The notes under the pieces are model-generated. The model was not told the DNA's origin. It searched no databases and was given only the letters and a program-made list of their open reading frames with translations. From positions 2,622-66,621 of the forward strand of contig CAZHOK010000002.1 of the NCBI GenBank assembly GCA_964534115.1: DNA of 64,000 nucleotides. Reading direction: 5' to 3'. The stretch is from an uncultured Beijerinckia sp. Its GTDB lineage: Bacteria > Pseudomonadota > Alphaproteobacteria > Rhizobiales > Beijerinckiaceae. This document shows positions 1-64,000 of the stretch, piece after piece (positions within the stretch are counted from its first letter, which is position 1; each line of letters opens with the position of its first letter). The position numbers were made by a program, and so were the translations under genes.

Positions 1-197
1 TCGGTCACCGCGTCGAACAGGGCCTCTTTCGACGGAAAATACCGATACACATTGCCATGCGACATGCCCGCGTCGCGCGCCACAGCGACAATCGTCAGGC
101 GCGCAGCTCCAAACCGCCGGACATGGTCGGCAGCGAGGTCGAGGATGCGCAAATCCACCGATTCGACGGAGGGCGAGGCTGGTTTGTGCTCTGGCAT
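1..197 (-). CDS. TetR/AcrR family transcriptional regulator (partial, runs off window start)
   Basis: Not in the ORF track. Manual translation from ATG at 197 gives MPEHKPASPSVESVDLRILDLAADHVRRFGAARLTIVAVARDAGMSHGNVYRYFPSKEALFDAV, a classic TetR helix-turn-helix. It starts 7 nt after the zapE stop. Confidence 0.85.
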   Translation of the reverse strand, partial: MPEHKPASPSVESVDLRILDLAADHVRRFGAARLTIVAVARDAGMSHGNVYRYFPSKEALFDAVT

Positions 198-204
198 ATT
201 CGCT

Positions 205-1383
205 TCAAGTCTCAACGAGGCCACTGGCCTGCCCTGAACCTTCCGATGTTCCGGACCCATGTGGCAAGGCCAGATATTCGGTAGAGCGCATTTCGATCAG
301 GCGCGAGACGGTACGATCGAACTGAAACGCCTCATGACCATTGCTGGCGAGATACAGGCCGGTCGGTTCTGCATCGGCCGAAGCGATCAGTTTGACGTGG
401 CGATCATAAAGCGCATCGATGAGGTTGATGAAACGCTTCGCCTCATTTCTTTTCCCCTCATCCATGACGGGAATTTGCTCGATGATCAGCGTGTGAAATT
501 CGCGCGCAAGTTCAAGGTAATCGGTCGCCCCAAGCGGCTGTTCGCACAGATCCGCAAAACGAAAACGCGCCACGCCGCCGGCTTGTTCGGGAACTTTTAC
601 CTTGCGACCCAAAACCTCCACGTCGCGAGACAGGCCCTTATCGGTTCCGGTGAGCTTTTTGAACATACGATCGATGTTTTGCTTCGCGTCTTTATCGGCA
701 GGCACATAATAGACATGCTCGTTCGAGAGCTTCTCAAGCCGGAAATCTGTGCGTGACTGAAGCTCGATCACATCCATCCGTTCTTGCAGAAGCTGGATAA
801 ACGGCACAAAGAGTGCCCGATTCAGTCCCTTTTCATAAAGTCGATCCGGCACAACATTGGAGGTTGCAACAACAACAACGCCTTGAGCAAAAAGCGCGGT
901 GAAAAGACGGCCAAGGATCATGGCATCGGCAATATCCGTCACAGCGAATTCATCGAAACAAAGCAATGCAGCCTTGCGCGCCAAATCATTGGCGACAGGC
1001 GTGATCGGATCTTCGCCCTTGACCTCGCCCTTCTTCAGTCGCTGACGATAATCATGAATACGTGCGTGAACATCCGCCATAAAGGCGTGAAAATGGACCC
1101 GCCTTTTCCGCTGGATTGGCACGGCCTCGAAGAAGAGATCCATGAGCATGGTTTTGCCGCGCCCGACCGAACCCCAGACATAGAGTCCGCGAAACGGAGG
1201 CGATTTGTGCTTTCGGCTGAAAAGGCGCCGAATGGCCGAACCCTGACCGGGCAGGCGATAATCGCGCAGGCGTCGCGCCAGACCATCAAGCTGGCCAAGC
1301 GCCTCCTCCTGCGCCGGATCGCATTCGATCGAACCCGAGGCGACGAGATCGTAATAAAGATCGAAGACGGTAGGTCCGGTCAC
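205..1383 (-). CDS. zapE: Cell division protein ZapE (AFG1-like ATPase)
   Basis: GLYVWGSVGRGKTMLMDLF Walker A, RVHFHAFM and CFDEFAVTDIADAMIL Walker B, and FDRTVSRLIEM, all AFG1/ZapE hallmarks. Confidence 0.92.
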   Translation of the reverse strand: MTGPTVFDLYYDLVASGSIECDPAQEEALGQLDGLARRLRDYRLPGQGSAIRRLFSRKHKSPPFRGLYVWGSVGRGKTMLMDLFFEAVPIQRKRRVHFHAFMADVHARIHDYRQRLKKGEVKGEDPITPVANDLARKAALLCFDEFAVTDIADAMILGRLFTALFAQGVVVVATSNVVPDRLYEKGLNRALFVPFIQLLQERMDVIELQSRTDFRLEKLSNEHVYYVPADKDAKQNIDRMFKKLTGTDKGLSRDVEVLGRKVKVPEQAGGVARFRFADLCEQPLGATDYLELAREFHTLIIEQIPVMDEGKRNEAKRFINLIDALYDRHVKLIASADAEPTGLYLASNGHEAFQFDRTVSRLIEMRSTEYLALPHGSGTSEGSGQASGLVET

Positions 1384-1438
1384 GGGCGCGTCCTGCTTGT
1401 CTGCCGCTCAAGTAACGGCGCACAGGCCGCCGTGCAAG

Positions 1439-1472
1439 AAAAAGGGCCGGCGCATGAAATGTCGCCGGCCCC
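1439..1472 (-). terminator. Rho-independent terminator after sdhB
   Basis: 9-bp stem GGGCCGGCG/CGCCGGCCC (1444-1452/1463-1471) followed on the minus strand by a T-run. Confidence 0.7.
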
Positions 1473-1496
1473 TGAACTTGGTCGCCAATCGAAGCC

Positions 1497-2206
1497 TCAG
1501 CTCTGACGGGAGATCATCATATTCTTGATTTCGGCAATCGCCTTGGCCGGATTCAAACCCTTCGGGCATGCCTTGGCGCAATTCATGATCGTGTGGCAGC
1601 GATAGAGCCGGAAGGGATCTTCCAGATTATCGAGACGCTGGCCGGTTGCCTCATCGCGCGAATCGATCAGCCAGCGATAGGCCTGAAGAAGCGCCGCGGG
1701 GCCAAGATAACGATCGCCATTCCACCAATAGCTCGGGCAGGATGTCGAGCAGCAGGCGCACAGAATGCACTCATACAGGCCATCGAGCTTGTAGCGATCT
1801 TCCGGCGATTGCTTCCATTCTGCTTCCGGCTGCGGCGTATCGGTCTGCAGCCAGGGCTCGATGGAGGCGTGCTGCGCATAAAAGCGCGTCAGATCGGGCA
1901 CGAGATCCTTCACCACCGGCATATGCGGCAGCGGATAAATCTTCACCGTTCCCTTGATGTCCTTCATGTCCTTCGTGCAGGCCAGCGTATTCGTGCCATC
2001 TTGTTCTTGATGTAGAGAACGGCGTCGAGAACCATCGGGCCGCAATCGTCCATATCGACATAATAAGTATCGATACGTGGATTGGCGCCATCGTCCGGAT
2101 TCCAGCGATAGATGCGGAATTCGCGGAGATTGGTCGCACCCTGCGGCTTCGCCCAGGTCTTGCCCTCGGTCGGTCGTGAATTCTTCGGAAGAGCCAGTTC
2201 AACCAT
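1497..2206 (-). pseudogene. sdhB: Succinate dehydrogenase iron-sulfur subunit, disrupted by a ~70-nt deletion/frameshift at ~1998-2001 (real or assembly artefact)
   Basis: The N-terminal part [10 protein letters not shown]...[13 protein letters not shown] (ATG 2206) and the C-terminal part DGTNTLAC...[17 protein letters not shown]...[17 protein letters not shown] lie in different frames. The usual intervening IDPTLTFRRSCREGxCGSCAMNI segment is absent from the DNA. Confidence 0.85.
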
Positions 2207-2281
2207 TGATTCTCTCTCGAACCTGCAGCGGGAAAGGATGACCTTTCCCGCAATCATTGCATGACGTGCCTCAAACGCAGC

Positions 2282-4099
2282 TTAGTAAACGCGCGCCTTC
2301 GGCTCGATATAGGGAACCTCGTTGCTCATCGTGTAGGTGTGCACGGGGCGATAATCGATATCGACGTTCTTCTTCTGATCGTCGAGGTAGGACAAAGTGT
2401 GCTTCATCCAGGTCTTGTCATCGCGATCGGGGAAATCCTCGCGCGCATGAGCGCCGCGGCTTTCCTGACGATTGAGCGCCGAATCCATTGTCACGACGGC
2501 CTGGACGAGCAGATTGTCGAATTCAAGCGTCTCGATGAGATCTGAATTCCAGACGAGCGAACGGTCGGTGATGCCGATGTCCGGCAAACCATTCTTCCAG
2601 ACTTCATGGATGAGCTTGGAGCCTTCCTCGAGAATTTCGCCGGTGCGGAACACGGCGCAATTGCTCTGCATCGTCTGCTGCATCTTGTCACGCAACACTG
2701 CGGTCGGCGTGCCGCCCTTGGCGTTGCGATAATGATCGAGGCGCGAGAGCGACAGATCGGCCGAATCCTTCGGCAGTTCCGCCTGCTTCTCGCCGGGCTT
2801 GACAATCTCGGCAGCGCGCAGACCAGCCGCGCGACCGAAAACGACCAGATCGATCAGCGAATTCGAACCCAGACGGTTCGCACCATGGATCGACACGCAA
2901 GCCGCTTCGCCTAGCGCCATCAGCCCGGGGACGATGCAATCAGGATCGCCGTTCTTCTTGGTCAGAACTTCGCCGTGATAATTGGTCGGAATGCCGCCCA
3001 TATTGTAATGGACGGTCGGAATCACGGGGATCGGTTCCTTCGTCACATCGACACCGGCGAAGATACGCGCGCTTTCCGAAATACCCGGGAGCCGCTCGTG
3101 CAGCATCTTCGGATCAAGATGATCGAGATGCAGGAATATGTGGTCCTTGTTCTTGCCGACACCGCGACCTTCGCGAATTTCGATCGTCATGGCGCGCGAA
3201 ACGACATCGCGCGAAGCAAGGTCCTTGGCAGAGGGTGCATAACGCTCCATGAAGCGTTCGCCATTCGCATTGGTGACATAACCGCCTTCGCCGCGTGCAC
3301 CTTCGGTGATCAGGCAGCCTGAACCATAAATGCCTGTCGGATGGAATTGCACAAATTCCATATCCTGCAGCGGCAGGCCGGCACGCAGCACCATCGCATT
3401 GCCATCGCCCGTGCAGGTATGCGCGGACGTGGCCGAGAAATAGGCGCGTCCGTAACCGCCAGTGGCGAGGATAACAAGATTGGCGCGGAAACGATGGATG
3501 GAGCCATCGTCCATCTTCATGCAGACGACACCGCGGCAACGACCTTCCTGATCCATGATCAGATCGATCGCAAAATATTCGATGAAAAACTCGGTCTTGT
3601 TGCGCAGAGCCTGACCATAGAGCGTGTGCAGGATGGCGTGGCCCGTACGATCGGCTGCAGCGCAGGTGCGCAGAGCCTGGCCCTGACCGTAATTGGTGGT
3701 CATGCCACCAAACGGACGCTGATAGATTTTGCCTTCCTCAGTACGCGAGAAAGGCACGCCCCAATGTTCCAGCTCATAGACGGCGGCCGGTGCATTGCGG
3801 CACAAATATTCGATTGCATCCTGGTCGCCGAGCCAGTCGGACCCCTTGACGGTGTCATACATATGCCAGCGCCAATCGTCCTCGCCCATATTGCCGAGCG
3901 CTGCGGAAATGCCGCCTTGCGCCGCCACCGTATGCGAGCGGGTCGGAAAGACCTTGGAGATACATGCGGTGCGAAGCCCCGCCTGCGAACAGCCGACGGT
4001 AGCGCGGAGGCCAGCGCCGCCGGCGCCGACGACAACAACGTCGAACGTATGGTCCGTGACAGAATAAGTGGGACCGGCGTTGCCGTTTGTGGATGCCAT
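2282..4099 (-). CDS. sdhA: Succinate dehydrogenase flavoprotein subunit
   Basis: [12 protein letters not shown] motif, [10 protein letters not shown] covalent-FAD His motif, [14 protein letters not shown] and ESRGAH. ATG at 4099 (the track uses TTG at 4105). Confidence 0.97.
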
Positions 4100-4145
4100 T
4101 TTCAATGACCTTTCGACGAAGCTTGGGGCTTGAACGCCGCGGATG

Positions 4146-4538
4146 TCAGGTAAAGCTCAGACGGAGCACCGCATAAACGGTGGCCAGCCCAATGCATGCG
4201 GAGAAGAAAGTATTTGCCATGAGCGCCAACGTCTTTGACGCTTCGCCATGGACATAGTCCTCGATGATCGTCTGCATGCCGAGCATCATGTGATAGATGC
4301 TGGAGAGCAGAAAAAGGATCATCACGATCGCAATGACCGGAGAGCCGAGCGCATCGTGGACGGTGTTGTAGTCCTTGCCGACCAGCGACAGAATAATCCA
4401 CACGAAAGCAATCGTCAGCGGCACAAGCGCATAAGATGTCAGACGCATATGCCAAGCATGGTGCGTGCCTGACTTTGCCGAGCCGAGATATCTGACCTGG
4501 CGTGTGGTGGTGCGCATGGAATTAGGATTGTTGGACAT
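4146..4538 (-). CDS. sdhD: Succinate dehydrogenase hydrophobic membrane anchor
   Basis: [18 protein letters not shown][15 protein letters not shown], and position in sdhCDAB. Confidence 0.93.
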
Positions 4539-4556
4539 GTCTTCCTCTCATCCCCC

Positions 4557-4970
4557 TCAGCGGACCATGTAGGCGATGACCCAGACGGCAACGCTCAGCA
4601 CGAAACCGCCGATCAAAGTCGCTTGGGCAAGATATTCGCGCTCTGGATGCTCCATGCCGCGACCCGTATCCCAGATGAAGTGGCGAATGCCGCCAAACAG
4701 GTGGTGAAAAAGGGCCCAGGTGAAGCCGAACAGCACAATCCGGCCGGGGAAAGACATCAGGACGCCATTTGCGGTGTCAAAAGCGCGGGCATCGGTCGAA
4801 GCGGCGATGAGCCACCATGCCAGCAGGATCGTGCCGAAATAGAGACCCGCGCCCGTGATTCGATGCATGATCGACATCATCATCGTCAACATCGGACGAT
4901 AAATCTGCAGGTGGGGGGACAAGGGCCGGCTCGCCTCAGAGGAGACGGGACGGGTTTTGGCCTCTGCCAT
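4557..4970 (-). CDS. sdhC: Succinate dehydrogenase cytochrome b556 subunit
   Basis: RPLSPHLQIY, SIMHRITG and HHLFGGIRHFIWD motifs. Confidence 0.95.
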   Translation of the reverse strand: MAEAKTRPVSSEASRPLSPHLQIYRPMLTMMMSIMHRITGAGLYFGTILLAWWLIAASTDARAFDTANGVLMSFPGRIVLFGFTWALFHHLFGGIRHFIWDTGRGMEHPEREYLAQATLIGGFVLSVAVWVIAYMVR

Positions 4971-5050
4971 TGATCTGCCCTCTTCTTGGTTGTCGGCGTT
5001 TCACTAAAGGAAGAAGCACAACCGTGCAACATTCGAGAGCTTGCCGTGTA

Positions 5051-5749
5051 CTAAGTTCCTGATCCCTTAAGCGCTGCGAGCAAACGCAGAGCATCGGGAG
5101 AATCCCAGGCGGCAGCTCCTGCGAGCTGGCCAAGTTCACACCCATTTCTGTCAATCAGAATTGTCGTCGGCAACCCGACGACCTTACCGGCACGCTTGAG
5201 AACCTGAAAAACATCGGCGGTCGGATCGGCATAAAAGCGCAAGGACGTCGCGCCGATTTCTGTCAGGAATTGCTGACGACGCTCAAGCCGCGCCGTATCG
5301 ATATTGACGGCGACAACTTCAAAGTCCGGCCCCCCGATCTGCGTCTGCAAACGGTCGAGGGCGGGCATTTCCTCGCGACACGGCACACACCAGGTTGCCC
5401 AAAGATTGAGAAGGACAGCCCGGCCCCGAAAGTCCGACAAACGCATCTTCTGGCCATCTGGCCCCTCAAAGGCGATATCGATCGTGGTCTTGGGGGCCTT
5501 GGTGGCGTTGAAAGCTGCCAATTCACCAGTGGCGGCTGCCGAGAGCGCCGGGTAAAGGGCCGCTGACGCTGCGCAGCTTTTTTCGTCCGACTTGGCTGTT
5601 TCCTTGCCCGGAAGCCCGCTCATCCCGTATAGGACCGCAACAGACAGGGCGAGCACCGCCAAGGACGCGAAGCCAAGAGCGGGACCATATTTCCGCAAGG
5701 GCGAATGCGACTTCGGACTTGCCTCGGGGCTGTCAGGGCCGGAATTCAT
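5051..5749 (-). CDS. tlpA: TlpA-family thiol:disulfide interchange protein (membrane-anchored thioredoxin)
   Basis: N-terminal TM helix, LLNLWATWCVPCREEMPAL CxxC motif and GLPTTILID. Divergent from argH, as in rhizobia. Confidence 0.85.
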   Translation of the reverse strand: MNSGPDSPEASPKSHSPLRKYGPALGFASLAVLALSVAVLYGMSGLPGKETAKSDEKSCAASAALYPALSAAATGELAAFNATKAPKTTIDIAFEGPDGQKMRLSDFRGRAVLLNLWATWCVPCREEMPALDRLQTQIGGPDFEVVAVNIDTARLERRQQFLTEIGATSLRFYADPTADVFQVLKRAGKVVGLPTTILIDRNGCELGQLAGAAAWDSPDALRLLAALKGSGT

Positions 5750-5790
5750 GCTGGTGATTTCTCCGCAAGGGCACCGTTCGAGGGCACACG

Positions 5791-7188
5791 ATGAGCAACA
5801 AAATGTGGGGCGGTCGGTTTGCGAACGGCCCCGATGCGATCATGGAGGAGATAAACGCCTCCATCGGTTTCGACTATAGGTTTGCCGCCCAGGATATCCG
5901 CGGCTCTTTGGCTCATGTCGCCATGCTCGCCGAGCAGGGGATCATCGACAGGGACGCCGAAAAAGCGATTACCGCAGGTCTAGAACAGGTCCGCCGCGAA
6001 ATCGAGGCAGGAACCTTCACCTTCTCGCGGGCGCTCGAAGACATTCATATGAATGTCGAATCGCGGCTGGCAGAGATCGTCGGCCCAAATGCCGGGCGCC
6101 TTCACACGGCCCGTTCACGCAACGATCAGGTCGCGCTCGATTTCCGGCTCTGGATCCGGGACACAATCGATCAGCTGGATGAGCAATTGCGGGATCTGCA
6201 GACGGCGATGGCTCAACGCGCCCTCGATTTTGCAGCCGCCGTCATGCCGGGATTCACCCATCTGCAATCGGCACAGCCGGTCACCCTCGGCCATCACCTC
6301 ATGGCCTATGTGGAAATGCTCGGCCGCGATCGCGGCCGGCTCGCCGATGCGCGCCGCCGCCTGAATGAATGCCCGTTGGGAGCCGCCGCGCTCGCCGGTA
6401 CATCTTTCCCGATCGATCGGACCCAAACCGCGCGGGCTTTGGGTTTTGACCGGCCGACCGCCAATTCGCTCGACAGCGTCTCGGACCGGGATTTTGTTCT
6501 GGAGACGCTTTCCGCAGCATCGATTTGCGCCGTTCATCTCTCTCGATTCGCTGAAGAAATCGTGCTCTGGACGACACCGCAATTCGGTTTTGTGAGCCTG
6601 TCGGACAAGTTCACCACGGGCTCGTCCATCATGCCGCAAAAGCGCAATCCGGATGCCGCCGAACTCGTCCGGGGCAAGTCCGGCCGGGTGATTGGCGCCC
6701 TGACCGGCCTTTTGATCGTCATGAAGGGCCTGCCGCTGGCCTATTCCAAGGACATGCAGGAGGACAAGGAAGGGACCTTCGATGCCCTCCAGTCGCTCTC
6801 GCTTTGCATTGCCGCCATGGCGGGCATGGTCCGCGACATGAGCCCGGACCTGAAACGCATGAAAGCAGCGGCAGGAAGCGGGTACGCGATCGCCACCGAC
6901 CTGGCCGACTGGCTCGTGCGGGCACTCAACATGCCATTTCGAGACGCCCACCACGTGACCGGCCGATTGGTCGCCATGGCTGCGGAGCGAAAAATCCCCT
7001 TGGAAAAACTGTCGCTTACGGACATGCAATCGGTGGATCCCCGCATCACGCCGGCTGTTCATGACGTCCTCGGCGTTGAAAAATCGGTGCGCAGCCGGAC
7101 CAGCCTAGGCGGAACCTCGCCTTCAAACGTCAAAAACCAGGCCCGCAGCTGGCTCAAAAGACTGGCAAAGGAAATGGCCAAGGCGTGA
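5791..7188 (+). CDS. argH: Argininosuccinate lyase
   Basis: [45 protein letters not shown] signature and [10 protein letters not shown]. Confidence 0.97.
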
Positions 7189-7281
7189 CAAAAAGCCACA
7201 GGCGGCCGGCCTATTCATGCGATGGGCGCACCCGCGTCTTCGCAAATCCGGTATAGTGCCTGGGTTGCTCAGGAGTGCTTC

Positions 7282-7524
7282 GTGAAATCGAACCAAACAC
7301 CACGGCGGATCGGAATCCTCGGGCTTGTCGCCCTGACTGGCCTCGCGCTCGCAGCCTGCGGGCGGAAAGGCGACCTCGAAGCGCCGCCAGGCTCGCTGCC
7401 CGCACCTGAGCAAACGGATGACAATCGCATCGGATCGGCGACAGCCACCGACGGTTCAGCCCCTGTTCGTCGCGGCAGGATCGTGCCGCCGCGCGAACCA
7501 TTCATTCTCGACCGAATCCTCTGA
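7282..7524 (+). CDS. Small lipoprotein, LppL/YifL(LptM)-like
   Basis: GTG at 7282 after AGGAG, lipobox LAA-C followed by GRKGDLEAP, and position between argH and lysA. Confidence 0.75.
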   Translation: MKSNQTPRRIGILGLVALTGLALAACGRKGDLEAPPGSLPAPEQTDDNRIGSATATDGSAPVRRGRIVPPREPFILDRIL

Positions 7525-7536
7525 GGCAGAACATCC

Positions 7537-8805
7537 ATGCGTCATTTCGAATATCGCAGCGGCGTCTTTCACGCCGAGGATGTGAACCTGCATGACATTG
7601 CCCGCAGCGTCGGCACGCCATTTTATTGCTATTCCCGCGCGACGCTGACGCGTCATTACCGCGTTTTCTCGCAAGCGCTCGCAGGACTTGATGCGCTGGT
7701 CTGCTTTGCGATGAAGTCCAATTCCAATCAGGCCGTGCTGAAAGTTTTCGCATCGCTGGGCGCTGGCATGGATGTCGTCTCAGAGGGCGAATTGCGACGG
7801 GCCCTGGCTGCCGGCGTTCCAGGCGAGCGCATTACATTTTCTGGTGTCGGCAAAACGGCTCGTGAGATTGAATGCGCTCTCGACGCCAGAATTCTGTGCT
7901 TCAATGTCGAATCGGAACCAGAGCTCGACGCAATATCGGAAATCGCAGCAAAACGAGGCGAAAAGGCCCCAATCTCGATCCGCGTCAACCCCGATGTCGA
8001 TGCGCGCACGCATGCAAAAATCTCGACCGGAAAATCAGAAAATAAATTCGGCATTCCGATTTCGCGCGCCCGCAGCGTTTATGCGCATGCAGCGAAACTG
8101 CCGGGCATTCATGTCAGCGGTGTCGATATGCATATCGGCTCCCAGATCACCGATCTTCAACCTTTCGACGATGCCTTTGCACTTCTTTCCGACTTCGTTG
8201 CGGTTTTGCGCGCCGACGGTCACAAGATCGATCATGTCGATCTGGGCGGCGGACTGGGAATTCCTTACCGCGCGTCTGATGATCCTGCGAGCTATCATCC
8301 GGAACGATATGCAGAGGTCGTCCGCAAGCATGCCGGCAAGCTCGGCTGCAAACTGGTCTTCGAACCGGGTCGCCTGCTGGTCGGCAATGCCGGCATTCTC
8401 GTGACCGAGGTGATCTATGTGAAACATGGCGAGGGCAAACAATTTGTCATCGTCGATGCTGCCATGAACGATCTCATTCGGCCGACGCTTTATGAAGCTC
8501 ATCATGACGTCATGCCGGTGCGGCAAGATACAGGGCGCCCAATAATCCGGGCCGATATTGTCGGGCCTGTCTGCGAAACCGGCGATTATCTGGCTCTGGG
8601 CCGCGACATGGCAGAGCCACGGCCCGGCGAATTGCTCGCGATCATGTCGGCGGGCGCCTATGGGGCCGTGCAGGCGGGAACATATAATTCGCGCCTGTTG
8701 GTGCCCGAAGTGCTTGTCGATGGAGACCGATGGGCGGTCATCAGACCGCGCGGCTCTTACGAGGAGTTGATCGGTCTGGACAAGATTCCGCCGTGGCTTG
8801 CGTGA
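7537..8805 (+). CDS. lysA: Diaminopimelate decarboxylase
   Basis: CFAMKSNSN (PLP Lys), DVVSEGE, HIGSQI, DLGGGLG, EPGR and GPVCETGD. Confidence 0.96.
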   Translation: MRHFEYRSGVFHAEDVNLHDIARSVGTPFYCYSRATLTRHYRVFSQALAGLDALVCFAMKSNSNQAVLKVFASLGAGMDVVSEGELRRALAAGVPGERITFSGVGKTAREIECALDARILCFNVESEPELDAISEIAAKRGEKAPISIRVNPDVDARTHAKISTGKSENKFGIPISRARSVYAHAAKLPGIHVSGVDMHIGSQITDLQPFDDAFALLSDFVAVLRADGHKIDHVDLGGGLGIPYRASDDPASYHPERYAEVVRKHAGKLGCKLVFEPGRLLVGNAGILVTEVIYVKHGEGKQFVIVDAAMNDLIRPTLYEAHHDVMPVRQDTGRPIIRADIVGPVCETGDYLALGRDMAEPRPGELLAIMSAGAYGAVQAGTYNSRLLVPEVLVDGDRWAVIRPRGSYEELIGLDKIPPWLA

Positions 8806-8873
8806 ATGACAGGACTTCAGCCGGTTTGCGGACTGGAATGCGCGCGCAGGCGTGCTAGCTTTCTCTTATCGAA

Positions 8874-11465
8874 ATGCGGGAGAGCCATTTGGTCTGGCGG
8901 TCGGAATCCAGCGGGACGCAAGAGCATCAGGTCGGCCTGAAGGCCCGGCTCGATCATCTGATTCGTCAGGCTGGAACCATTATGGCCTGGGAGCGGCTGT
9001 GGCCAGCCATCGCCCTGATCTTGGCCATTATCGGCCTGTTTCTGACCGTGTCCTGGGCCGGCCTCTGGATGGTCTCGCCGCCCTGGCTCCGCATGTCTGG
9101 CGTTGCTGTTTTCGCGCTGCTGCTGGCAGGGGCCCTGCTCAATCTGGCGAGGTTAAAATGGCCGGACCGGCGGGAGAGCCTGGCGCGGCTCGATCGCGAT
9201 TCAGGTCTTCGCCACCGGCCAGCGACCACGCTGGACGACAGGCTGGCGAACGAAAGCGATGACCAGGCCACACGCGCCTTGTGGGGCCTGCACCTCAACC
9301 GGGCAGAAAAAGACGTGTCCGGCATCCGCCTGCGCAACCCGGCGCCCCGCCTGGTTGAGCATGACCGATACGCCCTGCGCGCTTCTATCCTGCTGGCTCT
9401 CGTCGCAACCGCCTTTGTGGCGGGGCCGGAAAAATATCCACGTGTTCTGGCGGCTTTCGATTGGCGTGAAACCTCCGCTGCTGGGACACAGACTTCCCGG
9501 CTGGACGCATGGATCGATCCACCGCCCTACACGGGGCGGCCTCCAGTTGTCCTCAATGTCGGCGGCGAAAAAGCTCAACTGGACAAAACACCAATCCGTG
9601 CGCCCGCTGGCTCGATCGTGATCGTTCGGGCGTCCAACGGTTCTGGAATCACACCAAACGTATCGGGCGGATTGCAGCGGGCCACAGACGACACGGCCGC
9701 CGGAACCAAACCCGGCTCAACGGAAGAGCAGCGTTACATCCTTCGCGACAGCGGGCGGCTCACGCTGAAGCGTGCTTCGACGATCGTGTCTGAATTTGAA
9801 ATTGTCTCCATCCCGGATCAGCCGCCTAAAATCTCCTTGCGAGGCGAGCCGAAAAGCTCGAGCCGCGGCGCTTTGACGCTCGGTTATACGGTTCAGGATG
9901 ATTATGGAATCATCGGTGCAGAAGCGACGTTCGAAAAACCGATGATCAATGGTCGCGTCGTTGCAGGCCGCTCCTTGGTTGAGCCGCCGAAAATGATTCT
10001 TTCGCTGCCCGCTTCGCCCGGTGGACTGGGCGAGGGCGAAACAACGGGCGATCTTTCGGAGCATCCTTGGGCTGGTGCACGCGTCACGATGAAACTCGTT
10101 GCGCGCGACGAAGGCGGCAATGAGGGTCAAAGCGAAGCTTTCGAATTAACACTGCCGCAGAGAGCTTTTGTAAAACCTCTGGCGCGGGCGCTTGTCGAGC
10201 AAAGACGCAATCTCATCCTGGCTCCCGACGATCGACGGCGCGTGCAATTGGCGATGGACACATTAATGTTCGCGCCCGAAGAATTTTCGATCCCTGGCGG
10301 GATTTATCTGGGATTGCGCACGATCTCTCAACGCCTGCGTCAGGCCCAAAACGATCCCGATCTCATCAGTGTTGCAGAATTGATGTGGGAAATGGCGCTG
10401 CGGCTTGAAGATGGCGACCTCTCACAGGCGGAACGCGACCTTCGCGCCGCGCAACAACAATTGCGGGAAGCGCTCGATCGCGGCGCGACGCCTGAGGAGC
10501 TGAAGCGGCTTATGGATCAATTGCGCGCAGCGCTCGACAAATTCGTTCAAGAGCTCGCCGAACAAATGATGCGTGATCGTCCGAATGCGGACCGGCAACA
10601 AGATCCAAATGACAGAACGCTCACAATCACACCGCGAGATCTGCAGGCGCTGCTCGACCGCATGGAAGAAATGGCCCGCAATGGGAATACGGCAGATGCG
10701 CAACGCATGCTCGACCAGCTGCAGCGCCTGATGGAAAATCTGCAAAATGCCCAGCGCCGCAATCAACAGAACCAGATGTCGCGCGAAATGAACCGGGCAC
10801 TGAGCGAGCTTGATCGCCTGACGCGCGAGCAACAGCAATTGCGTGACGAAACTTTTCAGGACCGGCAGCGCCAAAATAGACGCGGGCAGAATGGGGAAGA
10901 GGCCGACGAGGAAGGCCAATCCCCTGAAGGGCAGCAGCAGCGCCAACAGGATCTCCAGCGCCGTCAGGAAGCGCTCCGCCAGCGGCTTGAGGATCTCCAG
11001 CGCCGGATGAAACAATTCGGCATGAAAGGCGAACAAGGCTTCGAAGAAGCCGAGGGCGCCATGCGCGAAGCCGAACAGGGCCTGGCCGAAGGCAATCCCT
11101 CAGGCAATGACAGGGCGGTCGATTCCCAGGGACGCGCCTTGGAAGCCCTGCGGAAAGGCGCTCAATCCATGGCGCAACAGATGCAACAGCAAGGGCAGCA
11201 AGGCGAAGGGCAGGCAGGCCAAGGCCCCGGCCCTGGCGAGCCGAACGGCCCTATGCGGGAGGGTCGGAACACGGCAGATCCAGATCCGCTCGGACGCGAG
11301 TCTCGCGATCGGACCTATAATCCGCAGAGCCGCTACGACCCGCTTGGCGGACCCGCATCAGAAAGAGCGCAGCGCGTTCTGGAAGAATTACGCAGACGCC
11401 TCGGCGATACATCTCGCCCACGTGAAGAAATCGATTATCTGGAGCGGCTGCTCCGCCGATATTGA
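8874..11465 (+). CDS. TIGR02302/DUF4175 family membrane-anchored coiled-coil protein
   Basis: N-terminal TM helices with WERLWP, HRPATTLDD, LDAWIDPPPYTG, a Gln-rich coiled-coil tail, DPDPLGR and YLERLL end. Lies downstream of lysA, as in rhizobia. Confidence 0.8.
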   Translation: MRESHLVWRSESSGTQEHQVGLKARLDHLIRQAGTIMAWERLWPAIALILAIIGLFLTVSWAGLWMVSPPWLRMSGVAVFALLLAGALLNLARLKWPDRRESLARLDRDSGLRHRPATTLDDRLANESDDQATRALWGLHLNRAEKDVSGIRLRNPAPRLVEHDRYALRASILLALVATAFVAGPEKYPRVLAAFDWRETSAAGTQTSRLDAWIDPPPYTGRPPVVLNVGGEKAQLDKTPIRAPAGSIVIVRASNGSGITPNVSGGLQRATDDTAAGTKPGSTEEQRYILRDSGRLTLKRASTIVSEFEIVSIPDQPPKISLRGEPKSSSRGALTLGYTVQDDYGIIGAEATFEKPMINGRVVAGRSLVEPPKMILSLPASPGGLGEGETTGDLSEHPWAGARVTMKLVARDEGGNEGQSEAFELTLPQRAFVKPLARALVEQRRNLILAPDDRRRVQLAMDTLMFAPEEFSIPGGIYLGLRTISQRLRQAQNDPDLISVAELMWEMALRLEDGDLSQAERDLRAAQQQLREALDRGATPEELKRLMDQLRAALDKFVQELAEQMMRDRPNADRQQDPNDRTLTITPRDLQALLDRMEEMARNGNTADAQRMLDQLQRLMENLQNAQRRNQQNQMSREMNRALSELDRLTREQQQLRDETFQDRQRQNRRGQNGEEADEEGQSPEGQQQRQQDLQRRQEALRQRLEDLQRRMKQFGMKGEQGFEEAEGAMREAEQGLAEGNPSGNDRAVDSQGRALEALRKGAQSMAQQMQQQGQQGEGQAGQGPGPGEPNGPMREGRNTADPDPLGRESRDRTYNPQSRYDPLGGPASERAQRVLEELRRRLGDTSRPREEIDYLERLLRRY

Positions 11466-11556
11466 GCTTTTCCTCTAGCCGTCCCCTTGCCGGAGCCGTG
11501 ACTGCGTTCTACTTGCGAGCAAGCTTCCCGGTCGGGGAATGCATAAGCAGGATCTC

Positions 11557-11748
11557 ATGCCCATTACCTTCTCGAATTATCTGGTCGCCGGTGCCGCTGG
11601 CGCTGTCGCAATCGTCCTTCTGCTTGGCCTCGTGAATATGATGCGCGGCGGCAGTGCGAATATGTCGCAAAAATTGATGCGCTGGCGTGTAGGACTGCAA
11701 TTCGTCGCCGTGATCATCATCATGATCGTTCTCTGGCTGCGCGGCTGA
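11557..11748 (+). CDS. HIG1-domain twin-transmembrane small protein
   Basis: Two TM helices with GLVNMMRGG..SQKLMRWRVGLQ. Conserved position upstream of pduO/etf. Confidence 0.8.
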   Translation: MPITFSNYLVAGAAGAVAIVLLLGLVNMMRGGSANMSQKLMRWRVGLQFVAVIIIMIVLWLRG

Positions 11749-11762
11749 CGGGAGTTTCGAAC

Positions 11763-12344
11763 ATGGTGGTACTCAACCGGATTTACACACGCACGGGCGA
11801 CAATGGCTCGACGGCCCTGGGCACGGGCGAGCGTCGGCCAAAATATGATCTTCGCGTCGAAGCCTATGGCACAGTGGACGAGACCAATGCGGCGCTCGGC
11901 ATGGCGCGGATTGCGACGGCCCCGATCGACCCCAAACTCGACGCCATGCTTGGACGGATCCAAAATGATCTCTTCGACCTCGGAGCCGATCTGTGCACTC
12001 CCGACAAGGGAGAAAAGCTCGCCTGGGAGCCGCTACGAATTCTTGAGGTCCAGGTTGAGCGCATCGAACGGGAAATAGACGAGCTCAATGCAGAGCTGGA
12101 GCCGCTCAAATCTTTCGTCCTGCCGGGCGGATCACCGGCCGCCGCTGCACTTCACCTTGCCCGAACGATCAGCCGACGAGCCGAAAGACTGATGGTGGCC
12201 CTCGCCGCCCAGCCTGACGAAAAAGTCGGCGAGCCGGCGCTCAAATATATCAATCGTCTTTCTGATTTCCTTTTCGTAGCATCTCGTTACGCGAATAAGG
12301 GTGGTGCTGGCGATGTCCTCTGGGTGCCGGGTCAGAACCGCTGA
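11763..12344 (+). CDS. PduO-type ATP:cob(I)alamin adenosyltransferase
   Basis: IYTRTGDNGST, RVEAYGTVDETN, QNDLFDLGADL, FVLPGG, RTISRRAER and YINRLSDFLF. Confidence 0.93.
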   Translation: MVVLNRIYTRTGDNGSTALGTGERRPKYDLRVEAYGTVDETNAALGMARIATAPIDPKLDAMLGRIQNDLFDLGADLCTPDKGEKLAWEPLRILEVQVERIEREIDELNAELEPLKSFVLPGGSPAAAALHLARTISRRAERLMVALAAQPDEKVGEPALKYINRLSDFLFVASRYANKGGAGDVLWVPGQNR

Positions 12345-12478
12345 AAACTGGGTTTTGGCAGCGCAGCAAAGAATTGACTCGGTCTGGGGCGGCAAGTACC
12401 AAAAAGCCCATCACGAGCGCAGCTTTTCATCCGACATGACGCGCCGCCTCCAGCTGCGCAGGCTCAGGGAGCCCAAAC

Positions 12479-13228
12479 ATGAAAATCCTCGTTCCCGTCA
12501 AGCGGGTGGTCGATTACAACGTCAAGATCAGGGTGAAGCCCGACGGATCAGGCGTTGAGCTCGCCAACGTCAAAATGTCGATGAACCCCTTTGACGAAAT
12601 TGCCGTCGAGGAGGCCCTCCGGCTCAAGGAAGCTGGGAAAGCAACTGAAATCATTGTGGTTTCGATCGGCCCGGCGCAAGCGGCCGACACAATCCGGACC
12701 GGTCTTGCCATGGGCGCGGACCGCGGCATTCTGGTGAAGCAGGATACGAGCGTCGAGCCGCTCGCCGTGGCGAAAATTCTGAAAGCCATTGTTGAAGCCG
12801 AGGCTCCCGGTCTCGTCATCATGGGCAAACAAGCCATTGATGACGATTGCAACCAGACAGGCCAAATGCTCGCGGCCCTGCTCGGATGGGCACAGGGGAC
12901 TTTCGCCTCCAAGGTGGAGCTCGGCGAAAAAAGTGTCGATGTGACCCGTGAAGTCGATGGCGGCCTCCAGACCGTCACCTTGCAGCTTCCGGCAATCGTC
13001 ACCACCGATTTGCGGCTCAATGAGCCGCGCTATGCTTCCCTTCCCAACATCATGAAGGCGAAGAAAAAACCGATCGACGAAAAATCACCGGCCGATTTTG
13101 GCGTGGATGTCTCGCCGCGGCTCAAGGTGATCAAGACCTCCGAACCGGCCAGCCGAAAGGCCGGCGTGAAGGTCGCCGATGTCGCCGAGCTCGTCGCAAA
13201 ACTCAAAAACGAAGCGGGAGTGCTGTAA
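12479..13228 (+). CDS. etfB: Electron transfer flavoprotein beta subunit
   Basis: [40 protein letters not shown] and LRLNEPRY. Confidence 0.96.
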
Positions 13229-14169
13229 TGCCAACGCTGCTCCTTGCCGATCTTGCAAACGGAAAACTGGGCGAAGCAACAGCCAAGGCCCTCACCGCCG
13301 CCCGCGCGCTGGGCCGTCCGGTTCACATATTGGTCGCCGGTGCCCAGGCCAGCGAGGCCGCCCAGTCTGCGGCAATGCTGGAAGGCGTGGAGAAAGTCTT
13401 GCTGGCAGATGCCCAGATGTTCGCTCACGGGCTTGCCGAACCTCTTGCGGCGCTTCTGGTCCAGTTGGCAGGGCCCTATGAGGCCATCGTGGCAGCCGCC
13501 ACGACAACCGGAAAGAATGTTCTGCCGCGCGTGGCCGCCCTTCTGGACGTGATGCAAATATCCGAAATAACAAAAGTCATTGCGCCGGATGTTTTTGAGC
13601 GTCCCATCTATGCCGGCAATGCCATACAGACCGTTCAATCGACCGATCCGAAAAAGGTCATGACCGTCCGTACCTCGACTTTCGCCGCCACCGGACAGGG
13701 TGGATCTGCTCCCATCGAGGCCATCGCACCTGCCGACTTCCCTCAAAACTCAGCTTTCAAGGGAGAGGCCCTGGCTGTCAGCGACCGCCCTGAATTGACC
13801 TCGGCGAAAATCATCGTGTCCGGCGGGCGCGCCATGCAAAGCGCGGAAAATTTCAAAACCTATCTTGAGCCCATGGCCGACCGCCTCGGTGCGGCCCTGG
13901 GAGCATCGAGAGCCGCTGTCGATGCGGGATTTGCACCCAATGATTGGCAAGTCGGACAAACCGGAAAAGTGGTCGCACCCGATCTTTACATCGCGGTCGG
14001 CATTTCAGGAGCGATCCAGCACCTGGCCGGTATGAAGGATTCAAAGGTCATCGTCGCCATTAACAAGGACGAAGACGCGCCGATCTTCCAAATTGCCGAT
14101 TATGGGCTCGTGGCGGATCTTTTCACCGTGATCCCTGCCTTGACTGCTGAATTGGAAAAGAAAGCCTAG
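13228..14169 (+). CDS. etfA: Electron transfer flavoprotein alpha subunit
   Basis: [31 protein letters not shown] and [11 protein letters not shown]. Overlaps the etfB stop. Confidence 0.96.
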
Positions 14170-14240
14170 GGCCGACTGGACGCACGCCGAACATAGCCTA
14201 TGATCGCAAGAGAGACAGTGAGCTGAGCGACGGTAAACTT

Positions 14241-15122
14241 ATGAGCATGGACATCCGTAAACTTGGCGTAATCGGCGCCGGCCAAATGGGCAGCGGCATT
14301 GCGCAGGTCTGCGCGCAGGCTGGCATCGAAGTCATGCTCAATGACGTGTCGGAAGATCGCATCAACGCTGGTCTTGCCACGATCAACGGCAATTTTGCCA
14401 AGCTTCAGGCCAAAGATCAGATCAGCGATGCTGACCGGCGCGCTGCTATGCAGCTGATCCACCCGGCTGTTGCTTTCGAGGCCTTTGCCGATTGCGACCT
14501 CATCATTGAGGCTGCTTCGGAGAATGAAGAGGTCAAACGGAAAATCTTTACGCGGCTCTGCCCTGTGCTGAAGCCAGAGGCGTTGCTCGCCTCCAATACC
14601 TCATCCATTTCGATCACCAGGCTTGCATCGGTCACGGATCGGCCAGAGCGCTTCATCGGCATTCATTTCATGAACCCGGTCCCGCGCATGCAGCTTGTTG
14701 AGCTCATCCGCGGCATTGCAACCGAGGATGCGACATTCGAATCCTCCCGTCGATTTATTGGACGTCTGGGAAAAACATCGACTGTCTCGGAAGATTTCCC
14801 GGCCTTTATCGTCAATCGAATTCTTCTGCCGATGATCAATGAGGCGATCTACACGCTTTATGAGGGTGTAGGTTCGGTCGAGGCCATCGACACGGCCATG
14901 CGGCTTGGGGCAAACCACCCCATGGGACCCTTGCAGCTGGCCGACTTTATCGGGCTCGATACCTGCCTCTCGGTCATGCAGGTGCTTCACGAAGGGCTCG
15001 CCGATTCGAAATATCGCCCCTGCCCCCTGCTGGTGAAATATGTCGAAGCCGGCTGGCTTGGCCGCAAGACCCAACGCGGCTTCTATGATTATCGGAGCGG
15101 AACCCCTGTCCCGACTCGCTGA
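14241..15122 (+). CDS. hbd: 3-hydroxybutyryl-CoA dehydrogenase
   Basis: GVIGAGQMGSGIA, LASNTSSISIT, GIHFMNPVP, GFIVNR-like PAFIVNRILLPMINEA and GANHPMGPL. Confidence 0.92.
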   Translation: MSMDIRKLGVIGAGQMGSGIAQVCAQAGIEVMLNDVSEDRINAGLATINGNFAKLQAKDQISDADRRAAMQLIHPAVAFEAFADCDLIIEAASENEEVKRKIFTRLCPVLKPEALLASNTSSISITRLASVTDRPERFIGIHFMNPVPRMQLVELIRGIATEDATFESSRRFIGRLGKTSTVSEDFPAFIVNRILLPMINEAIYTLYEGVGSVEAIDTAMRLGANHPMGPLQLADFIGLDTCLSVMQVLHEGLADSKYRPCPLLVKYVEAGWLGRKTQRGFYDYRSGTPVPTR

Positions 15123-15254
15123 TCGGAGCTATCCCCGATTGGTTTCGGAGAATTGGTTTTCACGCCTTCACAAGACTGTCATTCCAACGATAGACTAATC
15201 CCGCGTGGGTGATTTGGTCCGGCGCGTCCGGGCCTTCCTAACGAGGGGTTCGGC

Positions 15255-15824
15255 TTGACGATTCATTTCCAGCCGATGGTTTCGCCGGAAGCATGTCCGG
15301 CACTGGTACTCAACGCGGACTTCCGGCCGTTGAGCTACTATCCGCTGTCGTTATGGTCCTGGCAGGACGCGATCAAGGCGGTCTTTCTCGATCGGGTCAA
15401 TATTGTCTCCGAATATGACAAAATGGTTCGAAGTCCGAACTTCGAAATGAGACTCCCTTCAGTTGTCTCGCTCAAAACTTACATCAAGCCGACACGACAA
15501 CCAGCTTTCACCCGCTTCAACGTCTTTCTTCGTGACCGCTTCAGCTGCCAGTATTGCTCATCCCACGAAGATTTGACCTTCGACCATGTGATTCCAAGAT
15601 CAAAGGGCGGACTGACCACTTGGGAAAATGTTGTCGCCGCATGTTCAGCCTGCAATCTGCGCAAGAGCGATCGCCTGCCTCATGAAGTGCAGATGTGGCC
15701 CGCACACAGGCCTTTTCAACCAAGTGTGAACGACCTGCACCAAAACGGTCGGCTCTTCCCACCAAATTATCTCCACGAAAGCTGGGTCGATTACCTTTAT
15801 TGGGATTCCGAACTCGAGCCCTGA
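15255..15824 (+). CDS. Stand-alone HNH endonuclease family protein
   Basis: LVLNADFRPL, NVFLRDRFSCQYC, LTFDHVIPRSKGG and WENVVAACSACNLRK (zinc-finger HNH). TTG start. Confidence 0.88.
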   Translation: MTIHFQPMVSPEACPALVLNADFRPLSYYPLSLWSWQDAIKAVFLDRVNIVSEYDKMVRSPNFEMRLPSVVSLKTYIKPTRQPAFTRFNVFLRDRFSCQYCSSHEDLTFDHVIPRSKGGLTTWENVVAACSACNLRKSDRLPHEVQMWPAHRPFQPSVNDLHQNGRLFPPNYLHESWVDYLYWDSELEP

Positions 15825-15862
15825 GCACTTGCATGCGGATGGATGCGATTTAAACTGCATTC

Positions 15863-16378
15863 ATGCTTCCACGCCTTATCATCACATGTGTCGGTCTCGC
15901 TTGCGCCAGTGCGGCAGGACTCGTTTTCCTGCCGCTCGCCGTTATTTTCGATCCATTGGTGCAATTGCTCACGAGCGATACGGCGGCCGATCACTGGTTT
16001 GAGATTCTCTCAGGCGTTCTGACCGACGAAGATCCCGAAGAGGCAATAGAAGCCCTCTTCCACCTTCTGTGGACGATCGGCATGTTGATCTGTGTTTTGC
16101 CAGTCACCATCGTTGCCTTGATTGGTGGCATTGTCCGCACGGGAAGTTTCGCCTTCTACGCCGGCCTCACAGGATTCATCGCAGCTGCAGTACCCTGGAT
16201 TTTGCGAGGAGGTCGACTCGCTGAACGAAGCGCCTCGATTTCAGCGGCAGAAGCGCATTTGACAGTGATCCTTTTCATCACCGGAGTGATCGCAGGAACG
16301 ATCTACTGGCTCATTGCAGGACGGGCGCGTTCGAAGGGAAGTGAAAAAGGTTGGATGGCGTCCTATCGCAACGGATAG
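15863..16378 (+). CDS. Hypothetical integral membrane protein
   Basis: 171-aa ORF with about 4-5 hydrophobic helices; no family recognised. Confidence 0.6.
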   Translation: MLPRLIITCVGLACASAAGLVFLPLAVIFDPLVQLLTSDTAADHWFEILSGVLTDEDPEEAIEALFHLLWTIGMLICVLPVTIVALIGGIVRTGSFAFYAGLTGFIAAAVPWILRGGRLAERSASISAAEAHLTVILFITGVIAGTIYWLIAGRARSKGSEKGWMASYRNG

Positions 16379-16896
16379 GCCGCTTCGACAAGATAGGGGC
16401 CGCCACCAATCGAATCCCGAGACGAATAAAGAACGAAGCGCGACGCCAGAAACTTGCTGGTTTCAAAAATGCCACGGGCACCAAGAAAGGCTGCAGCATC
16501 GGAAGGCGTCGTATTTTTCAAACGCGCCAAAGTGATGTGCGGAAAGAATTTGCGGGTTTCAGGGATCATCCCAAGCCGTCTCGACAATCTTTCCTGCTCG
16601 GATTGCAGCTGGCTGAGTGCCAATGAATCTTGAACATGCGCGACCAGAGCACGCGGCTTCTCGTTACCTAAAATCGTGAGGCCATCGATGACGACCTCAA
16701 ATGAGGCCCGGTCAATCTGATCAAGCGAAAATGCAATTTCGCGGGCCAAAAGATTGTCGACATCACCGATAAAGCGCAAAGTGATATGGTAATTTTCAGG
16801 CTCGACCCAACGAGCGCCGGGAAGTCCGCCCTTTAACAAGGATAATCGGGAAGAAAGATGAGCCGGAATTTCAAGCCCCGTAAACAGGCGCGGCAT
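16363..16896 (-). CDS. thpR: RNA 2',3'-cyclic phosphodiesterase (2H phosphoesterase)
   Basis: MPRLFTGL start and two HxT motifs (YHITLRFIG, PHITLARL). Confidence 0.92.
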   Translation of the reverse strand: MPRLFTGLEIPAHLSSRLSLLKGGLPGARWVEPENYHITLRFIGDVDNLLAREIAFSLDQIDRASFEVVIDGLTILGNEKPRALVAHVQDSLALSQLQSEQERLSRRLGMIPETRKFFPHITLARLKNTTPSDAAAFLGARGIFETSKFLASRFVLYSSRDSIGGGPYLVEAAYPLR

Positions 16897-16930
16897 GCGC
16901 TTGTTCCTTTCCTGTCTTGAACATCTTCTT

Positions 16931-17659
16931 TCAGGGCATTGCTTTTTCGAGGAATGATTTCACGCTCGGCAGAATGGATTTGACGATATGTTCAACGCCC
17001 ATGCGGTTTGGATGTATTCCGTCGTCAAGATTCAATGCGGCATTTCCAGCAACACCTTCCAGAAAGAAAGGATAGAGAGGAATACCGTGTTTGGCAGACA
17101 GATCGGGATAAATGGCGTTGAATTTTTCTGTATATTCGCGCCCAAGAGAAGCTGAGGCCAACATGCCGGCAAGCATGACCTTGATGCCTCGGCTCTTCAA
17201 TCGGGTGATCATTTCATCGAGGGCTTTTTTAGTGATCGCCGGATCAGTGCCTCGCAGCATGTCATTGGCACCAAGCTCGATGAGGACGGCATGCGTGCCA
17301 TCAGCCACGGCCCAATCAAGACGCTCCAGTCCGCCGCGCGCCGTATCGCCGGAGACACCAGCATTGATGACCTCAACCGCCATACCCGCTGCCCGCAAAG
17401 CCCTCTCAAGAACGCTTGGAAAGGCGGCATCCTGTGGCAGCAAATAACCGGCAGAGAGGCTGTCCCCCAGAACAACAAGCTGCAAGGGCTGTGTAGAGGC
17501 CCGCGCCGGGATCGCCACAGTGGCGAACATAAGGGCCGCGGCAAGCAGCCGCACCGACCATCGGCATGCGCTCGATAGTGATTGGCGGATTGCAGATCGA
17601 TGCCCATATGTGATGGGCGGTGCAGCAAGGCTGCGCCAGAATATGCGGAAAAGGTTCAT
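16931..17659 (-). CDS. Arylesterase / TesA-like SGNH hydrolase
   Basis: GDSLSAGY block I, NAGVSGDT, ELGANDMLRG and DDGIHPN. Divergent from ybbA-like ABC genes. Confidence 0.9.
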   Translation of the reverse strand: MNLFRIFWRSLAAPPITYGHRSAIRQSLSSACRWSVRLLAAALMFATVAIPARASTQPLQLVVLGDSLSAGYLLPQDAAFPSVLERALRAAGMAVEVINAGVSGDTARGGLERLDWAVADGTHAVLIELGANDMLRGTDPAITKKALDEMITRLKSRGIKVMLAGMLASASLGREYTEKFNAIYPDLSAKHGIPLYPFFLEGVAGNAALNLDDGIHPNRMGVEHIVKSILPSVKSFLEKAMP

Positions 17660-17663
17660 CTCT

Positions 17664-18359
17664 ATGGTCGCACCGGCAATTTCATTGCGTGACGTTCACC
17701 TAAGTCTGGGGCGTGGGGCGGCTCGTGTCCATATTCTCAAGGGAATTTCAATCGATATTGCGCGCGGTGAAGCAGTTGGCCTCGTGGGGCCCTCTGGCTC
17801 GGGCAAGTCGACGCTGCTGATGACCATGGCGGGGCTCGAACAGCCCGATACCGGTTCCATCACCATTGATGGGGAAAATCTCGGTGGCCTCGATGAGGAC
17901 GGTCTTGCGCGGTTCCGGGGCGCCAAGATCGGAATTGTCTTTCAGTCCTTTCATCTGATCCCGACCATGACTGCTCTCGAGAATGTCTCGATACCTCTGG
18001 AGCTGGCAGGGTGCCGGGATGCATTTGACCGCGCTGCTGCAGAGCTGGAACTGGTTGGGCTTGGCAACCGGCTTGGTCACTATCCCTCCCAACTGTCAGG
18101 GGGAGAGCAGCAGAGGGTCGCGCTGGCCCGGGCCATAGCTCCCAATCCTGCAATTTTGGTGGCGGACGAGCCCACCGGCAATCTGGATGAAAGCACCGGC
18201 CAGACAATCGTCGAGCTCATCTTCAAGCTGAAGCGTGAGCGTGGCTCAACCCTTGTTTTGGTAACGCATGATTCTGGCCTGGCAGCGCGATGCGATCGTC
18301 AAATCCGGCTGAGATCAGGCGTGATCGACCAGACAATGGCGACGGAGGCAGCTCAATGA
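17664..18359 (+). CDS. ABC transporter ATP-binding protein (YbbA-like)
   Basis: GPSGSGKST, LSGGEQQRVALARA and ADEPTGNLD. Likely ATG at 17664. Confidence 0.92.
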   Translation: MVAPAISLRDVHLSLGRGAARVHILKGISIDIARGEAVGLVGPSGSGKSTLLMTMAGLEQPDTGSITIDGENLGGLDEDGLARFRGAKIGIVFQSFHLIPTMTALENVSIPLELAGCRDAFDRAAAELELVGLGNRLGHYPSQLSGGEQQRVALARAIAPNPAILVADEPTGNLDESTGQTIVELIFKLKRERGSTLVLVTHDSGLAARCDRQIRLRSGVIDQTMATEAAQ

Positions 18360-20932
18360 ATTCGCCGTCGCGCGCGTCGAGGCTTCCGCTGATTTTCAGG
18401 CTCGCAGCGCGCGATCTGAAGGGGGGCTTCGCTGGATTTCGCGTTTTTCTGGCCTGTATCGCCCTTGGTGTCGCAGCGATCTCGGGTGTCGGCTCGGTCT
18501 CTGAAGGTCTTTCGGACGGTTTGGCGCGCGAAAGCCGCACAATTCTCGGCGGCGATGTCTCGCTCACGCTGATCCATCGGCAATTATCCGACGAGGAACG
18601 GGGATATATCCTTGAGCGGGGATCATTGTCGACAATTGCAACGATGCGGGCGATGGCGCGCCGCAGCGATGGGCGCTCATCTCTGATTGAAGCAAAAGCG
18701 GTTGGAGCGGATTATCCGTCTGCCGGCCGCCTGATCATTGACCCACCTATCCCACAGGCAGATGCGCTGAAATTGCGCGACGGAATCTTCGGTCTCATTG
18801 CGGATCCCGCCCTTGCAGCAACGCTCGACATCAAATTGGGCGAGAGCATTCTGATCGGCGAACAGAGATTTGAGATACGCGCACTCTTGCGTTCAGAGCC
18901 AGATAAGCTCGCAGGCGGCGTCGGGTTTGGACCGCGTGTGATTCTTTCGACGGATGCATTGCAGGCAACAGGCTTGCTGCAACCTGGATCCCTCATTCGG
19001 TGGAGCAATCGGATATTTCTGAGATCGAACAGCCCAAACGCACCTGTTAGCGAGCAAGCGGTTCAAGATTTCACATCAGGTCTCGCGAAAGCTTTCCCCG
19101 ATGCTGGATGGCAGGTACGAACACGCGCAAATGTATCGCCCCAGTTTGAACGCAATCTCGGACGATTTACACAATTCTTGACCTTGGTCGGGCTCACTGC
19201 GCTGATCGTCGGTGGCGTTGGGGTCGCAAATGCAGTCCATGCTTTCATCGACCGGAAAAAACCCGATCTGGCAACTTTAAAGGCACTAGGCGCAACGGGA
19301 TCTTATGTTTTCCATTCGACCCTGTTGCAGGTGGTGATTGTCGCTCTGGTCGGCATTGTCATCGGACTGCTTCTTGGAGCAGCAATGCCTTTTGGCATCG
19401 CCTATGCTCTCGGTTCGGCAATTCCGTTTCCCTTCACGCCATCGATTTACCCTAGCCAGATCCTGGCCGGCATTATTTATGGCTTGCTCACAGCACTGAC
19501 CTTCTCGCTCATGCCCATCGGGCGGGCACATGACGTTCCTGTCTCAAGCCTGTTTCGCGACATGGTCGAGTCGGCCCGCAAGCGTGCGCGTGCGCGTTAC
19601 ATAGCGATGACGGCGGTCGCTGGAACTGGTCTCGTGGCTGCCGTTGTCCTGCTTGCAACGGATCGGCGGTTGGCGCTCATTTATGGTGGCGCGACGATCG
19701 TTGCATTCATTATCCTGCGTCTTGTTGCGACAGGAATTTACCTACTCGCCAAACATGCGCCCCGATTGCGCAGCATTGAGTTGCGGATGGCAATTGCAAA
19801 TATCCATCGCCCGGGAGCGCTGACATCTGCTGTCGTTCTATACTTGCGTCTGGGCCTGACGCTCCTGGTTGCATTAACATTGATCGACGCCAATATACGA
19901 GACCAACTCACCCGAGGACTGCCCGGAAAAACGCCAAGCTTCTTTTTTCTGGATGTTCAATCTTCACAGGTAAATGAATTCGACGAGTTCCTGAAGACAA
20001 GGGCGCCAGACGCAAAGGTCGAGCGCGTGCCGATGATGCGCGGTCGCGTTGTCCGCCTGAATGGCACACCTGCGAATGAAGTTCGGGCCGCCGAAAATGC
20101 ACAATGGGTGCTCGAAGGCGATCGCGGTATCAGCTATTCCGCGTCGATTCCTGACGGCTCCTCTCTGATGGAAGGGGATTGGTGGCCTGCCGATTACAAA
20201 GGTCCGCCACTCGTTTCGATTGAAGCGGAAGTCGCCCGAGGCTTGGGTCTCAAACTTGGCGATACAGTCACCGTCAATGTGGCGGGTCGCAACATTACTG
20301 CGCGCGTTGGCAATTTGCGGGTCGTCAACTGGCGTTCTCTTGGCATTAATTTCGTATTTGTTTTCTCGCCAAACACTTTTGCTGCAGCTCCGCACTCCTT
20401 CCTCGCCACGGCGACATTCAATGGCAGGGATGAGGCGGAAAAAGAACTCTCGCTGCTTCGCGATGTGGCCACGCGCTTTCCCACTATAACAAGTCTACGC
20501 GTAAAGGATGCACTCGAGGCGATTGGTCAGGCGACCAGCCAATTGGCTTTTGCAATCAAGGGCGCATCGGCAATCGCCCTATCCGCATCCATTCTGGTTC
20601 TGGCTGGGGCGCTGGCCGCCAGTCAACGCAGCCGCATCTATGATGCTGTCGTATTGAAGACGCTGGGCGCCACGCGGAAGCGGCTCTTGAGCGCGCTGGT
20701 CGTTGAATATGCCCTGCTGGGTTTCGCCACAGCAGCATTCGGCCTGCTGGCTGGCACGCTCGCCGCCTGGTTCGTGCTCATGAAGATCATGAAAGCCGAC
20801 ACCTTTGTCTGGATGTGGGCGCCAGCTCTGGCTTCGATTGGCATTGCCCTGTCCATCACGGTCGGTCTTGGGCTTTTGGGGACTTGGCGGGTTCTCGGGC
20901 AGAAACCTGCCAGACACTTGCGTGCTCTCTAA
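18356..20932 (+). CDS. FtsX-like ABC permease (YbbP-like)
   Basis: Two MacB/FtsX-type permease repeats (ATLKALGA, VLKTLGATR). ATGA overlap with the ATPase. Confidence 0.88.
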   Translation: MNSPSRASRLPLIFRLAARDLKGGFAGFRVFLACIALGVAAISGVGSVSEGLSDGLARESRTILGGDVSLTLIHRQLSDEERGYILERGSLSTIATMRAMARRSDGRSSLIEAKAVGADYPSAGRLIIDPPIPQADALKLRDGIFGLIADPALAATLDIKLGESILIGEQRFEIRALLRSEPDKLAGGVGFGPRVILSTDALQATGLLQPGSLIRWSNRIFLRSNSPNAPVSEQAVQDFTSGLAKAFPDAGWQVRTRANVSPQFERNLGRFTQFLTLVGLTALIVGGVGVANAVHAFIDRKKPDLATLKALGATGSYVFHSTLLQVVIVALVGIVIGLLLGAAMPFGIAYALGSAIPFPFTPSIYPSQILAGIIYGLLTALTFSLMPIGRAHDVPVSSLFRDMVESARKRARARYIAMTAVAGTGLVAAVVLLATDRRLALIYGGATIVAFIILRLVATGIYLLAKHAPRLRSIELRMAIANIHRPGALTSAVVLYLRLGLTLLVALTLIDANIRDQLTRGLPGKTPSFFFLDVQSSQVNEFDEFLKTRAPDAKVERVPMMRGRVVRLNGTPANEVRAAENAQWVLEGDRGISYSASIPDGSSLMEGDWWPADYKGPPLVSIEAEVARGLGLKLGDTVTVNVAGRNITARVGNLRVVNWRSLGINFVFVFSPNTFAAAPHSFLATATFNGRDEAEKELSLLRDVATRFPTITSLRVKDALEAIGQATSQLAFAIKGASAIALSASILVLAGALAASQRSRIYDAVVLKTLGATRKRLLSALVVEYALLGFATAAFGLLAGTLAAWFVLMKIMKADTFVWMWAPALASIGIALSITVGLGLLGTWRVLGQKPARHLRAL

Positions 20933-21104
20933 TTTGTGAACGGGATGGTGGCGCATAAGCCGCCTTTCCGGGCCCTGCAAGGCGCAAATGCGACATTGCC
21001 AGAGGCTGATCCTCTTGCCCGGTCTCCAAAGGCAATCCATATTATCCATAGGCAGCGCTCCGACCATCCGGCGGGAAGCGTCTGCATTGACGTGAGAGGA
21101 AACC

Positions 21105-21845
21105 ATGTCCGACTTCGACCGCAACGCTTCGCTCCCCTGGGGAACCGGCGTAGCCCGGGCCGGCACCGCCGAGTACGACCAGGGCCTGCGCTCCTACATG
21201 CTCGGTATCTACAATCTGATGACCTTGGCGCTGGGCGTGACCGCCCTTGTCGCGATGGGCATCTTTATGATGGGCAAGACAAGCCCGGTCGTGCAGGCCC
21301 TGTACATGTCACCCCTGAAATGGGTGATCATGCTGGCGCCCATCGGCTTCGTCTTCTTCCTGTCGTTCCGCTTTGAGCGCATGAGCTACTCGGCTCTGCT
21401 GGGTACCTTCCTTGCCTTCTCGGCTACGATGGGCCTTTCGATGGGCTCCATCGGCTTCGTGTTTAAGGCTGGCAGCATCGTCCAGGCGCTGTTTGCAACG
21501 ACCGCAGCTTTCGGCGCGCTGAGCCTTTACGGCTACACGACGAAGCGCAGTCTTTCGGGAATGGGATCGTTTCTGGTGATGGGTCTCTTCGGCCTGATCA
21601 TCGCGAGCCTGATCAACATTTTCGTTGGCTCAAGCATTTTGGGCTTTGCCATCTCGCTGATCGGCCTGCTGATCTTCGCTGGCCTCACAGCTTGGGACAC
21701 GCAGCGCCTCAAGGAAGAATATGACCTCGTCGCCGGCACTGAATTGGCCGGAAAGGCGTCGGTCATGGGTGCGCTGAGCCTCTATCTGAACTTTGTCAAT
21801 ATGTTCCAGTTTATCCTCGCCCTGACGGGTCAGCGCGAAGAATAA
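21105..21845 (+). CDS. Bax inhibitor-1/YccA family membrane protein
   Basis: DQGLRSYMLGIYNLM, seven TM helices, LTAWDTQRLK and GALSLYLNFVNMF. Confidence 0.92.
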   Translation: MSDFDRNASLPWGTGVARAGTAEYDQGLRSYMLGIYNLMTLALGVTALVAMGIFMMGKTSPVVQALYMSPLKWVIMLAPIGFVFFLSFRFERMSYSALLGTFLAFSATMGLSMGSIGFVFKAGSIVQALFATTAAFGALSLYGYTTKRSLSGMGSFLVMGLFGLIIASLINIFVGSSILGFAISLIGLLIFAGLTAWDTQRLKEEYDLVAGTELAGKASVMGALSLYLNFVNMFQFILALTGQREE

Positions 21846-21862
21846 ACGAAACATTTGTTCTC

Positions 21863-21891
21863 AAGACCCCGCTTCGGCGGGGTCTTTTTTT
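21863..21891 (+). terminator. Rho-independent terminator after the BI-1 gene (possibly bidirectional)
   Basis: AAGACCCCGC-TTCG-GCGGGGTCTT followed by a T-run. Confidence 0.85.
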
Positions 21892-22306
21892 ATCTGCTGA
21901 CGAGCCTGACCGGTTTTTCAAGGACCGCTATGACACGGGACAGATCAGCGCCTCTTTTCAGAACAAGGCCGCCAGCTGCGATGACAGAATATGCACCCTG
22001 TCGGCGGGCCAGTTTCGGATCCTTCTCAATCTTGTACAAAGGCACTTCCGAACTTCGTCTATAGATTGAAAAAACCGCCTTTTGCTTATTGAAATCAATC
22101 GCATAATCACGCCATTCACCGGCGGCCACCATGCGCCCATAAAGGCCCAAAATAATCGATAATTCGTGCCGATCGAATGAAATGTCAGGGGCGGTCCGGG
22201 AAGGCCTTGCAAGGGCGTCGACGGGAACCAAGCGAAGGTGAGTCGGCACCGTTCTCGATTGATCGGCACATAGGCTGCCCTGTTCCGGCTTATTCTTGTG
22301 TTCCAT
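21890..22306 (-). CDS. DUF2794 family protein
   Basis: ISFDRHELSIILGLYGRMVAAGEWRDYAIDF and AVFSIYRRSSEVPLYKIEKDPKL. Confidence 0.85.
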   Translation of the reverse strand: MEHKNKPEQGSLCADQSRTVPTHLRLVPVDALARPSRTAPDISFDRHELSIILGLYGRMVAAGEWRDYAIDFNKQKAVFSIYRRSSEVPLYKIEKDPKLARRQGAYSVIAAGGLVLKRGADLSRVIAVLEKPVRLVSR

Positions 22307-22550
22307 AGGCCCCTCCAGCCCGCATGATCGGGGTTTCCAAAAGGCCATTCAAGGGCTTCCAGCAATTTAAACGGGAGATCCCTTTGCCCAATCAAGAGAG
22401 CCAGGGGTAAGCCCGGTTTGGCGAGGAAATCGCTGGCACTAGCCCCCGAAAGCCATACCGATACTGGTTTTGCCTCAGCAGCCGGACGACATGGACCGTG
22501 TCGGTGGCGCTCAAGCAATGGCATTTTATTTGGCAGGGAGGAATGGCCGG

Positions 22551-22581
22551 CTTGAAAGAAGGCCTCCTCACCGCAATATCT
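22551..22581 (+). promoter_or_regulatory. Putative sigma32 (RpoH) promoter of htpG
   Basis: CTTGAA (22551-22556) then CAATATCT (22574-22581), resembling the alphaproteobacterial RpoH consensus, upstream of a heat-shock gene. Confidence 0.55.
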
Positions 22582-22615
22582 GTGTCGCAAATTCACAGCC
22601 AATGAGAGTGGATCG

Positions 22616-24535
22616 GTGACGAAAGCAGAAACAGTCGCGGCACAGGCAGCAGGATCCCATTCGTTTCAGGCCGATGTTGCGCGCCTTCTTCAAATGATGG
22701 CGCATTCCATATACTCCGACCGAGACGTTTTCATTCGCGAACTTCTCTCGAACGCGGCAGATGCATGCGAGAAGCTCCGATATGAAGCGCTAAAGACCCC
22801 TGACCTGATCAAGGACGGGCAGCCCTTCAATATTTCCATCACCATAGATGAAGAAAGCAAACGATTGATCTTTGCCGACAACGGGATCGGCATGAGTCAC
22901 GAAGACCTCATTGAATCCCTTGGCACAATCGCCAATTCAGGTACGCGCGCTTTTCTTGAACGAATGAATTCAGCAGAAAGAGGCGCGAATGGCGGTGACT
23001 TGATCGGACAGTTTGGTATCGGCTTCTACTCTGTTTTCATGGTCGCAGATAAAGTCACGGTCGAAAGCCGTAAGGCAGGATCCGATCAAGCTTGGGCTTG
23101 GGAATCTGATGGAAAAGGAACTTTCTCAACCCGCCAAATCAATTTGGACGATGCGCCAGCACACGGCACACGAATCACACTTGCACTTAACGAAGACGGC
23201 AGCCGATATGCATCGGCGCCTCACATCGAACGGATCATACGAGATCATTCTGGTGCGATTGCTATTCCGGTTGAATTGATTGCGAAGACGGGTTCGGAGG
23301 CCAAACGCATCACTGAAGGGGTCGCACTTTGGCGCCGCGCGAAGAGCGAGATTAGCACCGCCGAATATCATGAGTTTTATCATGCTCTGGCCGGTCAGTT
23401 CGATGAGCCGGCTCTCACGGTACATTGGCATGCCGAAGGTCGCCAAGAATATACGGCATTGGCATTCATTCCAGGTTCTCGCCCGCTTGATCTATTCGAT
23501 CCGGCACGAAAGGGCCGAGGAAAACTTTATGTGCGTCGTGTGCTTGTCACATCTGATGCAAATCTTCTTCCAGGCTGGCTGCGCTTTGTCCGCCTTGTCG
23601 TGGATTCAAATGACCTCCCGCTTAATGTCTCACGAGAGATGATCCAGGAGAGCCCTATTTTTGGCGCCATCCGCAAAGGAATCGTCACCAAAGTTTTGCA
23701 AGAACTGATGAGAACGGCTGAGACCGATCAAGAAAAATTCGCGCAAATCTGGCAGAATTTTGGGGCTGTCCTGAAAGAAGGTCTCTACGAAGATCCCGAA
23801 AGACGAGATCAGATCTTCAAGATTGCTAGATTTGCAACTTCAAAAGAAAACGAACAAAAACGCTCGTTGGCTGATTATATTGCTGATCTGCGACCCAATC
23901 AGACAGATATCTGGTACATGACCGGGGAAAATCATATGCGGATTGCATCCAGTCCGCAGCTCGAAGGTTTTCGTCAGCGGGGCATTGAGGTTCTGCTTCT
24001 ATCAGATCCGATCGATGCTTTCTGGGTCGAAACTGCTATCGGATATGACGGAAAACCATTTAAGTCTGTCACTCAGGGCGAGGTCAATATCAGCAACGTT
24101 CCGCTCATGGAAGGTGAGGCTCAGACCAATCATGAACCATCAGCAAAGGTTGCTAGCCTGCTGGCTCTCTTCAAGCAAACGCTTGATTCGGACGTTGCCG
24201 ACGTGCGTGCATCAGCGCGTCTTTCGAAAAGCGCAGCATGCCTGGTTGCCTCAGCAAATGCTCGTGACAAACGGCTTGAACGTATGTTGGCCGAGCATGG
24301 CGCGCCAGTGAGCATTTCGAAACCTGTTCTTGAAATCAATCCGTCACATGATTTGATTGTTACACTTTCAGATCTTCTCGACGGGAAGAACCAATCCCTC
24401 ATTGAAGACATTGCATGGCTCATTTTCGATGAAGCCAAACTTGCTGATGGTGAAATGCCGACTCGTCCGGAAATGTTTACTGATCGCTTGATGCGTATGC
24501 TAATGCGGGCGGCAAAGGGACATTCGCAAGGATGA
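22616..24535 (+). CDS. htpG: Molecular chaperone HtpG (Hsp90)
   Basis: FQADV..LL, FIRELLSNAADA, DNGIGMS, LGTIANSGT, IGQFGIGFYS, LYVRRV and DSNDLPLNVSREMIQ. Confidence 0.96.
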   Translation: MTKAETVAAQAAGSHSFQADVARLLQMMAHSIYSDRDVFIRELLSNAADACEKLRYEALKTPDLIKDGQPFNISITIDEESKRLIFADNGIGMSHEDLIESLGTIANSGTRAFLERMNSAERGANGGDLIGQFGIGFYSVFMVADKVTVESRKAGSDQAWAWESDGKGTFSTRQINLDDAPAHGTRITLALNEDGSRYASAPHIERIIRDHSGAIAIPVELIAKTGSEAKRITEGVALWRRAKSEISTAEYHEFYHALAGQFDEPALTVHWHAEGRQEYTALAFIPGSRPLDLFDPARKGRGKLYVRRVLVTSDANLLPGWLRFVRLVVDSNDLPLNVSREMIQESPIFGAIRKGIVTKVLQELMRTAETDQEKFAQIWQNFGAVLKEGLYEDPERRDQIFKIARFATSKENEQKRSLADYIADLRPNQTDIWYMTGENHMRIASSPQLEGFRQRGIEVLLLSDPIDAFWVETAIGYDGKPFKSVTQGEVNISNVPLMEGEAQTNHEPSAKVASLLALFKQTLDSDVADVRASARLSKSAACLVASANARDKRLERMLAEHGAPVSISKPVLEINPSHDLIVTLSDLLDGKNQSLIEDIAWLIFDEAKLADGEMPTRPEMFTDRLMRMLMRAAKGHSQG

Positions 24536-25416
24536 GCCACATCTTCAAAGCAAAGCTTGATGCTTGCAGCTCCTCAGAAGCCATTCGCTACGTTTCATCT
24601 TTGCTCTCTGCAGAATCGGTCGAAAATGCGTGGTCTGAGGCGACGCGATTCGTCATCCATGCAATGCAGATCGACAGGACAATTTTGATTACAGATCCTG
24701 ATCGCGCAGTCAGCTCGACGGAAGCGGCGACTTTGTCTGGATTTGTCGCAAGAAGACTGGCCGGGGAGCCCATTACCCGAATTCTCGGCTTTAGAGAGTT
24801 CTGGAATTTGGAAATTGAAGTTGCGCCCGACGTGCTGGATCCCAGACCCGACAGCGAGACTCTCATCGAAGCCGCCCTAACGGAGCTCGGTTCTCGAAAG
24901 TCGGACAAAATCGATCTTCTGGATTTAGGAACGGGATCGGGGGCGCTGTTGCTTGCAATGCTTGCTGAATGTCCGCGAGCGCAGGGCATTGGGGTCGATC
25001 TGTCTGCAAAGGCCTGCGAATTGGCCGCAAGAAATGCCCGACGCAATAAGCTGAATGCCCGTGCCCATATTGTCCGAGGCGATTGGATGCAGAGCATTCA
25101 AGGGCGATTCGACCTAATCATCTCAAACCCTCCATACATTCGGGCTGGGGATCTCGGCGGGCTTCCACCTGAAGTGCAAAACCATGATCCGACCCTTGCG
25201 CTAAACGGCGGAGAAGACGGTCTCGTCGCCTATTCAGAGATTATCAGATCACTTCATAAAGTCCTGAAACCAAAAGGATTTTCAGTCCTCGAACTAGGGA
25301 TGGGACAGGCTGCCGACGTTTCAGGCCTGGCTTTGAAATGGGGGCTGAGAGTCGGGGCGCTGCATAAGGATTTGGGCGGGATCGACAGGGCAATTGTCCT
25401 GCACAATCCTTGTTAA
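24532..25416 (+). CDS. prmC: Release factor glutamine methyltransferase
   Basis: RRLAGEPITRILG, DPRPDSETL, LDLGTGSGA and ISNPPY. Confidence 0.94.
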   Translation: MSHIFKAKLDACSSSEAIRYVSSLLSAESVENAWSEATRFVIHAMQIDRTILITDPDRAVSSTEAATLSGFVARRLAGEPITRILGFREFWNLEIEVAPDVLDPRPDSETLIEAALTELGSRKSDKIDLLDLGTGSGALLLAMLAECPRAQGIGVDLSAKACELAARNARRNKLNARAHIVRGDWMQSIQGRFDLIISNPPYIRAGDLGGLPPEVQNHDPTLALNGGEDGLVAYSEIIRSLHKVLKPKGFSVLELGMGQAADVSGLALKWGLRVGALHKDLGGIDRAIVLHNPC

Positions 25417-25779
25417 GCCCCAAGCCAGTTCATATTTTGCCAAAAGCCCCTTGGCGCGACCGTCAAAAGCGACTAGAAAGATAACCAGAAATCGCCTCGG
25501 CTTTGCATGCGCAATAGCTTGGGATGCGTAGAGGTCGAACGCTTCTTGTAACGTCCTCCGTATCATGAGCTTGACGCTTATTACAGGCCTAGCCAGGCGC
25601 GTCTCCCTATTCGCCGTATCTGCAATGTGTCGCAGATGGTGATGCTCCGAGATTACCGGGGCTGTTTGCAGACTGGCCGGAGAGCCTATTCGCCTTAACC
25701 AAAATAGCTGTCGAAGAAATGTAAACCGCCCCGACGGTCAAACGACCATCCGGGCCGTGGCGCACATCAAGGATCATCG

Positions 25780-26634
25780 ATGAGACCTGGTCAGAACAAG
25801 CGTATGCGTGGCCGCAACAACAATAATAGGAAGGGCCCGAATCCGCTCACAAGAACCTATGAGTCCAATGGACCCGACGTCAAAATCCGCGGGACAGCCC
25901 ACCACATTGGCGAGAAATATCTCCAACTCGCGCGCGATGCTCAATCATCCGGCGATCCTGTGATGGCGGAGAGCTATCTGCAGCATGCCGAACATTATTT
26001 TCGCATTATTGCAGCTGCACAACAGGCTCAGCAGCAGGCACAGGCTGGATATATGCGGCCCGCCGGCGAGACTGAAGCTGAGGAGGAGGACGACGACGAG
26101 GGCGGAATCCCAGATCGTTTCGCATCACCCTTGGAGCGTATGCCGCCAAATCCACCTCAGCAGCAGCCCTACGGCGGGCAACCGCAGCCTTTCTCCGGCG
26201 GATCGCCTCAGCCTTTTGTCCAGAACAATTTCGGATCGGAACGCCCCCAAGGTCAGCCTCAGGGGGAGCGGCAAGAGCGGGGGCCTCGGCCCGATCGTCC
26301 CTATCAGGACCGCAATGGCCAGCAAAGCCGGCATGGGAATAATCCAAACAGGGGGCCCCGGCCGCAGCGGGACTTCCGCAACGATCAGCAGCCTCGCTTC
26401 GAAAACCGTACCGGAGACGAGCAGCCTGAATCTGGTGGACTGCCTGCTTTCATCACCGCGCCGGTGCGAATCCCGGTCAATGAAGCGGAGCCAAGTCAGG
26501 CATCCGACGCCGATGTGGTCCGCACGGAAGAAAATGAGGGCGGCGGCTTTCATCTACGGCCTCGCCGGCGCCGACGTCGGCCAGAAGGCGAAGGCGAAAC
26601 TCCTACGCGCGGTGAAAATTCGAGTTTGGATTGA
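25780..26634 (+). CDS. DUF4167 domain protein with long disordered Q/P/R-rich tail
   Basis: RTYESNGPDVKIRGTAHHIGEKYLQLARDA..GDPVMAESYLQHAEHYFR. Conserved position between prmC and clpB. Confidence 0.9.
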   Translation: MRPGQNKRMRGRNNNNRKGPNPLTRTYESNGPDVKIRGTAHHIGEKYLQLARDAQSSGDPVMAESYLQHAEHYFRIIAAAQQAQQQAQAGYMRPAGETEAEEEDDDEGGIPDRFASPLERMPPNPPQQQPYGGQPQPFSGGSPQPFVQNNFGSERPQGQPQGERQERGPRPDRPYQDRNGQQSRHGNNPNRGPRPQRDFRNDQQPRFENRTGDEQPESGGLPAFITAPVRIPVNEAEPSQASDADVVRTEENEGGGFHLRPRRRRRRPEGEGETPTRGENSSLD

Positions 26635-26637
26635 TTT

Positions 26638-26662
26638 TAAAGGGGGCTTAGGCCCCCTTTTT
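26638..26662 (+). terminator. Rho-independent terminator after the DUF4167 gene
   Basis: AAAGGGGGC-TTAG-GCCCCCTTT followed by TT. Confidence 0.75.
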
Positions 26663-26868
26663 ATTTGTCCTGGAGCAATATGGAAGTCTTCCATTTCTCC
26701 GAAATGAAAACACGCATTCATGATCTGGATCATCGCGAAGAAAAGCTTGTTCTGATCCCCTTTTGTTTGTGGCGTCCCCTTCCTACATCCTGTGGAGCTG
26801 CCAATGGGGGCTCACTTTCGACGTTGCAGGATCGCTACGGGATCCGAGCAACGGTTGAGGAGAAGAAC

Positions 26869-29508
26869 ATGAACGCTGAAAAATACACTGAACGCGCACG
26901 AGGCTTCGTACAGGCCGCTCAGTCTCTGGCCTTGCGCGAAGGCCATCAGCAATTCACACCCGAACATCTTCTTAAGGTCATTCTCGATGATGAGGATGGC
27001 CTTGCTGCTGGGCTCATCAACAAGGCCGGCGGCCGCTCCCGCGAAGCCCTGATCGAAACTGAGCTTGCTTTGTCCAAGCTTCCAAAGGTTCAAGGGACCG
27101 GTGCAGGGCAATTATATCTGGCACCAACAACAGCACGTATTTTCGACTCGGCTGAAAAACTGGCACAGAAGGCTGGCGATTCCTTTGTGACCGTCGAGCG
27201 TTTGCTGCTTGCCATCGCAGCGGAAAAATCATGCGAAGCCGGAAAGATATTGTCGCAGGCAGGCCTAACCGCTCAATCTCTCAACCAAGCAATCGAAGAT
27301 CTTCGAAAGGGACGGACTGCTGATAATGCAACGGCAGAAAATGCTTATGACGCTTTAAAAAAATATGCCCGCGATCTCACGGATGCCGCGCGCTCTGGAA
27401 AGCTTGATCCGGTCATCGGCCGCGACGAGGAGATTCGAAGAACAATTCAGGTTTTATCCCGCCGCACAAAAAACAATCCGGTCCTCATTGGCGAGCCTGG
27501 TGTCGGCAAGACCGCGATCGTCGAAGGGCTTGCGCTTCGAATCGTCAATGGTGATGTGCCTGAGGGTCTTAAAGACAAAAAGCTTCTGGCTCTCGATATG
27601 GGCTCTCTTATTGCCGGTGCAAAATTCCGCGGTGAATTTGAGGAGCGGCTAAAGGCTGTTTTGAATGAAGTTACAGCGGCAGCAGGAGGAATTATTCTTT
27701 TTATCGACGAGATGCATACGCTTGTCGGTGCCGGTAAAGCAGATGGTGCTATGGATGCCTCAAACCTGCTTAAGCCCGCCTTGGCGCGCGGTGAGCTTCA
27801 TTGCGTAGGCGCAACCACACTTGATGAATATCGAAAGCATGTCGAAAAAGATGCTGCGCTGGCACGTCGTTTTCAGCCTGTTTTCGTTACAGAGCCAAGC
27901 GTAGAGGACACAATTTCTATTCTGAGGGGACTCAAGGAGAAATACGAACTTCATCACGGTGTCAGAATTACCGACTCAGCCATTGTCGCTGCCGCTACAC
28001 TTTCCAATCGCTATATTTCTGATCGCTTTCTTCCAGACAAGGCTATCGATCTTATCGACGAAGCGTCATCTCGTCTCCGCATGCAAGTTGATTCCAAGCC
28101 CGAGGAACTCGATGAAATTGATCGGAGAATCATCCAACTCAAGATCGAACAGGAAGCACTGCGAAAGGAAAGCGATGCAGCGTCTCTTGATCGTCTTGCA
28201 AAGCTTGAAGCAGAACTAGCCGATCTTGAAGAAAAATCCTCGTCACTCACATCGCGCTGGAGAGCTGAGAAAAACAAGCTTGGGGAAGCACAAAAGCTCA
28301 AAGAACAACTTGAAGCTGCCCGAAATGAACTGGCCCAAACACAGCGGCGTGGTGAATTTCAGCGAGCTGGCGAGCTGACCTATGCAATCATTCCTGGTCT
28401 GGAAAAGGAGCTCGTTGAGGTCGAAGCGAAGGCTGGAGCTGCACTTGTTGAGGAGGAAGTCACGGCTGATCATGTCGCGCAAATTGTCTCACGCTGGACC
28501 GGTGTCCCGGTTGATAAAATGCTCGAAGGGGAGCGTGAAAAGCTTCTCAAAATGGAGGCGTCACTGGCTCAACGCGTCATTGGTCAAAAAGAAGCCGTTA
28601 AGGCTGTCGCGACCGCTGTACGTCGCGCCCGAGCAGGCCTTCAGGATCCTAACCGACCCATCGGATCCTTTATGTTCCTTGGGCCAACCGGCGTAGGCAA
28701 AACAGAATTAACAAAAGCTCTTGCAGCATTTCTTTTCGACGATGAAAACGCAATGGTGCGCATTGACATGTCCGAATATATGGAGAAGCACTCCGTTTCT
28801 CGTCTGATTGGCGCTCCTCCCGGATATGTTGGATATGAAGAAGGCGGAGCGCTTACAGAAGCTGTCAGGCGGAGACCTTATCAGGTCGTTCTGTTTGATG
28901 AGATCGAGAAAGCCCACACTGATGTTTTCAATGTACTCCTGCAGGTACTTGATGATGGTCGCTTGACAGACGGGCAGGGACGCACAGTCGATTTTCGAAA
29001 TGTTCTTGTGATCATGACATCAAATCTTGGTTCAGAATATCTTGTGAACCAAGCTGAGGGTGAAGATTCAGCTACAGTCGAGAACGAAGTCATGACTGTC
29101 GTACGCGGTCATTTTCGACCTGAGTTCTTAAATCGCATCGATGAAATTATTCTTTTCCACCGATTGCGGCGGGAGGATATGGGTTCAATCGTTGATATTC
29201 AGATGGCTCGACTTGGTCGGCTGTTGGAAGACAGAAAAATGCGTGTTGAGCTCGACAAAAAAGCGCGCAACTGGCTTGCTGAGCGCGGTTATGACCCCGC
29301 CTATGGGGCGCGTCCTCTTAAACGTGTCATACAAAAATATGTTCAGGATCCGCTCGCTGAACGTATTCTCGCTGGTGTCATCAAAGATGGAGCGACGGTT
29401 CACGTCGGATCTAATGAATATGGTTTGACCATTGATGGTGAGGCCTTATTCATGGATGATGCTGCAGATCGCATGAAGGGCGCAAGCCACTCAGGTTCAC
29501 TGAATTGA
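26869..29508 (+). CDS. clpB: ATP-dependent chaperone ClpB
   Basis: Two AAA modules ([16 protein letters not shown]), a middle coiled coil and [11 protein letters not shown]. Real start is ATG 26869 after GAGGAG. Confidence 0.97.
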
Positions 29509-29518
29509 ACCTGAGTGG
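29487..29518. terminator. 13-bp inverted repeat between convergent clpB and the NHase-like operon (likely bidirectional terminator)
   Basis: CCACTCAGGTTCA-ctgaat-TGAACCTGAGTGG, a perfect stem overlapping the clpB stop and followed by a T-rich stretch on the + strand. Confidence 0.6.
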
Positions 29519-29534
29519 AGCGTTTTCTTTCTGA

Positions 29535-30182
29535 TCAGTTTGGCGTGCGTGCCTCAGCGACACCAATCATTGAGTCACGCGTCACGAGTGCTTCGAGCTC
29601 GGCCTCATTGAGGTTATCTGTTCCAGCTGGTCGCCTGGGTATGACAATATACCGAATGTCGGCAGTGGAATCGTGGACGCGAACTTCAGTTTTTTCTGGG
29701 AGGTATGTTCCAAATTCGTTCAGGACGGACCTCGGTTCATAAACGACTCGCGCTCGATATTCTCTGCTCTTGTACCAGGAAGGCGGAAGTCCGAGTAATT
29801 CTCTTGGATAACAGGAGCACAAGGTGCAAACAATTACATGATGAATATCTTCTGAATTTTCGACCGCGATAAGCTTGGTTGTCGTCATAGGAAAGCCAAG
29901 TTCGGCAACCGCCTCGTTCGCATTCATGAGTAATTTGATCCTGAATAATGGATCTAACCAGGATCTCACGACTATTTTGGCACCATTTGCCGGCGTAATC
30001 TGATCTCTCTTTTCGATTGCTGCGCGGACTTCATCAGCTGTGAAAACGCCTTTTTCAATCAGGAGCTCTTTGAGAGCTATACCGAGGATCTGATAATAGC
30101 TGTGAATTTTGTCATCGGGCTGAAGTGGAGCATGATGATGATCATCATGCCCATGTTGGTGATCATGGTGATCATGAGGCAT
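29535..30182 (-). CDS. Cobalt-type nitrile hydratase alpha / thiocyanate hydrolase gamma-like subunit
   Basis: GAKIVVRSWLDP, VIVCTLCSCYP metal-binding motif (Co-type CTLCSC), WYKSREYR, VRVHDSTADIRY and LVTRDSMIG. His-rich N-terminus. Confidence 0.93.
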   Translation of the reverse strand: MPHDHHDHQHGHDDHHHAPLQPDDKIHSYYQILGIALKELLIEKGVFTADEVRAAIEKRDQITPANGAKIVVRSWLDPLFRIKLLMNANEAVAELGFPMTTTKLIAVENSEDIHHVIVCTLCSCYPRELLGLPPSWYKSREYRARVVYEPRSVLNEFGTYLPEKTEVRVHDSTADIRYIVIPRRPAGTDNLNEAELEALVTRDSMIGVAEARTPN

Positions 30183-30495
30183 CGTCTACTCCCGATATTT
30201 TTTCCAACCAGTGGCGATATAAATCAATATCAATGCTGTCACTTTGCGAGCCAGAATAGTCATCCCAGAGGTCGGACTGATTAAACCGGACTTCATAGAG
30301 GGATTGCTTTGGCCCCTCCAGTCGATAGGCCAGTAGCTCGGGATTTCCGAATTCTCCAAAATATTTGGTGACGCGACCAATTTTTCCTCGCACGTATAAG
30401 GGCGTCCTTATGTGTCCGACTGGAAAATCCTCACGAACGCGGACCAAATCGCCGGGCTTTAAAGGTTCTTCCCAGCAATCCCCTGCTGGCTTCAC
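30172..30495 (-). CDS. Nitrile hydratase beta C-terminal (SH3-like) half / thiocyanate hydrolase alpha-like subunit
   Basis: PGDLVRV, GHIRTPLYVRGKIG, PELLAY, LYEVRF..DLW and IDLYRHWLE. GTG start overlaps the upstream stop (GTGA). Confidence 0.88.
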   Translation of the reverse strand: MKPAGDCWEEPLKPGDLVRVREDFPVGHIRTPLYVRGKIGRVTKYFGEFGNPELLAYRLEGPKQSLYEVRFNQSDLWDDYSGSQSDSIDIDLYRHWLEKISGVDDAS

Positions 30496-30833
30496 CGACC
30501 GTCTCCGTCAAAGTGAATGTCCAACTCGCCGGCTGCTTTGAGACGCTCTCGAATTACTCTCACGCGCTCATCAATCTCTGCTTGAGTCAAAATACCTTTC
30601 TCAATCATCTGGCGGGATAATGCAGCTGTCCATCGTTCGTAATAGGTCAGGGTTTGATACGCTTCATCTCCAAGGGTCTCAACGTAGCGACGGTTTTCAT
30701 GCGTTGTCACGATGCCCTTCGCCCCGATAATTGATCGAATGCCGTCGATCTGTTTTTCCCAGAAACTCACCTCATGTGGCGCAACATCAATAGATCCAGC
30801 GTGTTGGCCCCCAACGTCATGTACACCGCGCAT
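30492..30833 (-). CDS. Nitrile hydratase beta N-terminal half / thiocyanate hydrolase beta-like subunit
   Basis: MRGVHDVGG start, FWEK, ENRR..E, YYERW and EKGILTQAEI. Strong RBS GGGAGGAAG upstream. Confidence 0.88.
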   Translation of the reverse strand: MRGVHDVGGQHAGSIDVAPHEVSFWEKQIDGIRSIIGAKGIVTTHENRRYVETLGDEAYQTLTYYERWTAALSRQMIEKGILTQAEIDERVRVIRERLKAAGELDIHFDGDGR

Positions 30834-30881
30834 AACTTCCTCCCAACCCGTGGATTTATTCTTGCAGGATTTATTCTGGTT

Positions 30882-32858
30882 TCAAGTCTCAAAATCATAG
30901 GTGCGTTCTACAATCCGAACCAAGTCCAGCATGATCGAATTCAATTCAAAATCTTTTGGAGTGTAAACAGCGGAGACGCCCTCCGCCAAGAGAAGGGCCT
31001 TGTCTTCTGACGGGATGATGCCCCCCACAACAAGGGGAATATGACTGAGATTTTCAGCGCGCATCTGAGCGATGACTTGCCGAACCAGAGAAACATGCGA
31101 TCCCGAGAGGATCGATAAGCCCACACAATGGACATTTCCGGATCTTGCACCGGAAACAATTTCTGAGGGCGTCAAGCGAATTCCCTCATAAACAACATCC
31201 ATCCCCACATCGCGCGCTCGCACGGCAATCTGTTCAGCACCATTCGAATGGCCATCCAAACCCGGCTTGCCGACAAGAAATTTTAGGCGACGCCCGAGTT
31301 TTTGTGAGACGCGTTCAACCTCCGCTCGAATATCATCAAGATCGCCTCCAATTTGTCGTGCTTCTGCTGCAATACCCGTCGGAGCACGATATTCACCGAA
31401 AGCCTCTCTCAGAACGCTTGCCCATTCTCCAGTCGTGATACCCGCTTTCGCAGCTGCAATTGAAGGCTCCATAATATTGCGCCCCTCATTTGCAGCACTC
31501 CTTAATTCTGACAAGACCTTTCCAACAATTCTCGGATCTCGAGCATGACGCCATGCAACAAGATTAGATATTTGATCGGCTTCAACATGTTCTGGTACAA
31601 TCATAATGGACTGATTGTCAGTTGTGAGCGGAGATGGCTCGCTTTCTGTAAATCGATTGACACCGACAACAACCTGTTCACCGCGTTCAATTGCTTCCAA
31701 CCTTGCAGTATTGGATTCAACCAGCTTAGATTTCATATAACCGCTTTCCACTGCTACTATTGCGCCGCCGAGTTTCTCGATTTTCAGTAATTCCTGTCGT
31801 GCTTGATTTTTTAAATCCTCAACTTTTTTGGTTATCTCGTAACTTCCATCAAAAAGATCCCCATATTCAAGAAGATCTGTCTCATATGCCATGATCTGCT
31901 GGATACGCAGGGACCATTGCTGATCAAAGGGCCGCGGTAAGCCAAGAGCTTCGTTCCAGGCGGGGAGCTGAACAGCGCGGGCGCGAGCATTTTTTGAGAG
32001 AACGACGGCAAGCATTTCGATCAATATTCGATAAACATTATTCTCTGCTTGCTGCTCCGTCAGACCAAGAGAATTGACCTGAACACCATATCGAAACCGT
32101 CGATATTTTTCATCTTCGATAAAATATTTATTTCGAGTGATTTCATCCCAGAGCTCGGTAAATGCCCGCATTTTGCAAAGCTCTGTAACAAACCGCATTC
32201 CAGCGTTCACAAAAAAGGAAATACGACCAACGATTTCCTGAAAATTTTTTGGATCTGTTGATTCAGCATCTCTTACGCTGTCCAGGATGGCTATAGCCGT
32301 TGCAAGCGCATAACTTAATTCTTGAACCGGGGTCGCTCCTGCTTCCTGAAGATGATAGGAGCAGACATTCATCGGGTTCCATTTCGGCAGTTCTTTAGTC
32401 GTGAAGGTAATGAGATCGCGTGTCAAACGCATCGACGCCGCGGGCGGAAAAACATAAGTTCCACGCGACAAATATTCTTTGATGATGTCGTTCTGAGTGG
32501 TTCCCTGCAATTGATCGCGCTGGGCGCCTTGCTCGTCGGCGACTGCAATATACAAAGCCATCAACCACGGAGCCGTTGCATTGATGGTCATGGATGTATT
32601 CATTTCGCCGAGGGGAATGGACTCGAACAATGTTCGCATATCACCAAGATGTGAGATTGGTACGCCGACCTTCCCGACCTCACCTCGAGACAGTGGATGA
32701 TCGGAATCATAGCCGGTCTGAGTAGGCAAATCGAAGGCGATTGAGAGCCCAGTCTGCCCTTTCGCCAAATTTCTCCGATAGAGACGGTTTGAGTCGGCGG
32801 CGGTTGAATGACCTGCATAAGTACGAAATATCCACGGTCGATCAGATGTCTGGCTCAT
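30882..32858 (-). CDS. ecm: Ethylmalonyl-CoA mutase (MeaA/Ecm, B12-dependent)
   Basis: PWIFRTYAGHSTA, GQTGLSIAFDLPTQTGYD, NVCSYHLQEAGA and KPGLDGHSNG B12 motif. 658 aa, divergent from ccr. Confidence 0.9.
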   Translation of the reverse strand: MSQTSDRPWIFRTYAGHSTAADSNRLYRRNLAKGQTGLSIAFDLPTQTGYDSDHPLSRGEVGKVGVPISHLGDMRTLFESIPLGEMNTSMTINATAPWLMALYIAVADEQGAQRDQLQGTTQNDIIKEYLSRGTYVFPPAASMRLTRDLITFTTKELPKWNPMNVCSYHLQEAGATPVQELSYALATAIAILDSVRDAESTDPKNFQEIVGRISFFVNAGMRFVTELCKMRAFTELWDEITRNKYFIEDEKYRRFRYGVQVNSLGLTEQQAENNVYRILIEMLAVVLSKNARARAVQLPAWNEALGLPRPFDQQWSLRIQQIMAYETDLLEYGDLFDGSYEITKKVEDLKNQARQELLKIEKLGGAIVAVESGYMKSKLVESNTARLEAIERGEQVVVGVNRFTESEPSPLTTDNQSIMIVPEHVEADQISNLVAWRHARDPRIVGKVLSELRSAANEGRNIMEPSIAAAKAGITTGEWASVLREAFGEYRAPTGIAAEARQIGGDLDDIRAEVERVSQKLGRRLKFLVGKPGLDGHSNGAEQIAVRARDVGMDVVYEGIRLTPSEIVSGARSGNVHCVGLSILSGSHVSLVRQVIAQMRAENLSHIPLVVGGIIPSEDKALLLAEGVSAVYTPKDFELNSIMLDLVRIVERTYDFET

Positions 32859-33004
32859 AGTTGGCGCTCGCGTGGGAATTGATCACGAAATCTCTGCGGC
32901 TCGCTGCAGAGCAGCATATTCCCTCGTTTGCGCCAGCAGCACTTATTCCTTAGTGGCATGGATTTAAGGCCTCAGCTGTCCTACGATTCAGGACATTAGT
33001 AGTA

Positions 33005-33019
33005 TGGTGCACCGCAGCA
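33005..33019. promoter_or_regulatory. PhaR(AniA)-type operator in the ecm/ccr divergent promoter
   Basis: TGGTGCACCGCAGCA matches TGC-RNY-GCA-SMA on both strands. Confidence 0.55.
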
Positions 33020-33062
33020 TTCACGCTAACATGGCTTGTGGTTTCTTGCGGAGGAAAGAGCT

Positions 33063-34361
33063 GTGGGAGCGAACAATACGAAGGATGGCACGCCAACGGC
33101 CCAATCTTGTCTTGTTAAGGATCTTTACGACATAGGTGAGATCCCGCCTCTTGGGCATGTCCCAGCCCGCATGCATGCTTGGGCAATCCGTAAAGAACGG
33201 CACGGGCCACCTGAAGAATCAATGAAGCTTGAAGTGGTTCCGACTTGGTCATTGGACAGCCATGATGTGCTTGTTCTGGTGATGGCTGCCGGGGTCAATT
33301 ACAATGGCGTATGGGCAGCCTTAGGCGAACCAATTTCGCCGCTCGACGGACACAATCTGCCTTTTCATATAGCCGGCTCGGATGCCGCCGGTATTGTATG
33401 GGCCGTTGGATCAAAGGTCAGGCGTTGGAAGGTTGGTGACGAAGTCGTCGTTCACTGCAATCAGGATGATGGCGATGACGAAGAATGCAACGGTGGAGAT
33501 CCGATGTTTTCTTCAACCCAACGTATCTGGGGATATGAGACCCCCGATGGGTCATTCGCACAATTCTGTCGGGTTCAAGACCGTCAGCTTATGGCGCGTC
33601 CCAAACACTTAAGCTGGGAAGAAAGTGCTTCATATACGCTGACCTTGGCAACAGCCTATCGTATGCTGTTTGGCCACGAGCCGCATCGCTTGAAGCCAGG
33701 TGACAATGTTCTGGTTTGGGGAGCCTCGGGAGGTTTAGGCGTTTTTGGTGTGCAATTATGCGCTGCTGCTGGCGCCAATGCGATTGGCATCATTTCCGAC
33801 GAAGGGAAGCGCGATTACGTCATGTCCCTAGGCGCCCGAGGCGTGATCAATCGAAAAGATTTTAAGTGCTGGGGTCAGCTTCCGAAGGTTAATTCAACTG
33901 AATTCAATGCCTTCATGGCAGAGGCCCGGAAATTCGGAAAAGCCATCTGGAACCTCACGGGTCGCAAAGACGTCGATATTGTGTTTGAACATCCCGGTGA
34001 ACAAACTTTCCCGGTGTCATGCTTTGTTGCCAAAAGAGGCGGCATGGTTGTCTTCTGCGCCGGCACAACCGGATTTAACCTGACATTTGACGCCAGATTT
34101 GTCTGGATGCGGCAGAAACGGATCCAAGGTTCACATTTCGCGCACTTAAAGCAAGCTGCAGCTGCAAATCAATTCGTTATAGATAGGCGGATCGATCCTT
34201 GTTTGGGTGAGGTCTTTCCATGGGACAAAGCCCCTGCAGCTCATACCAAAATGTGGCGAAACGAGCATTCGCCAGGAAATATGGCGGTTCTAGTCAATTC
34301 ACCCCGACCGGGCTTGAAAACGCTTGAAGATGTCATCGAAGCATCGCAGTCAAAAATTTAG
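33063..34361 (+). CDS. ccr: Crotonyl-CoA carboxylase/reductase
   Basis: KDLYDIGEIPPLGHVP, MAAGVNYNGVWA, HIAGSDAAG, RIWGYETPDGSF, VLVWGASGGLG and WMRQKRIQGSHFA. GTG 33063 after GGAGG. Confidence 0.95.
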   Translation: MGANNTKDGTPTAQSCLVKDLYDIGEIPPLGHVPARMHAWAIRKERHGPPEESMKLEVVPTWSLDSHDVLVLVMAAGVNYNGVWAALGEPISPLDGHNLPFHIAGSDAAGIVWAVGSKVRRWKVGDEVVVHCNQDDGDDEECNGGDPMFSSTQRIWGYETPDGSFAQFCRVQDRQLMARPKHLSWEESASYTLTLATAYRMLFGHEPHRLKPGDNVLVWGASGGLGVFGVQLCAAAGANAIGIISDEGKRDYVMSLGARGVINRKDFKCWGQLPKVNSTEFNAFMAEARKFGKAIWNLTGRKDVDIVFEHPGEQTFPVSCFVAKRGGMVVFCAGTTGFNLTFDARFVWMRQKRIQGSHFAHLKQAAAANQFVIDRRIDPCLGEVFPWDKAPAAHTKMWRNEHSPGNMAVLVNSPRPGLKTLEDVIEASQSKI

Positions 34362-34487
34362 CAGAGGCTCAATCGGTCGTTAGCTTTTGATTTCACCGAG
34401 CTTGCTTCAGGTGCGGTGCGGAGTGGCCAAATTCTTCTGTATCGGGTATTTAATTTATATTGAGATCAGAAAAAGCGGCCCGAGGGT

Positions 34488-35381
34488 ATGAAGCAACACG
34501 GAAGCGACCTCTGGCTCTCTCTGGTGATTCCAGCCGCCTTCGTTTTGCTCTGGTCAACGGGTTGGATTGTCGCAAAATTTGCTGTTCGCGATGCGGATGT
34601 ATTGACCTTTCTTGTACTCCGCTATTTTGGCGCTGCCGTCATTCTGGCCATATTTGCCTGGTGGTGCGGAGCACTTTGGCCGCGTGACAGAAATGGATGG
34701 TTCCATGCATTCCTATCGGGCATTCTTCTGCATGCGCTCTATCTTGGCGGGATCTGGTGGGCAATCTCTCAGGGAGTTCCCGCCTCTATCTCGGCATTGC
34801 TTGCGGCGCTTCAGCCGATTTTAACCGCCTGTCTAGCCCCCCGCCTTGCTGGCGAAAAGGTTTCATCCTTGCAATGGACGGGTATTTTACTGGGCCTTTT
34901 AGGAATCCTTCTTGTTCTTGCGCCGAAGCTGGCTTCGCTAACAGCTGCAGAACTGCAAGGGTCTATTGTTGCACTTTCCGTGAATGCGCTCGGAATGGTT
35001 GCTCTTACATTGGGGACTTTTTATCAGAAGCGCTTTTTGCAAAAAATGGACTTACGAGCCGTAGGATCAATTCAGTTTGCGGCAGCGATGCTTGTGACCT
35101 TGCCCGCGGCATATGTTTCCGAGAGCATGCATGTAGTATGGTCGCTCAATACAATATTAAGTTTAGCTTGGTCGATCGGGGCCCTTTCGATTGTTTCAAT
35201 CGCGCTGCTTCTTCATCTTTTGCGTAAAGGCGAAGTCGCTCGCGCAGCACAGCTGATCTACCTTGTGCCCCCAACGGCTGCCATTCAGGCTTTTCTCTAT
35301 TTCGGTGAAACGCTTACTTCCATACAAATGGCAGGCATGGCTCTGACCTGTCTGGGCGTGGCTTTGGCAGTACGGCGGTGA
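34488..35381 (+). CDS. DMT/EamA family transporter
   Basis: FVLLWSTG start, about 10 TM helices and two EamA repeats (LAGEK..., FGETLT). Confidence 0.88.
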   Translation: MKQHGSDLWLSLVIPAAFVLLWSTGWIVAKFAVRDADVLTFLVLRYFGAAVILAIFAWWCGALWPRDRNGWFHAFLSGILLHALYLGGIWWAISQGVPASISALLAALQPILTACLAPRLAGEKVSSLQWTGILLGLLGILLVLAPKLASLTAAELQGSIVALSVNALGMVALTLGTFYQKRFLQKMDLRAVGSIQFAAAMLVTLPAAYVSESMHVVWSLNTILSLAWSIGALSIVSIALLLHLLRKGEVARAAQLIYLVPPTAAIQAFLYFGETLTSIQMAGMALTCLGVALAVRR

Positions 35382-35457
35382 ACAACAGTCCGAAAGGCTG
35401 ATTGCCCTGCGGTCCGGCTTATGTTGCGATGCAAAATGCTTATTCGGAGAATGCGAG

Positions 35458-37143
35458 ATGACTGGTCAGACATACCAGAATCCCGGGCTATCGGCGCAGG
35501 ATTTTCTTGAGCTTGCAGACAAGGCCTTTATCGACGTCGAACAGCTTTTCAAAGAAATTAGAACTGTCGTAAGAGCGGATGTCTCGACTGATGGAAGAAT
35601 CAATCCAGCGGCGATGGATGCCTCGCAGCACACGACGCATGGGCTTGCATGGTTCGCAACCTATTTGGAATCTTTGCGAGAAATGATCGCTTATGCACGC
35701 AGACTTGAAGAAGAGAATCGCTTTGGCGAGATTGAGGAGCTTCTGACGCGGATCGGCGTTGGGGAGTATATTGCACAATTCTTTGGTGGGATTCCAATGA
35801 ATCAAGGCGAGTTTATTCGGCTTGATGATTTCAATTTATCCCAAGAATTGATCGTAAAGTATAGATCTGACGCTGTTGGTCGCGTGATCGCAAATGGCAA
35901 TACAGCACTGAACCGCGCCAAGCTCGTTTCTCTCATTGCAGGACTCGACACGACCGCTTTGGTCGGTAACCCCGGTCTTGATGACACAATGGAATCCATC
36001 CGCGAAGAAATCAGAAAATTCGCGGCTTCAAAAATTGTCCCATATGCCCATGAATGGCATCTTGCCAACGATTATATACCGCTTGAAATCGTAGACGACC
36101 TTTCGGCTCTTGGAGTCTTTGGACTCACAATTCCAGAACAATATGGCGGGATGGGACTCGGTAAAATAGCCATGTGTGTCGTAACAGAAGAATTGTCTCG
36201 AGCCTATATCGGCGTCGGTTCTCTTGGAACCAGATCTGAAATTGCGGCAGAACTCATTATCTGCGGCGGCACCGAAGAACAAAAGCAATCTCTCCTTCCT
36301 CAAATTGCATCTGGTGAGATCCTCCCAACAGCAGTGTTTACGGAGCCCAACACAGGGTCCGATCTTGCATCCCTTCGGACGCGTGCAGTTCGTAAGGGTG
36401 ACGCCTATATGGTTACGGGAAACAAAACTTGGATCACCCATCCCGTACGCGCCGACCTCATGACAATTCTTGCGCGAACAAATCTTTCAGAGCCAGGCTA
36501 TAGAGGTCTATCTATGTTTTTGGCTAAAAAGCCACGCGGCACTGATGCTGATCCATTTCCTGTTGCGGGCATGTCGGGGAGCGAGATTGAGGTCCTTGGC
36601 TATCGTGGGATGAAAGAGTACGAAATTGCGTTTGATGACTTTCGGGTTCCTGCAGAAGATTTGCTTGGTGGCATAGAAGGCCAAGGCTTTAAGCAGCTGA
36701 TGCAAACATTTGAGGCAGCACGAATCCAGACGGCTGCCCGATCAGTCGGCGTAGCGCAAAACGCACTCGAACTAGCAGTTCGCTATGCCATGGAGCGTAT
36801 ACAATTTGGAAAACAATTGATCGCTTTCCCGCGCGTTGCTGACAAGATTGCACTTATGGCAGTCGAAATTCATATTGCCCGACAACTCACATATTTTTCA
36901 GCGCGGGCCAAAGATGCGGAAAAAAGATGCGATGTCGAAGCAGGAATGGCCAAGCTTCTCGGAGCCCGAATTGCTTGGTCTGCGGCCGACAATGCACTAC
37001 AAATACATGGCGGAAATGGTTTCGCCTTAGAGTATCAAATATCTCGCGTGCTTTGTGATGCACGTATTCTTAATATTTTTGAAGGAGCTGCAGAAATTCA
37101 AGCTCAGGTTATCGCTCGTCGCATCCTTGAAGATATAAATTGA
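35458..37143 (+). CDS. mcd: (2S)-methylsuccinyl-CoA dehydrogenase (long acyl-CoA dehydrogenase)
   Basis: 561 aa with the N-terminal extension (THGLAWFATYLESL), AVFTEPNTGSDL, GSEIEVLGYRGMKEY and LNIFEGAAEIQ. Clustered with ccr and ecm. Confidence 0.85.
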   Translation: MTGQTYQNPGLSAQDFLELADKAFIDVEQLFKEIRTVVRADVSTDGRINPAAMDASQHTTHGLAWFATYLESLREMIAYARRLEEENRFGEIEELLTRIGVGEYIAQFFGGIPMNQGEFIRLDDFNLSQELIVKYRSDAVGRVIANGNTALNRAKLVSLIAGLDTTALVGNPGLDDTMESIREEIRKFAASKIVPYAHEWHLANDYIPLEIVDDLSALGVFGLTIPEQYGGMGLGKIAMCVVTEELSRAYIGVGSLGTRSEIAAELIICGGTEEQKQSLLPQIASGEILPTAVFTEPNTGSDLASLRTRAVRKGDAYMVTGNKTWITHPVRADLMTILARTNLSEPGYRGLSMFLAKKPRGTDADPFPVAGMSGSEIEVLGYRGMKEYEIAFDDFRVPAEDLLGGIEGQGFKQLMQTFEAARIQTAARSVGVAQNALELAVRYAMERIQFGKQLIAFPRVADKIALMAVEIHIARQLTYFSARAKDAEKRCDVEAGMAKLLGARIAWSAADNALQIHGGNGFALEYQISRVLCDARILNIFEGAAEIQAQVIARRILEDIN

Positions 37144-37180
37144 TCATTCTTCATTAGGAGAATTATCTGATATTGATCTA

Positions 37181-37690
37181 ATGAGTGTGATAGGAATCCC
37201 GAGTTTGGCTAAACCAGCATTTTCTCGACTGACAAGTGCAGTAATAGCAATAGCGCCTGTTATTGCAGCAAGCATATTAGGTAGCGGGGCAACGCTGCCA
37301 AACATACCGGACTGGTATGCTGGGCTCGCAAAACCCGGGTTCACACCTCCCAACTGGATTTTCGGGCCTGTATGGACTGCTCTCTATACAATTATGGTGA
37401 TTGCTTTTTACCGAATTCTTCGTCAACCGCAGGGTAGAAACAATAGGCTCGTTATATCTGCATTTATGTTTCAGATTTTTTTGAACGCTGCTTGGTCCAT
37501 TGGTTTTTTCGGTGCCCGTAGCCCTGTTCTTGGAGCGGTCATTATTATTCCTTTATGGATTTCAATTCTGGTCACAATGATTCTGTTCTGGCAGCGGGAC
37601 CGGTTTTCAGGTGCAAGCTTTATTCCTTATCTCGCCTGGGTCAGTTTCGCAGCGCTGCTCAATTTTGCAATATGGTGGAAGAACAGCTGA
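37181..37690 (+). CDS. tspO: TspO/MBR family tryptophan-rich sensory protein
   Basis: WYAGLAKPGFTPPNWIFGPVWTALY, LNAAWSIGFF and PYLAWVSFAALLN. Confidence 0.92.
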   Translation: MSVIGIPSLAKPAFSRLTSAVIAIAPVIAASILGSGATLPNIPDWYAGLAKPGFTPPNWIFGPVWTALYTIMVIAFYRILRQPQGRNNRLVISAFMFQIFLNAAWSIGFFGARSPVLGAVIIIPLWISILVTMILFWQRDRFSGASFIPYLAWVSFAALLNFAIWWKNS

Positions 37691-37691
37691 T

Positions 37692-38222
37692 TTATTCTAC
37701 GACACCAATGAATGGTAATTCTCTCAAATTATGCGCAACGTCCATCCCGTAACCCACAACGAATAAATCTGGGCACCGGAAGCCAACAAAATCGGCCTCA
37801 ATCTGAACTGCACGCTTATTTGGCTTTTCAAGCATCACTGCCAATAGCACTCGGCGCGCGCCTCGGGCTGAGAGGAGATCTTTGGCAAAAGCGAGCGTCC
37901 GACCTGATTCAAGTATATCATCAAGCAAAAGGACGTCGCGGCCCTTTACATCTGATTCGATATCTTTGAGTACAGTCACATGGCCCTGCGAGACGGTACC
38001 ATCTAGATAACTGGACAAATGAACAAATTCGACCTGAGGGTTCATCCCTTGACGATGGAGAGCACGCAGCAGATCTGCCGCAAACATAAAGGACCCTTTT
38101 AGGACGGCGACGACCAGAAGATTCTGAAGTTCCGCGTTACGGATTTCTGCAGCAATGGCCTTAACCCGGGCGTCTATTTGGTCGGCCGAATAAAGGGGTT
38201 TGACTTTGTGTGAGATGTTCAT
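37692..38222 (-). CDS. hpt: Hypoxanthine phosphoribosyltransferase
   Basis: VLKGSFMFAADL, SSY, VLLLDDILESGRTL PRPP motif and FVVGYGMD. Confidence 0.93.
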   Translation of the reverse strand: MNISHKVKPLYSADQIDARVKAIAAEIRNAELQNLLVVAVLKGSFMFAADLLRALHRQGMNPQVEFVHLSSYLDGTVSQGHVTVLKDIESDVKGRDVLLLDDILESGRTLAFAKDLLSARGARRVLLAVMLEKPNKRAVQIEADFVGFRCPDLFVVGYGMDVAHNLRELPFIGVVE

Positions 38223-38367
38223 TGGCAAAAATGCTCCTGAGCTGGCTGTCCATATAGTCGTTTTGGCAAAAACTTGCCAAACCATTCCAGAAGACTTCAG
38301 CCTGCCATTAGAAATGCTAGATTTAGAGGTAGTTTAAACGCGATTCGCACCGCACGTACAGCAAGGC

Positions 38368-39072
38368 ATGATGGCGGAGAAAAAGACTCATCCGCATCCG
38401 GAGGCAGAATTGGTTCGCTTCAACAATGTCGGATTGCGCTATGGCATGGGGCCTGAGGTCTTGCGAGACCTTACCTTCTCAATTGAGCCGCGTTCGTTTC
38501 AATTCCTCACAGGCCCTTCCGGCGCCGGGAAAACGACCCTCCTGAGATTGATTCTTTTGTCACTGCAACCCACACGTGGGTTCATATCGCTTTTCGGGCG
38601 AGATGCGGTAACTTTGGACAAGAATGAAATTACAGATTTTCGAAGAAGAATTGGTGTCGTTTTTCAAGATTTCCGGCTGCTGGACCACCTTACGACCTAT
38701 GAGAACGTCGCCTTGCCACTCAAGGTACAGGGGCGTGATGAATCCTCCTATCGAGCCGAGGTCATCGAACTTCTGGGCTGGGTTGGGCTAGGGGATCGTA
38801 CACACGTTCTCCCTCCGGTTCTCTCTGGGGGCGAAAAACAGCGCGCCGCAATTGCGCGGGCCCTCATTGTACGGCCCGAGCTTCTCCTGGCAGACGAACC
38901 AACCGGAAATGTTGATCCAAGCCTCGCACGCCGACTGCTTCGACTTTTCCTGGAATTGCATCGGTCAGGGACGTCTGTTGTGATAGCAACGCATGATCTA
39001 GGCCTGATGGATCAATTCGACGGAGCGCGCAGGCTCGTTTTGGGGGATGGTCGCCTTCATATCTATGACTAA
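38368..39072 (+). CDS. ftsE: Cell division ATP-binding protein FtsE
   Basis: LTGPSGAGKTT, IGVVFQDFRLLDHL, LSGGEKQRAAIARA and ADEPTGNVD. Confidence 0.93.
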   Translation: MMAEKKTHPHPEAELVRFNNVGLRYGMGPEVLRDLTFSIEPRSFQFLTGPSGAGKTTLLRLILLSLQPTRGFISLFGRDAVTLDKNEITDFRRRIGVVFQDFRLLDHLTTYENVALPLKVQGRDESSYRAEVIELLGWVGLGDRTHVLPPVLSGGEKQRAAIARALIVRPELLLADEPTGNVDPSLARRLLRLFLELHRSGTSVVIATHDLGLMDQFDGARRLVLGDGRLHIYD

Positions 39073-39081
39073 GGGCAAAAA

Positions 39082-40020
39082 GTGACTGAAAATACGATCG
39101 AGTCAGACGAATCGGAACCATCAACTAGGCGGGATATCGCACTGGTTCCGCCCGATGCTGTCGCGGGACGCACACTTGTTATTGTCATCGCGATCATGAC
39201 TTTCTTGGCGGCGATGACAGCCGGAACCGCCGTTTTGATTAGCGATATTTCGTCGGGATGGCGTCGCGATGTGGCGCGTGAAATGACAATTCAGATAAAG
39301 CCTAACCCCGGCCGCAATATAGAAGCGGATTTATCACGAGCAGAAGAGATTGCCAGGGGTGGGACGGGCATCAAGAATGTGACTGTTCTCAAAAAATCAG
39401 AATCCGAGCGGCTTCTTGAGCCGTGGCTGGGTTCAGGCCTTGAGCTTGCAGAACTGCCAATACCGCGGCTTCTGGTTCTCAAGGTGGACGATAAAAAAAC
39501 TCTGGATATAGAGGGACTCCGGCGAAAGGTTACTGAGGCCATACCTGGTTCTACCCTAGATGACCACCGTTTCTGGATCGACCGTTTGTCTACCATGTCA
39601 TGGATAGTGGTCATCGTAGCTTTAGTTATTCTAGGCCTTGTTCTCGTTGCAATGGCGCTGGCAGTCGCTTTCGCAACCAGAGGCGCGATGGCGGGCAGTC
39701 ATGAAGTTATTCACATATTGCATTTTGTCGGAGCCGCAGATTCTTACATCGCTCGGGAATTCCAGAAGCATTTTTTAAAGCTGGGGCTTGAAGGGGGTTT
39801 GCTAGGTGGAGGCACGGCAATCTTTGTATTTTTCCTAGCAGGGCTTGCATCGACACAAGTTTCAACAGCCGGCGGTGATCAATTGCAGGCTTTGTTTGGG
39901 AGCTTCGATCTTGGGCTGATGGGCTATGTGGGAATACTCCTGATTTCAGCTTCGGTCGCTTTCCTCACATCATTTACGTCGCGTTCGGTCGTACTCCGTC
40001 AGCTGCAAGACCTCTCGTAA
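39082..40020 (+). CDS. ftsX: Cell division permease FtsX
   Basis: One TM helix, a periplasmic loop, then three TM helices. LDDHRFW, VIHILHFVGAADSYIAREF. Follows ftsE. Confidence 0.88.
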   Translation: MTENTIESDESEPSTRRDIALVPPDAVAGRTLVIVIAIMTFLAAMTAGTAVLISDISSGWRRDVAREMTIQIKPNPGRNIEADLSRAEEIARGGTGIKNVTVLKKSESERLLEPWLGSGLELAELPIPRLLVLKVDDKKTLDIEGLRRKVTEAIPGSTLDDHRFWIDRLSTMSWIVVIVALVILGLVLVAMALAVAFATRGAMAGSHEVIHILHFVGAADSYIAREFQKHFLKLGLEGGLLGGGTAIFVFFLAGLASTQVSTAGGDQLQALFGSFDLGLMGYVGILLISASVAFLTSFTSRSVVLRQLQDLS

Positions 40021-40166
40021 GAAAATTTTGCATCACTCTTACTCTTCGGAGCACTCTGGTAATTCATCGAAATGTGATCGGTTTTCATGTTCTCAAGCCA
40101 ATGGATTCAATTGCTTCCTTTTCTGAAGTGCTTTTCACTTCAGTCAAAGCTAAAAGAAGATAAAGA

Positions 40167-40931
40167 ATGATCGTCGTCCGCTCTCTTGTTTTCAATATGG
40201 TCTTCTATTTGCACATGGTAACCCTTCTTGTCGTCGGGTTGCCTGCATTGTTAATGCCAAGAAGAGTCGTATATTTGCTTGGACGGACCTGGGCGCGCAA
40301 TTCACTCTGGTTGCTTGAAAAAATCTGCAACACGCGCGTAGAGTTTCGCGGCTTCGACAAGCTTCCAAAATCGCCATATATTGTCGCATCAAAACATCAG
40401 TCGATGTGGGAGACTTTCGCACTCATTATGATGTTTGATGACTTTTGCTACATTCTCAAAAAAGAACTGACCTATATTCCATTTTTTGGATGGTATCTCT
40501 GGAAAGCAGATCAGATTGCCATTGATCGCAGCAGAGGCAGCAGCGTACTTACACAAATTGAAACTCAGGCACGAAACGCATTTGCACAGGGACGAACCCT
40601 CTTTATCTTTCCAGAGGGAACAAGAAGACCAGCCGGCGCGCCCCCAAAATACAAATTTGGGATCGCTCATATTTATAGCGCCTGCAACGTGACCTGCGTT
40701 CCCATTGCCTTGAACTCGGGCCTATTCTGGGCTCGCAGAAGCTGGATAAGAAGACCGGGCACAATTGTTGTCGAGGCTCTCGACCCTATCCATCCTGGCG
40801 TTGAACAGATTGAATTCTTTGAATCTGTTCAGCTTTCTATAGAAACAGCAACAAACAAGCTCATGGACGAAGCCATCGAAATCGACCCCTCGCTTGAGGT
40901 TATCGTGTCACGGAACCGAAACGTGACCTAA
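40167..40931 (+). CDS. plsC: 1-acyl-sn-glycerol-3-phosphate acyltransferase
   Basis: SKHQSMWET (HX4D-like), KKEL..IPFFGW, IFPEGTR and PIALNSG. Confidence 0.88.
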   Translation: MIVVRSLVFNMVFYLHMVTLLVVGLPALLMPRRVVYLLGRTWARNSLWLLEKICNTRVEFRGFDKLPKSPYIVASKHQSMWETFALIMMFDDFCYILKKELTYIPFFGWYLWKADQIAIDRSRGSSVLTQIETQARNAFAQGRTLFIFPEGTRRPAGAPPKYKFGIAHIYSACNVTCVPIALNSGLFWARRSWIRRPGTIVVEALDPIHPGVEQIEFFESVQLSIETATNKLMDEAIEIDPSLEVIVSRNRNVT

Positions 40932-41456
40932 AGCGCTTGCGCTTAAAAGATTTGAAAGGCGCGTGAGAACCGGGTCCTTCACGCCTACGGCAAGGAGATG
41001 TTGATTGGTTGCCCTAACGTAGTCAGTATTCTTTCCGGAAATGCCCTGTCCTTGCAAAACCAGACGGGCAAGTTCTGCCTCGGGCAGACGCCCGGCATAT
41101 TGAGGATGCTTTCTGTCAACAATATAGGCGGCACACGCAACTTTCTCACCATGGTCCAAGGTTGCGGTCAGAAAGGTCTCACGATAGACCGCCGTTACCT
41201 GTTCGCGTGCCCGAAGATATTCCAGCGTCATAAAGCGACGCATTGCAGATATGCGGAAAGCCACCCCTCTACAGGAGCCTCCCCGATCTAGCCCAAGAAC
41301 TATGCCTGGTCTATCTGGCGTTCCACGATGAACATGCGAAAATACGCATAACGATCTATGGTACCCTTTCACATAAGCAAGATGTTGCTCTTCAAAATCA
41401 AAGCCGGGTCGCCACATAAGCGAACCATAGCCAAACACCCACAGATCCTGATTCAC
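40908..41456 (-). CDS. ChaC-like gamma-glutamylcyclotransferase
   Basis: LWVFGYGSLMWRPGF, HRGTPDRPGIVLGL, YLRAREQV and GISGKNTDY. Confidence 0.9.
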   Translation of the reverse strand: MNQDLWVFGYGSLMWRPGFDFEEQHLAYVKGYHRSLCVFSHVHRGTPDRPGIVLGLDRGGSCRGVAFRISAMRRFMTLEYLRAREQVTAVYRETFLTATLDHGEKVACAAYIVDRKHPQYAGRLPEAELARLVLQGQGISGKNTDYVRATNQHLLAVGVKDPVLTRLSNLLSASALGHVSVP

Positions 41457-41511
41457 ATTCGCCCCCACGAGAACTTTTGACCAAGCCCAAACAAGAACGG
41501 AGCAACGCGCT

Positions 41512-42516
41512 TTGAAAAAATATGACGTCAATCCCAGGAGCACACAAGCGGTCAGCCGAGCCGGGCTCTACGGACCCGTCATTTTGCTCGCCTTGATTGT
41601 GGCAAGCTGGTCGGTCTTCTGGATTTATTCTGCCCAACGTGCGGATCAGGCCATCCAAAACTGGATGATGGTTGAAGCCAGAAAAGGACGGCAATGGTCA
41701 TGCGAGGACCGGAAAACTCAGGGATTCCCGTTCCGAATCGAGCTGCTCTGCAACTCGGTCCGATTACAATTAGCCGATGGGCGCATTTTTTTGACAGGCG
41801 CGCTGCATGCCGCTGCGCAAGTTTATTCGCCGTCACTAGTTCTGGCTGACATTAGCAGCCCGTTCACAGTCCAAAAATCAGAAGCCATTTACAAACTGAA
41901 CTGGGATAATTTTCGTTTATCGTTACGCTATAGCGGTGAAGGGTTCGAACGCATTTCAGGCACGATAAAGACCCCCCAACTTCATGGTCCAAACGGACCA
42001 TTGATGCTGACCGCAAACCAGATGGAGTTTCATCTTCGATCTACAATTGATCGATCTAGCATTGAAACTTCTGTCGCCATCGCAGACCTCGAGGGGCCTA
42101 TGGCCCGCTGGCTGTCTGGAGGCCAAGCGAAAACCAAGTTCGATTTGATGACATCCATCACCAATCCTGCATTTCTTTCTGGGTCAAACTTTCGCGCGTC
42201 AATGGAGCAATGGCGGAACAACGGTGGAAGACTCGTGCTTCAGAAATTCGAAGTCGCACAAGATAAAATGACGATTTCGAGTCAAGGCGAATTGCAATTG
42301 GATGCCAACGGTCGTCCAGAAGGCCAGATTAAGCTATCGGGACAAAACCTTCGGCCGATAGTTGAGAAGCTACCATTAGGAAATGCACAGCCCCTGATCA
42401 GGGGTTTACTGGAACGTCGCGATGGTTCTCCGGTCGAAGTGTCAGTCCGACTTTTTGATGGCCGCTTGAATATTGGCCCTGTCCGAACCCCGCCATTTCT
42501 GCCCTCAATCTACTGA
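41512..42516 (+). CDS. DUF2125 domain protein
   Basis: N-terminal TM helix, WSVFW, GFPFRIELLC and AAAQVYSPSLV. Typical position between ChaC and tyrC. Confidence 0.75.
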   Translation: MKKYDVNPRSTQAVSRAGLYGPVILLALIVASWSVFWIYSAQRADQAIQNWMMVEARKGRQWSCEDRKTQGFPFRIELLCNSVRLQLADGRIFLTGALHAAAQVYSPSLVLADISSPFTVQKSEAIYKLNWDNFRLSLRYSGEGFERISGTIKTPQLHGPNGPLMLTANQMEFHLRSTIDRSSIETSVAIADLEGPMARWLSGGQAKTKFDLMTSITNPAFLSGSNFRASMEQWRNNGGRLVLQKFEVAQDKMTISSQGELQLDANGRPEGQIKLSGQNLRPIVEKLPLGNAQPLIRGLLERRDGSPVEVSVRLFDGRLNIGPVRTPPFLPSIY

Positions 42517-43481
42517 GATTGATCTTTACCTGGCTTAGTTTCTATGACGCGTCTGCCAAAATCAGCGGCAGCAGTTTCCTGTCCTTGGGCAATAATGCTT
42601 CTGCGGATCGCGCGGGTCCTCGTGAAGAGATCAAACAAACCCTGACCGTCACCCCATCGGATCATGCGCTGCAGAGCCGAAAGATCTTCCGTAAAACGCC
42701 CAAGCATTTCGAGAACGGCATCCTTATTATTTAAAAAAATATCTCTCCACATTGTTGGATCGGATGCAGCGATACGAGTGAAGTCCCGAAAGCCGCCCGC
42801 TGAAAATTTTATAACCTCTGATTGTGTAACTTCTTCGAGATCTGCTGCTGTCCCGACGATGTTATATGCGATTAAATGAGGGACGTGGCTCGTAATCGCC
42901 AAGACCAAATCATGGTGTGAAGGTGTCATGATTTCGACGTTAGAGCCCGCTTGCGCCCAAAAATGCTGGAGGCGTTCCACCGCACTTTCGTCAGCCCCGT
43001 CTGGAGGCGTAATGATGCACCATCGATCAAGAAAGAGAGATGAAAAGCCTGCATCCGGGCCGGAATATTCGGTACCCGCCACTGGATGGGCGGGTATGAA
43101 ATAAATTTCTTTCCGGAAAAGCGGCTGACAACCTGCAACGACAGTTCCCTTGACAGAACCAACATCGGACACGATTGCTCCAGCTTCAACGCAAAGAGCG
43201 ATTTGAGCTGCAACCTGACATATGGCACCAACGGGTGTGCATAGAATGACGAGATCCGAGCCCTTCACTGCCTTAGCGCCGTCAACAAAAACTTCGTCAG
43301 CGATCCCCAATTCCCTCACACGATCTGCAACCGATGGCGAGGCATCGCATGCAACCAGCCGTCGCGCCAAATTTCGCTGCCGCGAAACTCGAAGCAATGA
43401 TGAGCCTATCAAGCCAACGCCGATGATCGTCAACTGATCAAAGAGCGGTTCTGGAAGAGGCTTGGAGAGAAAATCAGCCAT
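42510..43481 (-). CDS. tyrC: Prephenate/arogenate (cyclohexadienyl) dehydrogenase
   Basis: [41 protein letters not shown] and [14 protein letters not shown]. Confidence 0.92.
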
Positions 43482-44595
43482 TTCGCACCGATTTTGTATA
43501 TGCCCGTAGCGCTTCGACAAGCAAACGATTGGCTTCCTCACTCCCTATAGTGATACGAAGCGCGTTGGGAAGACCATATGCACCGACAGCACGAACAATA
43601 AGTCCTCGCTGGGACAAGAATGCGTCGGCATCTTGTGCATCGAGCCCACGGGCAGGCGGAAAATGGACGAGAACAAAGTTGGCAACACTTGGAGTCACTT
43701 CTAGATCGAGCGCCGTTAACTCATCGGTTATCCAATGAAGCCAACGTTCGTTATGTTCGATGGCAGACGAAATATGCTCTTCATCCTGGATGGCGGCAAT
43801 TCCGGCCTCTAGCGCGGGGCCATTCACATTGAACGGGCCTCGAATACGATTGAGCGCGCTACAAATGGATGCCGGTGCATAGCACCATCCAAGTCGCAGA
43901 TTTGCTAGTCCGTATATTTTTGAAAAAGTCCTTGTCATCACGACATTCTCATTGGTCGCGACAAGCTCAATTCCTTCGGAATAATCGTTTTTGCGAACAT
44001 ACTCGGCATATGCTGCATCAAGGACAAGAATGACATGCTTTGGCAGAGCTGCATGCAGACGCTTCACGTCCTCAAATGGCATATAAGTGCCGGTGGGATT
44101 GTTAGGATTGGCGAGATAAACAATTTTTGTTCGCGGAGTTACGCATGCAAGGATGGAATCTGCATCAGCGGTAAGATTCTTCTCCTGTGCCACGACAGGA
44201 ATTCCGCCGGCTGCAAGAATGGCGATGCGGTAGACTAGGAATCCATGTGTCGTAAATATGCCTTCATCGCCCGGACCAACATAGGCAAGGGACAGCAGGT
44301 GAAGAATGTCATCGGAGCCATTCCCGCAGACTATTCGGTCGGGATCAAGTCCAAAACGGGCAGCGATAGCAGAACGCAACCGTGATACGGATCCGTCTGG
44401 ATAAAGTTCAAGCTTGTTTGCAATATCAACAAAAGCATTGATGGCTTTTGGCGATGGCCCAAGTGGTGTTTCATTTGACGAAAGCTTGAAAATCTTTCCC
44501 GTGCTGCCAGCTCCACTTTTGCCTGGGACATAAGGGTCAATCGTCTGTATTCCGGGCCGTGGAACGGGTTGATCACTTGTTTCAGGACGATTCAT
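43474..44595 (-). CDS. hisC: Histidinol-phosphate aminotransferase
   Basis: [29 protein letters not shown] and [10 protein letters not shown]. Confidence 0.94.
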
Positions 44596-44643
44596 TTCGC
44601 TTTTCCAGATCAGTACAGGCCAAATCAGACAGATTTCGCTCAA

Positions 44644-45489
44644 TCACAGTTTGAAGCGGGACGCATGGCACCCAACTTCATCAATACGACCGCCCAATAT
44701 GTTCCCATCGTAAAGAGCATTTCGTATTTCGTCCGGGTGGACGTTTTTCGGAACAGCAAGAAGCAGGGCGAGCCCCATCTCATCTGCAACATTGCCAATG
44801 ATTTCACCGCCGATTTTTTTTATGTTGGCCGGCAGTCCATCCCAAGAACGTTCTATATGCAGGCAATATAGGACTTCCTCGCGGGCAGCAGCATCCTGCA
44901 ATGGCTTGGCTATCACAAAGACGGGCATACCCGCTGGATGCTCCGCCCTCTCAACAAAAGGCAAGCGCGCTATAATTTTTGGTGCCGTAGATCCAATAAG
45001 CTGGGTCCACCAAGGTCCGACATGTGCACCGCCGTCAACGGGGAACATCCCAAGATCCCCGGAAGATCGTGCGACAGCCTCAATAACGCCTGCCGGACCA
45101 TTGTGAGGGATAAATGGAACCGTGAACCCAAAATGGAAACGCTCGGTATCCCTCATCGCCGCATCCCCAGCGGACACGTCAGCATGAACGACATAATTGG
45201 ATTGAACATAGGTGAAAGTGGCGATCACAATCCGCCATATCGACTCTATGCAATCGAGCGGTACCACTCCGCGATGGCGTTCAGCCAATCGCCGCATCAT
45301 CTCAGCTTCCCGCCCTGGCCGAAAAGCAGATCCGCCACCCTGCCTGGCCTTAACTGCAATCAGCCGGTCGATGATCTCACCTCGAGCCATCAATAGCTCA
45401 TGAACCTCGGAATCGATCCGATCAATCTCGACCCTGAGCTCGGCCAGGATTTCCTGAGGTTCGCGGTCGGCGTCAAAAAAAGGGGGCAA
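44644..45489 (-). CDS. Chorismate mutase (alphaproteobacterial long form)
   Basis: LAELRVEIDRID..HELLMARGEII..L, FRPGREAEMM, IWRIVIATFT and RFHFGF. Start is uncertain (TTG 45489 chosen; the track start at 45765 overlaps metX). Confidence 0.85.
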   Translation of the reverse strand: MPPFFDADREPQEILAELRVEIDRIDSEVHELLMARGEIIDRLIAVKARQGGGSAFRPGREAEMMRRLAERHRGVVPLDCIESIWRIVIATFTYVQSNYVVHADVSAGDAAMRDTERFHFGFTVPFIPHNGPAGVIEAVARSSGDLGMFPVDGGAHVGPWWTQLIGSTAPKIIARLPFVERAEHPAGMPVFVIAKPLQDAAAREEVLYCLHIERSWDGLPANIKKIGGEIIGNVADEMGLALLLAVPKNVHPDEIRNALYDGNILGGRIDEVGCHASRFKL

Positions 45490-45663
45490 GGCCGGTTCTC
45501 GCTTGGGCGCTGCGCTGCGTGCGCTTTGTCTTAATGGGAGGTGACAATCATTGCAAAGGAAACAAGGAAACCAAACTGGGGGTGGCAGCTTGACTTCAAT
45601 CTGACGTACTCCTAAAAACCGAACGGCTCGTTCGTAATATCGGACGTTTTCAGGAGTTGGTCC

Positions 45664-46860
45664 TTGACGGAGATCGATCTCTCCAATGCCGGTTCCGCCG
45701 CGCGGCGTGAGGCGGACGCGCCGCATAGCAAGCTCTTGCGCATGCCGGCAGGCCGCCCACTCCATATGGATTCAGGAGTTGCTCTCAGCCCCTTCAACAT
45801 TGCCTACCAGACATACGGGGAATTGAACGCGGAGCGCTCAAACGCTGTTCTCGTCTGCCACGCGCTGACAGGCGACCAGCACGTTGCCAATACCCATCCT
45901 CTCACTGGAAAGGCGGGATGGTGGGAGACGATGGTGGGGCCTGGGAAGCCAGTCGATACGGACCGTTACTTCGTTATTTGCTCCAATGTCATTGGCGGGT
46001 GCCTGGGTACAACCGGACCAGCATCGACGAACCCGTTGACGGGCAAGCCATATGGGCTTGATATGCCAATGGTTACGATCCGGGACATGGTCCAGGCTCA
46101 GGCCTACCTTATTGATCACCTAGGCATCGAGCAGCTGTTCTGTGTCATTGGCGGATCGATGGGGGGGATGCAGGTCTTGCAATGGGCCGCAAGCTTCCCG
46201 GAACGTGTCTTTTCAGCAATTCCGATCGCTGCAGCAGCCAAGCATTCTTCGCAGAACATTGCGTTTCACGAAGTAGGCAGACAGTCCATTATGGCAGATC
46301 CCGACTGGGCACATGGAAGATATTTTGAGACGGGCCGTAAACCAACGAAAGGGCTCAGCGTTGCGCGCATGGCCGCTCATATCACCTATCTTTCAGATGA
46401 AGCGCTACATCGAAAATTTGGGCGGAAGTTTCAGAACACGACAGCGCCGACTTTTTCTTTCGATGCAGATTTTCAAATTGAAAGTTATCTACGACATCAG
46501 GGCTCAACATTCGTTGAGAGGTTTGATGCCAATTCATATCTGTATCTGACACGCGCCATGGATTATTTTGATCTAGCCGCAGATTATGACGGAATTCTTG
46601 CTAAAGCTTTTCAAGGCTCCAAGACTCGTTTCTGCCTTGTTTCGTTCACATCTGATTGGCTTTTTCCGACAAGTGCAACGCGATCAATCGTTCACGCGCT
46701 GAATGCAAGTGGAGCTTCAGTCTCTTTTGTTGAGATTGAAACTGATAAGGGTCATGACGCCTTTTTGCTGGACCTACCAGAACTCTTTGTCACAACGGCC
46801 GGTTTCTTGGAGGGGGCAGCTCGTGCGCGTGGCTTGCCCGCGAGAATATCCGGAAAGTGA
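45664..46860 (+). CDS. metX: Homoserine O-acetyltransferase
   Basis: [23 protein letters not shown] nucleophile elbow, RFDANSY and KGHDAFL. TTG start 7 nt after AGGAG. Confidence 0.94.
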
Positions 46861-47498
46861 CACAAATGGACCCTAGAGAAAAGATGAGTGGCGGTATCCG
46901 CATCGATCTTTTAGTTGTGACCGAAATGGTTTCAATGGGCTCGCGTGTTCTAGATATTGGTTGCGGTGATGGCGAACTCCTGCGTTTACTTGCAGAGGAG
47001 CGCAACGTCGACGCACGAGGGATTGAACTCTCTCAACGGGGCGTCAATGATTGCGTCGCCAAGGGCCTCTCGGTGATACAAGGAGATGCTGACACTGATC
47101 TCGTTGACTATCCAGATGATAGCTTCGATTTCGTGATCCTTTCGCAGACGATTCAAGCCACCCGCAATCCAAAAAGAGTTCTTGAACAAATGCTGCGGAT
47201 TGGACGACATGCCATTGTGTCTTTTCCGAATTTCGGTCACTGGCGAATTCGCGGACATCTCATGTTTCGTGGACGTATGCCAATCACTGAAAATCTTCCA
47301 TTGGCGTGGTACGAAACGCCGAATATTCACTTTTGTACAATTCGTGACTTTATGGCGCTCGTAAATGATGTCGGCGCACATATTGAGAAGGCCGTCGCAC
47401 TAAATAGTTCCGGAGCGCCCATGCGCGTGAGCGCTCCGTGGTGGGTTTGGAATCTTTTTGGGGAACAGGCAGTTTTTCTGCTCAAACGCAATGACTGA
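46857..47498 (+). CDS. metW: Methionine biosynthesis protein MetW
   Basis: [24 protein letters not shown] and [12 protein letters not shown] overlap with metX. Confidence 0.93.
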
Positions 47499-47500
47499 TT

Positions 47501-48037
47501 TCAAGCCTTTGAAGCTTTAGCACGCTCAATGCCCGCGAGTATCAAGGAGCGCGCTTCAGCTGCATCTCCCCAGCGCAAGACCTTGACCCATTTTCCAGCT
47601 TCGAGATCCTTGTAATGGGTGAAAAAATGCTCGATCTGCTCAAGCGTTATGCTTGGGAGATCAGTATAATTGTTCACATTCTCATAACGTCGCGTCAGCT
47701 TAGTCGAGGGAACAGCGACAAATTTCTCATCGCCGCCAGCTTCATCTTCCATCAACAAAACGCCAACAATCCGGCAGCTCATAATGGCACCTGGTATGAT
47801 CGCCCGCGTGTTTGCAACAATGACGTCGCACGGATCGCCATCATCTGAAAGGGTATGGGGGATAAAGCCATAATTCCCTGGGTAGCGCATCGCGGTGTAG
47901 AGGAACCGGTCAACAACAAGGGCTCCCGCCTCCTTGTCCATTTCATATTTAATGGGCTCTCCGCCAATCGGCACCTCAATGACGACATTGACTTCCGATG
48001 GGGGATTCTTGCCAACCGATACGGCTTCGAGACGCAT
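47501..48037 (-). CDS. ppa: Inorganic pyrophosphatase (family I)
   Basis: [27 protein letters not shown] and [11 protein letters not shown] at 48037. Confidence 0.95.
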
Positions 48038-48411
48038 GAACTGCTCCGGTGTCTGAAAGGAGAACTTGATTAGGATTACTGCGCCTTGTGGGCAAGCCAG
48101 ACTTTTATTGTAGATCTCACGAAAGCGGCAGCGACAGCCATTCAATAATGACACAAGCCGTTTTCCAGCTCCGCAGAAGAGATTTTTATCTAAGGAGAAA
48201 ATTAGAATACGGCCGCCGTCTTTTTCGGAAAGACCCCCTAAGCGGAGAATGAGAGCTATGCCCATTATGGGCGAAAGGGTCCCGCTGGAGCTAAGATTCG
48301 ACCCGCTTAGCTCGATGCGGACTCAAAGATAAAGGAAAACCGGAGTGCCGCTTCTAAAGTGGAAAAGCAACGACATTTCAATGCGAAGCGCCGGGGATTG
48401 ACGCTTCAAAT

Positions 48412-48486
48412 TGGAGCGGGCGAAGGGATTCGAACCCTCGACCCCAACCTTGGCAAGGTTGTGCTCTACCCCTGAGCTACACCCGC
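48412..48486 (-). tRNA. tRNA-Gly (GCC)
   Basis: Reverse complement GCGGGTGTAGCTCAGGGGTAGAGCACAACCTTGCCAAGGTTGGGGTCGAGGGTTCGAATCCCTTCGCCCGCTCCA gives a full cloverleaf, anticodon GCC and an encoded CCA. Confidence 0.97.
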
Positions 48487-48603
48487 ATCCGTACCGGCAG
48501 AGCCGATAGGGGCGCTATATGACGCATTCCCCTCTGGAATGCAACCGCTGAGGCCTCTGCAACACGTAAAATCTATGGAAGTGGCTTTTTCGCCTGCCAC
48601 CGA

Positions 48604-48632
48604 GTTGCGAAGCGACGGGCTTTGCCCCATCT
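48604..48632 (+). promoter_or_regulatory. Putative sigma32 promoter of cnoX
   Basis: GTTGCGA-N14-CCCCATCT upstream of a heat-shock co-chaperone gene. Confidence 0.5.
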
Positions 48633-48669
48633 GAGAGATGGTAACCTGAGGTTTACTGGAGCCTAATCA

Positions 48670-49575
48670 GTGATGTCTGAAATCAGTCGCACCGCCGGAG
48701 GCGAGGGAGGGGAACCTATCCTCGATACAACAACGGCCACGTTCCGTGAGGATGTCCTTACGGAATCTGCCCGCCAGCCCGTGCTGGTTGATTTTTGGGC
48801 TCCATGGTGCGGCCCGTGCAAGCAGATGACGCCAATCATCGAGAAGGCTGTGCGAGCGGCTGGGGGGAAAGTTAAGCTCGCGAAGATGAATATTGACGAG
48901 CATCCCCAAATCGCAGGCCAGCTGGGCATAAAGTCCATTCCCGCTGTTGTTGCCTTCCAGAACGGGCGCCCAGTCGATGGTTTCGTGGGAGCGCTTCCTG
49001 AGAGCCAGATCAAGGGATTTATCGAGCGTCTGATCGGACCTATCGAAAGCGAAGTAGATTCATTGCTGATCGTCGCAGATACAGCAGCAGAAGAACAGCG
49101 CTTCCAAGAGGCTGGTGAAATCTATTCCGAAATACTTCAGTTGGAACCGGAAAATATCGCAGCTGCTTCAGGTCTCGGTAATGTTTTAATCGAGTTAGGT
49201 CGGATCGATGATGCAAAATCTATTTTTGATTCCATCCCAAGCGAAAAATCATCTGATCCTCGAGTCGTCAAACTCAAGGCGGCACTCGAACTTGCTCTGC
49301 AAGCTAATGACCTGGGCGACATGGCCGAGCTGGAAAGCCGTTTAACCCGCAACTCAGACGACCATGAAGCGCGGTTTGATCTTGCCATTGCCTTGAATGC
49401 AAAAGGTTCGCGTCAAGCAGCAGCTGATTCTCTGCTGATCATCATTCGCAAACAGCGTGACTGGCAAGAAGGCAAGGCTCGCCAGCAATTGCTGCAATTC
49501 TTTGAGGCATGGGGTCCGCTGGACCAAGACACAATCGATGCCCGAAGAAAATTATCTACCTTGCTTTTCTCATGA
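48670..49575 (+). CDS. cnoX: Thioredoxin-TPR co-chaperone CnoX/YbbN
   Basis: VLVDFWAPWCGPCKQM thioredoxin domain followed by TPR repeats, ending ARRKLSTLLFS. Confidence 0.88.
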   Translation: MMSEISRTAGGEGGEPILDTTTATFREDVLTESARQPVLVDFWAPWCGPCKQMTPIIEKAVRAAGGKVKLAKMNIDEHPQIAGQLGIKSIPAVVAFQNGRPVDGFVGALPESQIKGFIERLIGPIESEVDSLLIVADTAAEEQRFQEAGEIYSEILQLEPENIAAASGLGNVLIELGRIDDAKSIFDSIPSEKSSDPRVVKLKAALELALQANDLGDMAELESRLTRNSDDHEARFDLAIALNAKGSRQAAADSLLIIIRKQRDWQEGKARQQLLQFFEAWGPLDQDTIDARRKLSTLLFS

Positions 49576-49588
49576 ATGTCAGGATTGC

Positions 49589-50248
49589 ATGATGGGCATG
49601 AACCATCCCCCTGAAACAACCGCATCGCTCCCGAGCGTACTTCCGATTTTTCCGTTGGAATCAGCGCTTCTGCTTCCGCGCGGAGAATTACCTCTGAACA
49701 TTTTTGAACCACGCTACATTGCGATGGTTGATGATGCTCTGCGCACCAGCCGGATGATTGGCATGGTTCAACCACGCTCCGAAGGAGTTGCTGTCCCGAC
49801 TCTACACAAAGTTGGATGTGCAGGCAGAATCACTCAATTTGCAGAAACTGGCGATGGGAGATACATGCTGTGCCTCACTGGCTTGGCTCGATTTAGAATC
49901 GTAGACGAATTGTCTGTTGTTACGCCATATCGCCAGTGCAAAGTGACATTTGACGAATTTGCACCTGATCTTTCAATTTCCTCAAGCGATATGATGGACC
50001 GCGCTTCGGTCATTTCAACTCTGAGGAGCTTTGCAGAAGCTAATCGTCTCAAAATCGATTGGAAGAGTATCGACCAAACGCCAGATGACGCATTGGTCAC
50101 AGCTCTTTCAATGATGTGCCCATTTGGACCAAATGAAAAGCAGGCCCTACTCGAGGCAACATCTCTCAAGCACAGGGCGGAGGTTTTGGTCGCTATTACA
50201 GAAGTCGAAATTGCAAAGCGAAATGGTCCTGCAAATCGGATTCAATAG
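49589..50248 (+). CDS. LON peptidase substrate-binding domain protein
   Basis: LPIFPL..ALLLPRGELPLNIFEPRY, GCAGRIT and EKQALLEA. Confidence 0.88.
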   Translation: MMGMNHPPETTASLPSVLPIFPLESALLLPRGELPLNIFEPRYIAMVDDALRTSRMIGMVQPRSEGVAVPTLHKVGCAGRITQFAETGDGRYMLCLTGLARFRIVDELSVVTPYRQCKVTFDEFAPDLSISSSDMMDRASVISTLRSFAEANRLKIDWKSIDQTPDDALVTALSMMCPFGPNEKQALLEATSLKHRAEVLVAITEVEIAKRNGPANRIQ

Positions 50249-50254
50249 AGCAAC

Positions 50255-50461
50255 ATGAGCACAGAAGACTTAAAGAAAGGGCCTGAAGGATCAACAATTG
50301 ATCCAAGGCTTTTAGAAATACTGGTTTGCCCTCTCAGCAAGGCAAGCCTTGAATATGACCGTGAAAAACAAGAGCTCATTTCTCGGGCGGCTCGAATTGC
50401 CTATCCAATCCGAGACGGGATACCGATCATGGTACCGGACGAAGCGAGACCCATAGACTGA
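50255..50461 (+). CDS. Trm112 family protein
   Basis: [11 protein letters not shown] and [11 protein letters not shown]. Confidence 0.92.
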
Positions 50462-50464
50462 CGA

Positions 50465-51673
50465 TCAAGGCAGCTCTCCCCGCAAAAGAGCTGGGCCTTG
50501 ATAATTTATGCCTGCAGCTTCTTTAATCAAGCGTCGCTTCAATTGAGGCAGGCGCTGGACAATATTCATCCCAAAATCACGCAGGACACGCAACGGCGTG
50601 CTGTCATTCGAGAACAGCCCGTGCAGACCATGCGTCGCCGCAACCATGCTGGTCGTATCGAAATAACGCGCCCGTTCATAATCAGCCAAACAAGCATCAG
50701 AGCCAATATCCGCCCCCTCTCTAAGGGCTTCAGCAATCGACTGGACAAGGGCAGCAATATCTCGGAAAGCCAAATTGACGCCTTGTCCGGCCAAAGGATG
50801 GATCATATGCGCGGCATCTCCAATCAGCGCCATTCTTCGCCCGACAAATCTTCTGGCCAGATGTAAGCGCAGAGGGAAAATCGCAGGGCCCTCTTCAAGC
50901 GACAACTTTCCTAAGCTTGCGCCAAATCTTCTTTCCACTTCAGCAGTTAAATCGTCTTTGGACAGGGCAAAATAGACTTGCGCATCGCGATGCTTTTCTG
51001 TCCAGACAATCGAGGACTTCCGCCCAATGAGTGGCAACATGGCAAATGGGCCGGAGGGAAGAAAATGCTGCGTCGCGACGCCATGGTGCTCTTCTTCATG
51101 ATTGAAGGTTGCCACAATCGCAGAGCGTCCATAGTTGTAAGAAACTGCTTCGATCCCAGAGATTCTTCTAACCTTTGAATTCAATCCATCTGCGCCAATA
51201 ACCATCCGTGCGCGGATGGATTGACCATCTTTCAAATCAACCGCGGAATAAGACTGACCATAGCTGATTTTGCTGATGGCTGTTGACCTCAGATCCAAAC
51301 CAATCCTTTCTGCTTCGTGCTCAAGGCATGAAACAAGATCAGAATCGCGGACCATAGAGGCAAAAGATGTCCCAGCTTCTACCGGCTGATCAAAGTCCAG
51401 GATGAATGGTCGGACAGCATCGCGAATTCGCGAGTCTGAGAGTTGCATGCGCCAAATCGGCTGTGATTTTTGGGCAATCTCAGACCAGACGCCAATCGCC
51501 GACAGCACATTTTTCGAGGAGGAGACAAGCGCAGATGTCCTCAGACTTGGAAGCCGCGACCCGAGTGTGGGGTCAACCAAGGCAACTTTGAAATCGGAAC
51601 CAAACGATTTCCGAAGTGAAATGGCCAAGGAAAGGCCGGCTATGCCACCGCCGACAACCAAAACGTCATGCAC
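50465..51673 (-). CDS. Ubiquinone biosynthesis FAD-dependent hydroxylase (UbiH/UbiF/VisC family)
   Basis: VVGGGIAG, GADGLNSKVR, FLPSGPFAMLPL and LIGDAAHMIHPLAGQGVNL. Confidence 0.9.
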   Translation of the reverse strand: MHDVLVVGGGIAGLSLAISLRKSFGSDFKVALVDPTLGSRLPSLRTSALVSSSKNVLSAIGVWSEIAQKSQPIWRMQLSDSRIRDAVRPFILDFDQPVEAGTSFASMVRDSDLVSCLEHEAERIGLDLRSTAISKISYGQSYSAVDLKDGQSIRARMVIGADGLNSKVRRISGIEAVSYNYGRSAIVATFNHEEEHHGVATQHFLPSGPFAMLPLIGRKSSIVWTEKHRDAQVYFALSKDDLTAEVERRFGASLGKLSLEEGPAIFPLRLHLARRFVGRRMALIGDAAHMIHPLAGQGVNLAFRDIAALVQSIAEALREGADIGSDACLADYERARYFDTTSMVAATHGLHGLFSNDSTPLRVLRDFGMNIVQRLPQLKRRLIKEAAGINYQGPALLRGELP

Positions 51674-51789
51674 TCTTCAAACTCCCTGATTGTTCGAACT
51701 TAGCATTGCTGATTTGGGGCGTCATCTATGGAGAAGAATTGACGGCGGCGGCATATCGCTCCACCCTATAAAAAAACTGGCAAGAGATC

Positions 51790-52650
51790 ATGTCGAGCGC
51801 CTTAGCAAGCCTTCTGGAAAGCCTTCATCTCGAAGAAACAAAATCCGATACTTTTCTCGGGACATGTCCAGCGTTCGGCTGGCAGAGAATTTTTGGTGGC
51901 CTGGTTGTCTCACAGGCAGCAACCGCTATTGCGTGGACCGCTCTGGACAGAGATCTTCACTCACTGCATGGGTATTTCCTTCTCCCGGGAAACCCAAGCG
52001 AGGCGATTAGGTACGAAGTAACTCGTCTTCACGATGGGCGTTCATTTTCGAACAGGCTCTGCCATGCGATCCAAGGGGATCGCTTGATCTTTTCGATGAC
52101 TGGCTCGCTCCAGCGTTGTGAAACTGGATTTGAGCACTCGAAAACCATGCCGCATGTACCGGCGCCCGAGGAACTCCTGAACCTTGCTGATTTGGCTAAA
52201 GAATGGAATTCCTCCATCTCAGCCGGGATTCTGAGGTATTTTCAGCAGGTCCGGCCAATCGAAATCCGGCCCGTCGAGCCCAAGGGGCTTCTTAAGAGAA
52301 CTCCGACCAAGAAGCGATATTATTGGATGCGGGCCTCCGGCAGCCTCCCGCAGGACAAGATTTCCCACCGCGCGGTCTTGGCCTATCTCTCGGATATGAC
52401 CTTGCTAGACATATCTTTGGGTCAACATGGGCGATCGGTCTTTGACCCTTCGATACAAGTGGCCAGCCTCGATCATTCCATTTGGTTCCATAATTCCTGC
52501 CGCGCAGATGATTGGCTGCTCTTTGTTCAGGATAGCCCAAAAGCGTCTGGAGGTAGAGGTTTCTGCCGCGGTGAGATTTTTTCTCGCGATGGAGCTTTGG
52601 TTGCCTCTATCGCCCAAGAGGGCCTGATTAGAGAACGGGCACCCACATAA
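51790..52650 (+). CDS. tesB: Acyl-CoA thioesterase II
   Basis: RIFGGLVVSQA, LHSLHGYF, DGRSFSNR, YLSDMTLL, ASLDHSIWFH and QEGLIR. Confidence 0.92.
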   Translation: MSSALASLLESLHLEETKSDTFLGTCPAFGWQRIFGGLVVSQAATAIAWTALDRDLHSLHGYFLLPGNPSEAIRYEVTRLHDGRSFSNRLCHAIQGDRLIFSMTGSLQRCETGFEHSKTMPHVPAPEELLNLADLAKEWNSSISAGILRYFQQVRPIEIRPVEPKGLLKRTPTKKRYYWMRASGSLPQDKISHRAVLAYLSDMTLLDISLGQHGRSVFDPSIQVASLDHSIWFHNSCRADDWLLFVQDSPKASGGRGFCRGEIFSRDGALVASIAQEGLIRERAPT

Positions 52651-52653
52651 ATA

Positions 52654-52670
52654 TGCCTATTTTTTAGGCG
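52654..52670. promoter_or_regulatory. Putative NtrC-type enhancer
   Basis: 17-bp near-palindrome TGCCTATTTTTTAGGCG, about 115 nt upstream of a sigma54-like promoter. Confidence 0.45.
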
Positions 52671-52784
52671 CAAAATGAGCCTGCTTGGTGGAATACAAAG
52701 CATCTAGAGCTGCAACGACCCCCGATTCTAACGGATTCGCCCAATCTTATCTCGGATTCGTGATCGATTCCGTAGAACGGCAGT

Positions 52785-52800
52785 TGGCACGGCGCTTGAA
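52785..52800 (+). promoter_or_regulatory. Putative sigma54 promoter of glnK-amtB
   Basis: TGGCAC-GGCGC-TTGAA: perfect -24 element, with TTGA instead of TTGC at -12. Confidence 0.55.
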
Positions 52801-52845
52801 TCCCTAGCTTTAGCAAAGCGGCGCCTCGTAACGAGATGCGGCTAA

Positions 52846-53250
<405 letters not shown>

Positions 53251-53279
53251 CGTCCGCCTCGATTGCTTTGGAGTAAGAC

Positions 53280-54767
53280 ATGAAATCCCTATCGAAACTT
53301 ACATCTCTAGGCAGCGCGATCGGCTTGGGCCTTTCGTCGCTTGCTATTTCAGCCAGCGCGGCTTTGGCTCAAGCGCCAACTGCTCCTGTCCCCAATAAGG
53401 GGGATACAGCCTGGATGATCGTCGCGACACTGCTCGTTCTGATGATGTCAATCCCTGGCCTTGCCCTGTTCTACGGTGGGCTTGTCCGGTCAAAAAATAT
53501 GCTTTCGGTCCTGAGCCAAGTATTCATGATCGTATCGCTTGTCTGTATTCTTTGGGTTACCTACGGCTATTCACTGGCATTCACCAATGGTGGCAGCCTC
53601 AACGATTTTGTGGGTGGTTTCTCCAAAGCGTTCCTGATGGGCGTTTCAGCAGAAACAACGGCAGCGACATTCTCGAATGGCGTTGTTATTCCTGAATATA
53701 TCTACATGGCGTTCCAGATGACGTTTGCCTGCATTACGCCGGCACTCATCGTCGGCGCTTTTGCAGAGCGAATCAAATTTTCCGCTCTAATGGTATTTGT
53801 TGCCCTTTGGGTAACGGTCGTCTATTTCCCGATCGCCCATATGGTCTGGTATTGGGGCGGCCCGGACGCCATTGGTGATGCGGCGAAGGCTGTCGCAGAA
53901 GCTGCGGATGAAGCTGCCAAGGCTGCTGCCATGGCAAAGCTGGAAGAGGTCAAGGCAGACGCGGGCTTGATCTTCAAATGGGGTGCCCTCGATTTCGCAG
54001 GTGGCACGGTCGTTCACATCAATGCCGGTATTGCGGGCCTTGTTGGCGCCATCATGATCGGCAAGCGCGTTGGCTATCCGCGGGAAGCGATGACCCCTCA
54101 TTCGCTTACCATGACGATGATCGGCGCCTCGCTCCTTTGGGTTGGCTGGTTCGGATTTAACGCCGGCTCGAATCTTGAAGCGAACGGAACGACGGCTTTG
54201 GCCTTCGTCAATACCTTCGTCGCGACTGCTGCAGCCGCTCTGGCCTGGCTATTCGCGGAATGGGGCACAAAGGGCAAGCCCTCGCTCTTGGGTATGGTTT
54301 CGGGTGCGGTTGCCGGCCTTGTTGCCGTGACGCCGGCGTCTGGATTCGCTGGTCCCATGGGCGCGATCGTTCTGGGCGCGGTCGCAGCGGTTGCCTGCTT
54401 CTTCTTTGTTGCCGTCGTGAAGAACAAGCTCGGTTATGACGACTCCCTGGATGTCTTCGGTATCCATTGCGTCGGCGGCATTATCGGCGCAATCGGGACC
54501 GGCATCCTTGTGAGCCAAGGCCTCGGCGGAGCGGGTATCCCCGATTATGAAAGCAAGCCCGGTGAACTTGCAATTGCAGCCTATGAGCTTACGCCCGCTC
54601 TCATGGCACAGCTCAAGGCGGTCGCACTGACGCTGGTCTGGTCAGGGGTTGGCTCGGCAATTCTCTTCAAGGTTGTCGACTTGATCATCGGCCTGCGCGT
54701 TCCGGTCGATGCAGAGCGCGAAGGTCTTGATCTGGCCGAGCATGGTGAGCGCGCATATAATTATTGA
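53280..54767 (+). CDS. amtB: Ammonium transporter
   Basis: GDTAWM, FQMTFACITPAL, LDFAGGTVVH, WVGWFGFNAGS and DDSLDVFGIH. Confidence 0.97.
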   Translation: MKSLSKLTSLGSAIGLGLSSLAISASAALAQAPTAPVPNKGDTAWMIVATLLVLMMSIPGLALFYGGLVRSKNMLSVLSQVFMIVSLVCILWVTYGYSLAFTNGGSLNDFVGGFSKAFLMGVSAETTAATFSNGVVIPEYIYMAFQMTFACITPALIVGAFAERIKFSALMVFVALWVTVVYFPIAHMVWYWGGPDAIGDAAKAVAEAADEAAKAAAMAKLEEVKADAGLIFKWGALDFAGGTVVHINAGIAGLVGAIMIGKRVGYPREAMTPHSLTMTMIGASLLWVGWFGFNAGSNLEANGTTALAFVNTFVATAAAALAWLFAEWGTKGKPSLLGMVSGAVAGLVAVTPASGFAGPMGAIVLGAVAAVACFFFVAVVKNKLGYDDSLDVFGIHCVGGIIGAIGTGILVSQGLGGAGIPDYESKPGELAIAAYELTPALMAQLKAVALTLVWSGVGSAILFKVVDLIIGLRVPVDAEREGLDLAEHGERAYNY

Positions 54768-54791
54768 TTAGCGCTCTCCAGTAACGAATTG

Positions 54792-54821
54792 AAACGGCGG
54801 CACATCGGTGCCGCCGTTTTT
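54792..54821 (+). terminator. Rho-independent terminator after amtB
   Basis: AAACGGCGGCAC-ATCG-GTGCCGCCGTTT followed by TT. Confidence 0.88.
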
Positions 54822-54843
54822 CGTTTATACCTCCTAGACAAGG

Positions 54844-54858
54844 TTAATCGGGCATTAA
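54844..54858. promoter_or_regulatory. CtrA-binding box upstream of ftsK
   Basis: TTAA-TCGGGCA-TTAA (perfect TTAA-N7-TTAA, followed by C) in the ftsK promoter region. Confidence 0.65.
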
Positions 54859-54930
54859 CCCAGCGCAGCTAACGTGTTTTCTGCTTATTCATTCTGATAT
54901 CGCCGAACCAATCATCGGGCTGTTGCAAAA

Positions 54931-57420
54931 ATGCGGACAACAACTCACTCGCCCATGCATTTTTTGCCCGACGCGATCCGTGAATTCGCTCTTCGACGAT
55001 CTGCGGAACTTCTCGGTTTAATACTCGTCGCTGTATGGATCCTGCTGGCCATCGCGCTTCCAACTTGGTCTCTCCAAGACCCTAGCCTTAACCACGCAAC
55101 CTCTGGCCCTGTCAGAAATTGGCTCGGACCTGCTGGCGCAATATTGGCAGATCTACTCATCCAATCTTTTGGGCTGGCCGCCGCATTCACAATGCTCCCT
55201 TTGCTCGCATGGGGCATGCGACTAATGCTGGCGAGGCGCCTTGAAAGGCCCGCTTTGCGGCTTGGCCTTTGGGTTCTGGCGACCATTTCAGCCGCTACAG
55301 TCCTGTCTCTTTTGCCGGCTTCCGACCGCTGGCCGCTTCCAACTGGTCTTGGCGGGGTAGCTGGCGACGCAATCCTTGCTCTGCCAAAAAAACTAGCCCC
55401 TGAAGGCGGCATGCCGCTTCTTGTCGCGGGCCTGATTGCGGGGGTCATTGGTTTTCTGTCCTTATGTGCCTCAATCGGGTTTGGAATATCTGGATCGTCA
55501 TCGCCGCCTGCAGATCGGCTGGTGGATAGTCCTGAACGGCTCCAGCCAGACGATGAAGACGACACTTCGGGTGAGCCTGGTTTTGCATTGATTTCTCTGG
55601 GCGCCGCCATCCATAGCGTTCTGAGTATCAAGGCAACGATTTCCCGGCTCTTCAGCCGAAGAATGGCCACAAAAAGAATCGACGAACACGTTCCGTCGCG
55701 ACAAAATGAGAATGTATTTCGGGTTGAGCCAACATTGGATCGCCCCGCTCTCCATGAACATGATGCCCAGCGCAGTTCAGCTGATGAATCCCATGAATCA
55801 TTTGCGCGGATTATTCCACCCGTCACCACGATCAAAACCGGGAAACGCGCGCTGCGGGAAGCACAGCCTTCTTTATTGAAAGACCAGGGCTATGAGCTTC
55901 CACCTCTTCTTCTTTTAGCCGAATCAAAAAAGCTATCCGTCACTAAGGTCTCAGAGGATGCACTTGAGCAAAACGCGCGACTGCTTGAGGGTGTCCTGGA
56001 TGATTTCGGCGTTAAGGGAGAGATTATCAATGTCCGTCCAGGTCCAGTTGTTACCCTGTATGAGCTTGAACCTGCACCGGGAATAAAGTCTTCCCGAGTA
56101 ATCGGCTTGGCAGACGATATTGCCCGATCCATGTCGGCAATTTCAGCACGCGTTGCTGTTGTGCAGGGTCGAAATGCAATCGGCATTGAATTGCCTAATC
56201 AGCGGCGGGAGACCGTCTATTTGCGAGAGCTTCTCGCATCAGAGGATTTTGAAAAGAGCAAGAGCCGTCTGGCAATTGCACTTGGCAAGACGATCGGAGG
56301 CGAGCCCATCATCGTAGATCTTGCTCGAATGCCGCATCTGCTCGTTGCTGGAACAACCGGATCCGGAAAGTCCGTAGCAATCAACACCATGATCTTGTCG
56401 CTTCTCTACCGGCTCAAACCGGAAGAATGCCGTCTGATCATGGTAGACCCAAAGATGCTTGAGCTTTCGGTCTATGATGGAATCCCGCATCTTCTGACGC
56501 CCGTCGTCACAGACCCCAAGAAGGCAGTTGTGGCACTCAAATGGGCGGTCCGCGAAATGGAGGACCGCTACAAGAAAATGTCAAAGGTAGGTGTCCGAAA
56601 TATTGATGGATTCAATGCACGAGTTGCGGAAGCGGCTGCAAAAGGAGAGATCATCTCTCGAACCGTGCAAACGGGTTATGACCACGCAACCGGCGAAGCA
56701 ATATACGAGAAAGAGGAGATGGATCTCTCACCGCTACCGTATATTGTCGTGATCGTCGATGAGATGGCCGATCTCATGATGGTGGCGGGCAAGGATATTG
56801 AAGGGGCAATCCAACGTCTGGCCCAAATGGCTCGCGCCGCCGGTATCCATCTGATCATGGCCACTCAACGCCCATCAGTCGATGTGATCACGGGAACAAT
56901 CAAGGCAAATTTTCCGACCCGCATTTCCTTTCAGGTTACATCCAAAATCGACAGCCGGACAATCTTGGGCGAGCAAGGAGCGGAGCAGCTTCTTGGGCAA
57001 GGAGATATGCTCTACATGGCCGGAGGCGGACGGATCTCACGAATTCATGGGCCATTTGTTTCCGACGGTGAGGTCGAACGGGTCGTTTCACATCTCAAAA
57101 TGCAAGGACAGCCCGAGTATCTGGACGCAATAACGTCAGAGGATGAACTTTTCGGCGAAGAGGGCGAGAAGGGCTCCTCAGGTAGCATGGATGCCGAGGA
57201 ATCCGGAGATCTTTACGACCGGGCGGTCAATATCGTTTTGCGAGACCGAAAATGCTCTACGAGCTACATCCAGCGGAGACTTTCAGTCGGCTACAATAAA
57301 GCGGCCTCTCTGGTGGAGCGCATGGAACAAGAGGGTGTTGTTAGCCCTGCCAATCATGCTGGTAAACGCGAAATTCTGGTTGGAGGTGGGGTAGATCGGG
57401 GCGCTTTCGATCCCGACTAG
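54931..57420 (+). CDS. ftsK: DNA translocase FtsK
   Basis: N-terminal TM domain, GPVVTLYELEPAPG, HLLVAGTTGSGKS, LAQMARAAGIHLIMATQRPS and the gamma domain STSYIQRRLSVGYNKAA. Confidence 0.96.
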   Translation: MRTTTHSPMHFLPDAIREFALRRSAELLGLILVAVWILLAIALPTWSLQDPSLNHATSGPVRNWLGPAGAILADLLIQSFGLAAAFTMLPLLAWGMRLMLARRLERPALRLGLWVLATISAATVLSLLPASDRWPLPTGLGGVAGDAILALPKKLAPEGGMPLLVAGLIAGVIGFLSLCASIGFGISGSSSPPADRLVDSPERLQPDDEDDTSGEPGFALISLGAAIHSVLSIKATISRLFSRRMATKRIDEHVPSRQNENVFRVEPTLDRPALHEHDAQRSSADESHESFARIIPPVTTIKTGKRALREAQPSLLKDQGYELPPLLLLAESKKLSVTKVSEDALEQNARLLEGVLDDFGVKGEIINVRPGPVVTLYELEPAPGIKSSRVIGLADDIARSMSAISARVAVVQGRNAIGIELPNQRRETVYLRELLASEDFEKSKSRLAIALGKTIGGEPIIVDLARMPHLLVAGTTGSGKSVAINTMILSLLYRLKPEECRLIMVDPKMLELSVYDGIPHLLTPVVTDPKKAVVALKWAVREMEDRYKKMSKVGVRNIDGFNARVAEAAAKGEIISRTVQTGYDHATGEAIYEKEEMDLSPLPYIVVIVDEMADLMMVAGKDIEGAIQRLAQMARAAGIHLIMATQRPSVDVITGTIKANFPTRISFQVTSKIDSRTILGEQGAEQLLGQGDMLYMAGGGRISRIHGPFVSDGEVERVVSHLKMQGQPEYLDAITSEDELFGEEGEKGSSGSMDAEESGDLYDRAVNIVLRDRKCSTSYIQRRLSVGYNKAASLVERMEQEGVVSPANHAGKREILVGGGVDRGAFDPD

Positions 57421-57481
57421 ACTGTCTCACAAAAGCCACGTCAATCGTTCAAGAAGATGCACCGGAAAAACGGACAGGCTT

Positions 57482-58174
57482 ATGCATTTCTGGCTTCCAG
57501 CACTCACGCTAATTTTCTGGACAAGCTTAGCGAACTCGACGAGCGCGCAAGGCACGCAGCCACTCAATCTAGTGCCATCAATGGGAGCTGCCGACCGAGC
57601 AATATCGCGGCAGGCACCAGCTCAGGCAACCAAGCAACCTATGGACGCGGCGACGGCCATCACGCGAGCAAATTCTTATTTCAATACGAACCTGACAATG
57701 GTGGCAGATTTCATCCAATTGGGAGCGGATGGACGTCGTACAGATGGTAAGCTTTTTGTCTTGCGCCCCGGCAGGCTCCGGTTTGAATATGCAAGACCGG
57801 CAACTCTTGAAATTATAGCTGATGGAACCTCTGTCGCTGTTCGCGATCGAAGACTTGCGACACAAGACGTTTATTTTATCGGGCAAACGCCACTCAAATT
57901 TTTGCTCAAGGAGAAAATAGATATTGCCAGAGACACCAAGGTGCTGGAGGTCAAGGCAGACGAAAAATCAGTTTCTATCCTGATCGAAGACAAAGCTACT
58001 TTTGGCGGGACATCGCGTATCCGTCTGGTCTTTGATGCTGCAAACTTTAGCCTTCGCCAATGGACGGTGACCGATCCGCAGGGGTTCGAAACACTCGTAT
58101 CTCTCACAAACATAGACCTGACAAAGAGACCTGATCCATCTCTTTTTCGGATCAATTATGAGCGATTCGACTGA
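57482..58174 (+). CDS. lolA: Outer-membrane lipoprotein carrier LolA
   Basis: Signal peptide, ADFIQ, LRPGRLRFEY, ADG and TPLKFLL. Follows ftsK. Confidence 0.85.
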   Translation: MHFWLPALTLIFWTSLANSTSAQGTQPLNLVPSMGAADRAISRQAPAQATKQPMDAATAITRANSYFNTNLTMVADFIQLGADGRRTDGKLFVLRPGRLRFEYARPATLEIIADGTSVAVRDRRLATQDVYFIGQTPLKFLLKEKIDIARDTKVLEVKADEKSVSILIEDKATFGGTSRIRLVFDAANFSLRQWTVTDPQGFETLVSLTNIDLTKRPDPSLFRINYERFD

Positions 58175-58252
58175 CCTGATTTGCGAGGACAAATGCGAAT
58201 ACGGGGTTGAATACAGGTTCCGATTGTGTCACCTGCACCATAAGAGAGGTGA

Positions 58253-59062
58253 ATGGTGGCGCTCAAAATTGCAACCTGGAACATCAATTCCGTTCGGCTG
58301 AGAATGCCGATCGTCCTTCGTTATTTAAAGACATTCGAACCTGACGTCCTTTGTCTACAAGAGACAAAATGCAGGGATAGCGAATTCCCTTCAAGTGAAC
58401 TCCGCGCCGCTGGCTACACTCACCTCGCGATCAATGGGCAAAAAGGGTATCACGGTGTGGCGATCGCTTCTCGCCACCCACTTATTCAAATTGTTCGAAG
58501 AGATTTCTGTGCAAAGGGTGATGCACGCCATATTTCAGCAACTCTTGATTCGGGTGGCCGGGAAATCACTATCCATAATTTCTATGTACCTGCGGGTGGC
58601 GATATCCCCGATCCTGAAGAAAACCCCAAATTCGCTCATAAGCTCAGCTTTCTGGACGAAATGGCAGACTGGATGAGGGCTGAGGGATTGGCGCGCAAAC
58701 CATCTGTTTTGGTCGGGGATTTAAATATCGCCCCGCTTGAAACAGACGTGTGGAGTCATAAAGCCCTTCTAAAGGTCGTCAGCCATACACCCATAGAAGT
58801 CGAGCGCTTAAAGAATGTATTCGATGCCGGCCCGTGGGCAGATGCTTTACGCTTGCAGATCCCGCCTGAGAATAAACTTTACACATGGTGGAGCTATCGC
58901 TCGCCAAACTGGGAAAGCGCAAATAAAGGTCGTCGACTAGATCACATATGGATAAGCCCTGACCTAGCAGCAGGATTATCGGATCTTCATATTTTGAAAG
59001 AAGCCCGCGGTTGGGATCGACCATCGGACCATGTTCCGGTCATGATAACATTGAAAAATTAA
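58253..59062 (+). CDS. xth: Exodeoxyribonuclease III
   Basis: IATWNINSVR, LCLQETK, YHGVAI, VGDLNIAP, TWWSYR, RRLDHIW and SDHVPV. Confidence 0.95.
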   Translation: MVALKIATWNINSVRLRMPIVLRYLKTFEPDVLCLQETKCRDSEFPSSELRAAGYTHLAINGQKGYHGVAIASRHPLIQIVRRDFCAKGDARHISATLDSGGREITIHNFYVPAGGDIPDPEENPKFAHKLSFLDEMADWMRAEGLARKPSVLVGDLNIAPLETDVWSHKALLKVVSHTPIEVERLKNVFDAGPWADALRLQIPPENKLYTWWSYRSPNWESANKGRRLDHIWISPDLAAGLSDLHILKEARGWDRPSDHVPVMITLKN

Positions 59063-59066
59063 TCTA

Positions 59067-59489
59067 TCATTTGATTCCAGCGGAGAAATTTGCCAGCCGA
59101 TTCTCTATGGAATTCCGCATTCGCAGCGCGCTCTGTGGATATTCCTTGAGAACACGATGAAAAATAGCCCGCCGGATGACCAGTACCGTGCTTGGCTCGC
59201 GGGCGACCATGGTAGCGGGGCGCTCTGTTGCTGTAAGCAAAGCCATCTCACCAATGAGAGAATGGGCCTTAACGATCTCCGTACCAAGATTGGAGCCCGT
59301 CTCTACGGCAAAGGACCCAGAAAGCACGACGAACCCGCCGTCTGAAATCTCTCCTTTTTTGAAGAGAACATCTCCCATTCTTAAAATTCTGGTCTCTGCA
59401 GAAAAAGCGATAAGCCTTAACGCGTCAGGTTCAAGCTCTTGGAAAATCGGAAGTTGAGCCATCTCCCGAACATCATCATCGAGTGCCAT
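59067..59489 (-). CDS. Cyclic nucleotide-binding domain protein
   Basis: LFKKGEISDGGFVVLSG and LIGEMALLTATERPAT, a stand-alone cNMP domain. Confidence 0.85.
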   Translation of the reverse strand: MALDDDVREMAQLPIFQELEPDALRLIAFSAETRILRMGDVLFKKGEISDGGFVVLSGSFAVETGSNLGTEIVKAHSLIGEMALLTATERPATMVAREPSTVLVIRRAIFHRVLKEYPQSALRMRNSIENRLANFSAGIK

Positions 59490-59506
59490 ATCAACCTGCC
59501 GGAAAA

Positions 59507-60193
59507 CTAGGGCATTAATTTATATCCGCCTGCATCCGTGACCAAGAGCTGAGCATTGGCGGGATTGGCCTCAATCTTTTGTCGAAGTCGGTAAATATGT
59601 GTTTCCAGCGTGTGTGTCGTAACGGCCGCGTTATAACCCCACACCTCTCGCAACAATACATCCCGAGTAACAACTTGCTGTCCTGCGCGGTAGAGAAAAC
59701 GCAGAATCGCCGTTTCTTTTTCGGTAAGACGGAGCTTTCCGCCTTTTTCATTGGTCAGTAATTTAGAGCCAGGCTTAAACGTATACTGGCCAATTCGAAA
59801 TAGAGCGTCATCACTAGCTTCATGCTGGCGCATGTGAGCTCTTATTCTCGCAAGCAGAACGGAAAAGCGGAATGGCTTGCTGACGTAATCATTCGCGCCG
59901 GATTCAAGCCCTTTGACCGTATCTTCTTCAGAATCGTGCCCGGTGAGCATGATAATCGGGCTTTTAAAGCCGCTTTCACGCAATTGCCGAACAGCTTCGC
60001 GCCCATCAATGTCCGGAAGACCGACATCCATCAGCACCATATCTGGAGATGTGGACTTGGCGATGGCGATAGCGGCCTCTGCACAATCGGCTTCTACGAT
60101 AGAGAATTCGGGATGGTGCGAAAGCTGCTCGACAAGAGCCGAGCGAAGGTCAGGATCATCATCGGCAATCAATATCTTACGAACTTGGGTCAT
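59507..60193 (-). CDS. OmpR-family response regulator (no adjacent kinase)
   Basis: IADDD, LMDVGLPD, MLTG, GANDYVSKPF receiver domain and THTLETHIYRLRQKIE winged helix. Confidence 0.92.
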   Translation of the reverse strand: MTQVRKILIADDDPDLRSALVEQLSHHPEFSIVEADCAEAAIAIAKSTSPDMVLMDVGLPDIDGREAVRQLRESGFKSPIIMLTGHDSEEDTVKGLESGANDYVSKPFRFSVLLARIRAHMRQHEASDDALFRIGQYTFKPGSKLLTNEKGGKLRLTEKETAILRFLYRAGQQVVTRDVLLREVWGYNAAVTTHTLETHIYRLRQKIEANPANAQLLVTDAGGYKLMP

Positions 60194-60332
60194 CTTTGTT
60201 TTCCGCCCTAGGAGCTTACGCTTATCTATTACGACGAAGCGGTTCTTGCCAGATCACGACCGCGTGTTCTGGGGGGGATCGTGTCAATGAATATGGAAAT
60301 TGGTCTCAAAGCAAAGGCCGCTGGGAGTCGAT

Positions 60333-60860
60333 ATGCTGAAATTTCTTTACGTGACGGTGCTAGGGCGGCCTCAACCCAGGCACGCAGCCCGCCTCCATGC
60401 TGGTCCTTTGACTTTCCGGGCCTCTATTGGACGGTCAGGAATAAGCTGGAACAAGAGGGAGGGAGACGGCTGCACACCTGCGGGTGCCTTTCTTCTGGGG
60501 CAGGGCTTTTTTCGCAGCGACCGCCTGAAACGCCCCGCGTCGGTCAAGCCGCTGTCTCCCACAAGGCAAAATCTGGCATGGTGCGACGACCCAAGGAGCC
60601 AACTTTACAACCGGCCCGTTAAACGCGGCTCACGCGAGCGACATGAAAATCTTTGGCGCGACGATCAGGTCTACGATATCGTTTTCACGACAAGTCATAA
60701 TGAGCGTCCTCGCATCCTGAACGGGGGCAGCGCCATCTTCGTCCACCTTTCAAATACTGACTACCGCGCCACACAGGGTTGTGTAGCTATTTGTCTCAAT
60801 GACATGAGAAAACTCCTGAGTTTAGTCGGAAAAAAAACAAAAATAATCATTCGTCGATAA
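60333..60860 (+). CDS. L,D-transpeptidase (YkuD-like) family protein
   Basis: GRSGI, KREGDGCTPAG, WCDDP, GSAIFVH and TQGCVA catalytic His/Cys motif. Confidence 0.85.
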   Translation: MLKFLYVTVLGRPQPRHAARLHAGPLTFRASIGRSGISWNKREGDGCTPAGAFLLGQGFFRSDRLKRPASVKPLSPTRQNLAWCDDPRSQLYNRPVKRGSRERHENLWRDDQVYDIVFTTSHNERPRILNGGSAIFVHLSNTDYRATQGCVAICLNDMRKLLSLVGKKTKIIIRR

Positions 60861-61043
60861 TTCGCTTTCCCGTCACCTGCGATCGTTCGGATCGACGAAA
60901 AGCTGGCTGAATAAGCGACCGCAAATTTGGCTCATTTTGGGCGATTATAGGATCGCCCTAAGGCTCGTTGTAACTAGATTTCTGACATGGTTGGAAATCA
61001 ACTTGCCTGCTGAAGTCAAGGCTCGCACTCAATCGATCTAGAT

Positions 61044-61757
61044 TTACAGCTTTTCAATCGCACTTTGTGTGACGTTGCGGGGGCCAAAAATGGCCGATCC
61101 GACGCGGACATGTGTAGCACCCAATTGGATAGCGAGTTCGAAATCCTCACTCATCCCCATCGACAAGCTTCCGATCTCATTCCGACGAGCAATCATTGCC
61201 AATAAGGCAAAATGAGGCGAGGCCTGCTCATTAAGGGGGGGGATGCACATGAGTCCTTCGATCTGCAACCCACATTTTTTTCGGCAATAAGCAATAAATT
61301 CATCTGCATCCTCAGGCAGGATACCGGCTTTTTGTGCCTCCCGTCCGGTGTTGACCTGAATGAATAACTTAGGCCTGTGTGTCGTGACTTGAAACTCCTT
61401 GGCAATGGCATCAGCCAGTTTAGGGCGATCCACGGTCTCAATCACATCAAATAATCCAACCGCTTCACGGACCTTGTTCGTTTGCAATGGGCCAATGAGG
61501 TGCAGTTCGACACCGGGAAAGCGAGCCCGGAGGAGGGGCCATTTGGAAAGTGCCTCTTGAACACGATTCTCGCCAAAAATTCGCTCTCCCGACGCTAGGG
61601 CCACTTCAATCATCGTCGAGGGCTGAGACTTGCTGACACAAACGAGAGCAATATGGTTAGGATCATATCCGCTTGCCCGGGCAGATCTGTCGATCCGCGA
61701 CCGAAGGATGGCGAGATTGTCCAAAATTGCTTCGCGAAAGATCTCAGCCTCGACCAC
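61044..61757 (-). CDS. yggS: YggS family PLP-binding protein
   Basis: CVSKSQ, FGENRVQE, HLIGPLQTNK, GLMCIPP, LSMGMSEDF and VRVGSAIFG. GTG after AGGAGG. Confidence 0.94.
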   Translation of the reverse strand: MVEAEIFREAILDNLAILRSRIDRSARASGYDPNHIALVCVSKSQPSTMIEVALASGERIFGENRVQEALSKWPLLRARFPGVELHLIGPLQTNKVREAVGLFDVIETVDRPKLADAIAKEFQVTTHRPKLFIQVNTGREAQKAGILPEDADEFIAYCRKKCGLQIEGLMCIPPLNEQASPHFALLAMIARRNEIGSLSMGMSEDFELAIQLGATHVRVGSAIFGPRNVTQSAIEKL

Positions 61758-61917
61758 CCTGACTCCTCCTGTGCTTATCCCGCCGATTTAGCAGGCATAT
61801 TCGCCTTTGCCTATGACAGGAGCGTGCAGATTGACCATGGCGCGTAAATCATGCTCATTGAACCCGTAAGACTAGGCTGGCAGCTAGGCCTAGAGTTCAT
61901 CAAATCGACGAAGTGTC

Positions 61918-64000
61918 ATGACGTCTGAACGGTACAACCCGCGGCTCGCGGAAGGAAAGTGGCAAAAGATCTGGGAGGAGCGGAATACGTTCCTGACCAA
62001 CAATCTCGACCCAAAACCCAAATATTACGTACTCGAGATGTTCCCGTACCCATCCGGCAGGATACATATGGGTCACGTGCGGAACTACGCCATGGGTGAC
62101 GTGGTTGCTCGGTACAAGCGAGCCAAGGGCTTTAATGTTCTCCATCCCATGGGATGGGATGCCTTTGGAATGCCGGCCGAAAACGCGGCCATGCAGAACA
62201 AAAGCCATCCTGCAAAATGGACATATGCAAACATTGCCACAATGCGGGGGCAATTGAAGTCCATGGGATTGTCGATCGACTGGTCACGCGAGATCGCGAC
62301 ATGCGACCCTAAATACTACAAACAACAGCAGCGACTGTTTTTGGATTTTCTTGAGGCCGGGCTGATCACCCGCAAGAAATCCAAGGTCAACTGGGACCCC
62401 GTTGATCAGACTGTGCTTGCAAATGAGCAGGTCATTGACGGTCGTGGATGGCGGTCGGGTGCGTTGATTGAGCAGCGCGAGCTAACACAATGGTTCCTCA
62501 AGATCACTGATTATGCGGATGAACTAAATTCCGCTCTCGACCGGCTTGTTCGGTGGCCTGAGAAAGTGCGTCTCATGCAACGCAATTGGATCGGCAAGTC
62601 TGAAGGGCTCCGTATCCGGTTCAAGTTAACGGCCTCAGAAATCTTCGGCGAATCTGAGGTTGAGATTTACACGACCAGGCCAGATACGCTTTTCGGAGCC
62701 TCTTTCGTTGCCCTAGCCCCAGATCATCCGCTTGCGCAAAAAGTGGCAGTTTCAAATGATGAGGCCGCGCGCTTCATCGCGGAATGCCATCGCATGGGGA
62801 CATCTTCAGCAGTTCTGGAGACGGCCGCAAAAAAGGGGGTGCGGACAGGCCTTAGCGTCGAACATCCGCTTGATCCAAATATCCAGATCCCTGTGTATAT
62901 CGCTAATTTTGTTCTGATGGATTATGGAACAGGAGCAATATTTGGCTGCCCTGCACACGATCAGCGGGACTTAGATTTTGCTCGAGCTTACGGCCTGCAA
63001 GTTCTGCCTGTCGTTTGTCCCGCGAATGCGGAAAGCATTATAATTGATCAAACCGCCTATGATGGCGATGGGACGATGATCAATTCGAGCTTCTTGAACG
63101 GCTTAACAATTGGCGAAGCAAAAGAAGTCATTTCCCGACGTTTGGAATCTCAGCATTTGCAGGGCGCGCCACAGGCAAAGCGAGAGGTTCATTTTCGACT
63201 GCGCGATTGGGGTATCTCCAGACAGCGCTATTGGGGATGCCCAATACCAGTCATTCACTGCGAAGACTGCGGTACAATACCAGTTCTCCGATCCTCTCTC
63301 CCGGTTACACTGCCAGAGGATGTCAGCTTCGACAGGCCAGGCAACCCGTTGAGCCATCATCCAACATGGAAACATGTTCACTGCCCGAACTGCGAAAAGG
63401 CAGCAGTTCGCGAAACCGACACGATGGATACGTTCGTCGATTCATCTTGGTATTATGCTCGTTTTACCGATCCCAATAATGATCAAGGGCCAACCTCCAA
63501 GGCCGCCAATCATTGGTTGCCGGTTGATCAGTATATTGGGGGAATTGAGCACGCGATCCTCCATTTACTTTATTCTCGCTTCTTCGCGCGCGCGATGAAA
63601 AAAACCGGACACATCGCCGTCGATGAACCATTCGATGGGCTCTTTACTCAAGGGATGGTTGTTCATGAAACTTATCGCAGCCAAAATGGCGAATGGATGA
63701 CGCCTAATGAAGTGCGTATAGAAGCTACGCAAGGCGGGCGCTGCGCATTTTCCTTGCTTGATTGTTCGCCTGTGCAGATCGGGCAAATCGAGAAAATGTC
63801 CAAGTCGAAACGTAACACAGTCGACCCAGACGAAATCATCGAAACCTATGGAGCGGATACGGCTCGTTGGTTCATGCTGTCAGATTCTCCTCCAGATCGA
63901 GATGTGATTTGGAGTGAAGAAGGGGTTCAAGGTGCATCTCGCTATGTCCAGCAGATTTGGCGTCTTGCAGTCCAGCTTTCTCAAATTTGCAAAACCGCGA
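61918..64000 (+). CDS. leuS: Leucine--tRNA ligase (partial, runs off window end)
   Basis: Absent from the ORF track because it has no stop. Manual translation gives [32 protein letters not shown] (HIGH-like), and KMSKS at ~63793 is in the same frame. Confidence 0.96.

Follow-up and report, generated by a model that had tools for sequence, protein, structure and literature searches.

Does a three-gene operon with the architecture of thiocyanate hydrolase (SCNase) encode an SCNase, or a different member of the nitrile hydratase (NHase) family? The question is raised by a locus in the 64-kb stretch of DNA analyzed here (the window), for which the first-pass annotation had proposed an SCNase-like enzyme that scavenges nitrogen from thiocyanate. 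We located all three of the open reading frames (ORFs) described there on the minus strand, with their HDVGG, YYERW, and GHIRTPLY motifs, and the domain matches of these ORFs lie well outside chance (Table 1). The picture of a translationally coupled, cobalt-type NHase-family enzyme encoded by three genes, with beta in N- and C-terminal halves (betaN and betaC), was borne out. In Thiobacillus thioparus, the SCNase genes are ordered scnB-scnA-scnC, and the order found here matches this arrangement.

Table 1. Features of the split-beta NHase operon and its flanks (positions in the window).
Feature	Position	Strand	Size	Model matches
betaN	30492..30833	-	113 aa, 12.8 kDa	PF21006 E=8.7e-21; TIGR03888 positions 1-100
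betaC	30172..30495	-	107 aa, 12.3 kDa, GTG start	PF02211 E=1.1e-18; TIGR03888 positions 139-225
alpha (Co-type)	29535..30182	-	215 aa, 24.5 kDa	PF02979 E=8.9e-77; TIGR01323 245 bits
Spacer, ecm stop to betaN start	30834..30881	-	48 nt	
Hairpin between convergent clpB and alpha	29487..29518	no strand	13-bp stem	

Both of the coupled junctions reported earlier were found. The betaN stop and the betaC start share a GTGA at 30492-30495, with GGAGACGG immediately 5' of it, and betaC overlaps alpha by 11 nt (30172-30182). The GGAG of alpha, previously placed in this overlap, is indeed internal to betaC but lies at 30189-30192, 6 nt 5' of the ATG and outside the overlapping nucleotides. The betaN gene has a strong Shine-Dalgarno sequence of its own, GGGAGGA. 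Upstream of it, a promoter/terminator scan of the spacer found no terminator-like hairpin and a weak promoter-like match, and co-transcription of the NHase operon with ecm is possible; metatranscriptome contigs spanned the NHase genes only and are too sparse to bear on this point. The hairpin downstream of alpha likely marks the end of the operon transcript and also serves as the clpB terminator.

At the level of sequence, the predicted catalytic set is complete: Cys119-Thr-Leu-Cys122-Ser123-Cys124 in alpha, Arg48 and Tyr64/Tyr65-Glu-Arg-Trp68 in betaN, and Arg30 in betaC. In the alpha subunit, VCTLCSC occupies residues 118-124, and the metal site consists of Cys119, Cys122, Ser123, and Cys124. 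Thr in the CTLCSC motif is characteristic of the cobalt type, and Ser in its place of the iron type. The betaN half, which has HDVGG, the canonical Arg48, an adjacent Arg49, and YYERW, aligns with both Co-NHase beta and SCNase beta in the PDB. The SH3-like betaC half matches residues 133-217 of NHase beta, as well as SCNase alpha, and has the second conserved Arg (Arg30) in GHIRTPLYVRGK, within GHIRTP. In solved NHases, the two beta arginines that correspond to Arg48 and Arg30 hydrogen-bond the oxidized cysteines. Among 84-86 betaN/betaC family sequences, Arg48, YYERW, and Arg30 are invariant.

In a PDB search, the solved structures nearest to alpha were alpha subunits of Co-NHases (E 1e-59 to 1e-62). 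Against the NHase-alpha equivalog TIGR01323, alpha scores 245.0 bits, narrowly below the cut-off of 249.85. With TIGR03888, the NHase-beta equivalog (cut-off 152.2), the halves of beta reach 62.7 and 70.2, and together they still fall below the cut-off because beta is split. The 5-bit shortfall of alpha and the scores of the beta halves therefore indicate a divergent subfamily. We also dismissed a match of alpha to the NHLP/RiPP-leader model TIGR03793, since this is a full-length alpha with a metal site; such leaders descend from NHase alpha, which explains the match.

The locus belongs to a large, annotated, and apparently uncharacterized clade of alphaproteobacterial split-beta NHases. The members of this clade, a grouping defined in this analysis, have a His/Asp-rich N-terminal tail on alpha, a CSCYPR motif, a beta that is always split, and no adjacent activator gene, and the locus has all of these traits, including the coupled overlaps. 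Its alpha tail (residues 1-24) contains nine His and six Asp, and the combination of a His tail with CSCYPR[DE]L was present in 120/120 close homologues of alpha. One scan recovered 413 loci in species-representative genomes, the family comprises >8000 protein clusters, and it occurs in hundreds of alphaproteobacterial genomes. In neighbor-joining (NJ) trees of alpha, 83/100 bootstraps set the classical Co-NHases apart from the non-classical clade. The subunits nest neither inside the SCNase clade nor among the classical NHases tested.

The first-pass annotation had also regarded these genes as the only accessory metabolic locus in a core region. The neighbors are core genes, as had been stated, and the gene order in the window, ccr<>ecm-NHase><clpB, is that of a conserved core. 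However, the operon is not a one-off accessory insertion: a survey of homologue neighborhoods showed that the closest relatives share this synteny and that the family itself is widespread in alphaproteobacterial genomes. Recent horizontal acquisition was likewise rejected because the GC content of the operon (48.8%) is like that of its neighbors and the synteny is conserved. Within its family, the locus is ordinary and was inherited vertically. Across ~95 related loci, the neighbors are lineage-specific core genes, and no conserved partner (amidase, aldoxime dehydratase, activator, or transporter) was found. In some related loci, an SDR gene lies directly 3' of alpha, and in one lineage a Mo-hydroxylase pair is inserted at the locus; neither arrangement is general. 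The 64-kb window contains no amidase and no second beta-like or activator-like sequence, and no activator or further beta was seen among the annotated neighbors of related loci. The host is a free-living freshwater plankton member of the Hyphomicrobiales.

Taken together, we assign a probability of roughly 0.78 to the reading that this locus encodes a functional cobalt(III) NHase, predicted to be built from alpha/betaN/betaC heterotrimers and to form an amide by hydration of a C-N triple bond. The start/stop overlaps would couple translation and so yield equimolar amounts of the three chains, which would assemble as a normal alpha-beta protomer minus the beta linker. Cobalt may be inserted without a dedicated activator, as neither the operon nor the rest of the window nor the related loci encode one; AnhDEA of Streptomyces canus also matures without an activator. 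The ever-present His/Asp-rich tail of alpha could then act as a built-in metal-capturing arm; this role is a conjecture, and the genome may carry a gene for an activator or cobalt transporter at another site.

Three pocket positions differ from those of classical NHases. In alignments, alpha Arg127 replaces Trp (Trp116 of PtNHase), betaN Asn47 replaces Phe (NHase Phe51), and betaN Arg49 replaces His. The pocket would be more polar and cationic than that of classical NHases, which suggests that the substrate is a nitrile that is small and polar or anionic, not a bulky hydrophobic one. Position 47 of betaN varies between Asn and Leu depending on the clade, so this guess may not generalize. In its freshwater Hyphomicrobiales host, the enzyme appears to work on its own in housekeeping or scavenging, as a vertically inherited function. 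More tentatively, the freshwater/marine clade as a whole might be self-metallating and activator-independent, with a small polar/anionic nitrile or pseudohalide outside the range of characterized NHases as its substrate, although we hold this extended reading to be rather doubtful. Examples of substrates under that extended reading are beta-cyanoalanine, a cyano-carboxylate, cyanamide, and thiocyanate.

The NHases of the Roseobacter group are commonly assumed to hydrate indole-3-acetonitrile (IAN) in the pathway to auxin (IAA), and the same role could be considered here, since the Rhodobacteraceae genes, which the literature places in the IAN pathway (PMC5437341), fall within the same split-beta family. 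We consider this unlikely. A transposon mutant in the NHase-beta of Phaeobacter inhibens still makes IAA (PMC5148602), and the three-subunit enzyme of S. canus does not accept IAN (PMC7329996). Furthermore, amidase or tryptophan-pathway genes were linked in none of the loci examined, the polar, cationic pocket predicted for this clade is a poor fit for the bulky indole, and the planktonic lifestyle of the host also argues against this role.

Conversion of thiocyanate (SCN-) to COS and NH3 by an SCNase, as a means of scavenging nitrogen, is a role that we regard as very improbable. Beyond the gene order and the position of the beta split, this role is favored by the HDHDH-type N-terminal tails on both alpha and SCNase gamma, by betaN Arg49 (equivalent to SCNase Arg92), and by alpha Arg127, whose aligned counterpart in SCNase gamma, Arg136, is the position mutated in the PDB pair 3vyg/3vyh. 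In the study of that pair, beta Arg90 and gamma Arg136 of SCNase reportedly govern selectivity. However, betaN has Asn47 at the position of Arg90, which leaves alpha Arg127 as the sole counterpart of the two SCNase pocket arginines, and both the CSCYPR motif and His-rich N-terminal tails are widespread among non-classical NHases. The alpha subunit scores 194.2 bits against the SCNase-gamma equivalog TIGR03887, ~100 bits short of the cut-off of 291.45. Its identity to SCNase gamma is 43%, below the 47-50% seen with classical Co-NHases; it was sister to SCNase in 0/100 NJ bootstraps and lacks a 12-residue insertion found in SCNase gamma. The MRGVHDVGG start of betaN aligns to residue 46 of SCNase beta, and the ~45-residue N-terminal extension of the latter is missing. 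Genuine scn operons have cyanase, cobalt-transporter, and sulfur-oxidation genes as neighbors (PMC5328954), none of which was found near the locus in the window. Based on model cut-offs, pocket residues, the missing insertion and extension, the tree, and gene context, we rejected membership in the SCNase group, and the thiocyanate proposal of the first-pass annotation falls with it.

A ToyJKL-like enzyme that acts on a 7-cyano-7-deazapurine (toyocamycin or preQ0-type) would have the same three-subunit architecture, and the actinobacterial ToyJKL and AnhDEA are the other characterized split-beta NHases (PMC7329996, PMC13243292). We give this alternative hardly any credence, as the family studied here is alphaproteobacterial and core-genome located. 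ToyJKL is encoded within a 7-deazapurine biosynthetic cluster, whereas neither the annotated ORFs of the window nor the related loci include genes for making deazapurines (homologues of QueC/D/E or GTP cyclohydrolase).

There is practically no chance that the two beta ORFs are a single beta gene broken by a frameshift, whether artefactual or decaying, even though ordinary NHases have a single beta chain and a Roseobacter beta "appeared truncated" in an earlier study (PMC3323583): the region has no insertions or deletions in four independent metagenome assemblies, RNA contigs match through the junctions, beta was kept as two frames with ATGA/GTGA-type coupling and the same gene order in 87/87 related loci checked from two orders, and purifying selection on each half is evident, with no variation at the catalytic residues. 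The separate beta frames proposed at the outset therefore stand. The metatranscriptome contigs that cross both junctions also show that the NHase genes are transcribed in natural waters, although these contigs are few and of low depth and DNA carry-over could contribute to them.

These findings indicate that split-beta NHases are not limited to SCNase and ToyJKL: in a very large family from the Alphaproteobacteria, they are the standard form. This family is routinely annotated as just "nitrile hydratase" and, in roseobacters, is presumed to make auxin. The lack of an activator gene, the universal His/Asp tail, and a pocket Arg where classical enzymes have Trp are of enzymological note, and the clade could serve as a convenient activator-free biocatalyst scaffold. 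If the reading as a self-metallating enzyme for polar/anionic nitriles is true, the family would represent an aquatic route for nitrile nitrogen that has gone unrecognized. The natural substrate in plankton is a testable question.

Several known systems can be set beside the operon. The SCNase of T. thioparus (PDB 2dd4) has the same split of beta, the same gene order, CTLCSCYPR with its Arg, and an HDHDH-type tail on the catalytic subunit; it differs in beta Arg90, in the beta N-terminal extension that builds its dodecamer, in the gamma insertion, and in its sulfur/cyanase gene context (PMC5328954). The classical Co-NHases of Pseudonocardia thermophila (1ire), Bacillus (2dpp), and Pseudomonas putida (3qxe), the best matches among solved structures, have the same metal site and the same beta Arg/Tyr catalytic residues. 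In contrast to the operon described here, they have a continuous beta with a linker, Trp rather than Arg after CSCYP, and Phe rather than Asn before the canonical beta Arg. Two classical alphas, Bacillus 2dpp and PtNHase, were compared from the N-terminus onward, and neither has the His tail; classical Co-NHase operons include a dedicated activator gene (PMC7329996, PMC7193024).

Eukaryotic fused beta-alpha NHases, e.g., that of Monosiga brevicollis, also have a His-rich stretch directly before the alpha domain. Fused representatives of 450-530 aa, which are eukaryote-type by appearance but without taxon labels, are 45-55% identical to alpha from its first residues, and the top bacterial matches to the Monosiga enzyme are Roseobacter NHases (PMC3323583). 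These fused enzymes differ in being one polypeptide rather than three and in having mostly Leu, Val, or Thr, not Arg, after CSCYP.

Three-subunit NHases are already known from SCNase, ToyJKL, and S. canus AnhDEA. The background given in the first-pass annotation covered the first two correctly but was incomplete, as it lacked AnhD-AnhE-AnhA of S. canus CGMCC 13662, a characterized split-beta Co-NHase with the order betaN-betaC-alpha and no activator gene, which matures without an activator (PMC7329996). Compared by its published description, this enzyme has the same gene order, cobalt type, and lack of an activator gene as the locus, and its subunits are of similar size (10.4/11.4/21.3 kDa vs. 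12.8/12.3/24.5 kDa here; PMC7329996). AnhDEA is actinobacterial, reportedly branches with ToyJKL of S. rimosus (PMC13243292), and acts on neonicotinoids and benzonitrile.

The window carries three nitrile hydratase (NHase) subunit genes, betaN, betaC, and alpha (see the table), and that belong, with nothing unusual, to a large alphaproteobacterial clade of split-beta NHases that has been annotated but is apparently unstudied biochemically. The three-gene split-beta architecture described in the first-pass annotation was borne out in its ORFs, Pfam domains, and CTLCSC motif. BetaN and betaC match separate parts of the single NCBIfam beta model (positions 1-100 and 139-225, respectively) and of the Pseudomonas putida Co-NHase beta in the PDB (residues 1-91 and 133-217), so together they correspond to one beta subunit minus its linker. 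No second beta-like sequence was found in the window. At the junctions, we confirmed that GTGA (30492-30495), preceded by GGAGACGG, is common to the betaN stop and the betaC start, and that betaC runs 11 nt into alpha (30172-30182), but the GGAG for alpha, previously placed within this overlap, lies slightly upstream at 30189-30192. BetaN has a separate GGGAGGA.

Features of the NHase locus and its surroundings (window coordinates)
Feature	Position	Strand	Remarks
PduO-type cobalamin adenosyltransferase	11763-12344		
HNH endonuclease ORF	15255-15824		amid core genes
171-aa ORF	15863-16378		follows HNH ORF; no Pfam match
DUF4167 protein	25780-26634		C-terminal half long, low-complexity, Q/P/R/G-rich; syntenic in relatives (locus L001)
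clpB, mechanical ORF	26665-29508		TTG start; 947 aa
Hairpin	29487-29518		perfect 13-bp stem; T-run follows on + strand only
alpha	30182..29535	-	215 aa; Pfam NHase_alpha, E=8.9e-77
betaC	30495..30172	-	107 aa; Pfam NHase_beta_C, E=1.1e-18
betaN	30833..30492	-	113 aa; Pfam NHase_beta_N, E=8.7e-21
Ethylmalonyl-CoA mutase (ecm)-like mutase	30882-32858	-	same strand as NHase operon, 48-nt gap
Crotonyl-CoA carboxylase/reductase (ccr)	33036-34361	+	TIGR01751, 607 bits; divergent
EamA transporter	34488-35381		
Acyl-CoA dehydrogenase	35458-37143		561 aa; N-terminal extension of about 175 aa
312-aa ORF	39082-40020		no Pfam match

The alpha metal motif VCTLCSC comprises Cys119, Cys122, Ser123, and Cys124, and the Thr in CTLCSC is an accepted cobalt-type signature. 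At the sequence level, we showed that the operon has the full, conserved catalytic set of a Co-type NHase, and that its three genes are expressed and coupled. By established NHase enzymology, Co(III) would be bound by Cys119, Cys122, Cys124, and backbone amides, with Cys122 converted to sulfinate and Cys124 to sulfenate, both held by betaN Arg48 and betaC Arg30; a nitrile would then bind the metal and be hydrated to the amide. We conjecture that the His/Asp tail of alpha replaces the absent activator, and that Arg127, Arg49, and Asn47 may make the pocket favor small nitriles that are polar or anionic.

A protein search with alpha (E<=1e-10) returned at least 8000 clusters. Among the best 120 (68-92% identity), the named ones are annotated 'nitrile hydratase (subunit alpha)', and all carry the block APPQPDDKVHSYYQILG, CTLCSCYPR[DE]L, and an N-tail that is rich in His/Asp and varies in length. 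When one genome was scanned for each species, 413 loci with alpha relatives emerged; the rarity implied by the first-pass annotation is wrong or at least unsupported. We inspected the best 80 of these loci and eight metagenomic ones, of which 87 have all three genes, always in the order betaN-betaC-alpha and, as in the window, with the beta halves in different frames; coupling of betaN and betaC is of ATGA/GTGA type or ATGnnTGA in nearly all 87. Across the loci inspected, we saw no consistent linkage to an amidase, an aldoxime dehydratase, an activator, or a cobalt transporter. The same three-gene unit is found in Rhodobacteraceae (Jannaschia, Roseovarius, Yoonia, Loktanella, Planktotalea, Litoreibacter, and others; alpha identity 55-63%). 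Its neighborhood there is unlike that of the window and likewise conserved core, which we take, from reading representative sequences, to be purB, luxRI, a FliG-like gene, NHase, an LpxL-like acyltransferase, DUF1223, acnA, and ccmGC. The family already figures in the literature: a Roseobacter beta 'appeared truncated' to Marron et al. (PMC3323583), and 62% of marine vs 0% of non-marine Rhodobacteraceae scored positive for NHase, which was ascribed to an indole-3-acetonitrile/auxin (IAA) route (PMC5437341). IAA production persisted in a Phaeobacter NHase-beta mutant (PMC5148602).

The first-pass annotation had also proposed an affinity to the thiocyanate hydrolase (SCNase; scnB-scnA-scnC) of Thiobacillus thioparus. 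The two operons are alike in gene order and beta split point, the alpha N-tail aligns with the SCNase gamma tail DHDHDHDHDHDH, and alpha Arg127 aligns with gamma Arg136, an equivalence that we confirmed from the recovered SCNase gamma (VVCTLCSCYPRPILG) and its R136W mutant (3vyg), with the reciprocal Pseudonocardia NHase mutant W116R (3vyh) also recovered for this check. However, many non-classical NHases have an Arg after CSCYP (the commonest residue there in the 150 best representatives) and a His-rich tail or linker, so neither trait is diagnostic of SCNase. Alpha scores 194 bits against TIGR03887 (cut-off 291) and 245 bits against TIGR01323 (cut-off 249.85), and across 185-187 aligned columns it shares 43% identity with SCNase gamma, 47% with the Pseudonocardia thermophila Co-NHase, and 50% with a Bacillus NHase. 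In a distance-based NJ tree with weak deep nodes, SCNase was sister to the window family in 0 of 100 bootstraps, and the classical two-subunit NHases (Trp after CSCYP) split from the rest in 83 of 100. BetaN has Asn47 at the position of SCNase beta Arg90 (Leu in Rhodobacteraceae, Phe in classical NHases) and has no counterpart of the 45-residue SCNase extension, and the 12-residue gamma insertion is missing from alpha. Genuine scn operons adjoin cyanase, cobalt-uptake, NitT/TauT transporter, and sulfur-oxidation genes (PMC5328954), none of which neighbor the window locus. The proposed SCNase affinity is mistaken or, at the least, not supported. Neither a frameshift artefact nor a pseudogene is compatible with the separate frames in 87 of 87 loci, the invariant catalytic residues of both beta halves in the conservation alignment, indel-free coverage of 29450-30950 by Logan contigs (four metagenome runs, three studies), and short lake and estuary metatranscriptome contigs that cross the betaC/alpha (30063-30267) and betaN/betaC (30432-30613) junctions gap-free, with alpha also covered in two riverine/freshwater runs.

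The window recurs in freshwater metagenomes (riverine, reservoir, drinking-water, and other), with MAGs of Hyphomicrobiales and Beijerinckiaceae as its closest genomes (identity 74-80% for alpha and about 85% for ClpB). Its annotation is core chromosomal (sdhAB, argH, lysA, etfAB, hbd, htpG, prmC, clpB, tyrC/hisC, metXW, ppa, amtB, ftsK, and lolA). The NHase operon sits inside an ethylmalonyl-CoA pathway cluster (30882-37143), whose acyl-CoA dehydrogenase is probably methylsuccinyl-CoA dehydrogenase; clpB is convergent and downstream, with the hairpin between. The order ccr<>ecm-NHase><clpB is retained in the closest Hyphomicrobiales relatives (loci L001, L002, L009-L013), and the GC content of the operon (48.8%) matches that of ecm (48.0%) and clpB (50.4%), so the operon is no recent insertion. 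The ecm-betaN gap is 48-80 nt in the window and close relatives other than L012 (1883-2477) and L013 (4722-5312), where it is about 590 nt. The hairpin, at a distance of 17 nt from the alpha stop, overlaps the final clpB codons (stop 29508). ClpB relatives are 888 aa long, and N-terminal conservation sets in at about residue 69, which probably puts the true start some 200 nt downstream of 26665.

Elsewhere in Hyphomicrobiales, the operon lies between guaB and rsmB/guaA (L007, L093) or adjoins hydantoinase genes (L089). In L007 (5318-7935) and L008 (1634-4251), from a Beijerinckiaceae MAG, an IorAB-like Mo hydroxylase pair (a 2Fe-2S protein and a 720-aa molybdopterin-binding subunit) is inserted between betaC and alpha; L093, from a related genome, has an uninterrupted operon at the same site. 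A 281-282-aa short-chain dehydrogenase (SDR) directly follows alpha (0-6 nt or overlapping) in L003 (8661-9509) and L091 (7651-8496), which suggests an NHase-SDR operon variant. Genes for a NitT/TauT-type ABC transporter, GST, dienelactone hydrolase, and Amidohydro_2 are also near the L091 operon.

Searched exhaustively with HMMER, 1.84 billion representatives yielded 3111 alpha relatives (E<=1e-3), with many natural fusions of NHase parts in the set. Besides alpha-only proteins, the top 150 include betaN-alpha fusions of about 320 aa (P0123, P0126-P0128, P0136), betaC-alpha fusions of about 316 aa (P0130, P0145), and full beta-alpha fusions of 450-530 aa with His-rich linkers that match the eukaryotic type (P0137, P0163, P0240). 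This NHase branch evidently has a fluid subunit architecture. In the fusions, a His-rich stretch is often exactly at the position of the free alpha's His-tail. Three-subunit NHases have already been described, namely, SCNase, the toyocamycin nitrile hydratase ToyJKL, and AnhD-AnhE-AnhA of Streptomyces canus. The S. canus enzyme was reported as branching with ToyJKL (PMC13243292).

Follow-up and report, generated by a model that had tools for sequence, protein, structure and literature searches.

The window, by which we mean the whole 64,000-nucleotide (64-kb) stretch of DNA that was analyzed, carries three overlapping open reading frames on its minus strand that correspond to an N-terminal beta half (betaN), a C-terminal beta half (betaC), and the alpha subunit of a nitrile hydratase (NHase). 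The genes and the elements discussed below are located as follows:

30882-32858, minus strand: gene for a B12-dependent acyl-CoA mutase, ethylmalonyl-CoA-mutase-like (ecm), 48 nt upstream of betaN (context only)
30492-30833, minus strand: betaN subunit gene, 113 amino acids, PF21006 (NHase_beta_N), E = 8.7e-21
30687-30704, minus strand: betaN T44-H-E-N47-R48-R49, pocket residues and catalytic Arg, by alignment
30630-30644, minus strand: betaN Y64-Y-E-R-W68, equivalent to betaTyr68 to betaTrp72 of Co-type NHases
30172-30495, minus strand: betaC subunit gene, 107 amino acids, GTG start, PF02211 (NHase_beta_C), E = 1.1e-18
30394-30420, minus strand: betaC V-G-H-I-R30-T-P-L-Y, with R30 aligned to the Arg of Pseudomonas putida GHTRMPRY
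29535-30182, minus strand: alpha subunit gene, 215 amino acids, Co-type metal-binding, PF02979 (NHase_alpha), E = 8.9e-77
30132-30182, minus strand: N-terminal His-rich tail of alpha (MPHDHHDHQHGHDDHHH), with His at 10 of 17 positions
29802-29828, minus strand: metal-center motif of alpha, C119-T-L-C122-S123-C124-Y-P-R127
29487-29518, no strand assigned: perfect 13-bp hairpin in the gap where clpB and alpha converge

Translation is coupled across the three genes. The GTG start of betaC overlaps the betaN stop codon in the sequence GTGA, the alpha ATG lies within the last part of betaC, giving an 11-nt overlap, and a GGAG-type ribosome-binding site stands ahead of each gene, with GGGAGGA lying 6 nt upstream of the betaN ATG. 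The betaN protein begins MRGVHDVGG, as canonical NHase beta subunits do, and betaC corresponds by alignment to the SH3-like half at the C-terminal end of NHase beta. An earlier note on this DNA had placed the motifs CTLCSCYPR at 29802-29828 and HENRR at 30687-30701; both are found there in reverse-complement translation, the latter as residues H45 to R49 of betaN. They are genuine rather than chance matches, as judged from the Pfam E values given above and from bit scores of 257.1 (NHase_alpha), 74.6 (NHase_beta_N), and 67.9 (NHase_beta_C), against gathering cutoffs of 27.2, 21.5, and 27.7, respectively.

Downstream of alpha, no gene intervenes before the convergent clpB, and the hairpin between the two is likely a bidirectional terminator that closes the operon. 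It was the only meaningful-looking element in a scan for promoters and terminators, which otherwise gave weak promoter-like matches, and an Rfam search of the window detected a single tRNA, with no hit close to the operon. A second beta-like open reading frame, or any activator-like one, is absent from the entire 64-kb window, and no amidase or aldoxime dehydratase gene was seen among the open reading frames checked in it.

The alpha subunit contains the C-(T/S)-L-C-S-C metal motif of NHases in the context IVCTLCSCYP. Because of the Thr within CTLCSC and the Tyr that follows it, in place of the VCSLCSCT of Fe-type enzymes, this is a Co-type signature. Consistent with this assignment, the best matches of alpha in the PDB are all Co-type, with Fe-type chains scoring ca. 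40 bits lower. E values for alpha range from 1e-59 to 1e-62 against Co-type NHase alpha chains, versus 5.6e-48 against the gamma subunit of thiocyanate hydrolase (SCNase), and each of the three subunits scores higher against Co-type NHases than against SCNase chains. Among the NCBIfam models, alpha narrowly misses the NHase alpha equivalog TIGR01323 (245 bits; cutoff 249.85) and falls ca. 97 bits short of the SCNase gamma equivalog TIGR03887 (194.2 bits; cutoff 291.45). The beta halves score 62.7 and 70.2 bits with the NHase beta model TIGR03888 (cutoff 152.2), a shortfall that is expected because the subunit is split. The metal ligands are all retained, as are the two alignable beta Arg residues and the active-site Tyr and Trp.

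Residue equivalences were taken from HMMER alignments to chains of solved structures. Against SCNase gamma (2dd4_C, residues 114-156, ...VVVCTLCSCYPRPILG...), alpha C119, C122, S123, and C124 correspond to gammaC128, gammaC131, gammaS132, and gammaC133, and R127 corresponds to gammaR136; in classical Co-type NHases a Trp occupies the latter position. The ungapped alignment of betaN to SCNase beta (2dd4_B) pairs N47 with R90, R48 with R91, and R49 with R92. Against the beta chain of the P. putida Co-type NHase (3qxe_B), T44 pairs with L48, N47 with F51, R48 with R52, E52 with E56, Y64 with Y68, R67 with H71, and W68 with W72; the numbering is secured by the E56Q and H71L mutant chains in the same output. 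BetaTyr68 and betaTrp72 are the conserved active-site Tyr and pocket Trp of Co-type NHases, and the site of betaC R30 is presumably that of the second conserved beta Arg that touches the oxidized cysteines. If R127 is equivalent to R136, SCNase carrying R136W should match alpha less well, and the chain 3vyg_C indeed scores 3.4-3.9 bits below the wild type; likewise as expected, 3vyh_A scores 3.6-3.7 bits above the wild-type Pseudonocardia thermophila alpha chain 1ire_A.

Thus, the residue equivalences guessed by eye in the earlier note hold up: an Arg is kept at the gammaArg136 position, the catalytic beta Arg is kept, and Asn lies at betaArg90. R48 coincides with the catalytic betaArg52 of Co-type NHases and betaArg91 of SCNase, and the ENRR arginines fall on betaArg91 and betaArg92, not on the pair of SCNase positions that would have refuted the note's reading. 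With Arg127 and Asn47 so aligned, the pocket matches neither the Trp/Phe arrangement of canonical Co-type NHases nor that of SCNase. Where the classical enzymes have three hydrophobic residues (Leu48, Phe51, and the Trp that follows CSCYP in alpha), this one has Thr44, Asn47, and Arg127, and the predicted pocket is unusually polar.

The same note had treated the Arg after CSCYP as an SCNase-type selectivity residue, a view that does not survive comparison with homologs. Among the 150 nearest alpha clusters at 50% identity, 53 have Arg and 24 have Trp at this position, Arg being the commonest residue and the one carried by most of the non-classical NHases in the sample. The motif CSCYPR[D/E] is found in all 120 of the closest alpha homologs; the Arg is likewise present at each of 80 genomic loci from Hyphomicrobiales and Rhodobacteraceae, and the split-beta NHases encoded on Agrobacterium and Planktothrix plasmids have it too. 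Alpha subunits with this Arg co-occur with L, T, M, S, V, H, K, F, or N at the variable beta position. Because the residue is the commonest state, is invariant among near relatives, and has varied beta partners, it is not an SCNase signature; as read from these alignments, Arg127 is what this lineage and much of the superfamily normally carry, rather than something borrowed from SCNase.

The beta position equivalent to betaPhe51 and SCNase betaArg90 behaves differently, being lineage-specific (Asn, Leu, Lys, Thr, Met, Phe, or Arg). E-N-R is present in 116 of 120 betaN homologs, the other four having Ser in place of Asn47. In sister lineages the residue is Leu, Lys, Thr, Met, or Phe. By this comparison Asn47, together with Thr44, is the clade's own hallmark. 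The "mosaic" site described in the earlier note is therefore correct in its residue equivalences, but its premise of an SCNase-type Arg is not supported: Arg is common in the family, and the Arg127/Asn47 pairing is normal in a large lineage, so the enzyme is no hybrid of two others. Conservation of CSCYPR[D/E] and E-N-R points to purifying selection on the clade. The His-rich alpha tail is also present in all but one of the 120 close homologs listed. Across 122 representatives, a His-rich stretch in front of the alpha domain showed no link to the residue after CSCYP (19 Arg and 10 Trp with it, 22 Arg and 11 Trp without).

The division of beta into two genes is real and not a frameshift. BetaN, betaC, and alpha are separate, adjacent open reading frames at 79 of the 80 genomic loci, the remaining one being truncated at its end. 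Annotations of the Agrobacterium and Planktothrix plasmids show the same split, as do gene calls on metagenome contigs, and hundreds of metagenomic homologs share it with catalytic residues kept. Members of the clade are abundant among genomes from rivers, reservoirs, drinking water, and the sea; the clade is spread through freshwater Hyphomicrobiales, and Leu-bearing cousins occur in many marine Rhodobacteraceae genomes. Named hosts, which are freshwater Hyphomicrobiales-like bacteria and Rhodobacteraceae, look heterotrophic. Short metatranscriptome contigs from four independent freshwater or estuarine sets are 95-99% identical to the operon where they match it, and two of the contigs extend across gene junctions; as these contigs could include DNA carry-over, they are weak evidence of expression. 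The beta halves carry the labels "SH3-like domain-containing protein" or "hypothetical protein", which makes the enzyme easy to overlook, and no assay of any clade member was found in the searchable literature.

Gene neighborhoods vary. The order ccr / ecm-betaN-betaC-alpha / clpB is kept at five Hyphomicrobiales loci, all in the closest metagenome-assembled genomes. Other clade members have guaB/guaA, short-chain dehydrogenase (SDR), hydantoinase, or trpA genes nearby, and the Rhodobacteraceae loci adjoin FliG-like, LuxR/LuxI, acyltransferase, and aconitase genes. One clade member has its betaC and alpha genes separated by an inserted IorAB-like molybdenum hydroxylase, and a xanthine-dehydrogenase-family cluster lies near the locus of another. 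CbtA/CbtB genes adjoin the Agrobacterium split NHase, a link to cobalt in a relative. Across the ca. 10 contexts examined there was no consistent partner (amidase, aldoxime dehydratase, transporter, or regulator), nor any linked amidase or nitrile-forming gene, and thus no pathway is visible.

We consider it probable, from these comparisons, that the locus encodes a functional three-subunit (split-beta), Co-type enzyme of the NHase family, belonging to a large, conserved, and uncharacterized alphaproteobacterial clade. Its best assignment is to an established group, the three-subunit, activator-less Co-type NHases, exemplified by ToyJKL, the toyocamycin nitrile hydratase of Streptomyces rimosus, which hydrates toyocamycin, and by AnhD-AnhE-AnhA of Streptomyces canus CGMCC 13662, whose maturation is independent of an activator (PMC7329996). 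The likeness to these enzymes is one of architecture and description: all share the split beta, the lack of an activator, a Co-type CTLCSC center, and the same expected chemistry, nitrile to amide. With S. canus the gene order is shared as well, betaN-betaC-alpha being anhD-anhE-anhA, but the host here is an alphaproteobacterium and theirs are actinomycetes. The NHases of Ensifer adhaerens (CnhA) and Microvirga were also considered as three-subunit enzymes and rejected, being alpha/beta/activator enzymes.

The best overall sequence matches are to the classical two-subunit enzymes of the Co type (P. putida, 3QXE; Bacillus RAPc8, 2DPP; P. thermophila, 1IRE; E values of 1e-53 to 1e-62 for alpha), which share the metal ligands, the alignable beta Arg, betaTyr68, betaTrp72, and betaGlu56. 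These enzymes, however, have a one-chain beta followed by a dedicated activator gene, neither of which is found here, and their solved alpha subunits start at or after residue 9 of the window's alpha, without the full His-rich tail. Fused beta-alpha NHases of the eukaryotic type, from Monosiga brevicollis and others, are reported to require no activator (PMC3323583). They share the His-rich stretch directly N-terminal to the alpha domain, but join beta and alpha in one chain where three separate chains are found here; fused relatives are among the nearest alpha clusters, including one with CSCYPR from the green alga Prasinococcus.

By homology, low-spin Co(III) would be held on alpha by Cys119, Cys122, the backbone amides of Ser123 and Cys124, and the sulfur of Cys124, with Cys122 oxidized to a sulfinate and Cys124 to a sulfenate. 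BetaN Arg48 and betaC Arg30 would hydrogen-bond the oxygens of the oxidized cysteines, and betaN Tyr64 and Trp68 would complete the active site, in which the sulfenate oxygen is predicted to attack the Co-bound nitrile, leading to release of the amide. As there is no activator gene, maturation is probably self-contained, as it is for S. canus AnhD/E/A. The His-rich N-terminus of alpha may help to capture cobalt, although in the Monosiga NHase deletion of the His17 stretch reportedly did not abolish maturation. Asn47 and Thr44, in place of the classical Phe and Leu, would create a small, polar, cationic pocket, for which we would expect hydration of nitriles to amides with a preference for small hydrophilic substrates. 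Because the pocket differs at three positions from every aligned characterized NHase, activity on standard nitriles is an extrapolation.

The alternative that fares best, which we regard as possible but clearly less probable, is a specialized hydratase, poor on classical substrates, with a pocket (Arg127/Asn47/Thr44) selective for one particular nitrile of polar, anionic, or heterocyclic nature; candidates would be beta-cyanoalanine, cyanoacetate, aminoacetonitrile, cyanamide, and a cyano-N-heterocycle. Near-fixation of Asn47 (Ser being its sole substitute), the different residues of sister lineages, and the replacement of all three classical hydrophobic residues would fit such an enzyme, and the IorAB-like insertion and the xanthine-dehydrogenase-family cluster hint at N-heterocycle metabolism. 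Neighborhoods nevertheless differ across the clade, from ecm/ccr to guaB/guaA, SDR, hydantoinase, and trpA genes, and the Arg after CSCYP is too widespread to imply one substrate class. Moreover, the S. canus NHase, which has the same architecture, hydrates acetamiprid, thiacloprid, and benzonitrile, and so takes bulky neutral nitriles such as acetamiprid (PMC7329996). A stricter form of the proposal is a tentative one that we think rather unlikely: the E-N-R-R / CSCYPR[D/E] clade may be a functionally distinct hydratase, its conserved cationic and polar pocket being adapted to a small hydrophilic or anionic compound with a C-N triple bond on which classical NHases perform poorly. Beta-cyanoalanine, cyanoacetate, aminoacetonitrile, and cyanamide would be candidates, and even thiocyanate might be. 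The conservation of Asn47 and a pocket more polar than that of classical NHases make a polar or anionic substrate plausible.

A generic or auxin-pathway NHase of broad specificity, for instance one converting indole-3-acetonitrile (IAN) to indole-3-acetamide, is improbable. The NHase genes of roseobacters and rhizobia are commonly taken to have such a function. Those of marine Rhodobacteraceae have been discussed in this role, and their presence tracks marine habitat (62% vs. 0%; PMC5437341); the Rhodobacteraceae loci found here are of the split, CSCYPR type. The polar Asn/Thr/Arg pocket, however, fits a hydrophobic indole poorly, the three-subunit NHase of S. canus has almost no activity on IAN (PMC7329996), and an amidase is linked to the genes in none of the contexts examined.

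It is very unlikely that the enzyme is a variant SCNase converting thiocyanate, or another pseudohalide, to COS and ammonia, with Arg127 and Arg49 making up for the missing betaArg90. The SCNase of Thiobacillus thioparus THI115 (2DD4/2DD5) does have equivalent subunits, its beta, alpha, and gamma corresponding to betaN, betaC, and alpha, and shares with this locus the split beta in the order betaN-betaC-alpha, CTLCSCYPR, and the Arg pair at betaArg91 and betaArg92. Its metal-binding gamma subunit also begins with a His/Asp-rich stretch (DHDHDHDH), comparable to the His-rich tail of alpha. These features, however, occur in many lineages with no thiocyanate link. Asn47 replaces betaArg90 of the SCNase pocket, and two N-terminal extensions of SCNase are absent: that of beta, ca. 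45 residues (betaN residue 3 aligns with residue 46 of 2dd4_B), and that of alpha, ca. 25 residues (betaC residue 11 aligns with residue 36 of 2dd4_A). The TIGR03887 score (194 against a cutoff of 291 bits, versus 245 with the NHase alpha model), the closer match of all three subunits to Co-type NHase chains, and the heterotrophic look of the named hosts also argue against it.

Finally, a decaying or non-functional remnant, such as a frameshifted beta gene, would account for a beta in two pieces and for the missed equivalog cutoffs, but is effectively refuted by the conservation data, namely intact split open reading frames with ribosome-binding sites at 79 of 80 loci in two orders and retained catalytic residues.

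For the family, Arg after CSCYP, being so common, is unfit for calling thiocyanate hydrolases or "SCNase-like" pockets in annotation or phylogenies. The betaPhe51/betaArg90 position offers a better guide to specificity and to the choice of enzymes for screening. Because it probably needs no helper protein, the clade is a cheap and potentially useful target for biocatalysis. It may also help to explain the enrichment of NHase genes in aquatic Alphaproteobacteria and, if the clade is indeed a distinct hydratase, it would represent an unrecognized route by which oligotrophic bacteria scavenge nitrogen from natural nitriles.

Three minus-strand genes of the window, betaN, betaC and alpha, encode an enzyme of the nitrile hydratase (NHase) family, of the split-beta, cobalt type:

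30833-30492, minus strand: betaN, 113 aa (Pfam NHase_beta_N, 8.7e-21)
30495-30172, minus strand: betaC, 107 aa, GTG start (Pfam NHase_beta_C, 1.1e-18)
30182-29535, minus strand: alpha, 215 aa (Pfam NHase_alpha, 8.9e-77)
29487-29518: perfect 13-bp hairpin between alpha and the convergent clpB

The betaN/betaC junction is a GTGA stop/start overlap that contains the betaC GTG, the betaC and alpha ORFs overlap by 11 nt, and each gene is preceded by a GGAG-type ribosome-binding site. The motifs CTLCSCYPR (29802-29828; alpha C119 to R127) and HENRR (30687-30701; betaN H45 to R49) lie exactly where an earlier note had placed them. That note described a "mosaic active site", with an Arg typical of thiocyanate hydrolase (SCNase) in alpha and Asn at the SCNase betaArg90 position.

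We established residue equivalences by HMMER alignment to PDB chains. BetaN aligned gap-free with the beta subunit of Thiobacillus thioparus SCNase (2dd4_B), placing N47, R48 and R49 opposite R90, R91 and R92; because Asn occupies betaArg90, the two arginines of ENRR leave one of the SCNase beta-Arg sites unfilled. A composite query retrieved SCNase gamma 114-156 (RVLADSPTLKHVVVCTLCSCYPRPILG...) and aligned alpha C119, C122, S123 and C124 with gamma C128, C131, S132 and C133, and R127 with gammaArg136. The latter equivalence predicts the score shifts that we observed: the R136W SCNase chain 3vyg_C scored 3.4-3.9 bits lower than wild type, and 3vyh_A scored 3.6-3.7 bits higher than the wild-type Pseudonocardia thermophila alpha chain 1ire_A. 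Thus, the two residues are as the note had guessed. Against the Pseudomonas putida Co-NHase beta chain 3qxe_B, whose numbering is backed by E56Q and H71L mutant chains in the same output, betaN T44, N47, R48, E52, Y64, R67 and W68 correspond to L48, F51, R52, E56, Y68, H71 and W72, and betaC R30 aligns with an Arg of the GHTRMPRY motif. The Leu48, Phe51 and alpha Trp of classical Co-NHases are therefore Thr44, Asn47 and Arg127 in the window enzyme, whereas it retains Tyr68, Trp72, Glu56 and the two beta Arg residues that can be aligned. In P. thermophila NHase, P. putida NHase and SCNase, these positions are known to line the substrate channel. Small nitriles that are polar or anionic may plausibly be preferred by the window enzyme, though this is less likely than not.

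CTLCSCYPR[D/E] occurs in all 120 of the closest alpha homologues, and 119 of them have a His-rich N-terminus. The 120 closest betaN homologues share the motif [H/D]-E-N-R-[R/A]: 116 have Asn47 and the other 4 Ser, and Ala takes the place of the second Arg in 3. A scan of GTDB species genomes listed 80 loci, with a further 333 candidates beyond these; among the 80, every alpha has CSCYPR and 79 have separate adjacent betaN, betaC and alpha ORFs, the remaining locus being incomplete at its end. Five of these loci are Hyphomicrobiales MAGs (74-80% identity) that read THENRRY, as in the window; the remaining ca. 75 (55-63%), mostly Rhodobacteraceae (Jannaschia, Roseovarius, Yoonia, Loktanella, Litoreibacter and others), read VDGLRR, with Leu in place of Asn47. 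When 1.84 billion cluster representatives were searched exhaustively, the residue after CSCYP among the best 150 alpha clusters was R in 53, W in 24, L in 11, T in 10, S in 9 and V in 8, others being rarer. NHase architecture among these clusters was far more diverse than alpha plus beta: 82 are alpha alone, ca. 32 betaN-betaC-alpha fusions (some eukaryotic, as in the alga Prasinococcus, which has CSCYPR), 11 betaN-alpha, ca. 15 betaC-alpha and 5 alpha-betaN. In fused proteins containing both positions, the residue preceding the catalytic Arg is L, T, M, S, V, H, K or F where alpha has Arg, and never Asn or Arg. Plasmid-borne split-beta NHases combine CSCYPRP with EEKRR (Agrobacterium tumefaciens pAt, adjoining the cobalt transporter CbtA/CbtB) and CSCYPRM with DDELRR (Planktothrix). 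On pAt1 (NZ_CP048575.1, 3595-7013), the order is betaC-alpha-betaN, followed by aquaporin, DUF302, CbtB and CbtA. Arg combined with a beta residue other than that of SCNase is thus normal across a very large lineage: the earlier reading holds in that the pocket differs from those of both classical NHase and SCNase, but the Arg is shared family-wide and the site is no hybrid.

Four features are common to the window enzyme and SCNase: a split beta, the gene order, an Arg following CSCYP, and a metal subunit whose N-terminus is rich in His and Asp (window MPHDHHDHQHGHDDHHH; SCNase ...DHDHDHDHDHDHK...). Even so, thiocyanate hydrolysis is very improbable, since E-values for alpha are 1e-59 to 1e-62 against Co-NHase alpha chains and 5.6e-48 against SCNase gamma, betaN and betaC score higher to Co-NHase beta than to SCNase beta/alpha, the NCBIfam SCNase-gamma equivalog gives alpha only 194 bits (cutoff 291.45), and the SCNase N-terminal extensions (beta ca. 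45 aa, alpha ca. 25 aa) are missing. The NHase-alpha equivalog gives 245 bits (cutoff 249.85). Judged by sequence, the enzyme is not an SCNase.

The window has a G+C content of 53%, and DNA nearly identical to it is present in metagenomes from rivers, reservoirs, drinking water and other freshwater sources. On one side, the operon is flanked by housekeeping genes (htpG, prmC, a DUF4167 gene and clpB); the mechanical ClpB ORF (26665-29508, 947 aa, TTG start) probably extends too far at the N-terminus, with a canonical-looking start ca. 68 codons downstream. Other features are:

30882-32858, minus strand: B12-dependent acyl-CoA mutase, 48 nt upstream of the NHase operon on the same strand
33036-34361, plus strand: crotonyl-CoA carboxylase/reductase-like ADH-family gene
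within the 30882-37143 cluster: EamA transporter
35458-37143, plus strand: acyl-CoA dehydrogenase, 561 aa
11763-12344: PduO-type cobalamin adenosyltransferase
15255-15824: stand-alone HNH endonuclease ORF
48415-48486: tRNA gene, the sole Rfam match in the window

The genes at 30882-37143 look like an ethylmalonyl-CoA-pathway cluster, and the five closest MAG loci, all Hyphomicrobiales, have the same order ccr, ecm-NHase, clpB. Mutase and NHase, two cobalt-dependent enzymes, are back-to-back neighbors, an arrangement that may or may not be significant. The window ORFs checked included no activator-like, amidase or aldoxime-dehydratase gene. Clade members at ca. 70% identity have other settings (guaB...guaA, an adjacent SDR, hydantoinase, trpA). 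In a clade member with an alpha ca. 70% identical to that of the window (Beijerinckiaceae MAG, 2527-6696; Logan contig, 843-5012), a two-subunit IorAB-like molybdenum hydroxylase (150-aa 2Fe-2S and 720-aa MoCo subunits) encoded on the same strand separates betaC from alpha, and another member has a three-subunit xanthine-dehydrogenase-family cluster ca. 2.5 kb from the NHase; these neighbors could hint at N-heterocyclic nitrile metabolism. The marine Rhodobacteraceae split NHase (CSCYPRN with VDGLRR) is often near FliG-like, LuxR/LuxI, lipid A-type acyltransferase, DUF1223 and aconitase genes, assigned by eye from ORF translations. No pathway could be read from the neighborhoods of the window, the ca. 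70%-identity members or the Rhodobacteraceae loci.

Short contigs from four independent freshwater/estuarine metatranscriptomes match the operon (29554-30696) at 95-99% identity, and two cross gene junctions; the adjacent mutase gene had no match in the same runs. This pattern suggests that the operon is expressed in situ, perhaps under a promoter of its own, and is weak evidence for a polycistronic transcript.

RefSeq names both A. tumefaciens beta halves 'SH3-like domain-containing protein' and JGI names many betaN homologues 'hypothetical protein', 'phasin' or 'succinate dehydrogenase...'; the split type is therefore systematically under-annotated. A 21-enzyme expression panel picked solely activator-bearing operons (PMC7321127), and we found no assay of any clade member in the literature searched. 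A published SCNase phylogeny reports SCNase "orthologs" to be enriched in Alphaproteobacteria, Actinobacteria and Cyanobacteria (PMC10098168); on the present data, some of these may be split NHases of the window kind. NHase genes are reported as a gain of marine Rhodobacteraceae (62% vs 0%; PMC5437341), and the CSCYPRN/VDGLRR enzyme may be the one concerned. In the fused NHases of eukaryotes, a His-rich stretch precedes the alpha domain (PMC3323583).

The window operon probably encodes a self-maturing three-subunit Co-type NHase of a strongly conserved alphaproteobacterial clade, predicted to use the canonical Cys-sulfenate/Co(III) mechanism. Its gene order is that of Streptomyces canus AnhD-AnhE-AnhA, which self-matures with AnhD as chaperone and acts on acetamiprid, thiacloprid and benzonitrile, and barely on indole-3-acetonitrile (PMC7329996). 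Three-subunit, activator-less Co-NHases are thus already known, from S. canus and as S. rimosus ToyJKL (PMC7329996; PMC13243292), and the clade with Asn47 and Arg127 would add to this group.
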